The position numbers and the translations under genes are program-made. From the IMG/VR virus record IMGVR_UViG_3300036985_003303, positions 53,347-117,346 of that record: a stretch of DNA of 64,000 nt; one strand, given 5' to 3'. The notes beneath the pieces are model-generated. The model was not told the origin of the DNA, did not search any database, and saw only the letters and a list, made by a program, of their open reading frames with translations. Source of the DNA: a virus. Below, piece after piece: positions 1 to 64,000 of this stretch; position 1 is the stretch's first letter; every line of letters starts with the position of its first letter.

Positions 1-270
1 GTACTAGGAAATAAAATTAAAGTTTACACAAACAATGATTTTGAATTAGAGAGCACAGTTTTGACTTATTACAGACAACCAAGAAGAATACAAATTCCAG
101 GAACATCGGATCCATATACAGGACTTGTTTCAACTGTAAATGTTGAATGTGAATTTAAAGATGACTTAGTGGAATTATTCATTGATGAATGTGTAAAAAT
201 TCTAGCAGGAGATCTTGAAGATGTTACTGCAAATCAAATTGCAGATAATTCAGTAGAAACTAATAATTAA
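1..270 (+). CDS. 5'-truncated virion protein, probable crAss-like ring/adaptor protein (C-terminal end)
   Basis: Frame 1 is open from base 1 (VLGNKIKVYTNNDFELESTVLTYYRQPRRIQIPG...ELFIDECVKILAGDLE) to TAA 268-270. The Y-Y-R-x-P-x-x-I signature and the position upstream of the structural cluster match my recollection of crAss-like ring proteins that follow the capsid gene. Confidence 0.6.
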   Translation, partial: VLGNKIKVYTNNDFELESTVLTYYRQPRRIQIPGTSDPYTGLVSTVNVECEFKDDLVELFIDECVKILAGDLEDVTANQIADNSVETNN

Positions 271-277
271 GAATAAG

Positions 278-739
278 ATGAACTCACCACAAAGAGGTCT
301 ATTAAAAAGACCAACACAACAAGCAACAAGTTCTACTTACACAAAACCATCTGGTAATCATTGTGTAGAGGAAACAACAGTTTGCGTTTGTGAATTAATG
401 AATGCATCTATTTCATTTCATAAACTACATTTAAAAGTAGCAGGTCCTGGTGCACACGCTATGCATGTTGCATTAGGCCCTTTATATGAAGGATTACCTG
501 ATCTTATAGATACTATTACAGAAGCATACCAAGGAGCAGCTGAAAGAATTTTAGTTCTTCCAGACTGTTGTCCAAGAAGTCTTAATTCTGTAGAAGAAGG
601 TATTGTTTACATCAGAGAAATTTATGATATGATTTGTGCTTTACAAGACATTATGTGTTTCTCAGAAATCAGCAATGAACTTGACAATGTAAAAAGATTA
701 CTAGGTTCAACAAAGTACAAACTTTTATTTTTAAAATAA
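278..739 (+). CDS. Dps/ferritin-like four-helix protein (DUF5856-like)
   Basis: HKLHLKVAGPGAHAMHVALGPLYEGLPDLIDTITEAYQG aligns by eye with the Dps pattern HxxHWNVxGxxFxxLHxxFxxxYxxxxxxxDxxAER, keeping the candidate His, His, Asp and Glu ferroxidase ligands. C-terminal helix ISNELDNVKRLLGSTKYKL. Confidence 0.75.
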   Translation: MNSPQRGLLKRPTQQATSSTYTKPSGNHCVEETTVCVCELMNASISFHKLHLKVAGPGAHAMHVALGPLYEGLPDLIDTITEAYQGAAERILVLPDCCPRSLNSVEEGIVYIREIYDMICALQDIMCFSEISNELDNVKRLLGSTKYKLLFLK

Positions 740-751
740 TTTGCACTAAGT

Positions 752-782
752 GTTGCACAATTGGATTATTTTTGCTATATTA
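752..782 (+). promoter_or_regulatory. Putative phage late promoter (TTG-N20-TATATTA)
   Basis: GTTG 752-755, 20-nt spacer, TATATTA 776-782 preceded by TTTTTGC; the same core recurs before four other operon starts. Confidence 0.55.
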
Positions 783-813
783 AATATATTGTTTATTAAC
801 TAAAAAAAGAAAA

Positions 814-2400
814 ATGAGTTATTTTAATCATGCTTACCGCAAATCATTTGTCGGAACAAAAGCAACCCAAGCAAATGTACCTGGTGTATCCAATGCGGTG
901 AATAACGGATTATTGCTTGACGCAGGTGTACCAACATCAGCTTTAGCAAATGCTGTTGCACCAAATTCATTAGGAGTTGGTACTTATGGATTTTTTAATC
1001 CAAACACTTATGTATCTGTAAACAACGCATCTCCGGAAGTAGTTGCAGGAAAACCATTGGTTTTTGCTGCTGCATCTTTGTTTACAAATGATAAGATTGG
1101 ACCTTTCCACGGAGGGTACAAAGAGTCTAACAAATCAAAGATGATCAATCCAAGATTTGTTCACAAATTTTCTAAAATGACAGGTGCTGCTCCAGAGCAA
1201 TCTATTTGGCATTTAGGAAATACAAACTGGAACTCTGATTCAATTGATACTTTAGGTTTCCTTGTAGCAGGTGTTGGTTATACCGTTGGTATTTATACTA
1301 ATGTTGCATTAGTAGGTGGTACAGGTGTTGGTGCTTTTGCTACAGTTCAAGTCAATGGTGCTGGTAATGTTGTTTCTATTGTAATTACAGAACCGGGACA
1401 AGGATACACAGTTGGTGATGTTTTAACATTGCCTGCTTCAGTTCCATTTGTTCCAGGTGCTCCTGCTTCAGTTCCAGTTGCAACAATCAAATACAACGCA
1501 GTAGGAAGTGCTCCTTGTAAATTTAATTTTGTATGTGGAGAAACATACAATCTTCGTGTTGACTTATGGGGTTCACCCGTATTGCGTTACTTGAACCATG
1601 ACTTGTACAAAACTTTCGCAGCTTATACAGGTTGTTGTCCAACAGGTGCAATTGTACCAGGAAATGTAGATTCTACATTGGTAATGATCAACTGGGCTAA
1701 CCAAATCGTAACTGATGTATGGTTGCAGTACTTTGTTCGCCCAATCGTTTATACTCAAACAGGTGTTCCATTGTTTGCTACAGCTGCTGAAGCAATTGCT
1801 GCAGGTTTCCCTGGAACTAATGTATGGTCAACTTATGTATCTCCAGGATACATTGCTGGTGCATTGGCTGGTATTCGTTTGATTGGAGCTTACATTGAAA
1901 CTAAATTTGGTAACTGTTCATTCCAAAACAGTGATTTCTATGAAAAAGAAATCATTCAGATGAACTTATCATTGACAGATTTGACTGGTGATCCATGTGA
2001 CTTCTCTGCACTTTGTGCTACTAAAGAATATGCAGGATTTACTGGACAAGGTTATGGTGAAACTGTATTGCGTGATGTGATTCTTGATGAGTCATACTTA
2101 CAAAATCATTTCTCTGATGATGTTCGTATCCGTGAGATCACTCAAGGAGATCAGTATTTCACTGCGGTTAACCGTAATGCGTTGTACACGCGTTATGTAA
2201 TCCAACACAGTGTTCCTCGTTACAACAACCCTAGTGGTGTTTATGATGATGATCAGTATGCATTGAATATCTATGTTACTGTTACTACAGCAACAGCATT
2301 TGAAACATTCATGGCAACATGGTTGGGTGCGGCTGCAGTTGGTGCAGTTACAACATTGAATACTTTTGGTCATACTGCTTACACACCAGCAGTTCTTTAA
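814..2400 (+). CDS. Abundant virion structural protein (probable auxiliary/decoration capsid protein) with an inserted Gly-rich beta-module
   Basis: 528 aa with its own promoter-like motif and a strong terminator, and codon usage typical of high expression (cgt, aac, tac, ttc). Insert GYTVGIYTNVALVGGTGVGAFATVQV...GQGYTVGDVLTL at about 1275-1430. Syntenic with the auxiliary capsid position in crAss-like phages. Confidence 0.6.
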   Translation: MSYFNHAYRKSFVGTKATQANVPGVSNAVNNGLLLDAGVPTSALANAVAPNSLGVGTYGFFNPNTYVSVNNASPEVVAGKPLVFAAASLFTNDKIGPFHGGYKESNKSKMINPRFVHKFSKMTGAAPEQSIWHLGNTNWNSDSIDTLGFLVAGVGYTVGIYTNVALVGGTGVGAFATVQVNGAGNVVSIVITEPGQGYTVGDVLTLPASVPFVPGAPASVPVATIKYNAVGSAPCKFNFVCGETYNLRVDLWGSPVLRYLNHDLYKTFAAYTGCCPTGAIVPGNVDSTLVMINWANQIVTDVWLQYFVRPIVYTQTGVPLFATAAEAIAAGFPGTNVWSTYVSPGYIAGALAGIRLIGAYIETKFGNCSFQNSDFYEKEIIQMNLSLTDLTGDPCDFSALCATKEYAGFTGQGYGETVLRDVILDESYLQNHFSDDVRIREITQGDQYFTAVNRNALYTRYVIQHSVPRYNNPSGVYDDDQYALNIYVTVTTATAFETFMATWLGAAAVGAVTTLNTFGHTAYTPAVL

Positions 2401-2420
2401 GACCGGAGTTATATCTTCCT

Positions 2421-2461
2421 AAAATGGAGAATAGAGTCTTTCTCTGTTCTCCATTTTTTTT
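2421..2461 (+). terminator. Rho-independent terminator (possibly bidirectional)
   Basis: Stem AAAATGGAGAATAGAG (2421-2436), loop TCTTT, stem CTCTGTTCTCCATTTT (2442-2457, one G-U pair), continuing into a T run. Confidence 0.85.
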
Positions 2462-2473
2462 AAATGAAATCTT

Positions 2474-3034
2474 ATGGCAACAAATTCATTAAGTTTAAAT
2501 ATTCCAAACATTATGACAGACTGTGTTCTTCGCATAGAAGACACAAGCGTGTATGATTTACTCATGCCTTATGTTTGCCCTACTGTCCAAGTATTAGTAC
2601 CTGGATATAGAGATTGCATTACTTTCAATGACACAACTTTTCCACCAATTTATAAAGGATTTATTCTTAATCTCACGGCTTGTGATTTAAAAATACAAAC
2701 TGAATGTTGTGGAACTGAGTTCCATTCATTACCCGATGGGATTTATGTCATCAAGTATGCACTATCTCCGCATGATAAAATGTATGTTGAGTACAATCAT
2801 TTGCGTGTTACAGCTTTAAGAAAACAACTGAAAGAGGAATGGTGCAAACTTAAATTGAGTGCATGTGAACCAATTCCAGAAACTAAGAATAAATTTATAT
2901 CTTTGATGGAGATTACTGGTTACATAGATGCAGCTCAAGCAAAAGCTGAATACTGTTTAGACCATGATCAGGCAATGGTTTTGTATAACTATGCCAAAAA
3001 ACTGTTAGATAATTATTCATGTAAACTTTGCTAA
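2474..3034 (+). CDS. Virion structural protein, 186 aa (probable tail hub/collar component)
   Basis: Beta-sandwich-like N-half with LPDGIYVIKYALSP, helical C-half with several Cys; lies in the structural operon. Confidence 0.55.
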   Translation: MATNSLSLNIPNIMTDCVLRIEDTSVYDLLMPYVCPTVQVLVPGYRDCITFNDTTFPPIYKGFILNLTACDLKIQTECCGTEFHSLPDGIYVIKYALSPHDKMYVEYNHLRVTALRKQLKEEWCKLKLSACEPIPETKNKFISLMEITGYIDAAQAKAEYCLDHDQAMVLYNYAKKLLDNYSCKLC

Positions 3035-3035
3035 A

Positions 3036-3176
3036 ATGGCTCAGAATTGTCAAAATTGTGGAGTATGTACTTGTACAGGAACATACATTGTAAATGCAAC
3101 AAATGGTAAATCATGTTGCACTGCTTGCGTTAATACAGTCAATCAGCAAATTGCTGAAGGCCAAATAAAGAAATAA
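3036..3176 (+). CDS. Small Cys-rich protein, 46 aa (not in the ORF track)
   Basis: ATG 3036 to TAA 3174-3176 reads MAQNCQNCGVCTCTGTYIVNATNGKSCCTACVNTVNQQIAEGQIKK (7 Cys) and exactly fills the gap between neighbours with 1-nt spacing on each side. Confidence 0.8.
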   Translation: MAQNCQNCGVCTCTGTYIVNATNGKSCCTACVNTVNQQIAEGQIKK

Positions 3177-3177
3177 A

Positions 3178-4629
3178 ATGGCTCAGGATCAAGTACAAAA
3201 TAAGTATTATACATTAATAGATTGTTGTAGCAATCAAGCGTATGTATATCCTACAGGACATCCTTATGCAGGAACACCTGTGTACATTAAATACACTGGA
3301 GTTTTCTTTGACATTGAGCCAATAGATCTTGTAATTAATCCTGAAATAATAACAAGTTTTGAAGATTCATCAGGCAATGTAACAAATGGATGTTTTATTT
3401 TAAAATCAGCAAATCCACCAGCTGGACCAGATCCAACTAATACACAGAATTGGTTTGATGCTATTTATACAGGATTAGTTACTACACCAATGTGTTGTGA
3501 TTGCAATACAGCATGTAACTCATTATTTTTTCAATGGGTAGGTGTTGGTAATATTACATTAGGTCAACCTATTTATTCTTTTGTAGGACCAACTGGAACT
3601 TATGATGGACACAATTATTATGAGATTTTAAATACTTGGACAGAGCCTGTTGTATTTGTTTGGTTTTCAGTAGATGATCAAGTGTGGTATTTATCAACTG
3701 TTTTAGGAGATGCATTAACTATTATTGATACACTTAATTCAACTGATTTAATTCCAGCAGAAGAAGGTGTAATAACATCATGGCAAAGTGGAAGATTTGA
3801 ATCTTACATTTGTAAAGCTATAGAACCAGTTATTCCAGTAGTAAATCCTGGTTTAACTTATCCAGAAGAAAGATACCAATTAACTTGCTGTTCTACAGGA
3901 GAAGCATTAGTTGTAAATGGATTACCGGGAGTATTTGTGTTCCAAGGTATAACAAGTAATGATAATCATCCAGATGACTTCTTAGAAGTTGTTTTAACAA
4001 CTATCAAAGACATCAATGCAAATGTTATTACTGGATGTTACCGCGTAACAGAGGCAGAATGTTTTGAAGAATGGGAAGAAGTTTTATGGCAAGACTTTTT
4101 TGTTGAAACTGAATGTGTAAGTACATGCCAGGAATGTTTACCAAAACCGGTAATAATTCCTCCAGTTACAAATCACAAGATGATTTATCCTGATTTTATA
4201 GTAAATAATGTAGAACCTTTTGATGCAGAACAAATATTCTGTGCATTTGGAGATGCAAACTATGAAAAGGTTTTAGCATTAAGATATGGAATACAATTCT
4301 GTTGTCCTACAGATCTAATGCAATCAACAATAGAACATGAAATCTTAAAGATGGATATTGCAGAGGATCCAAACGCGTGTTGTCCAATTGCTCCACTTCC
4401 AGGTACATGTAAAAAGTATTCAATCATTATTCCAATTGATGTTGAAGGATGGTTGTATTTTAAAGATTGCAACCGAGTTGTAAGAACTGTTATGTTCTAT
4501 TCAGCTAGTACACCTTATGAAGTCTTTGTATGTGGTACAACTGGACAAACATCAGCAGACATTTACATTCTTGCAAACAACCAAGACTTACTGCAAGTAC
4601 AGTTTTCTGAAGGAGTGGATTGCAATTAA
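3178..4629 (+). CDS. Cys-rich modular virion protein, 483 aa (probable tail hub/fibre anchor)
   Basis: 24 Cys counted; repeated module starts YYTLIDCC and RYQLTCC with GCF/GCY partners; C-terminal RYGIQFCC segment. Confidence 0.55.
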   Translation: MAQDQVQNKYYTLIDCCSNQAYVYPTGHPYAGTPVYIKYTGVFFDIEPIDLVINPEIITSFEDSSGNVTNGCFILKSANPPAGPDPTNTQNWFDAIYTGLVTTPMCCDCNTACNSLFFQWVGVGNITLGQPIYSFVGPTGTYDGHNYYEILNTWTEPVVFVWFSVDDQVWYLSTVLGDALTIIDTLNSTDLIPAEEGVITSWQSGRFESYICKAIEPVIPVVNPGLTYPEERYQLTCCSTGEALVVNGLPGVFVFQGITSNDNHPDDFLEVVLTTIKDINANVITGCYRVTEAECFEEWEEVLWQDFFVETECVSTCQECLPKPVIIPPVTNHKMIYPDFIVNNVEPFDAEQIFCAFGDANYEKVLALRYGIQFCCPTDLMQSTIEHEILKMDIAEDPNACCPIAPLPGTCKKYSIIIPIDVEGWLYFKDCNRVVRTVMFYSASTPYEVFVCGTTGQTSADIYILANNQDLLQVQFSEGVDCN

Positions 4630-4630
4630 A

Positions 4631-4661
4631 TTAGGAAATTAAATTAAAAATTTGTATATTA
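4631..4661 (+). promoter_or_regulatory. Putative phage late promoter
   Basis: TTAG 4631-4634, 20-nt spacer containing AAAAATTTG, TATATTA 4655-4661, ATG at 4668. Confidence 0.55.
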
Positions 4662-4667
4662 TTAGCT

Positions 4668-5180
4668 ATGGGAAAGCCAACAAATACTAGAAGTTCTGGA
4701 TGTGCTGTAACAACAAGTAATTGTGTTGTATGGCAAGGACCAGATTTATGTTGCATTAATTTGTGTCATGGTGATACAATTAGCGATGTCATAAATGAAT
4801 TAGCTAAAAAGATTTGCAAAATCTTTGAAATGTTAGATGTTCAGTCTTATGATTTATCAGAGTTAATAAGTACAGAATGTCCACCAGCAAACTTTGTTGA
4901 GCTTATTCAATTGCTTATTGATACTATTGCAAAAGTAAATACAGGAACATCTGTAACAACAGGTGGAACTAATGGTTGCCCTGAATGTGAAATGGCTGTT
5001 GCTACATGTTTTCAACAACAGTATGGTGCAGTTATGTCAATGACTGAATACATAACAGCTATTGGTGCAAAATTGTGTGATCAACAAGTATTAATTCAAA
5101 CACAGAATAATGCTTTAGCTCAAATGCAACAACAAATTGCTGCATTACAAGCACAGGTTAATCTTTTAATAGGCGGATAA
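4668..5180 (+). CDS. Cys-rich fibre-like protein with C-terminal coiled coil, 170 aa
   Basis: 11 Cys; module SNCVVWQGPDLCCINLCHGDTISDVINELAKKIC; C-terminal heptads QQVLIQTQNNALAQMQQQIAALQAQVNLL. Confidence 0.6.
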   Translation: MGKPTNTRSSGCAVTTSNCVVWQGPDLCCINLCHGDTISDVINELAKKICKIFEMLDVQSYDLSELISTECPPANFVELIQLLIDTIAKVNTGTSVTTGGTNGCPECEMAVATCFQQQYGAVMSMTEYITAIGAKLCDQQVLIQTQNNALAQMQQQIAALQAQVNLLIGG

Positions 5181-5181
5181 A

Positions 5182-6174
5182 ATGAAAAAGAAATGCACTC
5201 CGCAGAATAATGCGATAATAATTAAGACTCCTGTATGTTGTCCAGAACCAATTGTTCCTATAGTTAATGGTTGTGTAGATCCGTTTACATATACCTGGAA
5301 TATGGCAGTTAATCAAGCACTACTTGATGAAACATTATCTGTACAAGATTGGTTTGGTTCATTGATAAGTAGCGGACTAATATTGTCAGATGCTTCAAAT
5401 ATTTGTTGTTCAAACTGTAAGGATGCTCCATTTTATTTTTTAGGTGGGGTGGAAATATTTAATACACTAGGTAAAGCAGTACCAGAGTCAATATGCTGTA
5501 TAAATGTTGCAGCATCTGGTTCGATATACCCAAGTTATTTACAAAATTGGGAAGTACCACCAGCTTGTTGTAGTAATGATTTTGAAAGTTGTTTAAATCA
5601 GTTTTCAAATGTTGTAGACATGCTTACATTACTTAATACAGGAGTTGTAGAGGTTAATGGTTATGATAATACACTTCTTTGTAAAATTTACAATTTGCTT
5701 ATTAATACACCAGAAGATTTGTTTCAAGGAGAAACACTTTCAGATGTCTTTATAACTATTATAGAAAAAGGATTTATTTCTTATTGTTGTGACTGCAATG
5801 TGTTTATTGGAACTCCCGGAGCATTTACAAAATGGTTAGAACAGGGCGGATGTGGTTCAACACCTATTCCTCCACCTCAAAAACCATATAGAGTTTACAG
5901 TCAAGTACTAGAAACAGGTGCACCTTATAATTCAATTATATATAAATGTATGGGAATCCAGTTTGCAGTTTGTTATGGAACAAATCAAACAGATATTGAT
6001 GCTTTAGTAGCAATGTTTAATTCAAATCCACAAGTTCAACCAAACGCTTGTTTTTTAACCTACGGGATTTATTATAACAATGGAGATGGAAGAGTTATGT
6101 GTATGATGCCTGCTTCTACATATCTTGCAAATTGTTCTGGAGGAATGATGACACTTGAAGTTATATATGATTAA
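5182..6174 (+). CDS. Cys-rich virion protein, 330 aa (paralog of 6186-7007)
   Basis: 22 Cys; core GLILSDASNICCSNCKDAPFYFLGG...ICCI...CCSNDFESCLNQF...GVVE is shared with the next gene. Confidence 0.6.
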   Translation: MKKKCTPQNNAIIIKTPVCCPEPIVPIVNGCVDPFTYTWNMAVNQALLDETLSVQDWFGSLISSGLILSDASNICCSNCKDAPFYFLGGVEIFNTLGKAVPESICCINVAASGSIYPSYLQNWEVPPACCSNDFESCLNQFSNVVDMLTLLNTGVVEVNGYDNTLLCKIYNLLINTPEDLFQGETLSDVFITIIEKGFISYCCDCNVFIGTPGAFTKWLEQGGCGSTPIPPPQKPYRVYSQVLETGAPYNSIIYKCMGIQFAVCYGTNQTDIDALVAMFNSNPQVQPNACFLTYGIYYNNGDGRVMCMMPASTYLANCSGGMMTLEVIYD

Positions 6175-6185
6175 TAAGATAAGCA

Positions 6186-7007
6186 ATGGGCTGTAAAAAA
6201 TGTAATACAAACAAATGTACATGTGAAGTAACTACATGTATCAATCCTTTGATCTATATGATGAAAGGAGTATTTTCTTTGGTAGGAACTGAGTCAGATA
6301 ATCTTCAAGTATTAGAAATTTTAGCAAGCATTTCAAAAAGAGGTGGACCTATTAAATTTCCAATAAAAACAACAACAACTGCTAGTACAGGTACTGCTGC
6401 GGATACAGCAACTAATGCTAAACTTGGATTTACTTTAGATATAACTACAGCGTTGATTGAAACATTGACTGATGGTATATCTATTTCTAATAACAAAAAT
6501 CTTTGTTGTCCTGATTGTAAAAATGGAGTTTACTTTTTAGGAGGTGCACAAAATTTTATAGATTTACATACAGCACTTAGTCTTTCAACAACAAGAATTT
6601 GTTGTTTAGAGCATGCAGCTACTATTGAAACATGGTTAAAAGTTTTAGAAAAAACAAATGATCAATATAAGTGTTGTGATACTGATTTTAATGAAGCAGT
6701 TCAGCAATGGTTCAATGCATCAAGTTCAACAAGTGTTAATTTTTACTTAGATGACATTTTAGCAATTGGTGTTTTAGAATCTTCTTCTTTTAATGGATAT
6801 AGCGGATTAGGAATTTTGTTTAACTATTTACAGTTAAACCATCCTGAATTAACTGCTGAAGATTACTTGAATATTTTAGGAGTCATTGTAAATTTGGGAA
6901 TTGTTATTCAGTGTAATGGTTGCGAAATGATAATGGCTTCAGTAGAAACATATTTAAAATGGGCTGAAGCTACTGGTGGCGGAGGCGGTGGTGCTATGCC
7001 CGCATAA
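6186..7007 (+). CDS. Cys-rich virion protein, 273 aa (paralog of 5182-6174)
   Basis: 14 Cys; core GISISNNKNLCCPDCKNGVYFLGG...ICCL...CCDTDFNEAVQQWF...GVLE; N-terminal GCKKCNTNKCTC. Confidence 0.6.
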   Translation: MGCKKCNTNKCTCEVTTCINPLIYMMKGVFSLVGTESDNLQVLEILASISKRGGPIKFPIKTTTTASTGTAADTATNAKLGFTLDITTALIETLTDGISISNNKNLCCPDCKNGVYFLGGAQNFIDLHTALSLSTTRICCLEHAATIETWLKVLEKTNDQYKCCDTDFNEAVQQWFNASSSTSVNFYLDDILAIGVLESSSFNGYSGLGILFNYLQLNHPELTAEDYLNILGVIVNLGIVIQCNGCEMIMASVETYLKWAEATGGGGGGAMPA

Positions 7008-7032
7008 TTATAAAATTTAAAAACTATTTGAA

Positions 7033-7884
7033 ATGGGATGTTCATCTTGTCAACAAAATAATCATGTAGTACCAACTACACATGTACATAACTCAACTAC
7101 TCAAACGCATTGTGAATGTGCTTGTGGTTGTGATGAACCGGTGTGTCCAACACCACAACCTTGTACTGAGATTACAGACAGCAAGTGTATAATTTATACA
7201 GATGCTGCAATTAAGTGCGGTAATGATACAGTAGTTGCACAAGACACATTTGTTTCTACAGCTTTAAATCAAATTGTTACTTACTTTTGTAATCAAACTG
7301 GTTTAGTGACTACAGCGGATATTAATTGCGGGGATGTTACAATTGTTCCAGCGGGAACGAGTATTCAGGATGCACTTGATTTGGTTGTACAATTTATTTG
7401 TGAGATTCAGTTAACTCCTGGACCAGAAGGCCCCCAAGGAATTGAAGGTCCTGCAGGTCCACAAGGACCTCAAGGTGAAATTGGTCCACAAGGTCCTCAA
7501 GGAGATGTAGGTCCAGAAGGCCCTCAAGGTCCGCAAGGAGATCCAGGAACTAATGGAACTAATGCATATAAGTTTGTTTATGAGGAACTTTCAAATTTTG
7601 GTGGTGATTCTATTGATATTACTAGACCGCAATTAGAAATTTGTGGTTTGGTTCCAACTTCATGTTTTGGAAATGACAGTTTAGTTGATGAAGTTTGCGA
7701 TTTACATGTCAATGTTTATTATTTAGATTCAGGAACTTGGTATAAAATACCAAACTTACCATTTTTAAGTACTGACCAAGGTTATGGTTTAAAAATAGAC
7801 AATTTATCAGGAACAATAAGCGTTGAATTAAATGTAGCAGCTGTTGATACACCAGTAAGAGTAAGAGTTGTTATATTAGCATAA
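7033..7884 (+). CDS. Collagen-like fibre protein, 283 aa
   Basis: Cys/His-rich N-terminus, two copies of the Cys fibre module, 16 G-X-Y triplets, and a C-terminal beta-rich head ending VRVRVVILA. Confidence 0.75.
7420..7563 (+). repeat. Collagen G-X-Y repeat, 16 triplets
   Basis: [48 protein letters not shown]. Confidence 0.95.
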
Positions 7885-7894
7885 AATTTTAGAC

Positions 7895-8386
7895 ATGTGT
7901 GAAAACTGTGGAAATAATAGTTGTTCTGGAAATTGCAATGTAATTCCTAAAGGTCTTCGTGGCCCAAGAGGACATCAAGGCGATAAAGGAGATAAAGGTG
8001 ATCAAGGACCAATTGGTTTAACTGGCGCGCAAGGTCCATCCGGTGCGCAAGGTTTGACTGGTTTAACTGGTCCTATTGGTTTAACAGGTCCACAAGGTCC
8101 TATTGGTCCTTCAGGATTAGTTGGTTCAGCAGGTTTACCTGGAGCAAATGGTATTAATGGAACAAATGGTAATGACGGTGCACCTGGAGCAACTGGAGGA
8201 CAAGGTTTAATTGGAGATACAGGATTTTCTGGTCGTGGAGTTGCTGTGTTTGTTCAAACAAGTCAACCAGTAGCTGCTGACTTTACTACACAATATGGAG
8301 GCATTGATGGATTTGGTGTAAACTTTATTCCTGGAAATGATGCAATAAGACCTGGTGATATTTGGATTCAATCATGCACACCATAA
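7895..8386 (+). CDS. Collagen-like fibre protein, 163 aa
   Basis: MCENCGNNSCSGNC N-terminal tag, 32 G-X-Y triplets, short C-terminal domain ending RPGDIWIQSC. Confidence 0.8.
   Translation: MCENCGNNSCSGNCNVIPKGLRGPRGHQGDKGDKGDQGPIGLTGAQGPSGAQGLTGLTGPIGLTGPQGPIGPSGLVGSAGLPGANGINGTNGNDGAPGATGGQGLIGDTGFSGRGVAVFVQTSQPVAADFTTQYGGIDGFGVNFIPGNDAIRPGDIWIQSCTP
7952..8239 (+). repeat. Collagen G-X-Y repeat, 32 triplets
   Basis: Uninterrupted from GLR GPR GHQ to GFS GRG. Confidence 0.95.
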
Positions 8387-8389
8387 TTT

Positions 8390-10165
8390 ATGAGCAATTT
8401 TAAAATATTTGATGGTACAAATTGGATAGATCCATGTGATTGCAATATTAGCATAGTGGATATTGATGGGGTAACTTATCAGTTACTTAATCCAAATAAC
8501 TGTATTGTAAGTTATTTTGATGGAACTAACTGGTGTCCTATAACATGTCCATGTCAATGTCCGGAAGGATACATATTTAATCCTGCAACAAATGCATGTG
8601 AACAAACAACAATTGAACCAGCTACGCCAAGTGGAGGAGCAACCGTTCCAATTGTTGCAGGTGGTGCAAGTCCTGCTTATGGTAGTGCATCAACTAGATT
8701 ATATGAAGATATTTCTACTAAAATATTTCCTTTAAATGGTTGGTCAGATTCAAGTCTTTGTCCATTTGGTACACCGAATTGTACAGCTGGTTATCAAGTT
8801 TATGAATCAGCAGGTATTGGAACTATTTTAAATATTGATGGTTTATCTGTATTAGGAAATAATGTATTTACTAACTCCCCTCCTAGTGTTACAGGTGGTA
8901 GATTAAATAATGTAGGTATATGGGCTACGGGTTATCCACTTAATCAATGGTTGCCTGTTGAGTTTTGTATAAATTTACCAGCAAGTAAAACTTACATATT
9001 TGCAATTGCCGGAGATAATCAAATTAGAGCAAGTATTACGTCTACAACTTTTATGGGAGGTGTAACTAACTTTAATCTTGTAAACTTATGGGCTTCATAT
9101 AACCCAAGCGGTACACCTACAGATGTAGCTGTATCAAGAACTTTTAGTATATGGCACATGTTTCCAATTACTTTACCAGTAGGAAGTCACATTTTACAAT
9201 TACAAGGAATGGACTTTGGTCCAGTTGCAGCATTTGGTGCAGAAATTTATGATATACCTGTTGGAAATCCCGGAGATGTTTGGCCAGCAGATCAAACTAT
9301 GCAGGCATTTTTAGCTAGCACAACAGTTACTTTAGCAGATCTTGCACCATTTCTTGCATTTACAACAGAACAATTAATTCAAACTCCTCCTTTATTAGTT
9401 GCTGATTTTGGTGAAACAATTACTTGGACTTGTCCGGATGGTAGTCCTGTAGATTTTTGTAATGGTGCACCACAATGTATTGTTACAGATTCAATTCCAT
9501 GTGGTCAAGGAAATGCATTAACAAGTGAAACAGAAATAAATATTTGGTTTGATAATTCAGGTTCAATGAATACAACATTGTCACCATTGCAATTAATGCA
9601 ATCAACCATACTTCAAGCATGCTTGTTGCCTATTTATAATAATGATCCGGTGCTTTATAATGAAAGAGTCAAAGTACTTAATATGTTTTCCGGAAATGGA
9701 TGGAATTTTAATGAAAGATTTATTAGATGTTTAGCTGAAGAAAGAAATTTTCAAAGAGCAGTAGATATAACTGTTAATCAAGTTATTAATTTAACTTTTG
9801 CAGATGAATCTAATGAATATGGATATGGAGGTTCTGCACCATTTAATAGTGGATCAAGAACAGCTGGATATGATACAGACATTGCTTATTTAAGAAATGT
9901 AATGTCAACGGTTGGATACACAATAAAAGGAACTGCATTTAGAGTAGATACTGGACCAGGTACTTATTCAGGATTTAGAGGATTAACCCAAGCAACATTT
10001 ATTAATAATGGTGCATACACTGTTCCCAATAATGTATCAGACTATTATACTATAAACTTTAATTGTAACTTAGACACATTGGCTGCAGCTTCTGCAACTT
10101 ACTATAGAGATCAGATAGTTGCTGCTCTTACAGCTTTAGGAATAAGTATCCCAGTGTGTCCATAA
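8390..10165 (+). CDS. Putative tail fibre/receptor-binding protein with PA14-like and VWA-like domains, 591 aa
   Basis: N-terminal FDGTNW repeats (two copies), [16 protein letters not shown] knot, [13 protein letters not shown] (PA14-like), and hydrophobic strand + DNSGSM (VWA MIDAS DxSxS, 9551-9565). Confidence 0.6.
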
Positions 10166-10177
10166 ATAATATATGAT

Positions 10178-11266
10178 ATGTGTACTTGTAAAGGAAATTG
10201 TGATTGCAAAAGCAATGAAATAAAATTAAAAGGTCCAAGAGGATTTGTTGGACCGGCAGGACCACAAGGTCCCGTAGGACCACAAGGTCTACAAGGTCTA
10301 CAAGGCGCACCTGGACCACAAGGAAGTCAAGGTCCGCAAGGTTTAAGTGGCGCAACTGGATCTGCAGGTGCAGCAGGTGCAACTGGAGCACAAGGTATTC
10401 CTGGAATACCTACAACTGTAGATGATACAACAACTGTAGATCTTAGTTATACTTCAGGTACATTAACTGCAAAAGTACAAGATACAGGGTGGGTAGACTT
10501 ACTTGGCTTTAGTCATTATTCTACAGATCCTACTATGACTGTTAAAAGACCGCAAGTAAGACGCATTGGAAATGTTGTGCATTTTAGAGGCAGCGTTGTC
10601 GTTCCATTAGAAGATCCTACTAAATTGGGTTCTGTTATTACATGGATATATAAATCAGGTACAAACACTTATGAAGGAGTTTTATCTTCAGCATTACCTG
10701 CACATGGTAAAAAACCATATACGGGAACAGGCGGAGTTAATATAATCACATCTGGAGGTTTAACTTTTAATAATGGACTTAGTGCAATTCCTGCTGCAGT
10801 TTTACCTAGCGGATATAGTTTAGATAATAGTTATAGTATTGGATGGAGATTAAACTGGAGAGCTATGGAAACAGGTAGTTGTGGTACAGTATTAACTTCT
10901 TTTGCAAATGTTGGTATTTCGCCTTCAGGTGTTTTATCATGGGGATGTCTTGCAGATTTAGAAGAAAGTTTTGTTACAGGTTGTCGACCTGGAGCATGGA
11001 GTACATCTGCATTAAATTATACAGTTTCTAATGTAACACAAGGACATCAAGTTACAGATTTTAAATCTGCAATAAATGTACATGACAGCGTTTCATCAAG
11101 TAATCAAGATGCACGACCTTTTTTTAAATCAACAGAAGAATATCCAATTACCATTAATGCAAATGATCCAAATGAGATTGGAGGATTTTGGATTGTTATA
11201 GATGGATTAACCGCATTTATAGGACCATGCGTTGCAACAATACCGACACCTACGCCAGTGTGTTAG
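10178..11266 (+). CDS. Collagen-like tail fibre protein, 362 aa
   Basis: [10 protein letters not shown] tag, 20 G-X-Y triplets, then DTGWVDL...[14 protein letters not shown], a motif typical of phage fibre head domains. Confidence 0.8.
10232..10411 (+). repeat. Collagen G-X-Y repeat, 20 triplets
   Basis: From GPR GFV GPA to GIP GIP. Confidence 0.95.
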
Positions 11267-11309
11267 AAAAAATGTCACAGAAGGTTGGTTTATGTGGCTG
11301 ACTAGGATG

Positions 11310-11340
11310 AACCCCGGAGCAATCTGGGGTTTGTTTTATT
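11310..11340 (+). terminator. Rho-independent terminator with GCAA tetraloop
   Basis: AACCCCGGA-GCAA-TCTGGGGTT (one G-U pair) followed by TGTTTTATT, downstream of the fibre cluster. Confidence 0.8.
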
Positions 11341-11346
11341 ATTTAA

Positions 11347-11377
11347 TTTGTATTTTTGAGGATAAATTAGTATATTA
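11347..11377 (+). promoter_or_regulatory. Putative phage late promoter
   Basis: TTTG 11347-11350, 20-nt spacer, TATATTA 11371-11377, then ATG at 11379 (near-leaderless). Confidence 0.6.
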
Positions 11378-11378
11378 T

Positions 11379-11870
11379 ATGGAGGTTGACTTAAATAAAC
11401 CAAGAGTAACTGAGAAAAAAGGCAAAGTTATTAACTATAAAGAAGTTAAAGACTTTAATAAGTTGCACCCAAAGTACAATTTAGATAAGTCTGCAATCAT
11501 AAAGATCATGAGAGCATTTAATTCAAACATGGCGGAAGAAACAATGATTAATATTTATGGAGTAATACTTCCTGAAAATATTGGTGCTGTGTTTATTAAT
11601 AATGCTGGAAAAGCAAAAGGTAAGTCTATTGACTATGCTAATTCAAAACTAGCAGGAAAAACCGTTTATCATAAAAATTGGGATACAGATAACAACATGA
11701 TGCGAATTGTGTATATTAACCACACCAAAAGAACTATGGTGAAGAATGCTAACATGTTTTCATTTAATCCTCTTCAGCAGTTTAGAAGAAAAGCTAGTGC
11801 ATATTTTAGAATGCATTGGGCCAGATGTGTTTCTGTAAACTATAATTCTACTGTTGATATTAACATATAG
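11379..11870 (+). CDS. IHF/HU-like DNA-binding protein of the crAss-like tail module, 163 aa
   Basis: Basic protein with helical N-half and GVILPENIGAVFI (HU/IHF G-x-V-x-L-x-x-x-G-x-F-like). It sits immediately before ring and muzzle genes, as in crAss-like phages. Start moved to ATG 11379 because the longer ORF crosses a terminator. Confidence 0.65.
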   Translation: MEVDLNKPRVTEKKGKVINYKEVKDFNKLHPKYNLDKSAIIKIMRAFNSNMAEETMINIYGVILPENIGAVFINNAGKAKGKSIDYANSKLAGKTVYHKNWDTDNNMMRIVYINHTKRTMVKNANMFSFNPLQQFRRKASAYFRMHWARCVSVNYNSTVDINI

Positions 11871-11872
11871 CC

Positions 11873-12544
11873 ATGACAACAATAAGAGAATCCATATCAA
11901 GAATTAGAAATGTCTTCAAGTTAGTAAATGAAGATGCATTTTTAACTGACCGTTTTATTTACAGTCTGCTTATAAAGTATTCAAAAGCTTTGATAAGAAG
12001 ACAAGATGTAGAAAACAAATTGATGCAATATGACAGTTTATTTGAAACACTGCCGTATGTTGAGTTGATTGAAGTAGATCGCATTGAAGCAGATTGCGCT
12101 AGAATAAAAACTGGTTGCAAAATCATGCGAACTAAAAAGAAACTTCCAAAACTAATGTCTGGAAGCAACGGTCCTATCTTTAGAACAATTGCGCCAATTG
12201 ATGGCAGTGATGTATTTCAACAATGTTTAACTGCTGTATATGTTGCAATGACACAATCAACAAACTTTAAATACAACAAGACTCACTACTATTGGTACAA
12301 GAATGGCTACTTATATTTTCCAGATATTGTTTGGGATGCTGTATCTGTAGAAGGAATGTTTGAAGAACCAGTTGATGCTTTTTGTAATGAAAATGATTCT
12401 GATTGTACACAGGCTCAAGATAGAAATGTAACAATTCCAGATTACATGTTTGCTGAAATTGAGCAAATGACACAGCAAGAGTTAATGACACTTGCTAAAC
12501 TTCCACCAGATACTGGAGATAATTCACAAAATATACTGAGATAA
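11873..12544 (+). CDS. Tail ring (tubular) protein, crAss-like, 223 aa
   Basis: MTTIRESISRIRNVFKLVNEDAFLTDRFIYSLL...YYWYKNGYLYFPD...VSVEGMFEEP...IPDYMFAEI; syntenic with crAss-like ring genes. Confidence 0.7.
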   Translation: MTTIRESISRIRNVFKLVNEDAFLTDRFIYSLLIKYSKALIRRQDVENKLMQYDSLFETLPYVELIEVDRIEADCARIKTGCKIMRTKKKLPKLMSGSNGPIFRTIAPIDGSDVFQQCLTAVYVAMTQSTNFKYNKTHYYWYKNGYLYFPDIVWDAVSVEGMFEEPVDAFCNENDSDCTQAQDRNVTIPDYMFAEIEQMTQQELMTLAKLPPDTGDNSQNILR

Positions 12545-12545
12545 G

Positions 12546-13517
12546 ATGCCAAATACATTTTTAAACTATAGAACTTATGATCAGTTATTGGCTGAGATCC
12601 AATCTGATTTTAAAAAATACTATCTGGAAGATTTTATTAATCCTCAAGAGTTTATCAAAGTTGCAAAAAGATGTAACTATGAACTAGGCTTGAAGATTTT
12701 TAAAACAAAAGAGGTGGTGCTTGATATTGAAAAAGGAAGAGCAAAACTTCCTAACAACTTTCAAGTGTTAAATTTTGCATTTATGCTAATGGATCATTTT
12801 ATTATTGAGCCATTAATTTCAGGAACGCATGTTGAAAATGTAAATTTAGGGCCAGTTTATAATCCAGGAAACTGGAATGATGTGAACTTGTGTTCTCCTG
12901 CACTTGCTCCTACAGAACCAGGTTGTGAGCCATGTGCTGTTCCACATCCACATAGTTGCAATGACTGCGGTTCTAAATATGAAAGCTGTTCGTGTAAACC
13001 TATTGGGGATGTCAAGTTAAATTGCAAAGGAGAGTTTGTAGCATTAACCCAACACTTTAAGTTTCATACTAGAAGATGGACAACAATGCGTTCTATAAGA
13101 ATGATAAATAGTCCTGATGTTGTAGATCCCGATTGTCCAAACAAAACATGGCAAGCCCGTGATACGGCTTATATCAAAGATGGATTTATTTACACTTCTT
13201 TTAAAACAGGAAAGCTGTATGTAAATTACCAAGGAATGATGGAAGATGATGATGGTAACTTACTAGTCCCTGATCATGATATGCTAAATGAGTTTTATGA
13301 GTATGCAATTAAACAACGCGTACTTGAGAATATGATTATGAATGGTGAAGCTGTAAATGGAAGCCAAATTCAAATCATAGAGTCAAGATTAAAAGCTGCA
13401 AGAAACAATGCATATAGTTTGGTAAATACACCTAACTTTAGTGAACTAAGACGCATCTGGGAAGTAAACAGAAAAGCACAGTATCACAATTTTTATACAA
13501 TGTTTAGATCCTACTAG
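12546..13517 (+). CDS. Tail ring/adaptor protein, crAss-like, with Cys-rich insertion, 323 aa
   Basis: YRTYDQLLAEI...EVVLDIEKGRAKLPNNF...YIKDGFIYTSFKTGKLYVNYQG...GNLLVPDH...FYEYAIK; directly precedes the muzzle-type gene. Confidence 0.7.
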   Translation: MPNTFLNYRTYDQLLAEIQSDFKKYYLEDFINPQEFIKVAKRCNYELGLKIFKTKEVVLDIEKGRAKLPNNFQVLNFAFMLMDHFIIEPLISGTHVENVNLGPVYNPGNWNDVNLCSPALAPTEPGCEPCAVPHPHSCNDCGSKYESCSCKPIGDVKLNCKGEFVALTQHFKFHTRRWTTMRSIRMINSPDVVDPDCPNKTWQARDTAYIKDGFIYTSFKTGKLYVNYQGMMEDDDGNLLVPDHDMLNEFYEYAIKQRVLENMIMNGEAVNGSQIQIIESRLKAARNNAYSLVNTPNFSELRRIWEVNRKAQYHNFYTMFRSY

Positions 13518-13519
13518 TT

Positions 13520-16500
13520 ATGGCAAAGCAAAGAAGTGCAGGTAGTTCTACATTTAAGAGTCAAGGAACATTTGATAAATCGCTTGTAACTGATACAAGT
13601 GATTTTCATTTACCGGAAAACTCATGGACTTATGCAAGAAACGCAATTAATAATACAAGAAAAGGCGACTTAGGTAAATTGAGTACTGAGCCAGCTAATA
13701 ACTTCTGTACCTTTGCTCCATACACAATTATTGGAGCTTTGCACATTGAAGAAGATAGATGGTTAATGTATTCCACAAACAACACTGATTCTGAAATAGG
13801 AATTTTTAAAGAAGGTAATTGTTCTTATAGCACATTAGTAAATGATAAGTGTTTAAATTTTAACACAGATAACCTAATTAAAGGTATTACTAGAGCAACA
13901 TTTGATTGTTCATTTAATGCTTACTGGGATGATGGGCGCAATGTATCAAGAGTATTGGATATTGGAGATGTTCCTTGGATACAAGTTTGTACAACAGTAA
14001 ATGGATGTACAACATGTGTTGATACCACCGATTTAGATTGTGATAAAATAAGACTAGAATCTTTCATAGAAACGCCTTGTATAAACATAGTGAGGGGAAA
14101 AGGTGTTGCAAGTATTTTAAATGGCTCATATCAAGCGCAAGTAGCTTATTTAGTAGATGACCAAAGAGTAACTGATTACTTTATTTCATCAAATGCTTTA
14201 TCTCTTTTTGATCATACAAATGTTAATAGCTCAATAGACATCTATGTATCTAATCTAGACACAGCCTTTGACAGTTATGAGTTAGTTTTAATTTCAACCA
14301 TAAATGAAAAAACAGTAGCTAGAAAGATTGGTATCTATAGCACTAGACAAAATGTTGTTTCTATAGATTACATTGATATTACACTACCTGTAGTACCATT
14401 AGCTGATCTAACAATAATAACACCAATTCCAGATAAGTCTGAGGCAATATTTAGTGTTGGTCAATATGCATTAAGAGTTGGCCCAACAACAAAGTTTGAT
14501 TTTAACTATCAACCATTAGCAAATCAAATTGGTACATTTTGGCAATGTGTAGAATACAAAAATGAATACTACAAAAATGGTGGAACCAATATAGGTTATA
14601 TGCGCGATGAAGTATATGGCTTTTTTATACGCTGGGTTTACAATACAGGAGATAAATCAAACAGTTATCATATTCCTGGTCGCGGAGCTGGTCAATTCTA
14701 TTTGACAAATGATGCAGGTGGAAATGCAGGAGCTATATCAGAAATTGATCCTTGTCCAACTACAATAAATGATATTGAAACTCCTGATTACACACCCAGA
14801 GTGTTTGAAGTTTATAATACTGCAAGTTTAATATCAACTCCAAATACAACTTTACCTGATGGTGGACTTTTAGTTGCTGAAGGACAAATGGGTTATTGGG
14901 AATCAATTGAATTGTATGATGACAAACATCCAGAAATTTGGAACTCTTTTGTACCAGGAAGACCTGATTGGAATTTATGTGGCCAACCAATACGTCACCA
15001 TAAGTTTCCAGAAAATGTAATTACATCTGGTGGAGCAACTAACACACTTACTAATCATTACAAAGATGGCGGAGATAAAATTAGAATTATGGGTGTTAGA
15101 TTTGATAACATTCAACCACCAAAAGATAACAATGGAAATTTAATAACAAATATTGTTGGGTATGAAATATTAAGAGGAAATAGAACTGGTGCAAAAACAG
15201 TTTTATATAAAGGGCTTATCAATAATATGTTTGAATATGATGCTCCTAATTTGGTAACAAATAGAAAAGCACTGTATGCAAATTACCCATTTAATGATTT
15301 AAGACCGGATCCATTTATTTCTTCAAATACATTGCCAACTAGTTATGAACCACTTCAAGGTGGATTAATAAACTATACTCCTAATGCGGATTACAGTAAA
15401 AAACATTTTACTTTCCATTCACCAGATACAATGTTTGCAAGACCATTTTTGGTTGATGATGAAGTAAAAATATATGGTGCTTCTTGGGGGGATAGTCAAG
15501 GTTCTTATGTAGAACCTAAAAACCATCCGCGTCACAAATTCATTACTGATATATCTTTTATTACTGGAATTGTAGTTGGATTTGGATATGCTATTAGTAA
15601 AATGCTTGGTTCTAGAGATGTTAAGTATAGAGGTTATCAAATTGACAGTGATTCAATTTTTGCAGGTTCGTCAACATCTACAGGAAATATTATTCCTGCG
15701 GGTGCAGCGGTAATTGGAGCACAGGCAAATGCGATTAATGTCATGGGTATATATGGGATGTTGGATGCAATGACTGGACAAAACTCAGGTATTGCGTCAG
15801 CAACTGGACTTTCCCAAGGTACGCTGGTGTCAACATCAAAAGTAGCTGCGCAAGTACCAAGTTCAGGGGTTACTTCAGGTTATATAGAAGTAAATTATAA
15901 AGATCAAGATGCCTCACCTGGTATATTAAGAGCAGCGTTGGCATTAATGGGTAATCCAATGTTTTTAAGTTATATGGCTGCTGGTGCAGATACAACATAC
16001 AAACTAATTGAATCATTAGGAGCTTGGCAGCAGTTTGCTTTACAATATCAATCAGTATGTAAATATGAAAATTTTGCTGCACCTTATGCAAATAACAGAA
16101 GACGCAGAGTAAATGATGCTAGATATTTAAATCCAGGAGTTCAAGACTACCAAACTAATTATATTGTAAATCATATTTACAGAAATGAAACAGTAATGTT
16201 TGATACACCTGTTGATATTGAAGATATTACAGGTCCAATAGTTGATGTATCAAGACCACCGCTAGTATCAACAATGCCAGCTGGTCGCCACCTTGATAAT
16301 TTTTCAAGAAGGGCATCTTCACATTATGTAGCTTTAAAAACAAGGCTGCGTAATCAATACGGACAGTTACAATCTATAAGACAACTTATGGTTTCTTCAT
16401 GTGTAACACCTATAGCATCAACCAATTCACCAACTTTATTTGGAGGAGATACCTATATTGGAAAATATTCTGAAAAAAATACTTTGTTTTATTTTCAACA

Positions 16501-18427
16501 ATGGTTAGATGGTCAACCTGATGGAGCCATTTTAAATTACAATAAACAGAAAATGTTTGAATGGACTGCATTTTGGATGGATACAGATCCATTTGATTTA
16601 ATGGAGTTTGTTCAAAGTGTTCCTCAAGCACTTCAAGACGCAATTCAAGCTTCAGCAATTTCAACATTCTTTTCATCATTAGTCACTCCAAGTGATAAAC
16701 ATTGTTTTGATAGATTACCTGGAGCCAATGGAGTGTTCTTATTAAAGAGAGCATTTATGTACTTATTTAATTCAGGAGTTCGTGATTTCTTTGTAGAGTC
16801 TGAATTTAATGTAGACATGCGTGATTGGCAGGATACAGATGCTAAAAAACATTATCCTGTGCTTTCTGATTTGAGAACTATGTTTAATTTAAATTTGATT
16901 AAAGCTGATAACTATTATCAAATTGATAGAAGTTTGTCATGGTCATTTATGGCAAGTCAAAAGATTCCATGGGGAGTAATGCAAGGAAGAGATTATAATC
17001 CATTATTATCTGAAACTTGTTATACAAAGTATCCTAGAAGATTGTTATATTCATTGCCACAAACGGCTGCTGCAAATAATATTTCTCTTGCTAAAAAAGA
17101 TCAGTGGCGTGTATTTTTACCAAACAATTATGCTGATTATGAAAGTAATGTAACTTCAGTGAAGTCAATTAATAGAACAGCTGCTTTAATATTGTTTGAG
17201 AATCAAGCACCAGGTATGTTACCAGGAGTTGATGAATTACAAACTACAAAGGCTGCTGATATTACAATTGGAGATGGTAGATTATTTGCAAGACAATTGC
17301 AACAACTTTCCAATTCTGAAAATTCTTATGAGTACGCATCTTGTCAAAGTAGATTGTCTGTACTCAATACGCCAGCTGGTGTGTTTTGGATGAACCTGAA
17401 CCAAGGTAAAATCTTTTGCTATGCGGGTGGATTAAAAGAGATTTCACTTAAAGGAAATAGATTCTGGTTGAACATCTACCTGCCATATAAACTTTTAGAA
17501 GACTTCCCAACATATTCTGTTACAGATAATCCAGTTGCTGGAATTGGATGTCAGACTATTTATGACAATGAGTATAGTTTGGTTTACTTCTGTAAGAAAG
17601 ATTACAGACTAAAGAAAAACCTACCAGTAACAGTAGAATACATGGGAGGTTCTAAATTCTTAATCAATGGAGTCTTTATTGCTAAAACTGGAGATCCTCT
17701 TTACTTTGATGATTGTTCATGGACATTAAGTTATGATCCAAAAATTGAAGAGTTTGTTTCATTCCATGACTGGCATCCGGACTTATCTTTAGGAGCAAAG
17801 AATACGTTCCTTACAACTAATGATAATGGTATTTGGAAACACAATAATATTTGTAGTAAATATTGTAACTACTATGGTGTTGACTATCCGTTTGAGGTTG
17901 AGTTTCAGTTAGACAATAAGTTTGCTGTAGCAACTATGCGTAATGTTGAATACTACATTGAGAGTTATGTGTATGATGAGCGTAACTGTTATGATAGATT
18001 CCATGTATTAGATCATGGATTTGATGAAGCAATAGTTTATAATTCAGAACAAGTATCTGGATTACTTAAACTGCATCTTAATCCAAAAAATGACTTACCC
18101 TTATTGTTGACATTCCCAAATATTCAAACCAATTACATAAACATCTTGTTCTCTAAAGAAGAACAACAGTACAGATTTAATCAATTCTGGGATGTTACAA
18201 ATGACAGAGGTGAATATAGTGGAGCTGAAGAAAGAATTTGGATCACAGAAGATAATGGGTATATTCGCACATTAAATCCCGCAAACTTAAACTATGACAA
18301 GCAAGAGTTTCAAAGAAAAAAATTCAGACACTTCAACAATAGAGTAAGTTTAAGAAGAACTGTAAACAATAATGTAGAAATCTTAGTGAGTTTAGCTGCA
18401 AGTAATCAGCAATTATCTCACAGATAA
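13520..18427 (+). CDS. Tail stabilisation/muzzle protein, crAss-like, 1635 aa
   Basis: N-terminal KSLVTDTSDFHLPENSWTYARNAI, YMRDEVYGFFIRWVY, and C-terminal beta-propeller-like WTLSYDP...FVSFHDWHP; size and position match the crAss-like muzzle. Confidence 0.75.
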   Translation: MAKQRSAGSSTFKSQGTFDKSLVTDTSDFHLPENSWTYARNAINNTRKGDLGKLSTEPANNFCTFAPYTIIGALHIEEDRWLMYSTNNTDSEIGIFKEGNCSYSTLVNDKCLNFNTDNLIKGITRATFDCSFNAYWDDGRNVSRVLDIGDVPWIQVCTTVNGCTTCVDTTDLDCDKIRLESFIETPCINIVRGKGVASILNGSYQAQVAYLVDDQRVTDYFISSNALSLFDHTNVNSSIDIYVSNLDTAFDSYELVLISTINEKTVARKIGIYSTRQNVVSIDYIDITLPVVPLADLTIITPIPDKSEAIFSVGQYALRVGPTTKFDFNYQPLANQIGTFWQCVEYKNEYYKNGGTNIGYMRDEVYGFFIRWVYNTGDKSNSYHIPGRGAGQFYLTNDAGGNAGAISEIDPCPTTINDIETPDYTPRVFEVYNTASLISTPNTTLPDGGLLVAEGQMGYWESIELYDDKHPEIWNSFVPGRPDWNLCGQPIRHHKFPENVITSGGATNTLTNHYKDGGDKIRIMGVRFDNIQPPKDNNGNLITNIVGYEILRGNRTGAKTVLYKGLINNMFEYDAPNLVTNRKALYANYPFNDLRPDPFISSNTLPTSYEPLQGGLINYTPNADYSKKHFTFHSPDTMFARPFLVDDEVKIYGASWGDSQGSYVEPKNHPRHKFITDISFITGIVVGFGYAISKMLGSRDVKYRGYQIDSDSIFAGSSTSTGNIIPAGAAVIGAQANAINVMGIYGMLDAMTGQNSGIASATGLSQGTLVSTSKVAAQVPSSGVTSGYIEVNYKDQDASPGILRAALALMGNPMFLSYMAAGADTTYKLIESLGAWQQFALQYQSVCKYENFAAPYANNRRRRVNDARYLNPGVQDYQTNYIVNHIYRNETVMFDTPVDIEDITGPIVDVSRPPLVSTMPAGRHLDNFSRRASSHYVALKTRLRNQYGQLQSIRQLMVSSCVTPIASTNSPTLFGGDTYIGKYSEKNTLFYFQQWLDGQPDGAILNYNKQKMFEWTAFWMDTDPFDLMEFVQSVPQALQDAIQASAISTFFSSLVTPSDKHCFDRLPGANGVFLLKRAFMYLFNSGVRDFFVESEFNVDMRDWQDTDAKKHYPVLSDLRTMFNLNLIKADNYYQIDRSLSWSFMASQKIPWGVMQGRDYNPLLSETCYTKYPRRLLYSLPQTAAANNISLAKKDQWRVFLPNNYADYESNVTSVKSINRTAALILFENQAPGMLPGVDELQTTKAADITIGDGRLFARQLQQLSNSENSYEYASCQSRLSVLNTPAGVFWMNLNQGKIFCYAGGLKEISLKGNRFWLNIYLPYKLLEDFPTYSVTDNPVAGIGCQTIYDNEYSLVYFCKKDYRLKKNLPVTVEYMGGSKFLINGVFIAKTGDPLYFDDCSWTLSYDPKIEEFVSFHDWHPDLSLGAKNTFLTTNDNGIWKHNNICSKYCNYYGVDYPFEVEFQLDNKFAVATMRNVEYYIESYVYDERNCYDRFHVLDHGFDEAIVYNSEQVSGLLKLHLNPKNDLPLLLTFPNIQTNYINILFSKEEQQYRFNQFWDVTNDRGEYSGAEERIWITEDNGYIRTLNPANLNYDKQEFQRKKFRHFNNRVSLRRTVNNNVEILVSLAASNQQLSHR

Positions 18428-18438
18428 ACATTTTATAG

Positions 18439-18469
18439 TTAAGATAAATAAAAATTTTTTTGTATATTA
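18439..18469 (+). promoter_or_regulatory. Putative phage late promoter for the cargo operon
   Basis: AAAATTTTTTTG-TATATTA (TATATTA 18463-18469) in the only sizeable gap between muzzle and cargo genes. Confidence 0.55.
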
Positions 18470-18489
18470 GAACATAAGCAAGATTGAAA

Positions 18490-21400
18490 ATGGAAAATCC
18501 ACAAGCACAAATGCCACAAGGCCAACCAGGTCAGGCTCCAGAACAAATGCAACAAGGCGCACCTCAAGGTCAACCACAACAAGGTGGTCAAGATCCACAG
18601 ATGCAACAAATTATGCAACTTGTACAACAGATGATGCAACAAGGCGCACAACCTGCGGATGCTGCAGCTGAGTTATTAGCTAAACAAGTTCCGCCTGAAA
18701 TGATTATGCAAGTTTTTGTTCAAATGGGAATGCCAGAACAAGATGCTCAAGCAGCTATTGAACAAGCTATGCAAGGTGGTCAACAACCACAAAATCCAGG
18801 TGAAGAACAAATGGAAGGTCAAGCTAGTAATCCTCAAGAGGAAATGGCTGAACAAAGTGCACCGGCTCCAGATCAAGGCGGACAACCATCTCCTGCTGAA
18901 GAAATTCAAATGAGATATGGTGGTGGAATGCCAAGACGCTTGCGTTCATACGCTCCTGGAGGGGACACTCAAGAACTGCAAGCAGTAATGCAAAAAGTTC
19001 AAGAAATGATGTCGCAAGGTTCAGATGCAAGACAGGTTATGGAACAAATACAAGCTGCTGCACAACAAGGTCAAATTAGTCCTGAAACAGCAACATCTGT
19101 AATGGAACAACTAAGTGGTATGCAACAAGCAACAGATCCACAAGGTTCTGATGTAACAATGACAGATGGATCACAAGATCCTCAAGCACTGGATCCAAAT
19201 GTGCCTGCACCAGACTCTGCAATGGGAATGGCTAAGTTTGGAGGCAATCTTAAAAAATTAATGTCACGCGCTTATGGTGGACCGGCTATTGCTCCAGGAA
19301 CAGATTCTAAAACATACGCACAAGATAGAACATCAATGTTTGTTGGTGCTGTAAAAAATAGTGCTTACAAATCTACATTAGATGATGAGTTTCCAAGTCT
19401 TGTTGGAAATCAAAAGGTATACGGTGGCGATATTCCTAAAGCTTTTGATGGCTTTGATGTAACAAAATATAAAACAGCAGATGAAGCTGAACTTGCTGCA
19501 TATCGTTATAAACAAGGATTAAGTCCAGAAGAACAAGCTAAGTTTGATGTAACATCAACATTAAAAACTTGGAAAGAACCTGAGTTTAAAGCTGAGGCAG
19601 GCAAACAATATGAATTAGATGCGACAACTGGTAAATTAAAAGTAGTTGAAGCAAAAACTACAAATTACGGGCAGGCTTCTGATTGGCGACCATCAAATGA
19701 ACCAGGTATTCAAATGACTTATGTTAATAGCAAAGGAGAAAAAATTGGAGCAAATCAGTATAATCAACAATTTGGAAATCAACAACAAAACCTGTATGGA
19801 TATGGTGCAGTTAACCCTGTAGGTTATCAAAATCCTATGGGTAATACTTTTTGGGATAATGTAAATGCAGGTGCGTCACCATTTGCAAGAATGATGTCAG
19901 GTATTGGTACAAACAACATGTATGATCCTCGTATTACTGGTGCAAACTTACCAGGTGGTATGAATGCTAATCAATTCCTTGGTGCTATAGGACCAAATGG
20001 TTTAGTACCTGGAATGGCTGGTAAAATTGGTGAACAAAATTGGAGAGTAGGTGAAGCTGAAAAATTTAAAGAAGGAAGCATATGGAAAGGAAATAGAAGA
20101 AAAGGTGTTCGCTACCAAATAGATTGGGGTGATGCCGCTGCTATGAATCCTGCAGCACCTGCTCAAGGTCCTCAAAACAATCCAAATGCTAACGCTAATG
20201 CAAGTACTAATCCTCAAGTTCGTTTAAATACAATGACACAAACTGGTGGTTCAGGTATGGGAGCAATGGAAAGAATGGATGATAATTTATTTGATCAATC
20301 TGCGGGTAATCCAGCTGCAACCGCAACAGGTAATCCTGCAAGTACTAATAAATCTGTTCAAACAACAACGGGTGGTTCAGGCATGGGTATGATGAATGAT
20401 GAAAATTTAGGTTTTCCATCATTAAATGAATCAACTGTAAATACAGCAAATCAAAGTTTAGTTGCGCCTGGTGCTACAGATGTAGTTAATCCAGCATCTG
20501 AAGTAAATCAAATAGATCAATCTGCAGCAAATCTTAATGGTTATCCTCAAAATAATCAAGGACAAGCTCCTGTATTTAATGGTCAGCAACCAGTGATGTC
20601 TGCAACTGCACAAGATCAGGTTCAACAAGCTCCAGGAGTTGTACAGAATAGTAACTATGCTACATATGGTAATCCTACTAATACAGGCGTACCTGGAGAA
20701 TTTACTCCAGCTGAAGATTTACTTCCAGCAGGAACTGAAAATACAACTGTAGTACAAAAGCCTGGTGCTACTGTAGTACAGACTCCTGTAAAAAAGAAGA
20801 CTGTATTTAGTAAAGTTAAACCTGTTGATAATGTAGTAAAAACTGCTACACAAACAGAGGATGAACGTAGAAAGGCATGGAATGAAAAGACAGCGGTTTC
20901 AAATGCAGAATACGCTAAAGCTCAAGAAGCAGCTAAAGCAGAAGCAGATAAAAAACCTATATTGCACTCTAGTGCAGATTATCAAAAAAGGTTAGATCAA
21001 ATGCAAAAAGATAATAATGGTCAATGGTCTGATGAGATGCAAAAATTTGTGGATTTAAAAGCACAGGCTGAAAAAAGAGAAAAAGGTGTTCAGCCTAAAA
21101 AGAAAGCTCCTTTGATGGGTAAAAATTTAAATGTACAAGCCTATGGTGGAGAACCAGGCGATTGTCCAGAAGGAATGGCTTGGTCTGAAGAAGATCAAGC
21201 TTGCGTTCCTATAGCTAATACTCCAGAGTCTAAACCTTTAGATGCAAGCATAGCTGTAGGTGAGAACAATCAGTTTACTGCTAACTATTCTGGAGCTGTA
21301 GGACCAAATGGTATTGCTACTAGCAATGTAGGGTTTGGATACAATCCAAATGAAAATACAAGTTTAAAAGGTAGCTATGATGCAAATAACCAATCTGTCA

Positions 21401-22170
21401 TGTTACAAGGTAAAAAAACATGGGATGTTGGTAATGGACAATTAGGTGTTAGTGGTGGTTATACAGCTCCTGTTGGAGGAATGAATAGAGGAAACTTTAA
21501 CGGTAATGTGTATTATGATACTCAATTAGGTAAAGGACCTAATGCTGTACCCGTTAAACTTAATTTTGGTATTGGTCAACAAGCTTATGGTGGTAATGTA
21601 GATCCTGCGGCATTAGAAAATGCTATTGCTTTAATTAATCGTGCATTTGGAGGTAGAATACCAAGAGCCGTTGATGGTATTAATTTAGGTTCTGAAGATG
21701 TAGATGGAAATAAAATTCCTGATTACTTACAAGCTGAAAATTTACCAGCAGATCCATTTTCAAATAATGGAACAATTGAACAATCTGCAGGTAAAAAGTT
21801 AGACATCAATTGGAATCAAGTTGGTGCGGCTGCCGGTGACATGTACATGAACGGTGCTGGTAAAGTAACTAACTTTATGAACAAGATGCATGCTATAAAT
21901 CCTGAAAGAGATAAGGCTAAGTTGTCTGCATTAAATCGTCCAAGCAATACTTATGATACAATGAAGCAAGGGTTATATGGTCAACAAGGTGACTTTATTC
22001 CAAATGATATAGGTAATCAGGTATTGAATCCAACAGATACATATTACAATAACCAACAACAAATTTTCTCTTATGGTGGTAAAGTATATGCAATAGGTGG
22101 TGATGTTGATTTATCTGAGGATGAATATAATGAATTATTAACTGCTGGATTTAAACTTTCAAGAGTATAA
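18490..22170 (+). CDS. Internal virion (cargo/ejection) protein, largely low-complexity, 1226 aa
   Basis: ATG 18490; Q/M/P/G-rich N-terminus, eight [YF]GG motifs, one beta-rich segment; first gene after the muzzle, as for crAss-like cargo protein 1. Confidence 0.65.
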   Translation: MENPQAQMPQGQPGQAPEQMQQGAPQGQPQQGGQDPQMQQIMQLVQQMMQQGAQPADAAAELLAKQVPPEMIMQVFVQMGMPEQDAQAAIEQAMQGGQQPQNPGEEQMEGQASNPQEEMAEQSAPAPDQGGQPSPAEEIQMRYGGGMPRRLRSYAPGGDTQELQAVMQKVQEMMSQGSDARQVMEQIQAAAQQGQISPETATSVMEQLSGMQQATDPQGSDVTMTDGSQDPQALDPNVPAPDSAMGMAKFGGNLKKLMSRAYGGPAIAPGTDSKTYAQDRTSMFVGAVKNSAYKSTLDDEFPSLVGNQKVYGGDIPKAFDGFDVTKYKTADEAELAAYRYKQGLSPEEQAKFDVTSTLKTWKEPEFKAEAGKQYELDATTGKLKVVEAKTTNYGQASDWRPSNEPGIQMTYVNSKGEKIGANQYNQQFGNQQQNLYGYGAVNPVGYQNPMGNTFWDNVNAGASPFARMMSGIGTNNMYDPRITGANLPGGMNANQFLGAIGPNGLVPGMAGKIGEQNWRVGEAEKFKEGSIWKGNRRKGVRYQIDWGDAAAMNPAAPAQGPQNNPNANANASTNPQVRLNTMTQTGGSGMGAMERMDDNLFDQSAGNPAATATGNPASTNKSVQTTTGGSGMGMMNDENLGFPSLNESTVNTANQSLVAPGATDVVNPASEVNQIDQSAANLNGYPQNNQGQAPVFNGQQPVMSATAQDQVQQAPGVVQNSNYATYGNPTNTGVPGEFTPAEDLLPAGTENTTVVQKPGATVVQTPVKKKTVFSKVKPVDNVVKTATQTEDERRKAWNEKTAVSNAEYAKAQEAAKAEADKKPILHSSADYQKRLDQMQKDNNGQWSDEMQKFVDLKAQAEKREKGVQPKKKAPLMGKNLNVQAYGGEPGDCPEGMAWSEEDQACVPIANTPESKPLDASIAVGENNQFTANYSGAVGPNGIATSNVGFGYNPNENTSLKGSYDANNQSVMLQGKKTWDVGNGQLGVSGGYTAPVGGMNRGNFNGNVYYDTQLGKGPNAVPVKLNFGIGQQAYGGNVDPAALENAIALINRAFGGRIPRAVDGINLGSEDVDGNKIPDYLQAENLPADPFSNNGTIEQSAGKKLDINWNQVGAAAGDMYMNGAGKVTNFMNKMHAINPERDKAKLSALNRPSNTYDTMKQGLYGQQGDFIPNDIGNQVLNPTDTYYNNQQQIFSYGGKVYAIGGDVDLSEDEYNELLTAGFKLSRV

Positions 22171-22172
22171 TT

Positions 22173-24479
22173 ATGGGTAAGTACACAATAACTGGATTTC
22201 CTAATCAAGAAGTACCTAAAGTAACTTTGTCAAAAGTTCTTGGTCCTGTGAATAGGAAGATAGCTAATGTTGAAGCTGAGAAAGGTGAAACAGTAGTTAC
22301 AAACATGAGCAGAGGTATTAACAATATCTATGAGATGTATTCTATTGGTGGCAAGAAGCACAGCCAAGGTGGAACTCCTTTGTCTTTACCTACTGATGGT
22401 GATAAGGAATCTGACGGAACTTCGTTTATCTTTAGTGATAACAAGAAGATGATAGTAAAAGATCCTGCAATCCTTGAGTACTTTGGTGTTAATCCAAAGA
22501 AGCCTCAAACATTTGCAGGCATTTCTAAATCATGGCTAGATGCAATCAATACGTCAAAACAAATTCTTATTGATGATACAGCGGATAAAGTAAGCAAGAA
22601 GTCTGCGGAAATGTCAATGGACAATGCCGCGTTTAAAATTGCCGCGTTGAAACTTTTACAAGAATCACGCAAAGGATTTAAAGATGGTGTACCTAATGGA
22701 CTATCTCCGTTCTTTGATAAGTTGCAGATTGATCCTAATGAAATGTTTGCAATGAACCAACAAGACGCAGGTGCAGCTAATCAAGCTGTTGCTAAAGCTT
22801 TTGGTGGTGCGGTTAATGATTTTGTAGCTACTAATGAATTGTATCCATTTCCTTCATTGGCAATGGGTGGTGAACTGCCTTATTATAAAGATAAAGGTGA
22901 GGTAAGTGAAGAAGCTTTAGCTAATTCTGAAAAGAAAGATGAACCTAAAAAAGATGAACTTGCTTGGGGTACAGTAGATAATAATTCTAAAAAACAATAT
23001 GATTACATTGTTAATCAGTTGTCTACTAATGATAAGTTTAAAGAAGCTTTATTTAAAGAATATCAAGCGGCTGCAAATCAAAGGGATAATTTTGGTAAGG
23101 GTTACAATAATCAGTTTGATACTAAAAAAGGTTCTAAAGAAGCATTGCTTAGAAAAACTCCAGAAGAAGTGTTTCAAGATTATCTTGAATTTCAAAAAAG
23201 AAATCTTATGCTTCAATCTCATGGTAAAGATGTTTTGGGTACAGAACAAAATCCAGGAAGAGATGCAAAAGGTAATAGAAATGTATCAAACAAAGACATT
23301 ACAAAATGGTCAAGTGACTTAGGTGTTCCGCTTCCAAACATGGATAAAGCTACACAAGAACAGTTATCATATATTGCTTTTGAAAATCTTTCTAAAAATA
23401 GAGATGTTTATGATGCTGAATTAAAAGATGTAATGAAACCTTTTGGTGCAAATCAAAGAGGAAAAAGTGATGAAAAAATTGCAGGTTCAACAGATTGGGG
23501 TGATATTTCAAAAGCAGATGGTGCGTACACAAACACAACTGCTGGACAAATTAGTTTTTTTACTCCTCCGGAAGAAAAAGAAATAGAAAAAGAAAAAACA
23601 CAAGTTTGTGCTACATGTCCAGATGGAACAGTTCCGGTTAGAGATGCTAGTGGTAATTGTGCACCGTGTAATACAAAAGCACCCGATTATAAAAAGTTAG
23701 GTCCAACAACACCTCTTGTAAATCCTTATGGCTTTAGGAGAGAAGACTTGGCTTCACTTAATCGTGCTGTACAAGCTAGATTTGAGATACCTGAATTACA
23801 TCCTTGGGCTAAGTCTGCTGAAGTTGTTATGCCGGATCGTGCATACTATTCACCAGAGCGAACTATTGCGGCTAAGAATGAGCAATTGAATCAAATGATG
23901 CAAGGTGTTTCTGCATTTGGAAATGCACAATCTGCGGGTGCAACTGCTATGGCTTTAAGTGGTCAAGCTTACGGTGATGTAGCAAATGCAATTAGTGACT
24001 ATGCTGATAAGAATGTAGGTGTGTTTAATGCAGGTGAGCAATACAATACTCAACTAGCAAATGCGCGTAATGCTCAAGATGCTCAGTTGGCTACAAGCAT
24101 GTATGATAAAGAGAACATTTTAAAACAAAGTCTTTCAAATTCTATTAGTGCTGCTAAAGATAAAATTGTGCAGCTTTCTAATCAAGCTTATACTAATGCA
24201 TCAAACATTTATAATTTGAATACTACAACGGAGAACTTCAAGAAAGATCCATTTACAGGTATTATAACTAAAATGAATGATAGGGCATTAACTCCTACTA
24301 AAGACAACGCAGAAGATCTTGGAACACAGTTTAATGATTTTGCAAAAACAGTACCTACATTAACTCCAGACTTGGCAATGAAGTTATTTCAAGCTCAAAA
24401 ATCTGGCAAATGGGTTGTTGAAAAGGATGATGAAATTACTAAAGCAAGTGAGTTGAACAACACCAATGTTTCGTCTTAA
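22173..24479 (+). CDS. Internal virion (cargo) protein, 768 aa
   Basis: N-terminal NVEAEKGETVV...GGKKHSQGGTPL...FIFSD module; AFGG/AMGG motifs; C-terminal Q/A/N-rich helical region. Confidence 0.6.
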   Translation: MGKYTITGFPNQEVPKVTLSKVLGPVNRKIANVEAEKGETVVTNMSRGINNIYEMYSIGGKKHSQGGTPLSLPTDGDKESDGTSFIFSDNKKMIVKDPAILEYFGVNPKKPQTFAGISKSWLDAINTSKQILIDDTADKVSKKSAEMSMDNAAFKIAALKLLQESRKGFKDGVPNGLSPFFDKLQIDPNEMFAMNQQDAGAANQAVAKAFGGAVNDFVATNELYPFPSLAMGGELPYYKDKGEVSEEALANSEKKDEPKKDELAWGTVDNNSKKQYDYIVNQLSTNDKFKEALFKEYQAAANQRDNFGKGYNNQFDTKKGSKEALLRKTPEEVFQDYLEFQKRNLMLQSHGKDVLGTEQNPGRDAKGNRNVSNKDITKWSSDLGVPLPNMDKATQEQLSYIAFENLSKNRDVYDAELKDVMKPFGANQRGKSDEKIAGSTDWGDISKADGAYTNTTAGQISFFTPPEEKEIEKEKTQVCATCPDGTVPVRDASGNCAPCNTKAPDYKKLGPTTPLVNPYGFRREDLASLNRAVQARFEIPELHPWAKSAEVVMPDRAYYSPERTIAAKNEQLNQMMQGVSAFGNAQSAGATAMALSGQAYGDVANAISDYADKNVGVFNAGEQYNTQLANARNAQDAQLATSMYDKENILKQSLSNSISAAKDKIVQLSNQAYTNASNIYNLNTTTENFKKDPFTGIITKMNDRALTPTKDNAEDLGTQFNDFAKTVPTLTPDLAMKLFQAQKSGKWVVEKDDEITKASELNNTNVSS

Positions 24480-24485
24480 CTAATT

Positions 24486-24513
24486 TTTGTTTAGGGTTTA
24501 ATTAATATATTTA
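24486..24513 (+). promoter_or_regulatory. Possible promoter (TTTG...TATATTTA)
   Basis: TTTG 24486-24489, 16-nt spacer, TATATTTA 24506-24513, A-rich run, ATG 24525. The spacer is shorter than in the other copies. Confidence 0.4.
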
Positions 24514-24524
24514 CAAAAAAAACA

Positions 24525-26342
24525 ATGGCAACTTATATACAGGGACAGACAGATTATATTAGTCAGATACAGCCGACAGAACCAAATTTAGCATTTGATG
24601 CGCAAATATTGCAACAAAAACAAGCTAAGTATGATGCTAATCATAAAAAAGTAAGTGAGTTATATGGTTCATTATTAAACTCTTCATTGACGCGTTCTGA
24701 TAATATTGCAGCCAGAGATGAGTTCTTTCAAATTATCAATGATGACATTAGAAGAATGGGGGGTTTAGATTTTTCATTAGATCAAAATGTTCAAGCAGCC
24801 GCAGGTGTTTTTCAATCTATTTATACTAATAACAACATTGTTAAAGATATGGTTTGGACCAAAAACTATAACAGTGAAACAAATAGAATGGAAGGATTCA
24901 AAAATTGTTTAGATGAAGAAAAATGTGGTGGTTCATATTGGGAAGAAGGTGATAAATATATGCAGTATAAACGCGCTGAATACAAAAATGCATCAGCTGG
25001 CGATGCTTTAGGTATGGCAGATGTAACTTTTGTTCCATATAAAAGTGTAATGAAAGAAGCTATTAAACTAGCTAAAGATGCAGGTCTTAATATTGAGTAT
25101 GATAAGTTAAGTCCAGATGGTAACTACATGGTTACTACAAAAAATGGAGAAGTATTGCGTTCACCTTTAACTGCGCTTTTTAATAAAACCATTGGACAAA
25201 ATCCAAAGTTTGCTGAGATGTTTAAAACAAAAGCTTATGTAGATAGAAATGACTGGGCTTACAGTAAAGTAAACATGGGTGAATTTAAAGATGTCAATGA
25301 AGCACAGTTAGGATATGTAAAACAAATTGATAAAAATAACCAAGCAAAGATTGAAGAACAAGCTGAAGCATTAAATACAGACATTGGTCACTTAGATCAA
25401 AAATCAAGAGAGCTTGAAGAAGATTTTAAAAATGGTCGGTTTCAACAAGGTAGTGAAAAATACAATCAACTTGTTGAGTTAAAACAATTGCAAGAAAGTG
25501 CCGCAAATGCTAAAGCTTATACAGATCAAATTTCTTCTATTTCACCAACCAATCAAGCAGGCATTGGAGCTTTAACAGATCATATTGATAATCAAAACGC
25601 GTATGCTTATTTTAATGATGAGATACAAGGTGCTGTGAATACACTTATTTTTAAAGATGCTAAGTCAACTATGAAAGCAGATGATTTTGCTAAAATGAAA
25701 GTAGATCATAGTTATAAGTTATCTGAAATGGCCACTCAGCATGGTTACAATGTTGCATTGGATGCATCACAAACTGCAAATAAAATAGCATTAGAAGATC
25801 ATAAAAAGGCAATTGGTAACTCGGCTTATACAGGAGAAAGTAAAAAAGATTTATTAAATAAATCAGATACTTACATTGATACTAAAAATAAAGCTGAAGC
25901 GTATGATGTTAATGCTGCTGCAAGAGATAATATGAAAAAAATGGGATTTGGTACCGAAGTCCCTACAGCAGCAAGTGTGGCTACATATCAACCAGGAACA
26001 CAACTTTATGCTGATTATCAAAAAGCATTAAAAGCTGCTGAACAGGAATATAGCACAATACAACGTGAAGCAAATAAAGCAGCCGCTGCTTATGGTGAAA
26101 TTCCTAAGTTTAGAGATGTTATGACTATTACAGATATTCAAGAATATAATAAAAAATATGAGTGGGATTATGAAACTACTTGGTCTAAAAATACATTTAA
26201 TAATATGAAAACAAAGTATCCAAAACTTGCAGCATTAGGAGATGAAAAAGCTTTAGAAGTTTACAATGAAGCTATTTCAAAAAGTGATAAAACAAAACCA
26301 TTAGTAGGACAGATAGATATTTATTTAGATAACAAATATTAA
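24525..26342 (+). CDS. Internal virion (cargo) protein, helical, 605 aa
   Basis: MATYIQGQTDYISQIQPTEPNL...; coiled-coil-rich; located in the cargo operon. Confidence 0.6.
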   Translation: MATYIQGQTDYISQIQPTEPNLAFDAQILQQKQAKYDANHKKVSELYGSLLNSSLTRSDNIAARDEFFQIINDDIRRMGGLDFSLDQNVQAAAGVFQSIYTNNNIVKDMVWTKNYNSETNRMEGFKNCLDEEKCGGSYWEEGDKYMQYKRAEYKNASAGDALGMADVTFVPYKSVMKEAIKLAKDAGLNIEYDKLSPDGNYMVTTKNGEVLRSPLTALFNKTIGQNPKFAEMFKTKAYVDRNDWAYSKVNMGEFKDVNEAQLGYVKQIDKNNQAKIEEQAEALNTDIGHLDQKSRELEEDFKNGRFQQGSEKYNQLVELKQLQESAANAKAYTDQISSISPTNQAGIGALTDHIDNQNAYAYFNDEIQGAVNTLIFKDAKSTMKADDFAKMKVDHSYKLSEMATQHGYNVALDASQTANKIALEDHKKAIGNSAYTGESKKDLLNKSDTYIDTKNKAEAYDVNAAARDNMKKMGFGTEVPTAASVATYQPGTQLYADYQKALKAAEQEYSTIQREANKAAAAYGEIPKFRDVMTITDIQEYNKKYEWDYETTWSKNTFNNMKTKYPKLAALGDEKALEVYNEAISKSDKTKPLVGQIDIYLDNKY

Positions 26343-26347
26343 AAACC

Positions 26348-28633
26348 ATGGGCTTAATATTAACTGCAACGGATATAAAAAAACCAGGAACACCTGCTTT
26401 AGATAAAAGTGGAACACCAGGAAAAATTGAATCAAAAGATAAAGTAGCTAAACTTAGTAACTGGGATTCTGAAATTGCTCCTATTATAGATGAACATCCT
26501 GAACTTAAAAAGACTATAAATTTTGAAACTTCAAAACCTATGATGCGTGCTGTAAATGGCAGGTATGATAATGTAATGGGACAACTAAGAGAAGATGATC
26601 CTAAAGCTTATGAAAATTTTAAGAAGTTTAAAAATAGTTCAGTAGCTATGGCTAATGAGTTAAAAAAAATTAATACTGGTGGGTTTAGTCCTGAGAATTT
26701 GTTTAAGTATCAAAAAGACGCAATGGTTTATTTTGATAATATTGAGAAGTCTTATGCGTATGACAAAAATAAAAGATTTGCAATGAACTCTGAAGGTCAC
26801 ATGATGACAAGAGAACAATATGATAAATGGGATCAGACACCAAGAGTTTCTAGGGATAAAGCATCAACTACAGCTAAAGTAGTTTATGATCCATCAGGTG
26901 AACAAGAAATTGTTGCTGATTATGAAACAGCTAATGTAAGCAGTGGTTATAAAAAACTTAAAAACATTGACCAGCATTACAAAAATCAAGGTCTTGATTT
27001 AATTCAACCAATTACAAAATCTTGGATAGCTACTTCTTTGCAAAGAATTGATACAAAGAAACCAGTTGCTGATAGAGATTCGTCTGCTTTAAATATGAAC
27101 ATGGATATTTTAAGTCATATTGGAAAATACAAAACAACAGGTGATCCAGATTTAGCAGCAGGTGATCAGCAAACTGCAAATAATATCCTAAAGCAAATCC
27201 GAGGAAAAGATAGAACTGAACAATTGCAACTACTTAAAACTTATTCTGATAAGATTAATGGTATGGCTGGTCGAATGGGTTACTATGGTAATGCTAGTAT
27301 CTATAACAAGTATAAAAAGGGCTACATTGGAAAAACTTTAGATTATTATCCGCAATCAAAAGACAAAGACCGTACTGATTATTATAATCAAACTCAAGAA
27401 AATGGAGTTATTGATAGAACAATTAATAACTACAGACAGTTTCGCGGAGTTAATAAAGATATTAGAGTTCAGACTAGAGAGTTGACTAGTTCTAAATGGA
27501 AAGAAATTGGTGATGCTTTTGGTTATGATTTAAAAAAATCTCAATTTGATTTAGCAATGGATCAGTTAGTTGATGAAAATGGAAACATTGTAAGTTATAA
27601 AACATGGAGCAGTAATCTTAGAAAAATAAAAGATCCAACTAATCACGTTTACACTCCAGGAGGCAATCCTACAGTTGGCAGCACATTTAAAAATATACAA
27701 AAAAATGGACTTAAAAATAAATCAGCTTTAGGTCAAATTTGGGAACAAAATAAAGGTTATCATGTTGGAGATGGCGGAATAGATTGGTTGCCTTATGGAA
27801 GCACTGACAAAGAAGATGTAGAAGCGGATTTAGTTGGTATTTATAGTAACTTAAAAAAGGCTTACAAAAAGAATTTTGATAATGTTAAAACTAACACTGT
27901 GTATGGTGCTACTTTGATGGATGCGGGTTTCGGTAATGAAAGAAATCAAGCAATGGAATATCACGGTGTTAGTTTAGCTGTAGATAAAAACATGAGATTA
28001 AAAGCAACAGAGGGACCAAAACAAGAAAACATAAATAAAGTATTTGGTTTGTTGTTTGATGAAAATGGAAATGTAGATAAACAGAATGTAACATTGTTTA
28101 GCAATAAAGACATTAAAGATGGACTCAACGCAGTACAATCTGATGAATTAAAAGAACAAAGAAAAAACAATGATGTCATTTTAAAAAACTTTTTAAAAAA
28201 AGACAATGATAATGTTACTATGACTTTCTATAGGAACACTAATGTTTCTGGTCAAGCAGCTTATCAGTTCTATAATACAAAAACTAAAGAAAGCATAATG
28301 GTATATGCTCCTAAATCAATGTTAGGAAAAAATGGTGTTAAAGAAGATTTGTTTACAAAAACCGGAAGAGATCCGCTAGACTTTACTTTTAAAGCTAAAG
28401 GTGAACTTACTATGCCTCAGTTAAATGATAAAGAAGGTAAACCTGCTTATGAATCTGCAGCATTAAAATATGATAAAGAAAATGATTCATATATTGGAGA
28501 GATTTGGGATTATAATAGTGAGGGTAATTTGAAAAAGAAAGTTATTGAATATCCTTATGGTTCTGCAATTTCTGTAAATGATGTTCAGAAGAAATTTTTA
28601 GAATTTTTAGGTGATTATAGAAACAGCAAATAA
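26348..28633 (+). CDS. Internal virion (cargo) protein of unknown function, 761 aa
   Basis: Lys-rich, no Cys seen; tightly packed between cargo genes (5-nt and 9-nt gaps). Confidence 0.55.
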   Translation: MGLILTATDIKKPGTPALDKSGTPGKIESKDKVAKLSNWDSEIAPIIDEHPELKKTINFETSKPMMRAVNGRYDNVMGQLREDDPKAYENFKKFKNSSVAMANELKKINTGGFSPENLFKYQKDAMVYFDNIEKSYAYDKNKRFAMNSEGHMMTREQYDKWDQTPRVSRDKASTTAKVVYDPSGEQEIVADYETANVSSGYKKLKNIDQHYKNQGLDLIQPITKSWIATSLQRIDTKKPVADRDSSALNMNMDILSHIGKYKTTGDPDLAAGDQQTANNILKQIRGKDRTEQLQLLKTYSDKINGMAGRMGYYGNASIYNKYKKGYIGKTLDYYPQSKDKDRTDYYNQTQENGVIDRTINNYRQFRGVNKDIRVQTRELTSSKWKEIGDAFGYDLKKSQFDLAMDQLVDENGNIVSYKTWSSNLRKIKDPTNHVYTPGGNPTVGSTFKNIQKNGLKNKSALGQIWEQNKGYHVGDGGIDWLPYGSTDKEDVEADLVGIYSNLKKAYKKNFDNVKTNTVYGATLMDAGFGNERNQAMEYHGVSLAVDKNMRLKATEGPKQENINKVFGLLFDENGNVDKQNVTLFSNKDIKDGLNAVQSDELKEQRKNNDVILKNFLKKDNDNVTMTFYRNTNVSGQAAYQFYNTKTKESIMVYAPKSMLGKNGVKEDLFTKTGRDPLDFTFKAKGELTMPQLNDKEGKPAYESAALKYDKENDSYIGEIWDYNSEGNLKKKVIEYPYGSAISVNDVQKKFLEFLGDYRNSK

Positions 28634-28642
28634 CAATTGGTC

Positions 28643-31600
28643 ATGGCAGATATTACAAAAACATTTACTGATGCAGACTTTGGGGATGCACCAAAACCAA
28701 AAGTTGATGCAGATGATTTAAAGTTTAAACAGTTAGCTGATAAACATTTAGAAAAAGCACTACCTAAATTAGTAAGTGTATATAACATGGGTAAAGCTCA
28801 GGATTTTTCTGCTAAGCAGGCTAATCTTGCAAAGTTTGCAACTTATGGTTCTGAAACGTATGGCAAGTTAGGTTTTGATCCATATAAAGCAGGTGGTGTT
28901 CCGGGTGTAAAAAGTGGAATGGATGCATTGTATGATGATAACACTAGTTGGACAGCTGATACAGGAAGGGCTTGGGATGGTATGTGGAAATTAGCAGGTA
29001 TTGGATTTCAAGATACAATTGGATTAGGTGCATTTGCTGACTCAGGAAATTATCTTGATTTTGAAGATACCATGAGTAAATTTTCTTCATCAAGAGGCGG
29101 TAATGCTGGCTTTTGGTCTAATACAATGTTGTCTTCTGGATACACTATGGGTATCATTGGAGGTATTGCTGCTGAAGAATTAGCATTAGCTGGTATTACT
29201 GCATTAAGCGGTGGTACTGCTGCACCAGGAACTATTGCTGCTGGAGGAACTCTTTTTGCACAAGGAGTAGCAAGAATAAAACAAGCAGGTAATATGTTGA
29301 AGTTTGTAAATAAACTTCAAGATGTAAAATCTGCAACCGGGTTTATGGGTAAAGCTGGAGCCAGTCTAAAAGGTTTTGGTAAAGCTCTAAATCCATTAGA
29401 AAATACAATGGATTTTCTTTTTACAGCAGATAAATTAAAAGATCTGAATGGATTAAAACAAACAGCGTTAGGTGTTGGCTCTATTGTAAGAGATGCTAGA
29501 AAAATTACAATGTCCCACGGTGAATCTAAATTAGAAGCTAACATGGCTTCTAAAGAGTTTAGAGAAAAAATGTATGATGATTATTACAAAAATAATCCAG
29601 ACATGGCCGGTAAGCCAGTTTCAAAGGAAATGGAAAGTAAAATTGAAGGCGAAGCTCAAAAAGTACATGACAATGTTTATACTGCAAACTTTGGTTTAAT
29701 CTATGCTACAAATGCAATTACATTTGATAACATGCTTAAATCTATGCGGGGTACAAATAGATTTTTTGCTAATGCTGGTGATTTATTTAAAGTTGTTAAA
29801 AAAGAAGGAGGTAAAGTAGCTGTTGATGTTCTAAAGAAAAATGCTTGGAATTATGGTAGAAAAAAACTTGGAGAAATAACATGGCAAGGTTCAATTAAAA
29901 GTATTGTGTCTGGTTCAATGGAAGGATTCCAAGAACTTGGACAAGACGTAATTTCTGAATCAGTTAAATCTTACCGCGAAAGAAATGTAAAAGGTTTACA
30001 GGTTCGTGGAGGCATGATGAGTTTCTTAGAAAATGATGTTTCTAAAGCCATTGATAAACAAAATAGCGGTCAAGGTTTAAGTACATTTCTTTCTGGTGCA
30101 TTAATGGGTGTATTTGCATCACCTGTTGGTTTTGCATCACAGCAAACTCAAAATTATTTATTCAATGGTGGCGTAAATAAATCATACAAATATTTTGCGG
30201 ACAAAGAAGGATACACAAAAGAAAAGTTAGATGTTGAATCTAAAAGAAAAGAAAAAGCAAAAGTTCTTACTGAGTTCTTTAACAACAGTAAGAATTTTGT
30301 TGATGCTTGGTCAAAAGGTATTTATTCACAAAGTGAACTGCAAGAACAAATATTAACTGCTGGTGAATCTGGTGATCAAAAAACCATGAAGAATAAACAG
30401 CATGAATCTTTTGTTAATGGCATACATACTTTACTTGAATCAGGAATGGAAAACCAATTTGCTGATCACTTAGAGTATATGGGTAAAAATTTAAACGCCC
30501 AGCAATTAAATGAAATATTTAGCAGAACAGATATTACTGAAGAAACTAAAGGTCAGTATCAAAAGAAACTTCAACATCAAGCAGAAAATATTAAAAAGCT
30601 AAGGGGTGTTTACAATGAAATTCAAAATACCATCAATAACCCAATTGATTTAAAGTCTTTAGATACTAGTGATCCAGAGTATTTGAATAAGTATTTTAAA
30701 TATAGGTCAGTTGAAAACTTGAAAAAAGAGTTATTGTTTAGTCATTCTAAAATTGCAGATAGAGCAAACAGGCAGAAAGAAATTAGAACTCAACTTAATA
30801 ATGACAATCCTCTTTCTACATTGGAAGTTAATGCTCTTTTAGATGATGGTGACTTAAACCAACAAATTCAATTATTAAAAACTGAAGTAGAAACAAACTC
30901 AAAGTTGTCTGCTTATGGAGATGGTGCTGTTCAAAATCAAGCACAAGCTAGGGCTAAGTTAAAAGCTTATGAAAATTATCAAGCAAAGTTAACTGCTTAT
31001 AAAACTGAACAGAAAAATGAAAAAGGTTCTATTTCTGAATCAGATACATTTGATGAACTGTTTGATGCTTATAACAGTATTCTTGAAGTATCAGGAAAAA
31101 ATAAATTAATTGATGTTGCTGCTCAGCGTGCATTTAATAAACAACAATTTAATAAAGTTTTTGATTATATATCTCTTGGTGAAGAAGGTAGATTTAATCA
31201 AGAATTAATTGATACTATTTTAAATCCTGTAGGTTCTTCTGCTTTTATTGAAGGCCAAGAAGAAATGTTAAAAAGACTTGAAGAAAATAAAGAAGATCAT
31301 ATTCTTTCTGCACTATACGAGTTTGATAAAAAAACAGTGTCTGATGATATGCTTAATGATTTATACAATAATGATTTATTTTTTGATCTACAGGAACTAG
31401 ATGATTTGTTGAATAAAGGATTAATGCCTCAAGAAATTTTTGACATTGCCACAAACAAACAAGCAACTCCAGAACAATATGAAGCTGCTCAAAAAATTAT
31501 TAACTCTTACATTAAAAAACTCAAAGGTAAAACCATTACTAATGACAAGACTCAATTAAATAAACAAGGACGCAAACTAAAGTCTGATAAAAGAACTATT

Positions 31601-34600
31601 GCTGGTATTTTAAGACAGTACAAAGTTAAATTAAATGAGCCAATTAAGTTGTCATCTCCTGAAGGACAAAGACTTTTAGCTAAATTAATGACGGCTGAAA
31701 ATAAGTATTTAACCAAACTGGATAGAGAAATTCTTACTAAGTTAGGTGAACAAGATGTTACAATTAAATTTGTTAGTGATAACACTTTGCCGGTTCAACT
31801 AACTGATGATGGTATCTTAGAGTTAGACATACGATTTGCTGGAAGTGATTATACTAATTCAGTAATGTCATTTGAAAATCTTATTGTTACAGGCCTGACT
31901 CAACATGCAATTACAGAAAAATTAAAAACTAAGGATGACTTATATTTGGCTGCTCGTAATGCAATGGAACAAGCTAAAAAAGCTTTTGCTAGTGCAAACC
32001 CAAGAGCTAATGTAGATGAGTTATCTGTATTTGAGGATGTCAATATTTTCATGACGGAAGCCATGAATGATTTGCAATTCCAGAAATTTTTAGCAACTGT
32101 AGAAGATACAGTACAGCCTACAAGTAAATCTCTTTGGTCAACTTTAAGTACGGGAATTGGAGTCATTGTACAAGAAGACATTGATAAAAAACTAGCCAAC
32201 CGGGTAATTAACATTGCTGCTAAAGCTTTAGATGATTCCATTATAGATAACATATCTGAAAGTAATGAGGAATCAAAAGAAGTAAAACAACAAAGAGCAA
32301 CTGCATCAAAAGAACAAGTAGAGGAACTAAATAAGTTGGCTACTGAACTTGGTCAGAGATGGAATGTAAATGTAAAAGTTTTGGCTTCACAAGAAGAAGC
32401 AGACAAGATTTTAAATAGTCTTCAGGATCCGTTCTATCAAAAGTTTTCTACAATTATAAATGACTTGCTTTATGATCCATTATACATGGGTTTCAATCTT
32501 CAGAAAGGAGTAAATGAAGTTTCTTTAAAAGAACTTCTTATGTCTATTTATGAAAAGTCAGAAAACTTGTCTGATCTAATTGCCAATCTAAAAGAACTTG
32601 CAGTTTATCAAACTAATGGTAAAGTAGGAGAAATGGTTGACTGGTTAGTGAGCAATGCAGACAACATTGGTGATGGAATTGAGATGGTTAAAAACATTTT
32701 CTTTCAAGCAGAAGAAGAAACTATTGCTGGATTCTATGATGAAAAAACAAATACAGCCTACATTGTTGCAGATGCTGTAAAAGAAAATACTTTATACCAT
32801 GAGATTTTCTTGCATCCATTTTTGATTAATCTTGAAAAAACTAATCCTGAATTTTATAAACAACTTGTAGCTGAAGCAAAAGGTAGCCAAGAGATTATTG
32901 ATTATGTTGAAAAAAATTATGGCACTGAAGACAAAATTGGTTCAAGACAATTTGAACATGAACTTGTTGGTAGAGCTTATGATTTAAGTGTCAGTAACAA
33001 ATTAAGCGAAAAGAAAGAACCAGGTTTATTCAAAAAAATGGGCCAGTTCATTAAAAGAATGTTGGCTAAAGTTGCTGAGTTTCTTACTATTAGTAAGTCG
33101 GACATTGGAAGATTTAATCCAAGAAAAACTACCATTACGGATTTGGCTGAGTACTCAGTAAATAGTAATGCTAAAGTTAATCTTGGTAAAATAATTGAAG
33201 CAGGGAAACAGGCGCAATCAACTGAAGCTACACTTAAACCGCGAACAAGAAAGAAGACTGTCAAAAGTGTAAGAACTGTTATTGAAGAACAGACTGTAAA
33301 CAAGGGAGGAGATTTAATTGTATTAGATAATGCAAGTGATCGTCCAGATATTTTTGGTGATTTTTTACACCCTGAAATTGTTTTTGGAAATAACTTGGCT
33401 ATTGCTGAATGGACTGAAAAACTTGTTGAACTTGGTCAAGAACTAGATGATGCAAGAATTACTAACTGGGCTTATGGAAATATCCGCGCTCAAGTTGGTG
33501 GTAGGTTAATCATTGATGTTACAGCTGAAATTCCTGTGTTTGTAAAGAAAGCATTACAAAACAAAAAAGCTAATCCGCGAGTAATTGAATTACAAAAAGA
33601 AATTGCAGATTTAGATGCAAAAATTCAACAGTTAAGTAATCAAAAAAAGACTACAGCTAGTTCTCCTAGTATTATTTCAGCTGATACAGAAGCTAAGAGA
33701 AAACAAATCCTTGATAAATGGAATAGTAAAAGTGCTTGGTATCAAAAAGAAGGCAGGCTTTCTGAGTGGTATGCAGAACGAGATAAAGAACTAGCTGCTT
33801 TAGGACAACCTGTTTCTAATCAAGCAGAAATTGACAAGATAAAAAACCAAATTAAAGAATTAGAAAATCAAAAAGGAGAAGTAATCCCTGAACCTAATTT
33901 TAAAGGAGAAGCTCTTTATTTTAGACAACCTTCCAATGATGGATCATTTAAAGATATGCATTCGGGAAAACAGCCTGAAGCTTCTTTAACAATGGTTAAA
34001 ATAGTTGTTAATGAAAATAATCCTAGTGAAGGAAGTATTGAATATGTTGGGGATAATACTATGTCTAAATTAATTTCAAATAGTCCTCAAACTCATTTAG
34101 GATTATTTGCAGAATTTGCAGATACTAAAGAAAAATTAAATCTTACAACTCCTGTTATAAAAAATATAAAAAAAGGAATAGTAAGAAAGACAGACACAGG
34201 GTGGGAAATTGTTCAACAACCCGTAATAGTATTTGGAGAAGTTACACCTGAAATTAAAACTAAATATTTTAATACAAAAATTGATAATTCTGCAGAAATA
34301 ACTAAATTAAAAAAAGAACTAGCTGCTTTAGATGGACAAACTTCGGTTTCTGCACCAGCCGCAGCTAAAGATCAAACATTTGAAGTACATGTAGGTGGTA
34401 TTGAAAGAGGATATACGGAGGTATCAGAATCTAAGGATAAAGGCGTTGGGGACATTAGAGGTTTAATTGGTCAACAATCAACAGCACAAGGCATATTAAT
34501 TACTAAGGGTGCAACAAATAGTGCAACTGAGAATGATAGATTTGTTGTACTTTATTCTAAAGTAGATGCTAATGGAAATAGGTTAGCTGAAGGTACGTCT

Positions 34601-37600
34601 AATGGACAACCTGGAAGAGATGGATGGGTTACAACATCAGTAAAGATTTCTGAAAACGCTACACAAGAAGAAATAGATAATGCTACTAGGGCAGCAAGAA
34701 CAAAGATGAATGCAATTTTACCAAATATTACTGATGGTAAATTTGTATTGTCTGCTGTTGACACATCTCTCAATGTTTCTGTTAAAGCTAGACCAAGTGC
34801 GGCAGCCCAAGATGATTCAACCGCAGCCCTGAAAGAATTTGAAAAAGCTAGAGATGTTTTGTCATTCTCTAAGAAAAAGTTTCCAGGGAAAAACATGCCG
34901 TTGTATCAGTACTTGCGCATGTTGAATAATGTTAAACCGGTTGTTGGACAATTTGCTTACTACATAAATAGAAATAATACATCAGATCCTGTTGTAGAAA
35001 AGCTTGGGACTATTACAAAGTTTAACGACAACTCATTTACATTCACTGATGCTAGTGGTAAGTCAGTTACTAGAGCATTAGATTTAAAAACCATTGAGTA
35101 TGCTAATCCATACTTTTTATTTAGTGAGAATGAAGTAGAAAATGAAGTGTCTTATGATGCAGCTGAAAAACTCATTAATGACAGGAAAGAAAAGAATTTA
35201 CCGCAAGTTTCTACACCTGATAATACAGCTGTAGATAAAGAAATTGCAGATGTTCTTAAACAAAGAAATGCTCTTCAAGATCAACTTAATGAAGAAGATG
35301 ATGACATTGTTGAAGAAGGTGAAGAAACTGTTCAGCAGGGCACTAAGAAAGTTAAATTCTTAATGTACAAATCTACTGGTACTGGTTCAACTGCAGCTTC
35401 TGCTGGTGAGTGGGTTCCGCTATTAGCTATAGGAAAAGCTATAACTGATGAAGGTGAAGAAATAGAATGGTTTGTTAAAGCTTACCATAAGGGACAAGAT
35501 CCTAAATTTAATAAATATGGCAGTTCTGTGTTTGCTGATATAGACAGAGAACTAAAAATAATGGAGCCAAATTTATTTACTGAACCTGAAAACTGGGTTA
35601 CTGAACAAATTTCAAGAGATATTGAAGAAGAAACTGTGGTGGAAGAAGAAATCCCAGTAGAAGAACAAGAACCAGAAAATGAAATTCAAGCTGAAGCATC
35701 TTACCAATCTAGAACTGAAATTTTAGATGATCTTGATTCAGTAAAAAATGAAATTGCAAAATTAGAAGTTGAGTATGATAAAGTCACTGAAGAAATAAAC
35801 ACAGGTAAATTATCATTGATTCAAAAAAGAAAGGCAAAAAACAAACAGAATCTTTTAGCTATTGACATCAATGACTTGTATCAACAACTAAATAATTTAC
35901 AAGCCGGTTTATCTGAAATTGGTGAAGAGGCTGAAATTTTAAATAATGATGCACAGTATGTTCCAGCTTTTGATTACAATGGAAATGAAATAATTTCTAG
36001 TGAAACTCCTTGGATGGATATTCCTCAAAGTTTAAGAAATGAATTAGCTGATTTGTTTGGTAAGGCGTTGAATAAATTAAATGATGCAGATGTTATTGCG
36101 ATTAAGGCTGAAATGAAGTCTAATCCTAAATACATTTCTGTTATTTCTGCATTTTCTAAATTGAGATTAGACCAACAAGATTCTGAGTTAGGAGCTAAAG
36201 AACTAAAATTAAACAATCAAAAAGTTGAAGATGCTAAGTTGAAATTAAAACAACAACAGCAACAAAATAGAATAGCTGCTCGTCAGGCTAAAAAACAAAA
36301 AAGAGCAGCTAGACCAAAGGTTAGTGATGAAGATATTTTAAAAAGTGTTTTAAAGGACTATGATTATTCAATCCTTTCTCCTAAAGAAATTAGTCAACTT
36401 GTAGCCAAGCTGAAAGATAAAAGCAATGCCTTAATTGATTATACTGTAAATGATATTTTAGCTTATATCAATAATAAAAAATTAGTACAAGCCCAGAAAG
36501 AACAAACGCTTGCAGATATAGAGCAACAGAAAGAGGAAGCTCGTGTCAACAAACAAATCAAAGGTAATCTAGACTTCTTGATGTTGCCTGTTATACCATT
36601 TAAAACCAACTATGGCAAGGAAATAAAAATGCGTATTCCTCAGAATGGAATGGTCAAGTTTATTACTACATATCATCCTGAGATATTTACTCTACCTAGA
36701 CAAGAATTTTTAGATGCAGTTAATGACATTCTAAAAAGTAGAATTACAGACATTAAGTTCTTTAACACAAAAGATTTTGGGTTTGAAAGAGGATCTAAGA
36801 CTACACATTTAAAACTATATTCTTTATTTAGAAAGTTAGAAAAAGAAAAAAAGTTGTATCCTGAAGTGGTTAATAAAATCAACTTGGCTTTATACAATGC
36901 TGACAGCAAATTTAGAATTAGAGCTACGCGTTCTGGTAAAAATGCTACCATGTCTTCTATGTATGTTATTCAAAAAGTAAAATCTACAAAAAGAATAACT
37001 CCTCCTGGAGCGTATGGTGCAAGTAAAAAGATTTTAGGTTCTTATGAAGTAAACACAGGAAATCCTTCTGAGTTTGATTTAGAGATAGCTATTGCTATGT
37101 ATTTCTTACAGGGTGGAAAAATTAAACTTAGTGCTTTAGAACAAGTATTTGGAGAAAATACGTCTGAAGTAAAAGACTGGAAAGGTGTAGCAAGTGAAAC
37201 TGCTTCTAATTCAAAAGCAAGTTTCGATGGTGCGTCTATAGCAATTTTAGAATTACAAAATTTTGATGTAACTACAACTGGAATAGATAGTACTATGGCT
37301 GCTAATGCACTTGAAGCTTTTTTAATGAAGTATTCAAGTTTATCTAATGCTGTTAGAAATTTAGTAGATCAAGTACAAAGCGATCAATCTAAAGCTGAAG
37401 ATCAAAATAGAGGAATCAGTAATGAAGAAGCAGATGAAAGATTGTTTTTGCAAGAGCTAGAAGAAAAAGGAATGTCTATTGATGAAGCAGCTGAATATCT
37501 TGCTCACTTAAAGTTTTTACAAACCGAAGAAGGTCAAGAAGCATTAGAATCTGAAGCAAAATTATTAGATGAGTATTACAACTCTCAAGAATTTGAATTA

Positions 37601-38356
37601 TTAAATGATGAGTTTGCAGGTGATGAAAATGATTTATCAGATGCAGGATCCGAGTTAAAAGATGTTGGTTCAGAAGAAGAAGAGGTTGAAGATGTTGAAG
37701 AAGAAACTGACACAGAATCTATATTTGAAAACAAGGATACAGAAAAACCTGAAAAAACAGAAGTTGATTTATACTTAGATGAATTAGATTCTTTGGCTTC
37801 TATTCCAACGCGAGGTGCTTTATCAAATGCAATTGAATACGCTTGGGATAATTTAAATGGAGCTAAAAAAACCGACATTGCTTTTGCAGCTGCTGTGTTT
37901 AGATTTGCAACTAGTGGTAGATTTTTAGACCAGGAAGATGAAAATGGAGTAACTATTAAATCTAAAACAGTAGCAAGAAATGAAGCAATAATTAGAGCTA
38001 AAATATCTGAAGGTCACTACAGAGAAAAGTCTGTTCAAATTAATGGTAAAGTTTATAGAATTGCAGGGTATCAAAAAAGAATGGTAGTGCTGCAAGATGT
38101 AAATAACTTGTCTGAGTATTTGAATTTTGAAATGGATGCATTTTTAAATGGCATTGAAAAAGAAGTGCCTGTAAACAGTGATGTTGCAAATTTAAACATT
38201 GATTCTATTGTGAAAGTCAAAGAATTTGACTATATTAAAAGTGCTTATACTGATATTTTAAATAACTTTACTACCTATATGGGAGAGGCTAATTCATTAT
38301 CAGAAGATAAACTCATCTCCAGTTTGAAAGAAGAAACAACAAAATGTAAAACATAA
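28643..38356 (+). CDS. Giant virion-ejected polyvalent protein A (3237 aa) with metallopeptidase domain
   Basis: ATG 28643; Gly/Ala hydrophobic segments in the N-terminal 500 aa; IAGFYDEKTNTAYIVADAVKENTLYHEIFLH (His codon 32798) with downstream FEHELVG; coiled-coil and acidic linkers; single Cys at position -3. Confidence 0.8.
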   Translation: MADITKTFTDADFGDAPKPKVDADDLKFKQLADKHLEKALPKLVSVYNMGKAQDFSAKQANLAKFATYGSETYGKLGFDPYKAGGVPGVKSGMDALYDDNTSWTADTGRAWDGMWKLAGIGFQDTIGLGAFADSGNYLDFEDTMSKFSSSRGGNAGFWSNTMLSSGYTMGIIGGIAAEELALAGITALSGGTAAPGTIAAGGTLFAQGVARIKQAGNMLKFVNKLQDVKSATGFMGKAGASLKGFGKALNPLENTMDFLFTADKLKDLNGLKQTALGVGSIVRDARKITMSHGESKLEANMASKEFREKMYDDYYKNNPDMAGKPVSKEMESKIEGEAQKVHDNVYTANFGLIYATNAITFDNMLKSMRGTNRFFANAGDLFKVVKKEGGKVAVDVLKKNAWNYGRKKLGEITWQGSIKSIVSGSMEGFQELGQDVISESVKSYRERNVKGLQVRGGMMSFLENDVSKAIDKQNSGQGLSTFLSGALMGVFASPVGFASQQTQNYLFNGGVNKSYKYFADKEGYTKEKLDVESKRKEKAKVLTEFFNNSKNFVDAWSKGIYSQSELQEQILTAGESGDQKTMKNKQHESFVNGIHTLLESGMENQFADHLEYMGKNLNAQQLNEIFSRTDITEETKGQYQKKLQHQAENIKKLRGVYNEIQNTINNPIDLKSLDTSDPEYLNKYFKYRSVENLKKELLFSHSKIADRANRQKEIRTQLNNDNPLSTLEVNALLDDGDLNQQIQLLKTEVETNSKLSAYGDGAVQNQAQARAKLKAYENYQAKLTAYKTEQKNEKGSISESDTFDELFDAYNSILEVSGKNKLIDVAAQRAFNKQQFNKVFDYISLGEEGRFNQELIDTILNPVGSSAFIEGQEEMLKRLEENKEDHILSALYEFDKKTVSDDMLNDLYNNDLFFDLQELDDLLNKGLMPQEIFDIATNKQATPEQYEAAQKIINSYIKKLKGKTITNDKTQLNKQGRKLKSDKRTIAGILRQYKVKLNEPIKLSSPEGQRLLAKLMTAENKYLTKLDREILTKLGEQDVTIKFVSDNTLPVQLTDDGILELDIRFAGSDYTNSVMSFENLIVTGLTQHAITEKLKTKDDLYLAARNAMEQAKKAFASANPRANVDELSVFEDVNIFMTEAMNDLQFQKFLATVEDTVQPTSKSLWSTLSTGIGVIVQEDIDKKLANRVINIAAKALDDSIIDNISESNEESKEVKQQRATASKEQVEELNKLATELGQRWNVNVKVLASQEEADKILNSLQDPFYQKFSTIINDLLYDPLYMGFNLQKGVNEVSLKELLMSIYEKSENLSDLIANLKELAVYQTNGKVGEMVDWLVSNADNIGDGIEMVKNIFFQAEEETIAGFYDEKTNTAYIVADAVKENTLYHEIFLHPFLINLEKTNPEFYKQLVAEAKGSQEIIDYVEKNYGTEDKIGSRQFEHELVGRAYDLSVSNKLSEKKEPGLFKKMGQFIKRMLAKVAEFLTISKSDIGRFNPRKTTITDLAEYSVNSNAKVNLGKIIEAGKQAQSTEATLKPRTRKKTVKSVRTVIEEQTVNKGGDLIVLDNASDRPDIFGDFLHPEIVFGNNLAIAEWTEKLVELGQELDDARITNWAYGNIRAQVGGRLIIDVTAEIPVFVKKALQNKKANPRVIELQKEIADLDAKIQQLSNQKKTTASSPSIISADTEAKRKQILDKWNSKSAWYQKEGRLSEWYAERDKELAALGQPVSNQAEIDKIKNQIKELENQKGEVIPEPNFKGEALYFRQPSNDGSFKDMHSGKQPEASLTMVKIVVNENNPSEGSIEYVGDNTMSKLISNSPQTHLGLFAEFADTKEKLNLTTPVIKNIKKGIVRKTDTGWEIVQQPVIVFGEVTPEIKTKYFNTKIDNSAEITKLKKELAALDGQTSVSAPAAAKDQTFEVHVGGIERGYTEVSESKDKGVGDIRGLIGQQSTAQGILITKGATNSATENDRFVVLYSKVDANGNRLAEGTSNGQPGRDGWVTTSVKISENATQEEIDNATRAARTKMNAILPNITDGKFVLSAVDTSLNVSVKARPSAAAQDDSTAALKEFEKARDVLSFSKKKFPGKNMPLYQYLRMLNNVKPVVGQFAYYINRNNTSDPVVEKLGTITKFNDNSFTFTDASGKSVTRALDLKTIEYANPYFLFSENEVENEVSYDAAEKLINDRKEKNLPQVSTPDNTAVDKEIADVLKQRNALQDQLNEEDDDIVEEGEETVQQGTKKVKFLMYKSTGTGSTAASAGEWVPLLAIGKAITDEGEEIEWFVKAYHKGQDPKFNKYGSSVFADIDRELKIMEPNLFTEPENWVTEQISRDIEEETVVEEEIPVEEQEPENEIQAEASYQSRTEILDDLDSVKNEIAKLEVEYDKVTEEINTGKLSLIQKRKAKNKQNLLAIDINDLYQQLNNLQAGLSEIGEEAEILNNDAQYVPAFDYNGNEIISSETPWMDIPQSLRNELADLFGKALNKLNDADVIAIKAEMKSNPKYISVISAFSKLRLDQQDSELGAKELKLNNQKVEDAKLKLKQQQQQNRIAARQAKKQKRAARPKVSDEDILKSVLKDYDYSILSPKEISQLVAKLKDKSNALIDYTVNDILAYINNKKLVQAQKEQTLADIEQQKEEARVNKQIKGNLDFLMLPVIPFKTNYGKEIKMRIPQNGMVKFITTYHPEIFTLPRQEFLDAVNDILKSRITDIKFFNTKDFGFERGSKTTHLKLYSLFRKLEKEKKLYPEVVNKINLALYNADSKFRIRATRSGKNATMSSMYVIQKVKSTKRITPPGAYGASKKILGSYEVNTGNPSEFDLEIAIAMYFLQGGKIKLSALEQVFGENTSEVKDWKGVASETASNSKASFDGASIAILELQNFDVTTTGIDSTMAANALEAFLMKYSSLSNAVRNLVDQVQSDQSKAEDQNRGISNEEADERLFLQELEEKGMSIDEAAEYLAHLKFLQTEEGQEALESEAKLLDEYYNSQEFELLNDEFAGDENDLSDAGSELKDVGSEEEEVEDVEEETDTESIFENKDTEKPEKTEVDLYLDELDSLASIPTRGALSNAIEYAWDNLNGAKKTDIAFAAAVFRFATSGRFLDQEDENGVTIKSKTVARNEAIIRAKISEGHYREKSVQINGKVYRIAGYQKRMVVLQDVNNLSEYLNFEMDAFLNGIEKEVPVNSDVANLNIDSIVKVKEFDYIKSAYTDILNNFTTYMGEANSLSEDKLISSLKEETTKCKT
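33785..34331 (+). repeat. 19-bp exact direct repeat AAAGAACTAGCTGCTTTAG (KELAAL) at 33785-33803 and 34313-34331
   Basis: Read directly; both copies are in frame and bracket a roughly 170-aa insert. Confidence 0.9.
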
Positions 38357-38361
38357 CTAGC

Positions 38362-41300
38362 ATGAATATTTGTATTACTCCGGAGTCAATTAAATTATTT
38401 GGTTCATTCATAAATAGAAAATTAGGCGAGAGGTTAACAAATGACAAATCAGGTGAAGCATTATTGAATGAATTGTTCAATGATGCTTTAACTGTTTTTA
38501 GTGGAAATGGATTAACCGCAGATAGAAATAAAGAATTGGTGCTTCAACACATGAGCATTATTCCTCAGATTGTATTAAAACATACCGCTGACAATCCAAA
38601 ATTAACAAATGCAAAGTCACTACCTCTTTTTAGAGATCTTGCTTTACAAGTGATGAATGCGGCTGAAGACGAAAACACAAATAAATTCCAAAATGTCATT
38701 GATAGATTTGGTGGGTTTATTGGAAACAATAGTGATGTTGTTGTTACAGAAGGAGATCCGCTGGAAAGATTTGAAGCAGTGTCCATGGAGTTGGCTAAGA
38801 CTAGTAATCAAGAAGCCATTTATAATCCAGTTTTAAATAGTTATGCTGAGAATATTTTAGATCCAAGAAAAGAATTGGAGTTTAAGGTTGCTCGCAATAT
38901 TCTTAACAAGCAAAACGCGGCAGCACTAAAATTTAAAATTACTACACTTGGTGCAATTCAAAGTGAACAAAACTTTGATAATACTACAGGAACCACAGAT
39001 CCAAACTTGCCGGTATTAATTTTAATTGATTCCAACAACAATGTAGCAACTTTTGATTCTGATGGTAATTTAAACAAGGATGGTAAGTTTGTTGCATTTA
39101 CTGTAAAAACAAACAGAGAAGCTTTGCAGTATCAAGAAAGAATGATTGCAAAAAGTTTGTTGCAATCAGGAACTGTTGATTCAGAAATAAAAGCTGCAGC
39201 ATTAGCAAAAGCGCAAGTTGATAAATTTGTTAAATCTTTTGAAGCATCTTTAACTAAAGCTAAAGCAGGGACTACTGTTTTTATGAACATTGATTTATCA
39301 AGAAGTTCAATTGGCCTAGTTGCTTTAAATAGAAATATTCAAACACCGCTTACAGAAGTTTCAAATATTAGCACATCTGCTGCAGATGGCCTTACTACAT
39401 TAAAACAATCACCTCAAACAAAACAGTTTTATCCTGTTTTAGCTGTACAAAATACTAATACAGAAGAAAGAGTTTTTGGAAAACATTTATCATCTTTAGC
39501 AGAAGATGAACTAGAATTGTTGCACCATATTTTAACTACTCCTGAACTTAAAATTAAAGACAGAGTTGTTTCAGATAAAAATTCCAACGGTTTAAGAAAA
39601 GATCTTATACATTTTTTCATTGATAGTTCTAATTTATTAAAAGATAAAACATGGCTTAATAATCCATTTGAATATTTCTATGAAGGTACAGGTAAAGATA
39701 AAGTAATGATGCTGCGGTTTTTAAATCAAAAACCAATTCCTGCATCTTCTTTGACTTTAGAAAAATTAAAAGAATGGACTAATGCCAAATATGGAAAACC
39801 TATATACCGTAAGTTAAATGCTGAAGAACCTGCTCCAAAAAAATCATTAGAAGAAGCTTATTTAGGTGAATACTATACAGATGCTGATGGTAATTTATTT
39901 GAAGCAGCTGGATTAAGACGATCATTTGCAAATAGACTAAATGCGTCTATGGACGATTTAATTTACATAGTTCCTTCTAAATTAGAAGATGGAGTTATTA
40001 TTTTAGGTGAGCAAATTTCAATTGGTTCACATGTAATAAAACATGGTTATACAACTATAGTACCTACGGCTGAGAATAAATTAATTGGATTAGGTTCATA
40101 TCTTGCTTTTAAAGATGGGTATGAAGCTATGATAGATAATGAAGAATCTGATTTTAATTCTAGTGATTTTGACAACATTAAATGGCGTTCAGTTCCACAG
40201 AGAAATAATTTAATACAATCTACAAAGGAACAAGATAAAAGTGTGTCTGAGTGGTGGGAAAAAAGTCCATTAAGGAATGTAGTCAATGTTAATGTCTTAA
40301 ACAAAGTCAGTGAGTTTGGACCAAACTATTTAGCAAATTTTATTGGCAACTCTATTAATTTGTATCTTGGATCTTCACCTACAGATTTGTACCATGAAGC
40401 ATTCCATGCTTATTTTGATGGAATATTATCACCTGCAGAAAGAAAAGAAATATATGATACACTTAGAAAAACTCCAGGATACTTTACAGTAACTGTAGAA
40501 GGTGTGTCTAAAGTTGTGCCTTACGATGATGCAACAAATTTAGAACTTGAAGAGTTTTTAGCTGAAAAGTTTAGAGAGTTTGCTATGGCTGGTGGTAAAA
40601 AAACTACATTCAGCAACAACAAAGTAATGGCGTTTTTCCAAAAACTGCTTTCTCTTTTAAAGAATGTATTTGGAAACATGAGTTTTGCTGAAGCTAAAGC
40701 TTTTAATAAAACTCAAGGCATTACTGATGCAATGTTTACTAGATTGTTTAAAGGTGATTTTACTGCAGATATGTTCAACATAGAAAATGCAGAAACTAAA
40801 TGGATGTCATCTGAAATAAAAACTACAACAGGAGATACATTTTCATTAGAAGAAATGCATGATGTAATGTCTAGTATGAAATCAGTAATGTCTGATTTTG
40901 TTACACAAGGTTTGAATGTTTCTCAAAATGCGGTTGATAGAAAAAATGCTACAACGTTATTGGCAAAAATGACACAGTATCCTGAGTCATCTCAGGAATA
41001 TATTGAATTGGCTACTCAGTTAGAAAACATTTCTGAAACATCAATTAGAAGTGGAGCAGGTGTATTTACTTTGGTTTCTAATCCAGAGATGTTGAATCTT
41101 ATGAGCAAATATATTTTAGCTCGTTTTAAACAAAAACTTGCTGAAACAAATGTTAAGCTTGATGCTATTGCGGGTATAAAAGATAAATCTGCAAGAGAAT
41201 TAAGTGAAAGCACTAAATTACAATTCCAAAAAGACTTACTTGAAAAAGCAATCAAGCCTGATAATTTTGGAAAACTAACAGACCTCAATGTTATTGTCAA

Positions 41301-44300
41301 AGAAAAACAAAATGATGGACAACAAGTTGAAAGAACACTGCTCCCATTGTTCTTAAAGTCCTACAGTAATTTAGTTCTAGGTAAAGAAGTATATCAGGAT
41401 GAATATGAGGCTAAGGCTTTAGAAGAAGATATTTATGTTCCAATGTGGGATAGAACTGGTAACGATCAGTTGTTTGATGACACAATTGAAAAAGGAACTA
41501 AAGCTCTTTTAGATTCTATATTTGCTTATTCTGAACAAGGAAAAGGTGTGGTGCAATTGAATGCATTAGGTTTTAAAGAAGTTCTTCCTGTTAAAAATGC
41601 TATTGCAAAAGTGGCTAAGCTCTTGCGTAACAAGCCGGATGCTATGGACATGGCAACTGTATTAAAAGAAGCTGCAAAGAATGACAAAGAAATAGATCAA
41701 GTCTTTAGAAGACTAGGTGATATATCTGAGCTAGAGTTTGCAGATACAATGACTTCAATGGAACATCGTCAATGGTCTGATTTCTGGCAGTCATTCAATA
41801 AAGCTGATGTTTTATTGAGAGAATTTATTTTAGAAAGAGAAGACATTACAAACATTGATGATGAAAGAACTGTTAAGTTAACGTCTAAGTCTGGAAAATC
41901 TCAATCTCAAAGTATTCAAATAGAAAGACAATGGGCCGCTAATTTTAAAACTACAGCACTAATAGGGGAATATTCATCAACAAACAAAGAAGGTAATCCT
42001 GTATTTGACATTGAATCACTGTTAGATGATTTAGCAAATAACGAGGACCTTTATTATGCTTTAATTGAGGGAGGCGGTAAAACATTATTAAAATCTCAAT
42101 ATGATCCAATTAGGTCTAAGAGTAGCCGATATTCAAGAACTCCTTATGTAAAAGCTATTGCTGATCCTTATTTGTTATTTGCAGCTCTTGGTATTGATTT
42201 AGTAGATGACTCTGATGTTAGACAAGTTTTATTTGAAGGAGATTCAACTTTAGGAACAAGCCCTGCAATCTCAACTTACATTGTTGAGGCGTTAAAAAAT
42301 AGAATGAATAAAGTTGTTTTTGATGAAGAAAAAGTTCCATCTTTAGATCCAAATGCAAAATTTATAACAAGTCTTTCAGATGTGTTCAAACCATTTATGT
42401 ATTTTGATGAAACTGGTAAATTACAAACACAACCAAGTCTTACTGGTTACTTAACACAACTTCGTGAGTTGCATTATGTTTACTCAAATGACTACACAAA
42501 CTTTTCAAGTTATAATTCCAAGGGTGATCTGCAAAGTGAGAAATCATTTAATTCAAGTTTGTTAAGTTTAACAGCAGCTTTGAATAACGCTGATCACATC
42601 AATGATATAATCAACACAAAAGGACTAGAGTATTTAAACCCATATACTAATCCTCAAGCTGCTGCATCTAGATGGTTGATTGATATGTTTCAATTAGATC
42701 CCGCTATTCATTCTAAAACAAAAAGAGGTAATAGAGATTACTCAATTAAAATTAGCACTGAAAATTTATCTGGATCAAAACTTATCTCTAAAGAAGAAAA
42801 ATGGGTAGAAGACATCAATTCTGAAACTGGAGATGTTACAGATAAACGCGTTACTTTTGAGTATGACAATGGTGTTGCTTCAATGGAAACTGATGAAAAA
42901 TCAAAATTTATTTCTGATTTTCATTTAACTCTTGAGGGCAAACAAGAAATCATGCGTACAGAAGCTAAGTCTACGTCAATGACTGTTTATACACCTGCCG
43001 TTAAAAGTGATGGGAGAAGAAAGAATACTAACCTCCTTATCAATATAAATGAATCCGAAAAGATTTTTGCAGAAGGATACAAAGGAGAAATCCTTTTTAC
43101 AGAATTTAAAAATCATTTAGCTGCAGAACTTATAAGAATACAGCAAATAAAAAGACTACAATCTATGATCTTGTCGGGTGAAATTAAACCTGAAGATCTT
43201 GCTATAGATGTTGCTCAGTTAAATCGCGGAGGTGATTGGTTTGTATTTGATAAAATATTTGAGGACAGCAATGATCTCAATTTGAAAAAAGACTTATTGG
43301 CATTTGACATCAACACTGTAATTTCCGAATCAGAAAATGCTCAAGGAAAAGGAAGTTTTTCAATTGATGCTTTATCTCCAGAATTAAAAACTAGGGTTGA
43401 GGATGCATTGATTAAATACTTTAATGATGAAACCACAAAGTTAAATAATGAGTTAGGTGGCAAGTTAGTTATTGGTGATAATTTATTTGAATCATACGCC
43501 AAAGAAATAGAGTCAAATCCTGAATTATCTGAAGCTGAAAACAAAGATGCAGTAAAAGAAAAAATGATTAAAGTGTTTTTGGTGAACAACTTTATTCAAA
43601 ACTTAAACTACAATGCTTTGTTTTTAGGAGATGCAACAGTACATGATGTAGAAGGAGAAGCTTTTCACAAACGTATTGCAGGATTAATCTCTACTGGTAA
43701 AATCTTTAGACATGATGGAGTTTGGATGAAGTACATTAATTCCACACAATACAATGCTTACGGATTTGCCAAAAAACATAACAAAGAAAAACCATCTATT
43801 GCTTTAGATTATGAGTACACTGGTTTTTTAAAAACAGCTATTATAAAAGAAGCTAAATCTAATTCTATTTACATAGATCATTATCAAAAACTTTTAGGTG
43901 TAGACACATCTGATTACAATAACATGGAAGAAGCTGATGGCCAGGGATGGTTATCATTTGATGCATACCGAATACTAAATGATTCAATTGGTGAGTGGTC
44001 AGATGCTCAAGAAAAAATGTATCAAAAAATGCTTGCGGGAACTAAGTTGACACAAGATGACATGCTTGCTACATTTCCTGTTAGAAAGTTCCAGTACTAT
44101 GGTAATGTTTCAAATCCAAAATCTGAAAAAATATTAAAAGATTTAGGAATTACTTTAGGTCATTCTGCATTTCATAAGTACTCATTGATGCCATTAATCC
44201 CTGCATTAATAGAAGGGACTCCTTTGCAAATCATGCATGAAAAAATGATGGAGCAAGGAATTGATTATGTGACAATGGAATCTGGATCTAAACTATCTTC

Positions 44301-47300
44301 TCTTTCAAAAGTAAAAGTGGTTGAAACAGAAAAAGGTAAAAAGATTGAAGCTGATTTTGATAATTTTTATGATGCAAACACAAGAGAATTTAATGTAGAT
44401 ATTCAGTTTACTCCAAATGTAATTCATGTCAAGTATTTAAAAAGCCAAATCTTTTTAGATGAAGGATACAAAGAACATATTACTTTACCAACGCAGGTAA
44501 GAAAAATTGCATTGATCGGTATTTTAGATGGAGGTGTCCCTACTGATTTTAAATACACAGGTAAGAAAAACAAGAAAGATGTTTGGGAGGCACTGTCTAA
44601 AAAGGATAAGCTAAAACAATCTAAAAAATGGCAATGGTATCAAGACTATACCAGCACATTAGATGAAATGCAAAATGTTTTAAGAGACAGATTGTTGGAA
44701 GACATTGCTCTTAAAGAAGATACTGTAAATGGTCAAAAGACTTATACTGGTGACTCTACAAAATTAGCAAACTACTTGAGAGAGAAGTTAAAGTCTAAAG
44801 AGGTATTGCCAGAAGAGATTAGTTATTTGATTAAACCTGATGGAACATTAATAGATGATCTGTCCCTGTCATTGATTAGCGATAAGCTAGAAGAATTGTT
44901 AGTGACTCTTGTAGATAAAACTTTAAGGAGGATTACAGTTAATGGAGAAGCTTTAGTTCAAGTTGCAGGTACAATGTTTGAAAAATTCCAAGTGACTGGC
45001 GGAATATCTGTTTCTGAAGAAATGCTTAAAAGTTCTAATCAAGCTGCTCTGTTGAAGAATGGTTCTAATGGTTTGAAGTTTTATTTCTTACAAGATGAGT
45101 TTGGAAATGAAGTTTTAGATAATGATGGCAAAGCTATTGTAAAAGGAATGGATGTTAAGATTTCACTTCAAGGTGATTTCAAAAAATTACTTTACACAGA
45201 AAATGCCAAAGGAGAAAAAATTGCCGTTTACACTGAAGATGAAAATGGTAAAAAAGTATTAGACTACAATGCATCATTACAAAGACTTAATGCTGCAATT
45301 AAAACTACATACTGGCAAAATAAATATGGAGAGTTAATTAAACTTCCTGGTGTGCGTATTCCTACGCAGGGACCAAACTCATTAGTTGCTGCTACAGTTG
45401 CAGAATTTTTACCTGAGTTTGCCGGTCCAACAATTATACTACCTACTGAAATTGTTTCTCAGTCTGGAGCTGACTTTGATATTGATAAGTTATTTATGAT
45501 GTTCATGAATATCCGAAGCTACAATGGATCTGTAGAAGCAGTAAAGTATTCACCATCAACTCGGACTTATGAAGAAATAAGAGAGAGTATTGAAAAAGAA
45601 GAGCCTAAATTAGAAAAGGCAAACACTGCATTACAAAAAAACTGGAAAGAATACACGGATTATCTTGTTGAAAAAGAAGGTTTAAATGAGTATGTTGGTG
45701 CATTTTATGGTGAGATAAGTGATCTTCAAGTAGACATTGACGCGTTGTATGCAGAAAAGAAATCTGTGTATGAAAACAAAGACTATGACTATGAGTTTCA
45801 AGAAAAACTACACGGTGAATTACAAAAACAAATTGATGCCAAAGTAGATCAAAAATTAACATTGCTAAGTTTTGCTCAAAGTGAAACAAATGCTTTCTTT
45901 GATACAGTAATTAAGAACAAAGCGGATAGAATGGCTATTGTACAAGAAAAGTATAATGAGTTCATGTCTAAAATAAACAAGAGTCAAGAGGCAGTAGATG
46001 CCATTAAGGCAAACATTGCTAACTTCCAAAGAGAACGTGATGGCAAAGGAGTTAAAGGATTAGAGAATAGGTTTTTTGATTTGTTGAATGAAAGAGTTTT
46101 AATGAATGATAACTTGAAACATTTGATTACTCCCAATACAACTAAAGATACCGAAGAACCTTCCAGAGCTGCGGGTAAATTGACTAAGAAAAACTACAAT
46201 AAAATTCAGAAAAATGGAAAAATCTCAAACACTTCCATTTTTGAGTACAGGTTTAACTTATTAAAGCATCAGGAAAATTCTGTAGGAAAAGATTCATTAG
46301 GGATTGCCGCGGTTACATCTACATTCTATGCCCTTTTTACAACATTTGGTGCAACTTTACAAGAAACAAGTAATGAAGATCAAGCTGAGTTTGTAAAAGC
46401 GTTAGAGCTTCTTCAAGACTTTGGAAAAGCAAACACACCTCAATATGCAGCAGCATTAAAAACAGTTGATACTTTTAGAAACAAAAAATTAAATTTTGTA
46501 ACTGATGCAGGTACTCCTGGATTTAATTTGAATGTTGAGAAAAATGCGATCACTTTGGGCGCAATGAAAAATGTGGATGGCTTAGAAATTTCAGATATTC
46601 TTTCTCAGTTGATTAATGGTTTTGTGGATGTTGCTAAAGATGCTTGGATTTTTGATGCTCAAGGTACTAAAGAAACTGCGCCTGTATTATTATTTATGGT
46701 GATGGCCGGTATGAATGTAACATCTGCTATTAATATGGTGAATAACCCATTAGTTTTAGAGTTCAATCAAGTACTAGAAGAATACAAAGGAGTATTTGCT
46801 GCCCTATCTGAGGATTACGAAAAAGGTCAAACTGATACAATTGGAAAAGCAGCGGAAGTATTAAGTAAAAAATATGCTAATGTTTTTAGTGATCCAACAA
46901 ATGTAACTAAAGCTAGTTCTTTAGGATCATACAATAGAATTGCAAACACTGCAAAACCTTTTACAAATGATGACATTAAAAATAGATTAGGGCAAGAACC
47001 TAACTATAGGGATATGGAAATCTTATCTCACTTTCTTCAGATAAAAGAAATGGCTCAGGCATTAACTGATTTTACAATGGTATCCAAGTTTGATACGCAA
47101 AAGGTTTCTAATATCAGTGAAGCACAAGCAAGAATTGAATCAATAGAAAAATTTAAACTAATTCCTATTGGAGAAAAGATGATTCCAAATGAATGGTTTG
47201 ACAAATTAAAAGACACGCCTGTTGGTAAATTTAATAATGATGAGTTCATTGTTGATTTGTTTTCTAAGTATTTCAAACTCAGAAACAACAAAGCTTTGAT

Positions 47301-50300
47301 TTTAAGATCTCTTGATTTACTTGATTCAAAAAGACCAAAGGGTGTAGATCAAAGAAAATTACTTGCTGATTTTAAAAATGACTTCCTTTGGTTCTTGTAT
47401 CAAAATGCAGTCTATAATGATAACAGTTATACTACAAGTCCAACAAAGTTTATCAAAGGTAATACAGAAAAAATTGAAATACCTGGAAAATCCTACACTT
47501 TAGTTGAGGATCCCTCTATTGAGTTTGGTATGGAGATTAATGAAGAAACCGGTGAAGTAAGATACAGCCCAGATGTTTATTTTAAAGAAGCAAACATGTT
47601 GGAGTTTATGCCATTCAGAAAATTCTTTAACAACACTTTACCAAAAGAATGGGTTAAGTTTAGACTTGAATACAGTAATCTTTCTAAGGTGGCTGAAACT
47701 TTAACTGTAGATGAGTTTAAAGAAAAATTCAAAGTGTTTGATCAACCAAAGAGAACATTTATGAATCAAGGTTTTGAGCAAGGAAAACTAATTATATTAG
47801 GAAGAGCTGCTTTATATAACACAGGTAACGTAGGTGCTATGTTTGATATTTCTACTGGTGCTGCATCTGTTGTTCAAAACTTAAAAGCTCTTTATCCTGA
47901 ACTAGAAAATTATGCTTTATTCAGAGATGTAAAATATGATTTTAATGAGTCTGTTAAAAAGAACAACATTTATTTCCCGCAGGTAAAAGATCCACAAATG
48001 GCTTCTATCTATAGAGAAAATATTCAAGAACTTAAAAACAGTCCACATCCTGAAGTTAAAAATTTCATCAACAAATTAAACCATCTTGCAATAATGCAGT
48101 CTGGTGTTAATCGTGCTTCAAAGTATTCTATGCTCCCAATTATTGATCAGAGTTACTTTGAACAAGCAATTACAAATCAAATTGGGCTTCCTTATATTTA
48201 TCAAGTACTAGATGAATTGCAAAAAAGTTTTGACCAAAGAGAAAACAGAAAAGAAATTGATGCACAAATTATTGATCAGTTTAAAAACTTATATCAAGGA
48301 ATGATTGCTGGCACTGGAATGCGTATGAAAGTGCGTGGTGCTAACTATCTTGTTGATAAACTAAAATTCTCAAAAGACATTGGACTTAAAAAATCAAAAG
48401 TAAGAGCAAGCAACATTACAAAAATTCCTTTAGCTAAAGCTATAACAGCAGAACAAAAAGAATTAAAACTTGAGTACTTCTATAATGATGAATCAATGAA
48501 TCCATTAGCATTTGCTGAATCAATTCAGAACATGGAATGGGTGATTAGAGATCAGAAATTTATTGCACCGGAAGGAAAAAGTCAAAAAGAATTAGATAAA
48601 GCTTTACTTGTTTTGGGTATTGACAATTCAGGTGACTTGCCAACTTTAAGATACAAAACTAAAAATGCTAAAAAAGGATTTTTATCAGTTGCTCAGTCAA
48701 ATGTTTTCAAAGAAAAATTTGCAATTAAAGATGAGGCAATGGCAAATGCTTCTAATAAAGCAATTGGAAAAGCAACTAATCCTTTTAACTCTCAGTATGA
48801 ATCATCATCTGCAGCGTATGCCGCAGCTTTAGAATCTTTTTATCCTGGAACATTAGCTAAACCTAAGTCAGCAAAAACTGAATTTGTTCCTACAGATAAA
48901 GTTTGGGTGTTTGGTAGTACTATTACTAAACGTGCATACCAAGGTAAATCGGAAGCAGAGTTTGTAACAGCTGTTCAAAAGACTTTTGATACATATCATA
49001 AGCCTCTAATAGATAAAGCTGTAGAAGCGGGTGTATCTTCATTTTTTGTAGGTACTGCAAAAGGTATAGATGACATGGCTGTAAAACATTTAGAAGATCT
49101 TGGATTTAAAAAAGTAATACGCTATTCAGAACTAGGGACATATAATGAAATGGTTTCAGCTAAAGCATTTGAAAATGTAACAGATCCAATGTATGATCCA
49201 AAGTTGGCAAACACAAAAACTATAAACTCTAGTGTGTTTAATGAACTATTAGATATACTTTATGATGATACAGAAAGAAAAACTCCTGAGTGGTTTACAA
49301 AACTTACTCAGTCTGAATTAATCAACAATGGAAAAGAGATAGTCAAAAATGAATTACGCTCAATCATTGCTGATTTAGATACCAGCTATAGAAAAAATAA
49401 TTATGTGGGCTTCCGGGTTAAATTCATCAATGAACTTAAATTTTCATCAGGTAGAATTACTGTTGGTAACACTTTGTTTGATTCATTAGTAGAAGAAACT
49501 TTAATGGAATACAGACAAGCTGTAATTGCATCTGATGCTAAATTAAATTCTGCAAAAGTTGTTGTAAAAAAACCAGCTGAAAGTAATGAACAATACAATA
49601 ATGCGCTATTAAATTATTTACTTGAAATTGAAACACCAATTTTAAAAGTTGGAGAAGAAATTGAGCTTACTTATAAAAGCAGTGACTCAGAAGGTATAGC
49701 TACTATTACAGGAATCCAAAAAATAAACAATAATTTATTCAGAATTAAACTTAGTCCAAGTAAAGGTAAAGAATATACATTTGTTGTAGATAACTTTGGT
49801 AATGGTGAAAAAGTTGATATAGAACCATATAATTTAACAGTTTTTGAAAGAGAAGTTGATGAACTTGCAATAGCAAAAAATAATCTTGATGCTTTAGAAC
49901 CAATTGAAGAGTTAGTTAAGCAAGGTTATTTATCTACTCCAATTCTTTCCCCAGTAAAAGAAAAATACAAAATATCTAAAAACATACCTATAGATTCAAG
50001 TCAAGTCCACAGTATATCTAATTCTAAAAGAGGACCAATAGAAACAAAAGAGGGTTATAAAGTAACTTTTGCTGAACATCCAAATGCTATTTTTTATTTG
50101 ACACCCAATTACTATATTATGAATGGTCAAGAAGTGCCTTCTGGTTGGAAAATAGAAAATGTTAATTCAGGCGTTCAAGCAAATAATGGAGATTCTATAA
50201 GTGAAACATTTAAAACATTTGTAAAAAAATTCAAACAGTTACAAAATGTAAGTATAAATAATGATCAGGTAGTTGAAATCATTACTGTTACAGGAATGGA

Positions 50301-50526
50301 TATTAACAAACTTACTCCTGATGAAAATGCAGAAGTAAAATACACTTACTTGACATTACCATTTAGTAAAGCAGAAAAAGAAACTATATTGACTAACTTT
50401 ACTGCAAAGTTCTTTAAAGGCAAAAGTGTCCGTGAAGCTCAAAAATATATTGAAGAAGCTCTTGAAAAAGCTGATGAGCAAGGACAGAAAGAAATTATTG
50501 AGAAATTAAAATCATGTTATAAATGA
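38362..50526 (+). CDS. Virion-associated single-chain double-psi beta-barrel RNA polymerase, crAss-like (4054 aa), with N-terminal zincin and C-terminal SLOG-like domains
   Basis: SGADFDIDKLF (Asp codons 45472, 45478, 45484; aa 2371-2375) preceded by GVRIPTQG; EADGQGW, FHKYSLMP, ESGSKL, VGKDSLGIAA and INGFVDVAKD motifs fit the phi14:2 gp66/QDE-1-like polymerase family; LYHEAFH at 40393. Confidence 0.92.
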   Translation: MNICITPESIKLFGSFINRKLGERLTNDKSGEALLNELFNDALTVFSGNGLTADRNKELVLQHMSIIPQIVLKHTADNPKLTNAKSLPLFRDLALQVMNAAEDENTNKFQNVIDRFGGFIGNNSDVVVTEGDPLERFEAVSMELAKTSNQEAIYNPVLNSYAENILDPRKELEFKVARNILNKQNAAALKFKITTLGAIQSEQNFDNTTGTTDPNLPVLILIDSNNNVATFDSDGNLNKDGKFVAFTVKTNREALQYQERMIAKSLLQSGTVDSEIKAAALAKAQVDKFVKSFEASLTKAKAGTTVFMNIDLSRSSIGLVALNRNIQTPLTEVSNISTSAADGLTTLKQSPQTKQFYPVLAVQNTNTEERVFGKHLSSLAEDELELLHHILTTPELKIKDRVVSDKNSNGLRKDLIHFFIDSSNLLKDKTWLNNPFEYFYEGTGKDKVMMLRFLNQKPIPASSLTLEKLKEWTNAKYGKPIYRKLNAEEPAPKKSLEEAYLGEYYTDADGNLFEAAGLRRSFANRLNASMDDLIYIVPSKLEDGVIILGEQISIGSHVIKHGYTTIVPTAENKLIGLGSYLAFKDGYEAMIDNEESDFNSSDFDNIKWRSVPQRNNLIQSTKEQDKSVSEWWEKSPLRNVVNVNVLNKVSEFGPNYLANFIGNSINLYLGSSPTDLYHEAFHAYFDGILSPAERKEIYDTLRKTPGYFTVTVEGVSKVVPYDDATNLELEEFLAEKFREFAMAGGKKTTFSNNKVMAFFQKLLSLLKNVFGNMSFAEAKAFNKTQGITDAMFTRLFKGDFTADMFNIENAETKWMSSEIKTTTGDTFSLEEMHDVMSSMKSVMSDFVTQGLNVSQNAVDRKNATTLLAKMTQYPESSQEYIELATQLENISETSIRSGAGVFTLVSNPEMLNLMSKYILARFKQKLAETNVKLDAIAGIKDKSARELSESTKLQFQKDLLEKAIKPDNFGKLTDLNVIVKEKQNDGQQVERTLLPLFLKSYSNLVLGKEVYQDEYEAKALEEDIYVPMWDRTGNDQLFDDTIEKGTKALLDSIFAYSEQGKGVVQLNALGFKEVLPVKNAIAKVAKLLRNKPDAMDMATVLKEAAKNDKEIDQVFRRLGDISELEFADTMTSMEHRQWSDFWQSFNKADVLLREFILEREDITNIDDERTVKLTSKSGKSQSQSIQIERQWAANFKTTALIGEYSSTNKEGNPVFDIESLLDDLANNEDLYYALIEGGGKTLLKSQYDPIRSKSSRYSRTPYVKAIADPYLLFAALGIDLVDDSDVRQVLFEGDSTLGTSPAISTYIVEALKNRMNKVVFDEEKVPSLDPNAKFITSLSDVFKPFMYFDETGKLQTQPSLTGYLTQLRELHYVYSNDYTNFSSYNSKGDLQSEKSFNSSLLSLTAALNNADHINDIINTKGLEYLNPYTNPQAAASRWLIDMFQLDPAIHSKTKRGNRDYSIKISTENLSGSKLISKEEKWVEDINSETGDVTDKRVTFEYDNGVASMETDEKSKFISDFHLTLEGKQEIMRTEAKSTSMTVYTPAVKSDGRRKNTNLLININESEKIFAEGYKGEILFTEFKNHLAAELIRIQQIKRLQSMILSGEIKPEDLAIDVAQLNRGGDWFVFDKIFEDSNDLNLKKDLLAFDINTVISESENAQGKGSFSIDALSPELKTRVEDALIKYFNDETTKLNNELGGKLVIGDNLFESYAKEIESNPELSEAENKDAVKEKMIKVFLVNNFIQNLNYNALFLGDATVHDVEGEAFHKRIAGLISTGKIFRHDGVWMKYINSTQYNAYGFAKKHNKEKPSIALDYEYTGFLKTAIIKEAKSNSIYIDHYQKLLGVDTSDYNNMEEADGQGWLSFDAYRILNDSIGEWSDAQEKMYQKMLAGTKLTQDDMLATFPVRKFQYYGNVSNPKSEKILKDLGITLGHSAFHKYSLMPLIPALIEGTPLQIMHEKMMEQGIDYVTMESGSKLSSLSKVKVVETEKGKKIEADFDNFYDANTREFNVDIQFTPNVIHVKYLKSQIFLDEGYKEHITLPTQVRKIALIGILDGGVPTDFKYTGKKNKKDVWEALSKKDKLKQSKKWQWYQDYTSTLDEMQNVLRDRLLEDIALKEDTVNGQKTYTGDSTKLANYLREKLKSKEVLPEEISYLIKPDGTLIDDLSLSLISDKLEELLVTLVDKTLRRITVNGEALVQVAGTMFEKFQVTGGISVSEEMLKSSNQAALLKNGSNGLKFYFLQDEFGNEVLDNDGKAIVKGMDVKISLQGDFKKLLYTENAKGEKIAVYTEDENGKKVLDYNASLQRLNAAIKTTYWQNKYGELIKLPGVRIPTQGPNSLVAATVAEFLPEFAGPTIILPTEIVSQSGADFDIDKLFMMFMNIRSYNGSVEAVKYSPSTRTYEEIRESIEKEEPKLEKANTALQKNWKEYTDYLVEKEGLNEYVGAFYGEISDLQVDIDALYAEKKSVYENKDYDYEFQEKLHGELQKQIDAKVDQKLTLLSFAQSETNAFFDTVIKNKADRMAIVQEKYNEFMSKINKSQEAVDAIKANIANFQRERDGKGVKGLENRFFDLLNERVLMNDNLKHLITPNTTKDTEEPSRAAGKLTKKNYNKIQKNGKISNTSIFEYRFNLLKHQENSVGKDSLGIAAVTSTFYALFTTFGATLQETSNEDQAEFVKALELLQDFGKANTPQYAAALKTVDTFRNKKLNFVTDAGTPGFNLNVEKNAITLGAMKNVDGLEISDILSQLINGFVDVAKDAWIFDAQGTKETAPVLLFMVMAGMNVTSAINMVNNPLVLEFNQVLEEYKGVFAALSEDYEKGQTDTIGKAAEVLSKKYANVFSDPTNVTKASSLGSYNRIANTAKPFTNDDIKNRLGQEPNYRDMEILSHFLQIKEMAQALTDFTMVSKFDTQKVSNISEAQARIESIEKFKLIPIGEKMIPNEWFDKLKDTPVGKFNNDEFIVDLFSKYFKLRNNKALILRSLDLLDSKRPKGVDQRKLLADFKNDFLWFLYQNAVYNDNSYTTSPTKFIKGNTEKIEIPGKSYTLVEDPSIEFGMEINEETGEVRYSPDVYFKEANMLEFMPFRKFFNNTLPKEWVKFRLEYSNLSKVAETLTVDEFKEKFKVFDQPKRTFMNQGFEQGKLIILGRAALYNTGNVGAMFDISTGAASVVQNLKALYPELENYALFRDVKYDFNESVKKNNIYFPQVKDPQMASIYRENIQELKNSPHPEVKNFINKLNHLAIMQSGVNRASKYSMLPIIDQSYFEQAITNQIGLPYIYQVLDELQKSFDQRENRKEIDAQIIDQFKNLYQGMIAGTGMRMKVRGANYLVDKLKFSKDIGLKKSKVRASNITKIPLAKAITAEQKELKLEYFYNDESMNPLAFAESIQNMEWVIRDQKFIAPEGKSQKELDKALLVLGIDNSGDLPTLRYKTKNAKKGFLSVAQSNVFKEKFAIKDEAMANASNKAIGKATNPFNSQYESSSAAYAAALESFYPGTLAKPKSAKTEFVPTDKVWVFGSTITKRAYQGKSEAEFVTAVQKTFDTYHKPLIDKAVEAGVSSFFVGTAKGIDDMAVKHLEDLGFKKVIRYSELGTYNEMVSAKAFENVTDPMYDPKLANTKTINSSVFNELLDILYDDTERKTPEWFTKLTQSELINNGKEIVKNELRSIIADLDTSYRKNNYVGFRVKFINELKFSSGRITVGNTLFDSLVEETLMEYRQAVIASDAKLNSAKVVVKKPAESNEQYNNALLNYLLEIETPILKVGEEIELTYKSSDSEGIATITGIQKINNNLFRIKLSPSKGKEYTFVVDNFGNGEKVDIEPYNLTVFEREVDELAIAKNNLDALEPIEELVKQGYLSTPILSPVKEKYKISKNIPIDSSQVHSISNSKRGPIETKEGYKVTFAEHPNAIFYLTPNYYIMNGQEVPSGWKIENVNSGVQANNGDSISETFKTFVKKFKQLQNVSINNDQVVEIITVTGMDINKLTPDENAEVKYTYLTLPFSKAEKETILTNFTAKFFKGKSVREAQKYIEEALEKADEQGQKEIIEKLKSCYK

Positions 50527-53500
50527 GTTGTGTAAATCCAAATTCACCAGAATTTAAAAAAATTCTTGAGCAGGAGCCAAATTTTTTATTGGCTGAAATC
50601 ATGTATGATAAACTCATGCAAGAACAAACTTATAAGTTGTATGATGACACGCGTGACTTTAAAGAAAGTACACCAATAGTGAAAGATCAAGAACTTATTG
50701 GACAAACTGAAGGCTGGGGTTTTAAAAATCCATCTGAAGTTGCACTTATTTCTGACAAAGAATTAAGCTTGCTAATGAATAATCCGGCTTACAATAAAAT
50801 TGAAGATCCCGTTGATCAACAAAAATTTAATGAGTTAGCAAATGCTATTGGTGAAAAAGAAGCATGGCGTGATTATTTTGAAACAAACAAAATTGTTAGA
50901 CCTGCTAATGTTGTTCTAGAAAAGTTATTTAAAAGACTTGAAGATGAAGAACAAAATTTTCAGGATACAGTAAATGAATCCATGGATTTACAACTACCAA
51001 GTATTGATGAGTTCATAAATCAGTTTGAACAAGTTGTTGAAGTAGAAAACAAAGCAAGAGCGTTGGATGTTGCTGAGAAATTGTCCAAGCAATTGAATGT
51101 TCCTTATGAAGTAATTACACAAAAAGAACTAGAAGAAAAGTTTCCTAATCAGTCTTATAGAAAAGCTTTTTATCAAGCAGGTAAAGTTTATATTGTTGCA
51201 GGTAATTTAACTGCGTCAGATGTATTCCATGAGTTTGCTCACCCGATTGTAAAATCCATGAGTAAACAAAATCCTGAGTTATTCCAAAAACTATTTGATG
51301 AACTTGCTGCTACAGAACTTGGTCAACGTATTATAGCCGATCTTAATTTAGATCCGGATTTAACCCCAGGGACGGCTGCTTATATGGAGGAAGCAATTGT
51401 TACAGCTTTAGAAGCAATCAATGAGAATGAAGAAGTAGCACCTAAGAGTTTTATTCAAAACTTATTCTTTCAAATTAAACAGTTTTTGAGAAAAGTATTT
51501 GGAAAGAAAATAGATGTGTCTAAACTTAATTCCAAAACCACACTGGCTGATTTAGTAAAAATGATCAATTATGGTGAAGAGTTTATTTTGGATACGGAGT
51601 TCTTAGACAAAGATTTGATGGTAATGTTTAAGACAGATTACGAATTGCTTAAACAACAAATCAAAGACGGTTCTGCAAAGAAAACTCAGGAGTTAATGAA
51701 CAAGTTTCATGATGTAGTTAAACTACAGCTGTCAAACTTTAAAGCAGATAATGACATTTTTAAAACTATTGAAGCAGGATTAGCTGATGAAAACAGAGAA
51801 GGTCTTTTAAATCAAGCGCAAATGATTCTTGAGGGCCTTGCAACATTTGGTTCTAGAAACCTAGTTGTTCCATTGGATGCATTAAATATTACAGGCAACA
51901 ATGCTACTGATGCAGACATTATTAGCTTTAACAACAAGATTAATTCTTTTGTTCAAGTTATTTCAACTGTAGATGAAGTTGTAGATTTGCTTAATAATAA
52001 ATTAAAAGCATTAGTTGCATCTGGTGTAAAATCTAATAATGAATTTGATCAACTGTTTGCAATCATGCAATACAATGAAGAGTGGTTAGCCAAAATAACA
52101 GATTGGAAATCTGAATATACAACTTATTCATTAGTAACTGATCCTTTAACTGGTCAACAAGTCAATCCTATTTATGATGCATTAGATGAACTACAAGAAA
52201 AACTAGATGCAGGTAAAAGAATTTCTGATAGTTTACAAATAGATTCAGTAATTGATGTTTTATATGATCACTTAAATGAATTAATGACTCCAATCAAAAA
52301 AGATTATCTTGATCAAATGGATTCATTAAAAAAAGCGGGTTCTATGACTGCGTACAATAAATTGCATGCAGAATATTACGGCTTGACTCCAACAGAAATG
52401 GTTGAGTACAACAGGTTAAAAAATAAACCTGAAGCAAGTCTTACTAGAAATGAAATGATAAAGTTGCAAGAACTTAAATTAGCAACATTTAATTCACATG
52501 TAATTTCTAAAGATGCTATTAGAGCAAAAGCAGAAGGGAGATTAGGTGATTCGCATAAATGGAATGGTTTGTTTGAATCATTTATGAATAACCAGGATCA
52601 AATTGTTGGTGGATTTTATTCATTTTTAATGAAGACTTTTAATACCATTGATGGTAATGCTAATGCAAGAAGAGCTGAATTGTTAAACAACCTTCAACCG
52701 CTTTTAAAAGCCGCAGGTTATGATACACATTTTTTAGGTGAAGGTAAACTTGGAAAAGAAGTTGGTCAAATAAACCGTTCATTTAAAACAAACAATAAAG
52801 GTCAATCAGAAGAATTTTTAGAGTGGCAGTTTTTAAGTAACTTTCATAACTATGAATATGATAGACAGCTTCTCCTTGATGCTGTTAAGTTTGCTAGACA
52901 AAAATTTAATTTGAACAAAGATGCAAAATCCAGAGATCCTTTAAAGGCAGAATTTGAAAAAGCCAAAGAAGCATTAGAAGATTTTGACACTAAGTATATG
53001 AACCGTGATTACACGGATGAGTTTTATCAAGTTGCTGCTAGATATTTTAAAACTGATTCAGGAAAACTAGCTAAGGCTGCACTGGATGATTTGTTTGATA
53101 GAATGCGTGTCATTTCTGAAAATGCAGATGTAAATCCTACAAACTTTGGAAAGGTTGATGCATTAAATGAACTCTGGAATGAATACCAATTGCTTCACAA
53201 TATTTATGATTTTAAAACAGGTGAAGAAAAAACAGGCATATCAAGAGAAATTGCTGAAATACTTACCGGCTATAGGAATGAGATTTCTGAATTTTATGAG
53301 TGGGAAGAAAAAGAAAATGCTTTTGAGTTAGCTCTTGAACTTTTGCATGATGAGTTAGTTTCTAAAGGTAAACATCCAGGAAGCGATGCATATAATGCAG
53401 TAATGGAAGAATGGATTAAGCACAACACTACGATTGCTGTAAATGAAAACTATTACATTAACAGAGCAGCATTAATTGAGGAAAGAAGTTTTTTAGTAGA

Positions 53501-56500
53501 ACCAATTACTAGAATTAATAATTCATTCATTGATGTTACTCCAATGTATGAGCAGATTTACGGAATCCTAAAGCCATCTAAAGATAATTTTAATCAGTAC
53601 AATGGTAATGATTTAACACCAACTGCTCAAGCAAAAATAAAAGACATTCAACAAACTATTTCTAATTTGAAAGAACAGTGGTTGAATATTAAAGGTTACA
53701 GTCCTCAAGAGATGCGTAACTTTAGAAGAATTGAAGAATACTATTTAGAAAATGGCGAGTTTGAATATGACAATGATCAGGATGTTTACAATAATTTTTG
53801 GATAGACTTACAAAAGCGTTTAGCTAATCTAGGAATAGATAAAGATACACTGGACAGAGTAAGAGAGATTGATAAGGAACTCAACGGTTCTAAGCTTTCC
53901 GGATTGACACAGCCGTATATTTCAAACTTAAAAGCATTTGTAGAAACAAATGATGCATTTGCTAATATATTTGAAGATGCATTTAAAGCTTATGATTTTG
54001 TTGATGGCGAATTTCCAACATCTCAAGACATTTTTGAAGCAATTAAGGATACTAAATTTACAGATGCCTTATCTGCTACTAGCCCTGAGTTTAAAGAATG
54101 GTTTGATAGAAATCACTATACTGAATCAGTAAATGAATTTGATAAAGTTGATGGTCATTTTGTTGGAGAGTTTACGCGCAACCGACCAACGGCAGCTTGG
54201 CAATTTACAATGCCTAGTGAAATTTCTGATTATGAAACTAAAAGTGTATTAGGCACAAAAATTCCTGCTGAATTTTCTCCAAATGGATACATTGAATTAA
54301 ATGGTGTTCCGCGTATTCCAACTAGAGCATACTACCGCAGAAAAGTAAAACAGGAATTTGAAACAGCTAAAATTGAAAGGGACTATGTTGACAACAACGG
54401 GGATCTTGTTATTGCTACAGTTGATAACAGAGGGAACTGGCTTCCTAAAAACTTAGATGAAACAGATCCAAATGCAAAGTATGTAAATGGTGCATACAAA
54501 AAGATGTTTTCTAACCAAAAGAATTTATGGAACCTGTTAGATTATTTAAAGAATAAACATCTGGATAATCAAAAAGGACTAGATGCTTCTCAAAAAATGT
54601 ATTTGAGTTACCCGCGTTATAGAAAAGGAGATGTTGAAGAGTATGACAAAGGTTATTTTCAAAGAAAAGCAACTAGAATTGCTGAAACATGGCGCGGTGC
54701 AGAAGATGATTTTGAATATGGTATTAGAACAAATGATCAACAAACAGCATCATACAAAACACTTACTCGTCCTATTGGAGGTAGCTATAAATTGCCGATG
54801 CTGGATGTGTCAACTAATATCATTGATTCCATGATGGATCATGCATATTCAATTGAGCACTTTAAAGGCATGCGTAAAGTCAATTCATTTGCAAATGTTT
54901 TTGAAAATGCAATAACAAACATGTACACTAATCCTGCAAAAACAGTAGTGGACAAAATGCTTAAAGATTCAGAGTTGTTAGAAAAACAAGATTCAGAGCA
55001 GAGCACAAGGATTAAAAACATTAGACAAATAATTGATAAGCATTTTAAAGGTGTTTTAATTACCGGATTTGTTTCTGGGACTAAAGATGCTTCTGAATCA
55101 GTAATGAAAACTGCAAGAGTTATTGGTGGATTACAAAGATGGATGTCATTTACATCATTTGCATTAGATCCTATTAAGTCTTTACGAAATTATGTTGGAG
55201 GTAAATCCATGATGTATAAAAAAGCAGCAGAAGGATTAGCTTACAACATGAAAGATGTTGCTTTAACAAGAGGAAAGTCTGCTTCTGTCATGGGAGAATT
55301 AATTGCTATGCAGTATTCTAATAAAAATGTAAGTGCAAGGTTGCAGTTGTTAGATGTTTTGAATGCTATACCTGGTAATTTAAAAAAAGAAATTGGTTCA
55401 AGAGGCTCTAAAACTGTAGCGCAATCTTTGTTTGGAGGAAGTTTTTTCTATGCTGATAGAAAATATTTAAGTGAATCTGTTCCGGTACATCAATTTTTAG
55501 CAATTCTTGAGCATAATTCTTTTATGTTAAATGGTAAAAAAACTTCACTGGATGAAGCTATAGAATTAATTGATGGAAAAATACAAACAGTTGCGGGTGT
55601 TCCTGCTGATATGGCAATTACTTATGATGCTGACGGCAACATTAAATTTGGAAAAAAAATACAAGATTTGATGAATGAACATCAGTCTTTCTTACAGAAA
55701 TCACTTGGTATAACAAATGAGTTTAATGAACCAGAGGTTTATAGAAGCTTATTAGGAAAAGCCGCTTTCTTTTTAATGAAATTTTTTCCTGGAATGGCAC
55801 TGGATAGATACCAAGTAAGAACCAGAAGAGGAAAGAAAGGGCAAAGAAGATTAAATTATTCAACGCGTAGGGCTGAACTAGGAACTTACTTAGGTATTGT
55901 TGCTTTGGCAAATGAACTTGTAAGCAATAAAGGAAAGTTTTGGCAATTAAATGCTTACAGTTGGCAAGCTAAAAAAGGAGCAATGCAGTTAGTTTTAGCA
56001 AAAATGATTTCAATGATCATTAATATGTTAGCTATGTCCATTGGTTTTGATGATGATGATGATGGACTTATCAATTTTACTTGGGATCCGAATGACGATG
56101 GCATTTACTCAAAGTTAAAACATTCAACATCATTACCTGAGTTACCTTTAATTTCTGATGCAAGAACTGTTCAAGGTACAAACAATCGTTATAATTCAGA
56201 AAATTATTTAAAGTTGCAGGCATTGCGTTTGCTTTTGGTCTTTAAGAAAGAGGAAGATACATTTTTTTTAACTAATGCTATGTCAACAACAAAAGACATT
56301 GTAACTGGACAATCACCTTTGTTTACTGGTGGAGGTTTAGCAACTATAGAAGATTTAGCAAGTTCATTATATGCAACATATTTTACTGATAATCCGGATG
56401 TTTATGAAAAAGCAGCAGGACCATACAAATATCAAGAAAAAGGCAGAGATAAAGCAATGAATATTGTGCTTAAATCTATGGGCTTATCTGGAAGTTTAGT

Positions 56501-56549
56501 TGATCCTGCTACTACAATTCAAAGAGAAAATTCAGATTTCTTTAACTAA
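50523..56549 (+). CDS. Giant virion-ejected protein C (2008 aa) with HExxH metallopeptidase motif and hydrophobic C-terminal region
   Basis: ATGA overlap with the RNAP stop; KAFYQAGKVYIVAGNLTASDVFHEFAH (His codon 51228) with downstream MEEAIV; C-terminal AMQLVLAKMISMIINMLAMSIGF; single Cys at position 3. Confidence 0.8.
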   Translation: MSCVNPNSPEFKKILEQEPNFLLAEIMYDKLMQEQTYKLYDDTRDFKESTPIVKDQELIGQTEGWGFKNPSEVALISDKELSLLMNNPAYNKIEDPVDQQKFNELANAIGEKEAWRDYFETNKIVRPANVVLEKLFKRLEDEEQNFQDTVNESMDLQLPSIDEFINQFEQVVEVENKARALDVAEKLSKQLNVPYEVITQKELEEKFPNQSYRKAFYQAGKVYIVAGNLTASDVFHEFAHPIVKSMSKQNPELFQKLFDELAATELGQRIIADLNLDPDLTPGTAAYMEEAIVTALEAINENEEVAPKSFIQNLFFQIKQFLRKVFGKKIDVSKLNSKTTLADLVKMINYGEEFILDTEFLDKDLMVMFKTDYELLKQQIKDGSAKKTQELMNKFHDVVKLQLSNFKADNDIFKTIEAGLADENREGLLNQAQMILEGLATFGSRNLVVPLDALNITGNNATDADIISFNNKINSFVQVISTVDEVVDLLNNKLKALVASGVKSNNEFDQLFAIMQYNEEWLAKITDWKSEYTTYSLVTDPLTGQQVNPIYDALDELQEKLDAGKRISDSLQIDSVIDVLYDHLNELMTPIKKDYLDQMDSLKKAGSMTAYNKLHAEYYGLTPTEMVEYNRLKNKPEASLTRNEMIKLQELKLATFNSHVISKDAIRAKAEGRLGDSHKWNGLFESFMNNQDQIVGGFYSFLMKTFNTIDGNANARRAELLNNLQPLLKAAGYDTHFLGEGKLGKEVGQINRSFKTNNKGQSEEFLEWQFLSNFHNYEYDRQLLLDAVKFARQKFNLNKDAKSRDPLKAEFEKAKEALEDFDTKYMNRDYTDEFYQVAARYFKTDSGKLAKAALDDLFDRMRVISENADVNPTNFGKVDALNELWNEYQLLHNIYDFKTGEEKTGISREIAEILTGYRNEISEFYEWEEKENAFELALELLHDELVSKGKHPGSDAYNAVMEEWIKHNTTIAVNENYYINRAALIEERSFLVEPITRINNSFIDVTPMYEQIYGILKPSKDNFNQYNGNDLTPTAQAKIKDIQQTISNLKEQWLNIKGYSPQEMRNFRRIEEYYLENGEFEYDNDQDVYNNFWIDLQKRLANLGIDKDTLDRVREIDKELNGSKLSGLTQPYISNLKAFVETNDAFANIFEDAFKAYDFVDGEFPTSQDIFEAIKDTKFTDALSATSPEFKEWFDRNHYTESVNEFDKVDGHFVGEFTRNRPTAAWQFTMPSEISDYETKSVLGTKIPAEFSPNGYIELNGVPRIPTRAYYRRKVKQEFETAKIERDYVDNNGDLVIATVDNRGNWLPKNLDETDPNAKYVNGAYKKMFSNQKNLWNLLDYLKNKHLDNQKGLDASQKMYLSYPRYRKGDVEEYDKGYFQRKATRIAETWRGAEDDFEYGIRTNDQQTASYKTLTRPIGGSYKLPMLDVSTNIIDSMMDHAYSIEHFKGMRKVNSFANVFENAITNMYTNPAKTVVDKMLKDSELLEKQDSEQSTRIKNIRQIIDKHFKGVLITGFVSGTKDASESVMKTARVIGGLQRWMSFTSFALDPIKSLRNYVGGKSMMYKKAAEGLAYNMKDVALTRGKSASVMGELIAMQYSNKNVSARLQLLDVLNAIPGNLKKEIGSRGSKTVAQSLFGGSFFYADRKYLSESVPVHQFLAILEHNSFMLNGKKTSLDEAIELIDGKIQTVAGVPADMAITYDADGNIKFGKKIQDLMNEHQSFLQKSLGITNEFNEPEVYRSLLGKAAFFLMKFFPGMALDRYQVRTRRGKKGQRRLNYSTRRAELGTYLGIVALANELVSNKGKFWQLNAYSWQAKKGAMQLVLAKMISMIINMLAMSIGFDDDDDGLINFTWDPNDDGIYSKLKHSTSLPELPLISDARTVQGTNNRYNSENYLKLQALRLLLVFKKEEDTFFLTNAMSTTKDIVTGQSPLFTGGGLATIEDLASSLYATYFTDNPDVYEKAAGPYKYQEKGRDKAMNIVLKSMGLSGSLVDPATTIQRENSDFFN

Positions 56550-57096
56550 AGCAGTAATCTTCAATTATTTGTTTTTTAATTGAAGGTGTAACAAATATAG
56601 TTTCTTGATCAGGACTAGGCGGAGAAAGTAATTCTTTTCCTTCTAGTTCTGATTCATACACTCCTAAAATTCCAGCTATTTCTTTATAATTGCTGGCGGG
56701 TTCTAAGCACTTTAAAACTATTTTGTTTTTTTCTATAACTGACATTAGCAGTTTGTATTCTCTTGAGATTTCTGAATAACTACCACTAACTATTTTGTCA
56801 TAGTCATCTTTCAGACTATACATGTTAAATGTTACAATGTCAAATTCATCATCTGCAAAAGTAAAATCATGAAATTTTGAGTTTTCTATTTCAGGTTTTA
56901 TCTTAACATAATCTGCATCTTTATTGTAAAACAAAGCAATTAGTATTCTTGATTCTTTAGTGTGATTAACATCACCAAATTTTAAATAGGTTTCTATTGG
57001 CTGAACTTTGATATTCAGCAACGGCCATAAAAAAGTTTTGCTTTTTTGAATGTAGATACCCATTTCTTTTAATAATTCATATTGCATTTTTTCCAT
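56542..57096 (-). CDS. Hypothetical phage protein, 184 aa
   Basis: YIQKSKTFLWPLL...; last gene of the minus-strand block; its stop overlaps the convergent gene by 8 nt. Confidence 0.7.
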   Translation of the reverse strand: MEKMQYELLKEMGIYIQKSKTFLWPLLNIKVQPIETYLKFGDVNHTKESRILIALFYNKDADYVKIKPEIENSKFHDFTFADDEFDIVTFNMYSLKDDYDKIVSGSYSEISREYKLLMSVIEKNKIVLKCLEPASNYKEIAGILGVYESELEGKELLSPPSPDQETIFVTPSIKKQIIEDYCFS

Positions 57097-57098
57097 AG

Positions 57099-57482
57099 CT
57101 ACAGTTTTAATATGTCGGTTAATTCTACTTTTTTAAACTCTTGTGGTTTTATAATCTTACCATCTTCTCTCAAGATTGGATTACCATCTGGTCCCAGCTT
57201 TGACATATTATTTTGGTGCACTAAGTTAAATGCAGGAATAATGTGGTTTTGCAATCCGTGTTTACAGATTGTTCCAAATAATATATACAACTGATCCGCC
57301 AAAGAATCCAAGATTTCAATCATGTTTTCTTCTCCTACAGCCATAATGTATTCATCCAGTTCCTCTTTGCCAAGAACATGCCTTAGCACTGATTCTTTAC
57401 TACTAAGCAACACAGGTGTGTCACTTTGACTCTGTTTGAATGTTTGGTGAAACTCACTCACCATTTTAATTTGTTGTTCCAT
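57099..57482 (-). CDS. MazG-like/PRA-PH nucleoside triphosphate pyrophosphohydrolase
   Basis: VSEFHQTF...EELDEY...DSLADQLYILFG...VHQNNMSK...REDGKIIKP matches the all-alpha NTP-PPase (DR2231-type) pattern. Confidence 0.85.
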   Translation of the reverse strand: MEQQIKMVSEFHQTFKQSQSDTPVLLSSKESVLRHVLGKEELDEYIMAVGEENMIEILDSLADQLYILFGTICKHGLQNHIIPAFNLVHQNNMSKLGPDGNPILREDGKIIKPQEFKKVELTDILKL

Positions 57483-57497
57483 ATATTTGTTTGTTTT

Positions 57498-57713
57498 TTA
57501 CAGGTTTGTTTTCTTTAGAAAGTAGGAATATACTCCAGGAATGTGCTTTTTGTAATAAGGTTGATTATCCTTGCACCAATCCTTTAATTCCTGCTTAGAA
57601 TTAAACGGTTTTTGCCATGAATTATTGTTCATGATCATGTTAAATGTTGGCTCTAGCTCATCAATAAAATTTTGAACCGTCCATCCTTCCCAAATGTGTT
57701 TGTCATTGCTCAT
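57498..57713 (-). CDS. Hypothetical phage protein, 71 aa
   Basis: HIWEGWTVQNFIDELEP...WCKDNQPYYKK; clean ORF with A-rich start context. Confidence 0.7.
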   Translation of the reverse strand: MSNDKHIWEGWTVQNFIDELEPTFNMIMNNNSWQKPFNSKQELKDWCKDNQPYYKKHIPGVYSYFLKKTNL

Positions 57714-57793
57714 ATTACTTACGTTTTAATCAGTTTTGCTTCCATTAGTCGTGAATGTTTGAGGTGATTTCAATGCTATCTAAAATCAGATAT

Positions 57794-58165
57794 TTACAAA
57801 GCTGTAAAGTATTCATAGCAAAGTATTAGTTGTAAATAGTGTAAAAATTGGTCAAGTCCAATCACAGGAAAGAACGCAGGAAACCCATAATACTTTTCTT
57901 GTTTGTAAAGTTTACTTGTCCATCGGCTTGTTAGGTAATCAGTAATAAAATGGCAAATGAATGTTGTAATTGTAAATAGTATTACGGGCATAGGTTTGAA
58001 GAAAAACAACCCGATAAAAAACCAAGTCATACTATAAACGAATATGTGAGCAAACAACCAGTAATTGTCTTTGCTTTTATTCATTGCCATTTTTTGCGTT
58101 TGCAATAGAAAGTCTGCAACCCAATGGATGAAGATTATTGCTATAATTTGATATTCCGTTTTCAT
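57794..58165 (-). CDS. DUF3307-like membrane protein with conserved His/Asp residues, 123 aa
   Basis: HWVADFLLQT...HIFVY...HFITDY...GLDQFLH with three or four hydrophobic helices. Confidence 0.75.
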   Translation of the reverse strand: MKTEYQIIAIIFIHWVADFLLQTQKMAMNKSKDNYWLFAHIFVYSMTWFFIGLFFFKPMPVILFTITTFICHFITDYLTSRWTSKLYKQEKYYGFPAFFPVIGLDQFLHYLQLILCYEYFTAL

Positions 58166-58176
58166 CTTATTCTGAT

Positions 58177-58449
58177 TTAAGTGTTGTTTTCTTTAATGTA
58201 CTTAGTGTAACAATTTTTTAGATACCTGCTAACCCATAAGTAGTCTTCTCTTTCAAGATAGTCTTCTAAGGCTGTATAAGCATGGTAATTGTCTGATAAA
58301 AGTTTATCAGTTTGGCGGTCATACATTAATGTATTTCCATTTTCATCTCCTTCTTGATAGTCACTATAAAAGTAGAAGTCTTCAGTAATCAGTGATAACC
58401 TGTATAGATTACCACTGATTGTCTTAGTTTTTTGAAGTTTAATTTTCAT
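58177..58449 (-). CDS. Hypothetical protein, 90 aa
   Basis: Start moved to ATG 58449 (MKIKLQKTK), which overlaps the end of the upstream small ORF. Confidence 0.6.
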   Translation of the reverse strand: MKIKLQKTKTISGNLYRLSLITEDFYFYSDYQEGDENGNTLMYDRQTDKLLSDNYHAYTALEDYLEREDYLWVSRYLKNCYTKYIKENNT

Positions 58450-58576
58450 TTTTCCATTCTTTCCAGACATCAAAGTCCTTTAGTTTTTCAATTTGTTTTT
58501 TCCATTCAGCTTGAAGTCTTTTTGCTATAGCCCACATAATGAAAGCTCCTGTAACAAATCCTATGATAAGTTCCAT
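58439..58576 (-). CDS. Small single-pass membrane protein, 45 aa (not in the ORF track)
   Basis: MELIIGFVTGAFIMWAIAKRLQAEWKKQIEKLKDFDVWKEWKNEN fills the gap between neighbours. Confidence 0.7.
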   Translation of the reverse strand: MELIIGFVTGAFIMWAIAKRLQAEWKKQIEKLKDFDVWKEWKNEN

Positions 58577-58577
58577 A

Positions 58578-58808
58578 TTATTCATTGTTTTCTAGGTTTT
58601 TGAATCCTCTATCTTCAGCCGCTTCACCGATACCATAATGGATCTGTTCCATTATCCAATCATTAGTCAAAGCTGATTCTAAGATGTCTTGTGCATCTTC
58701 ATTATCAAATACTGCAAATCGCAGTTTGACATCATCAACATGCCACAAGTTGTCTGTAAAGAAGCCTGCTTCCCGCAACACTTCTTTTGCTTTTTCTATT
58801 TCAGTCAT
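58578..58808 (-). CDS. Hypothetical protein, 76 aa
   Basis: MTEIEKAKEVLREAGFFTDNLWHVDDV...; ATGA overlap with the upstream ORF supports a start at 58808. Confidence 0.7.
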   Translation of the reverse strand: MTEIEKAKEVLREAGFFTDNLWHVDDVKLRFAVFDNEDAQDILESALTNDWIMEQIHYGIGEAAEDRGFKNLENNE

Positions 58809-58903
58809 GAAAAAAATATTAAAATTAAACATGTGATTGCAATTCCTGCAAGCATTCCTACTATTGAGCCATACAAAAATGCAGGCCAGTCTTTATCATT
58901 CAT
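58805..58903 (-). CDS. Small membrane peptide, 32 aa (not in the ORF track)
   Basis: MNDKDWPAFLYGSIVGMLAGIAITCLILIFFS; its TGA overlaps the next ATG. Confidence 0.6.
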   Translation of the reverse strand: MNDKDWPAFLYGSIVGMLAGIAITCLILIFFS

Positions 58904-58908
58904 AATTT

Positions 58909-59229
58909 TTATTTTGATGATAAACAATTAGAACAAAAGTTATCCATGGTGTTGTCATATTCATGACCACATTTGTAACAATGTTCTGGTTCTCTTTCAG
59001 AAACTAATTCTACATCTTCCGGATCATATTCTTTATCATCATCTGGATTTTCAGATAAGTGTCCTGGAATATACCCGCAGCGGTCTAATAGACTTTGCAC
59101 GGATTCTTTTACAAACCCTTGGGATTGTAGTTCAGTGATCATGTTTCTTCCAAATGTTAGTATGTCTTCATGATCAGAAAAATACCAACTAAGGAAATCT
59201 GATTCTTTTACTTTGATTTTTTCACTCAT
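58909..59229 (-). CDS. Acidic hypothetical protein with C-terminal zinc-ribbon, 106 aa
   Basis: C-terminal CYKC-x11-CSNC. Confidence 0.65.
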   Translation of the reverse strand: MSEKIKVKESDFLSWYFSDHEDILTFGRNMITELQSQGFVKESVQSLLDRCGYIPGHLSENPDDDKEYDPEDVELVSEREPEHCYKCGHEYDNTMDNFCSNCLSSK

Positions 59230-59240
59230 GTTTTTTGTTT

Positions 59241-59474
59241 TTAAAATTCAAGATATTCTACATTGTCTGCAGATAGTGCCTGTATTATAATCTTATCTTC
59301 TACAGGTAACTCTCTAAATAAATCAGCTAAAACAAAATCAATGTTATACTGATGAGAATCTCCGTCATGAGAATCTCCGTCATTTGATGACATAGATGGT
59401 GTAATGTTATTTCTAATTAACTCTTTGGCTTCACCTGACAAATCAGGATTATATTCTACAATAATTCTACTCAT
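59241..59474 (-). CDS. Hypothetical protein, 77 aa
   Basis: Clean ORF containing an in-frame 15-bp tandem duplication. Confidence 0.6.
   Translation of the reverse strand: MSRIIVEYNPDLSGEAKELIRNNITPSMSSNDGDSHDGDSHQYNIDFVLADLFRELPVEDKIIIQALSADNVEYLEF
59352..59381 (+). repeat. 15-bp tandem duplication ATGAGAATCTCCGTC x2 (DGDSH DGDSH on the minus strand)
   Basis: Read directly at 59352-59366 and 59367-59381. Confidence 0.9.
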
Positions 59475-59637
59475 GATTTTTTGAGATTAAATCCTGCGCA
59501 CATAAGCGCGCAAGATATAGTGAACATTTAAATTTTACTCTGATATGATCTTCTAGGGCTTTAGGAATAAAGTCTGAATAATCTTTCTTGTTTCTTTGCA
59601 TTGCATCAACAATGGTTCTTCTTTTGGTTGAAATCAT
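59467..59637 (-). CDS. Small basic protein, 56 aa (not in the ORF track)
   Basis: MISTKRRTIVDAMQRNKKDYSDFIPKALEDHIRVKFKCSLYLARLCAQDLISKNHE abuts both neighbours. Confidence 0.65.
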   Translation of the reverse strand: MISTKRRTIVDAMQRNKKDYSDFIPKALEDHIRVKFKCSLYLARLCAQDLISKNHE

Positions 59638-59913
59638 TTAGTACTCATCAGTATTTTCACTATTGTGATAAATGATTTCACCTTCCTCATTGTACAACTC
59701 TTGTGTTGCACTTCCTCCATTTTCTGAAGGAATCATAGGTTCTTCACATACTTGATCAGGACCTTGATGTAATTCATAAACTCCTTCTAGTTCATGAATC
59801 TCATATACTTCATCGCAATCAGAAGCCTTCAACATTGCAATTACTTTTTTTACTTTTTTATCTGGAATGTAGTATCTTATCCAGCTGGTAACTTTAAAAT
59901 CTAAATGTGCCAT
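59638..59913 (-). CDS. Acidic hypothetical protein, 91 aa
   Basis: MAHLDFKVTSWIRY...ENGGSATQELY; clean ORF. Confidence 0.65.
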   Translation of the reverse strand: MAHLDFKVTSWIRYYIPDKKVKKVIAMLKASDCDEVYEIHELEGVYELHQGPDQVCEEPMIPSENGGSATQELYNEEGEIIYHNSENTDEY

Positions 59914-59925
59914 CCGCTTCTATTT

Positions 59926-60270
59926 TTAAGGTTTATAATCAATTTTTATTTCTAAAAATAACCATGCATAACTAGCATGGATTCCTTTTAATCTTTTTGG
60001 AATTAATTTCCATTCCAATAAATTAATTTTTAATGTTATTTGTTTCATCAGTCTTGAATTTTTAATGTTTTTAATAATTTTAGTTAATTCTGCTAAACAA
60101 GTTTCTTCAGCTTCTTCATAGGTTTTAAACCCTTTATTCCAATGTAATACAGCTAAATGATTTGGTTTATAATAAATTACATAACCATAATCACCACCAT
60201 ATTCTGGTTCTACAAGTTGAACTAATCCAACATAACCGTACTCATCTCTTATTTTTTTTAAAGTTGGCAT
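59926..60270 (-). CDS. Hypothetical protein, 114 aa (possibly two fused small ORFs)
   Basis: FKTYEEAEETCLAELTKIIKN helix, then an internal MKQITLKINL... segment. Confidence 0.55.
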   Translation of the reverse strand: MPTLKKIRDEYGYVGLVQLVEPEYGGDYGYVIYYKPNHLAVLHWNKGFKTYEEAEETCLAELTKIIKNIKNSRLMKQITLKINLLEWKLIPKRLKGIHASYAWLFLEIKIDYKP

Positions 60271-60397
60271 GTTTATTTTTTATTTTATTAATAAATTCAG
60301 GAAAAGCCATAAACCAAAGAGCATATAAACCCATAATTGTTAGCAACAATAAACTTATTCCTAGTATAACTAATACTATTATTCCTATAATTTTCAT
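60242..60397 (-). CDS. Small membrane protein, 51 aa (not in the ORF track)
   Basis: MKIIGIIVLVILGISLLLLTIMGLYALWFMAFPEFINKIKNKHANFKKNKR; starts 1 nt after the helicase stop. Confidence 0.6.
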   Translation of the reverse strand: MKIIGIIVLVILGISLLLLTIMGLYALWFMAFPEFINKIKNKHANFKKNKR

Positions 60398-60398
60398 A

Positions 60399-61709
60399 CT
60401 AAACCATTTTTAGGTATTTGTTTTGTGTCACTTCTACTTTGCATTTTGCTCTTGTTATTGCGGTGTAAAACCATTTTGCTGAATCCCATACAGGCATTAG
60501 CCAGCTTGCATCAATGTAAACATTGTCCCATTCTTGCCCTTGAGCTTTGTGACAAGAGATTGCATACCCATAAGTAGCAATGATCACATCTTTGTTAAAG
60601 AAGTATCTGGTGGGACCATTGCGTGGAGTAAATTGAGTGACAAGAATTTTGTAAACATGATCTGGTACAACTGTAGTTCCATTCTTAATAGATTGAATAA
60701 TCTGTTGACCATGGAGGGAGGCTTCGGTTAAATTGGGAATTAACAGCGTCATGTGGAATGCATGTCTGTACAATAGAGCTGTGAATGATTTTACATCTCC
60801 ATCTTTTCTTCCTTCAATGCAAACTTCAAACTCAGAAACTAACTGTGCGTTGTTGATTGTGTAAATCTCACCATTGGAATAAGGCCCGGAATTGGATACA
60901 GACACAAGGATGTCATTGTTTTGAGCATACTTGTCAATTTCTCTGTCCCTGAACTTATATGCGCGGATTTTTTCATTGTAAACTACGCGTCTTTCATTAG
61001 TAGAAGTCAGTACTACATAGTTTCCATCACTGCTAATGTCTTTAGCAAGAGCTTTGCTGAACTTCTTAACGCTGGTCAAATCGGAATCTTCCGGTTGTTG
61101 GAAGCGTGGCTTCTTGTTAATTCGCATTTCTGTGGCGATTTTAAGCAATGAGCCGTCATATCTTTTGACTTCGGTAAGTTCATACCGGTTATGGTCAAAG
61201 AAGCTCTCAGGGTAACTTTTTTCCCAGTTGAAGATAAATGGGTTTTCTCCTACAGGTTCTAGTTGGAAACTATCTCCCATGAAGATCATTTTACATTTTT
61301 TCTCCGTGGCGTGTTTGATGAGAACTTCAAGTACATACTTGTCAATCATTGAGCATTCATCTACAATGTAAATGCCACGCACTCTAAGTGTTTTATCTAC
61401 AAAGAATGTATTCTTCTTGTCGCCAGCGGCAAATAAAGCAGAATGAATAGTTGAGTAGTCCAACATGGAGTTATCAATCTTTTCCTTTAATCGGTTTACT
61501 GCGGCATTGGTTGGTGCAAGTAGTGTTGCTTTGCATGCGTTGGCTATGTTTTCTGCAATGGTAGTTTTACCACAACCTGAATAACCTGCAAGCAAAAAGA
61601 AGTTGTCATCAGATTGCAAAAACTTGAACACTTTGTTGAGTGCTTGTTTCTGTCCGTCTGTGAAATCTATTGCCACTTTTCTGGCATTGAATAAGTCACT
61701 TATTGTCAT
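60399..61709 (-). CDS. Dda/RecD2-like superfamily 1B DNA helicase (436 aa from the internal ATG)
   Basis: GQKQAL, Walker A GYSGCGKT, LLAPTNAAV, TIHSAL, IVDECSMI, MGDSFQLEPV, YAISCHKAQGQEWDNV, WFYTAITRAK; ATG 61709 has an A-rich context (AAACAAAATAAAC). Confidence 0.9.
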   Translation of the reverse strand: MTISDLFNARKVAIDFTDGQKQALNKVFKFLQSDDNFFLLAGYSGCGKTTIAENIANACKATLLAPTNAAVNRLKEKIDNSMLDYSTIHSALFAAGDKKNTFFVDKTLRVRGIYIVDECSMIDKYVLEVLIKHATEKKCKMIFMGDSFQLEPVGENPFIFNWEKSYPESFFDHNRYELTEVKRYDGSLLKIATEMRINKKPRFQQPEDSDLTSVKKFSKALAKDISSDGNYVVLTSTNERRVVYNEKIRAYKFRDREIDKYAQNNDILVSVSNSGPYSNGEIYTINNAQLVSEFEVCIEGRKDGDVKSFTALLYRHAFHMTLLIPNLTEASLHGQQIIQSIKNGTTVVPDHVYKILVTQFTPRNGPTRYFFNKDVIIATYGYAISCHKAQGQEWDNVYIDASWLMPVWDSAKWFYTAITRAKCKVEVTQNKYLKMV

Positions 61710-62186
61710 GTTTATTTTGTTTAAATAGTTTTTGTAAGCTTCAGCTGCATCAATTTCATTTTTGTATATACCTAAGTATATTAATTTTCCATTGTGGTTG
61801 ATTTTTGATTCATAAGAACTTAATTTTTTATTATAGGATACACCAATGTACTTAGAAGAACCGTATATTTCTTTGGTGGTATTTTCTCTAGTTGTAAGTA
61901 GTTGAAGATTGCAGACTCTATTGTCTGTTTTAATGTTATTTATGTGATCTACTACAATTGAAAATTTACTTGGAGTGTGTTCTAAAAATGCCATTGCAAC
62001 AAGTTGATGTACTTTTAGAGTGATCTTCTTTTTATTTAAAGAAAGACTCACTTTGTAATACCCGCTTTTATGAAGGCTTGGTTTAAACAAGGTTACTTTA
62101 TTAAACCAATTTGAGCGAATGTTTCCTAGCGTGGATGCTTCATATTTTTCAAATTGAGGTATGACTTTCCATATTTCTTCTTCCAT
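61710..62186 (-). mobile_element. NUMOD4-HNH-AP2 homing endonuclease gene, open in frame into the helicase
   Basis: MEEEIWKVIPQFEKYEASTLGNIRS (NUMOD4), VHQLVAMAF...VDHINNIKTDNRVCNLQLLTTREN (HNH), SKYIGVSY...KLIYLGIYKNEIDAAEAY (AP2); no stop before the helicase. Confidence 0.9.
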
Positions 62187-62202
62187 GGGCTTTGTGATTA
62201 GT

Positions 62203-62248
62203 AGGTGATGATAGTAACCACACTTTCGCATGGCTACCACATCTACCT
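62203..62248 (-). ncRNA. Structured RNA hairpin with GAAA tetraloop upstream of the homing endonuclease
   Basis: Minus strand AGGT-A-GATG-TGGTAGCCATGC-GAAA-GTGTGGTTACTA-T-CATC-ACCT gives about 20 bp, including four G-U pairs. Confidence 0.6.
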
Positions 62249-62257
62249 TTGGGATTA

Positions 62258-64000
62258 TTACTTGTCAACTACAAAGAACTCTTTGGAGTCTAATTCAAAT
62301 ACAACATAGTCTACATCTTCTATGGTGTTAACTACGGTGCGTTTGTTTTTGTACTTGTCTTCTAAGATTTCAGCTACTGCTTCACGCATGCTGTCTGGAA
62401 TAAGACTCGGAGCTAAATCCACTTTTTGATTAGCATTTTCATCTGTGAACCATGGTATTTCATCTACTGGTTCATCATACTCTTCCATCATATCAAATAG
62501 GTGATCATGGCTTTCATCTGTAGCACCAATCAATCCATCATCAGGATTACCTTTCTCCACAATACCATGCTCCTCTTTGACCATTTCAATTTGCTCTTCA
62601 GACATTGGAATTACGTCATCAAACTCTGGAACACCTGCAGCTTGCAATAATTGAACATCACCTTCTTCAATGTATTCAACTAATTCTTCCAACTCTACAA
62701 GTTCTCCATAGCTTATTGATTCATTGTCTAATTCAGTCCTGATTTCTTCCAATCTTTCTTTCTTAGAATTAACATCATCAAACAAGGATGGTTCTTCTGG
62801 TCTGAATAATGTTTTTTCTTTTACCTGGTTCTGCGCTTGAATAAGATTTTCTACTGATTCCATTTCATCTTTTTCAGATTCTACTGAATGACCTACACAT
62901 GGAGTAATTGTACCTTCAGCTTCAAGTTGATTCCAATCTTCATCTTCTTCAGCATCTAGATCTACTGATGGTATTGAAACCTCTATGTCATTATCTACAC
63001 CATATAACTGATGAGCAAGTTCATCTTCAGTTAATACATCTTCCTTAGCTTCATTAGTGTCTAGAATGATTTCCTCAGACTGGTGCACATCTATATCAAA
63101 ATCAGACCCATTTTGCACCACTTGATTATCAGGTAGTTCTGCTTCTATATCTGCTTTAATAGCATCCCTTTCAATTGCTAATTCAGATAACTCTGCAATC
63201 TGATCAAGTATACTTATCTGATTAGGATCAACAAACTCTGACTCAGTTACAATTGGTGTTGCAACATATAATGGAGCTGGTGTACTAGTAGGAGCAAACT
63301 TATTTACTTCAGAAATAAACATGTGTAGTATCCTCTGGTCTTCCATCCAAGTTTTTGGATGTGAATGTTGCAATGCTGTAGTTACATAGTTATAAAAAGC
63401 CCATAAGCTATCTGCATTAGAAAATACATGCACTGGTCTTTTCATCTGGTCTCTGATCATACTAGCTTGTTCTGTAGTAAGAATCTGATACTCTGCAAAT
63501 AAGATCCCAAGCATCTGAGCTTGTTTCCTCTTATTCATAGTAATTAACTCCATACTAGCTTTATCAGAACACAACTGATTATAATACATGTGAGCATTAG
63601 CTACTTGTTCATCAATTGTATCTTGTGTCTCCGTGTCTGCAGTTCCTGTATGCTTTCTAGACCAGCTTCCCATATCACCGCAAACCATTACAGTTCCAGT
63701 TTTATTTACATAGGCACCAACACCACACTTAAATCTTACTTGTTTGTTATAACTGTTTGTCCAAGCAAACATCATGGATAATTCAGGGTCTGAATTATAA
63801 TTTAATTTATAAATACCTTGAGCAATCTGACCATCTGCAGTAGCTCTGTATTCTTCTTCTACAATAGTAAACCCAGCATTAGTTAGTGCAAGGGTTGACA
63901 TATCAATAACTGACTCATGGGAGATAACTGTATAAGTTTCTCCATGAGCTGGAAGAGCTACACTTATTAAATGTGCTTTTCCATACTCTTGAATTTTCTT
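62258..64000 (-). CDS. 5'-truncated DUF932-like protein with long acidic C-terminal tail
   Basis: Frame open to the window edge (KKIQEYGKAHLISVALPAHGETYTVISHESVIDM...); NSYNKQVRFKCGVG and YNYVTTALQH resemble DUF932-type proteins; the C-terminal ~330 aa are D/E-rich. Confidence 0.65.
   Translation of the reverse strand, partial: KKIQEYGKAHLISVALPAHGETYTVISHESVIDMSTLALTNAGFTIVEEEYRATADGQIAQGIYKLNYNSDPELSMMFAWTNSYNKQVRFKCGVGAYVNKTGTVMVCGDMGSWSRKHTGTADTETQDTIDEQVANAHMYYNQLCSDKASMELITMNKRKQAQMLGILFAEYQILTTEQASMIRDQMKRPVHVFSNADSLWAFYNYVTTALQHSHPKTWMEDQRILHMFISEVNKFAPTSTPAPLYVATPIVTESEFVDPNQISILDQIAELSELAIERDAIKADIEAELPDNQVVQNGSDFDIDVHQSEEIILDTNEAKEDVLTEDELAHQLYGVDNDIEVSIPSVDLDAEEDEDWNQLEAEGTITPCVGHSVESEKDEMESVENLIQAQNQVKEKTLFRPEEPSLFDDVNSKKERLEEIRTELDNESISYGELVELEELVEYIEEGDVQLLQAAGVPEFDDVIPMSEEQIEMVKEEHGIVEKGNPDDGLIGATDESHDHLFDMMEEYDEPVDEIPWFTDENANQKVDLAPSLIPDSMREAVAEILEDKYKNKRTVVNTIEDVDYVVFELDSKEFFVVDK

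Follow-up and report, generated by a model that had tools for sequence, protein, structure and literature searches.

Among the phages of the human gut, crassviruses are the most abundant. Products of their RNA polymerase-associated gene block have been found in virions by mass spectrometry in phi14:2 (preprint 10.1101/2020.03.07.982082) and crAss001 (PMC10172136), and exit of the crAss cargo through the tail requires it to unfold in part (PMC10172136). In some members the polymerase belongs to a fused polyprotein (Yutin 2018, as cited in preprint 10.1101/2020.03.07.982082). A 2026 paper on phage N4 describes the ejection proteins of crassviruses as unresolved, and with them the way in which about 1 MDa of protein, an RNA polymerase included, is packed and delivered (PMC13434306).

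Two systems outside the crassviruses offer points of reference. In cyanopodophage A4 (Anabaena phage A-4L), cryo-EM revealed a disulfide between Cys1715 of gp27 and Cys5 of gp26, with the C-terminal helix of gp27 inserted into gp26 (PMC12002296). Cysteine is suppressed in the ejected proteins of Schitoviridae (N4 gp50, DEV gp71-gp73), the giant virion RNA polymerase included (PMC11445570), and an earlier suggestion, cited in the DEV paper, attributes this suppression to passage through the oxidising periplasm (PMC11445570).

Three giant proteins with cysteines at their facing ends

The window analysed here, 64,000 nucleotides in length, belongs to a 117-kb IMG/VR virus record (98% complete) from a marine crAss-like phage. 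It encodes three consecutive giant proteins, designated A, B and C, whose features are listed below with cysteines near a C-terminus numbered negatively from the last residue.

26348-28633, + strand: probable cargo protein of 761 aa, Cys-free, directly upstream of A
28643-38356, + strand: protein A, putative first link; 3237 aa from ATG; sole Cys at -3; homologue of crAss001 gp47
38345-38347, + strand: TGT codon of A Cys3235 (-3), in ...TTKCKT; invariant alignment column
38362-50526, + strand: protein B, putative middle link; 4054 aa; homologue of crAss-type virion RNA polymerases; Cys only at 4 and -3
38371-38373, + strand: TGT codon of B Cys4, in MNIC; invariant alignment column
40393-40407, + strand: HExxH zincin-like motif of B (H678, E679, H682); invariant alignment columns
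45472-45486, + strand: DFDID catalytic motif of B (D2371, D2373, D2375); invariant; region matches annotated crAss RNA polymerase genes and phi14:2 g066
50515-50517, + strand: TGT codon of B Cys4052 (-3), in ...KSCYK; invariant alignment column
50523-56549, + strand: protein C, putative last link; 2008 aa; sole Cys at 3; start overlaps the stop of B (ATGA)
50529-50531, + strand: TGT codon of C Cys3, in MSCV; sole invariant column in the first 500 residues among 32 homologues

The open reading frame of A is listed from a TTG at 28637, with an alternative ATG at 28643; its homologues begin MAD..., which supports the ATG as the start. A and B are separated by 5 nt, and B and C meet in the ATGA overlap. 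Together the three proteins hold four cysteines in 9,299 residues (0.043%, against 1.18% genome-wide), all of them at facing ends. The initial annotation had placed cysteines at A -3, B 4, B -3 and C 3, and every coordinate was correct on computational recount; the full translations likewise bear out its observation that the two outer ends, the N-terminus of A and the C-terminus of C, are free of cysteine. The junction between the 761-aa protein and A has a cysteine on neither side and marks the start of the putative chain.

From the genome mean, approximately 110 cysteines would be expected in A-C, and the probability of observing four or fewer is about 1e-41; for four uniformly placed cysteines, the probability that every one of the four 4-residue facing ends receives one of them is about 8e-13. 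TGY triplets in frames 0, +1 and +2 number 1, 57 and 219 in A, 2, 83 and 261 in B, and 1, 49 and 126 in C. Out-of-frame triplets are thus plentiful, which indicates that the mutational supply of cysteine codons is not limiting and that in-frame ones have been removed by selection. Across the window, the tail-fibre-like open reading frames at 278-13517 are rich in cysteine (mostly 2-7%), and those at 18484-56549 contain 0-0.5%.

Scans of A, B and C against Pfam and PHROGs returned nothing beyond one sub-threshold match, and phmmer searches of the three proteins against PDB sequences gave no match. Comparison with phage proteins was more informative for B: its DFDID region matches annotated crAss RNA polymerases (tblastn), and the protein aligns with the phi14:2 polymerase g066 in three collinear HSPs (blastp), in support of the initial identification of B as an RNA polymerase. 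A matches crAss001 gp47 (blastp, E=4e-7). C has a weak match to IAS gp057 (blastp, E=5e-4) and one weak match in a tblastn search of the phage collection. The three genes are in synteny with tail-fibre-like and cargo-like open reading frames upstream. By sequence similarity and synteny, A-B-C is identified as the Crassvirales RNA polymerase-associated cargo block, with flanking-partner evidence that is weak for C, and homology with phi14:2 and crAss001 makes it most likely that all three proteins are packed in the virion and injected. As to whether the 605-aa and 761-aa upstream open reading frames represent one gene split without a cysteine pair, the longer relatives of the 605-aa protein (806-1144 aa) contain nothing that detectably matches the 761-aa protein.

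An AlphaFold2 model of residues 1-600 of B (pLDDT 84.5) leaves residues 1-6 unstructured ahead of a predicted five-helix bundle. A Foldseek search of this model against the PDB yielded no match at E<=0.001, and a wide VIA-align search yielded generic helical matches only (Z<=6.5), none of which linked B to A4 gp26 or to another known fold. Complex prediction for B 1-620 with A 3038-3237, using custom alignments, gave a median score of 0.31 against a mark of 0.32 and is counted neither for nor against an A-B contact.

Conservation and pairing of junction cysteines

To orthologues the initial annotation had put a double expectation, namely that terminal cysteines would be kept and internal ones depleted, and both parts held fully, down to 21-26% identity. 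Nearly all of 73 B homologues (26-97% identity) have cysteines at positions 3-5 and in the final 1-11 residues, and internal cysteines number 0-4 in each; P0060, P0065 and P0072 are apparent exceptions that lack the N-terminal cysteine, and P0045 and P0055 are 5'-truncated fragments. Exactly one cysteine, located at -1 to -6, is found in 34 of 36 A homologues, the other two of which appear truncated. C homologues carry a cysteine at 3-5 in approximately 45 of 51 cases, and it is usually their sole cysteine. In the alignments, C4 and C4052 of B are as invariant as the catalytic DxDxD, C3235 of A is an invariant column, and across the first 600 residues of B in 37 homologues C4 is the sole invariant column. 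Helix-like ...[LI]xExLKxC motifs form the C-terminal ends of A and B.

Junctions between large co-directional open reading frames were then surveyed in 74 viral loci, which reduced to 71 distinct, phylogenetically related loci. In the 71 loci, cysteines were present on both sides of 121 junctions, on neither side of 31 and on one side only of none (Fisher 5e-33, a value uncorrected for relatedness that overstates the independence of these related loci). All 31 junctions with no cysteine lie between the preceding cargo-like protein and A, that is, at the start of the putative chain. Junction cysteines lie 1-10 residues away from a C-terminus or 3-7 away from an N-terminus and are encoded by TGT (200) or TGC (42), at intergenic distances of -23 to +905 nt. 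Internal cysteines amount to 29 in 497,735 residues (0.006%). The flanks of the junction cysteines vary, and no conserved His, Asp or extra Cys was found beside them. On this comparison of sequences, terminal-cysteine pairing is a conserved and highly non-random rule across the Crassvirales.

The same rule extends to loci in which the block is divided differently. According to blastp, A is split into two genes in locus L011 and independently in L039, and B is split into proteins of 602 and 2440 aa in L079. Each new junction in these three loci has a cysteine pair, so that the inner pieces carry cysteines at both ends, and unsplit relatives have no cysteine at the corresponding positions. Locus L024 encodes an additional 754-aa protein between B and C, again with a cysteine at both ends. 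Putative chains of four or five proteins accordingly contain six or eight cysteines, strictly paired.

Fusion presents the converse case. The RNA polymerase of crAssphage ZA corresponds to a fusion of B and C; its real start is MSC (Cys 3), its C-terminal cysteine is absent, and no cysteine pair occurs near the fusion, which maps to about residues 2360-2600. The zincin protein that precedes it ends in ...SCM. In phi14:2, g067, g066 and g065 have four cysteines in 5,398 residues, located at -1 only in g067, at 3 and -2 only in g066, and at 3 only in g065. In crAss001, the sole cysteine of gp47 is at -3, gp50 has cysteines at 5 and -9 and one internal, and the sole cysteine of gp49 is at 5; gp47 is encoded on the opposite strand from gp50. 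IAS virus follows the terminal-cysteine rule as well, with more internal cysteines.

A putative end-to-end chain and its alternatives

Four observations bear on what the terminal cysteines may join: the rule that a junction has both cysteines or neither, the lack of cysteine at the outer ends, the presence of pairs at fissions and their absence at fusions, and the near-terminal location of the cysteines. Together they argue for pairwise heterotypic links in which a bond would stand in for the backbone, as opposed to homotypic dimers, anchoring to other parts of the virion or a single shared metal site. The sequence patterns therefore strongly support pairwise links between A and B and between B and C, and the junction cysteines probably form disulfides, by analogy with the bond seen in phage A4. 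We consider it likely that A, B and C form a linear chain through such pairwise end-to-end links, most likely disulfides. The initial annotation had proposed disulfides or shared metal sites; the pairwise A-B and B-C links stand in light of the junction counts (121/31/0) and the splits, and a single metal site shared by four cysteines is disfavoured. Its further idea of one thread, ejected in order and freed by reduction, is conjectural.

Under the proposed mechanism, the C-terminal cysteine of one protein would pair with the N-terminal cysteine of the next, and the disulfide would close after the virion has left the reducing cytoplasm. Since assembly takes place in that compartment, a non-covalent docking step would have to precede the bond. 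The product would be an A-B-C chain of about 1 MDa, linear and without branches, in which each link acts as a redox-reversible substitute for the peptide bond present at the same place in fused relatives. A cysteine close to the terminus would make a joint with almost no side branch, so that passage through a narrow channel might still be possible; the purging of internal cysteines would avoid loop-forming cross-links, and the links would be reduced in the host cytoplasm.

Gut crassviruses live without oxygen. In IAS virus and ZA the terminal cysteines are kept and more internal cysteines are tolerated, which counts against the disulfide reading. This persistence of the pattern in anaerobic gut phages, together with cytoplasmic assembly, would be expected if the junction thiols bound a metal ion or used other thiol chemistry, in which case the link could form already in the reducing cytoplasm. 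We regard this explanation as improbable: no conserved metal-ligand residue (His, Asp or extra Cys) accompanies the junction cysteines, their variable flanks and offsets (1-10 and 3-7) fit a tether better than a metal site, and the A4 structure shows a disulfide. One Zn(Cys)4 or Fe-S node common to all the proteins was rejected, given the strict pairs in which the cysteines of four- and five-protein chains occur. The disulfides might also be real and yet staple a static core inside the capsid, as in the A4 pre-ejectosome, that is disassembled before or during ejection with no thread being formed; each C-terminal helix would then be locked into the next protein for co-packaging, fixed stoichiometry or stability. 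Consistent with such a role, the A4 disulfide "further stabilises" the C-terminal helix in a cleft of the next protein within a pentameric core (PMC12002296), and the helix-like ends of A and B would suit it. Stapling alone leaves unexplained why the cysteines have to be only a few residues from the extreme ends of the proteins and why a gene fusion is able to replace the pair, and we deem it unlikely, if worth serious consideration.

It appears very improbable that each terminal cysteine pairs with a second copy of the same protein (A-A, B-B, C-C) or with a different protein of the virion, for example the portal. The tail and portal-vertex protein of crAss001 do use disulfides (PMC10172136), but such partners would give no reason for the both-or-neither rule, for the Cys-free outer ends or for the new pairs at split sites. 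That the pattern might arise by chance, or as a by-product of gene junctions at the nucleotide level (signals for translational coupling, or remnants of sites at which a polyprotein was cleaved), was suggested by the way in which the genes abut or overlap in this window. We assign this explanation a negligible probability and regard it as refuted by the P values (about 1e-12 to 1e-41), the junction counts and the gene arrangement of crAss001. Both TGT and TGC are used at junction cysteines, over the wide range of intergenic distances noted above, and crAss001 gp47 has kept its cysteine even though it is opposite in strand to gp50, which indicates that the pattern is not a by-product of abutting genes.

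Beyond the linear A-B-C chain that we favour, we tentatively put forward a broader proposal, to which we give somewhat less than an even chance: that Crassvirales, and independently at least one cyanopodophage, may hold separately encoded giant cargo proteins in a linear "virtual polyprotein" by means of terminal disulfides, which would fix stoichiometry, allow ejection as a single thread in gene order and be reduced in the host cytoplasm. If this were true, a stitch replacing the peptide bond would render gene fission and fusion nearly neutral in the cargo block, and this near-neutrality would explain its variable splitting across the order.

Comparison with described systems

Searches of the literature combining crAss or Crassvirales with cysteine or disulfide, in which the phi14:2 work was covered as a preprint, retrieved no description of the rule, and cargo cysteines are not mentioned in the phi14:2 preprint (10.1101/2020.03.07.982082) or the crAss001 atlas (PMC10172136). 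The initial annotation had considered its observation new. This holds for the Crassvirales, for which these searches found no account of the rule, and must be qualified elsewhere, as cysteine suppression has been published for N4-like phages (PMC11445570) and one end-to-end disulfide has been seen in A4 (PMC12002296). The cysteine rule offers a concrete hypothesis, and phi14:2 and crAss001 are two cultured systems in which it could be tested at low cost. A particular cargo order and topology are predicted by the rule, which would also explain the free splitting and fusion of the block and provides a simple sequence signature for chains of ejected proteins in uncultured phages.

Among described systems, phi14:2 g067-g066-g065 and crAss001 gp47-gp50-gp49 are homologous to A-B-C and display the same terminal-cysteine grammar; A-B-C is about twice as long (9.3 kaa, compared to 5.4-6.1 kaa). 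The ejected proteins of Schitoviridae resemble A-B-C in being giant and in having cysteine contents far below the proteome mean. In contrast, their cysteines are wholly absent and their RNA polymerase is one polypeptide, whereas A-B-C consists of separate polypeptides with four invariant terminal cysteines.

The likeness to A4 lies in the arrangement of the link. In the A-4L genome the genes of gp27 and gp26 are adjacent, with the sole cysteine of gp27 at -3 and that of gp26 at 5, so that, as in A-B-C, the upstream protein has its sole cysteine near the C-terminus and the downstream protein near the N-terminus, in the same gene order. Both A4 proteins are capsid-internal ejection proteins, like the cargo proteins proposed here. 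The A4 core is pentameric and contains no RNA polymerase, and within it a single link joins two proteins of 1.1-1.7 kaa; the paper presents this bond as a detail of the structure rather than a rule (PMC12002296). The locus described here would instead have two or more links in series, running through a 4-kaa RNA polymerase. Comparison by phmmer detected no sequence similarity between A4 gp27 or gp26 and A, B or C, and the A4 precedent is therefore an analogy.

The fused crAss RNA polymerase polyproteins, exemplified by the crAssphage ZA "RNAP catalytic subunit fused to unknown RNAP subunit", contain the same modules in the same order, end to end. In the ZA fusion these modules are joined by a peptide bond with no cysteine pair nearby, whereas in the phage described here they are encoded by separate genes with a cysteine pair at the join.

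Zincin-type motifs of B and C and possible swappable domains of B

The virion RNAP homologue B contains a zincin-type motif in which H678, E679 and H682 are invariant:

window 40393-40407, zincin-type HExxH in B

The N-terminal part of cargo protein C also presents a zincin-type HExxH, with consensus HEFAHP in alignment A4, and a zincin-like domain has been reported in gp65 of the cultured crassvirus phi14:2. Among the B homologues P0002-P0073, close ones differ in their precomputed Pfam matches (PF13532, PF08719, PF25176, PF12694, PF13671, PF18760, PF07498), and the proteins span 3.1 to 5.0 kaa in length, suggesting that accessory domains inside the RNAP protein are swappable.

B-C spacing and a terminal Cys with no evident partner

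B and C are separated by 540-905 nt in five related viral loci (L011, L015, L016, L021, L077), all of which retain the terminal Cys pair, one Cys on each facing end, and in which a small gene or element may have been inserted; in other loci, B and C abut. In crAssphage ZA (L081), of the gut crAssphage lineage, one protein carries a terminal Cys for which no partner is evident, as the next, 858-aa protein has zero Cys:

L081 4943-7330, 795-aa protein with a single Cys at -2 (...QSCR)

Cysteines of cargo protein 1 and the tail-fibre-like ORFs

Two genes upstream of A lies cargo protein 1:

window 24525-26342, 605-aa ORF encoding a cargo-like protein

Its only two Cys form a CX5C at 128/134, positions kept in relatives down to ~24% identity (L028, L033, L059, L067, L073), with CX4C instead in the L049 relative. 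The proteins compared with it present C390/C398 (crAss001 gp45) and two Cys at -52 and -43 (phi14:2 g069). In cargo protein 1 the two Cys may close a small disulfide loop that is conserved, or form a metal site.

Opposite in Cys content to the Cys-free cargo block, the tail-fibre-like ORFs at window 278-13517 are mostly Cys-rich (2-7%, versus 1.18% for the genome), and several (6186, 7033, 7895, 10178) start with MGCxxC or MCxxC. These Cys-rich ORFs recall the tail hubs of crAss001, the latter being disulfide-stabilised.
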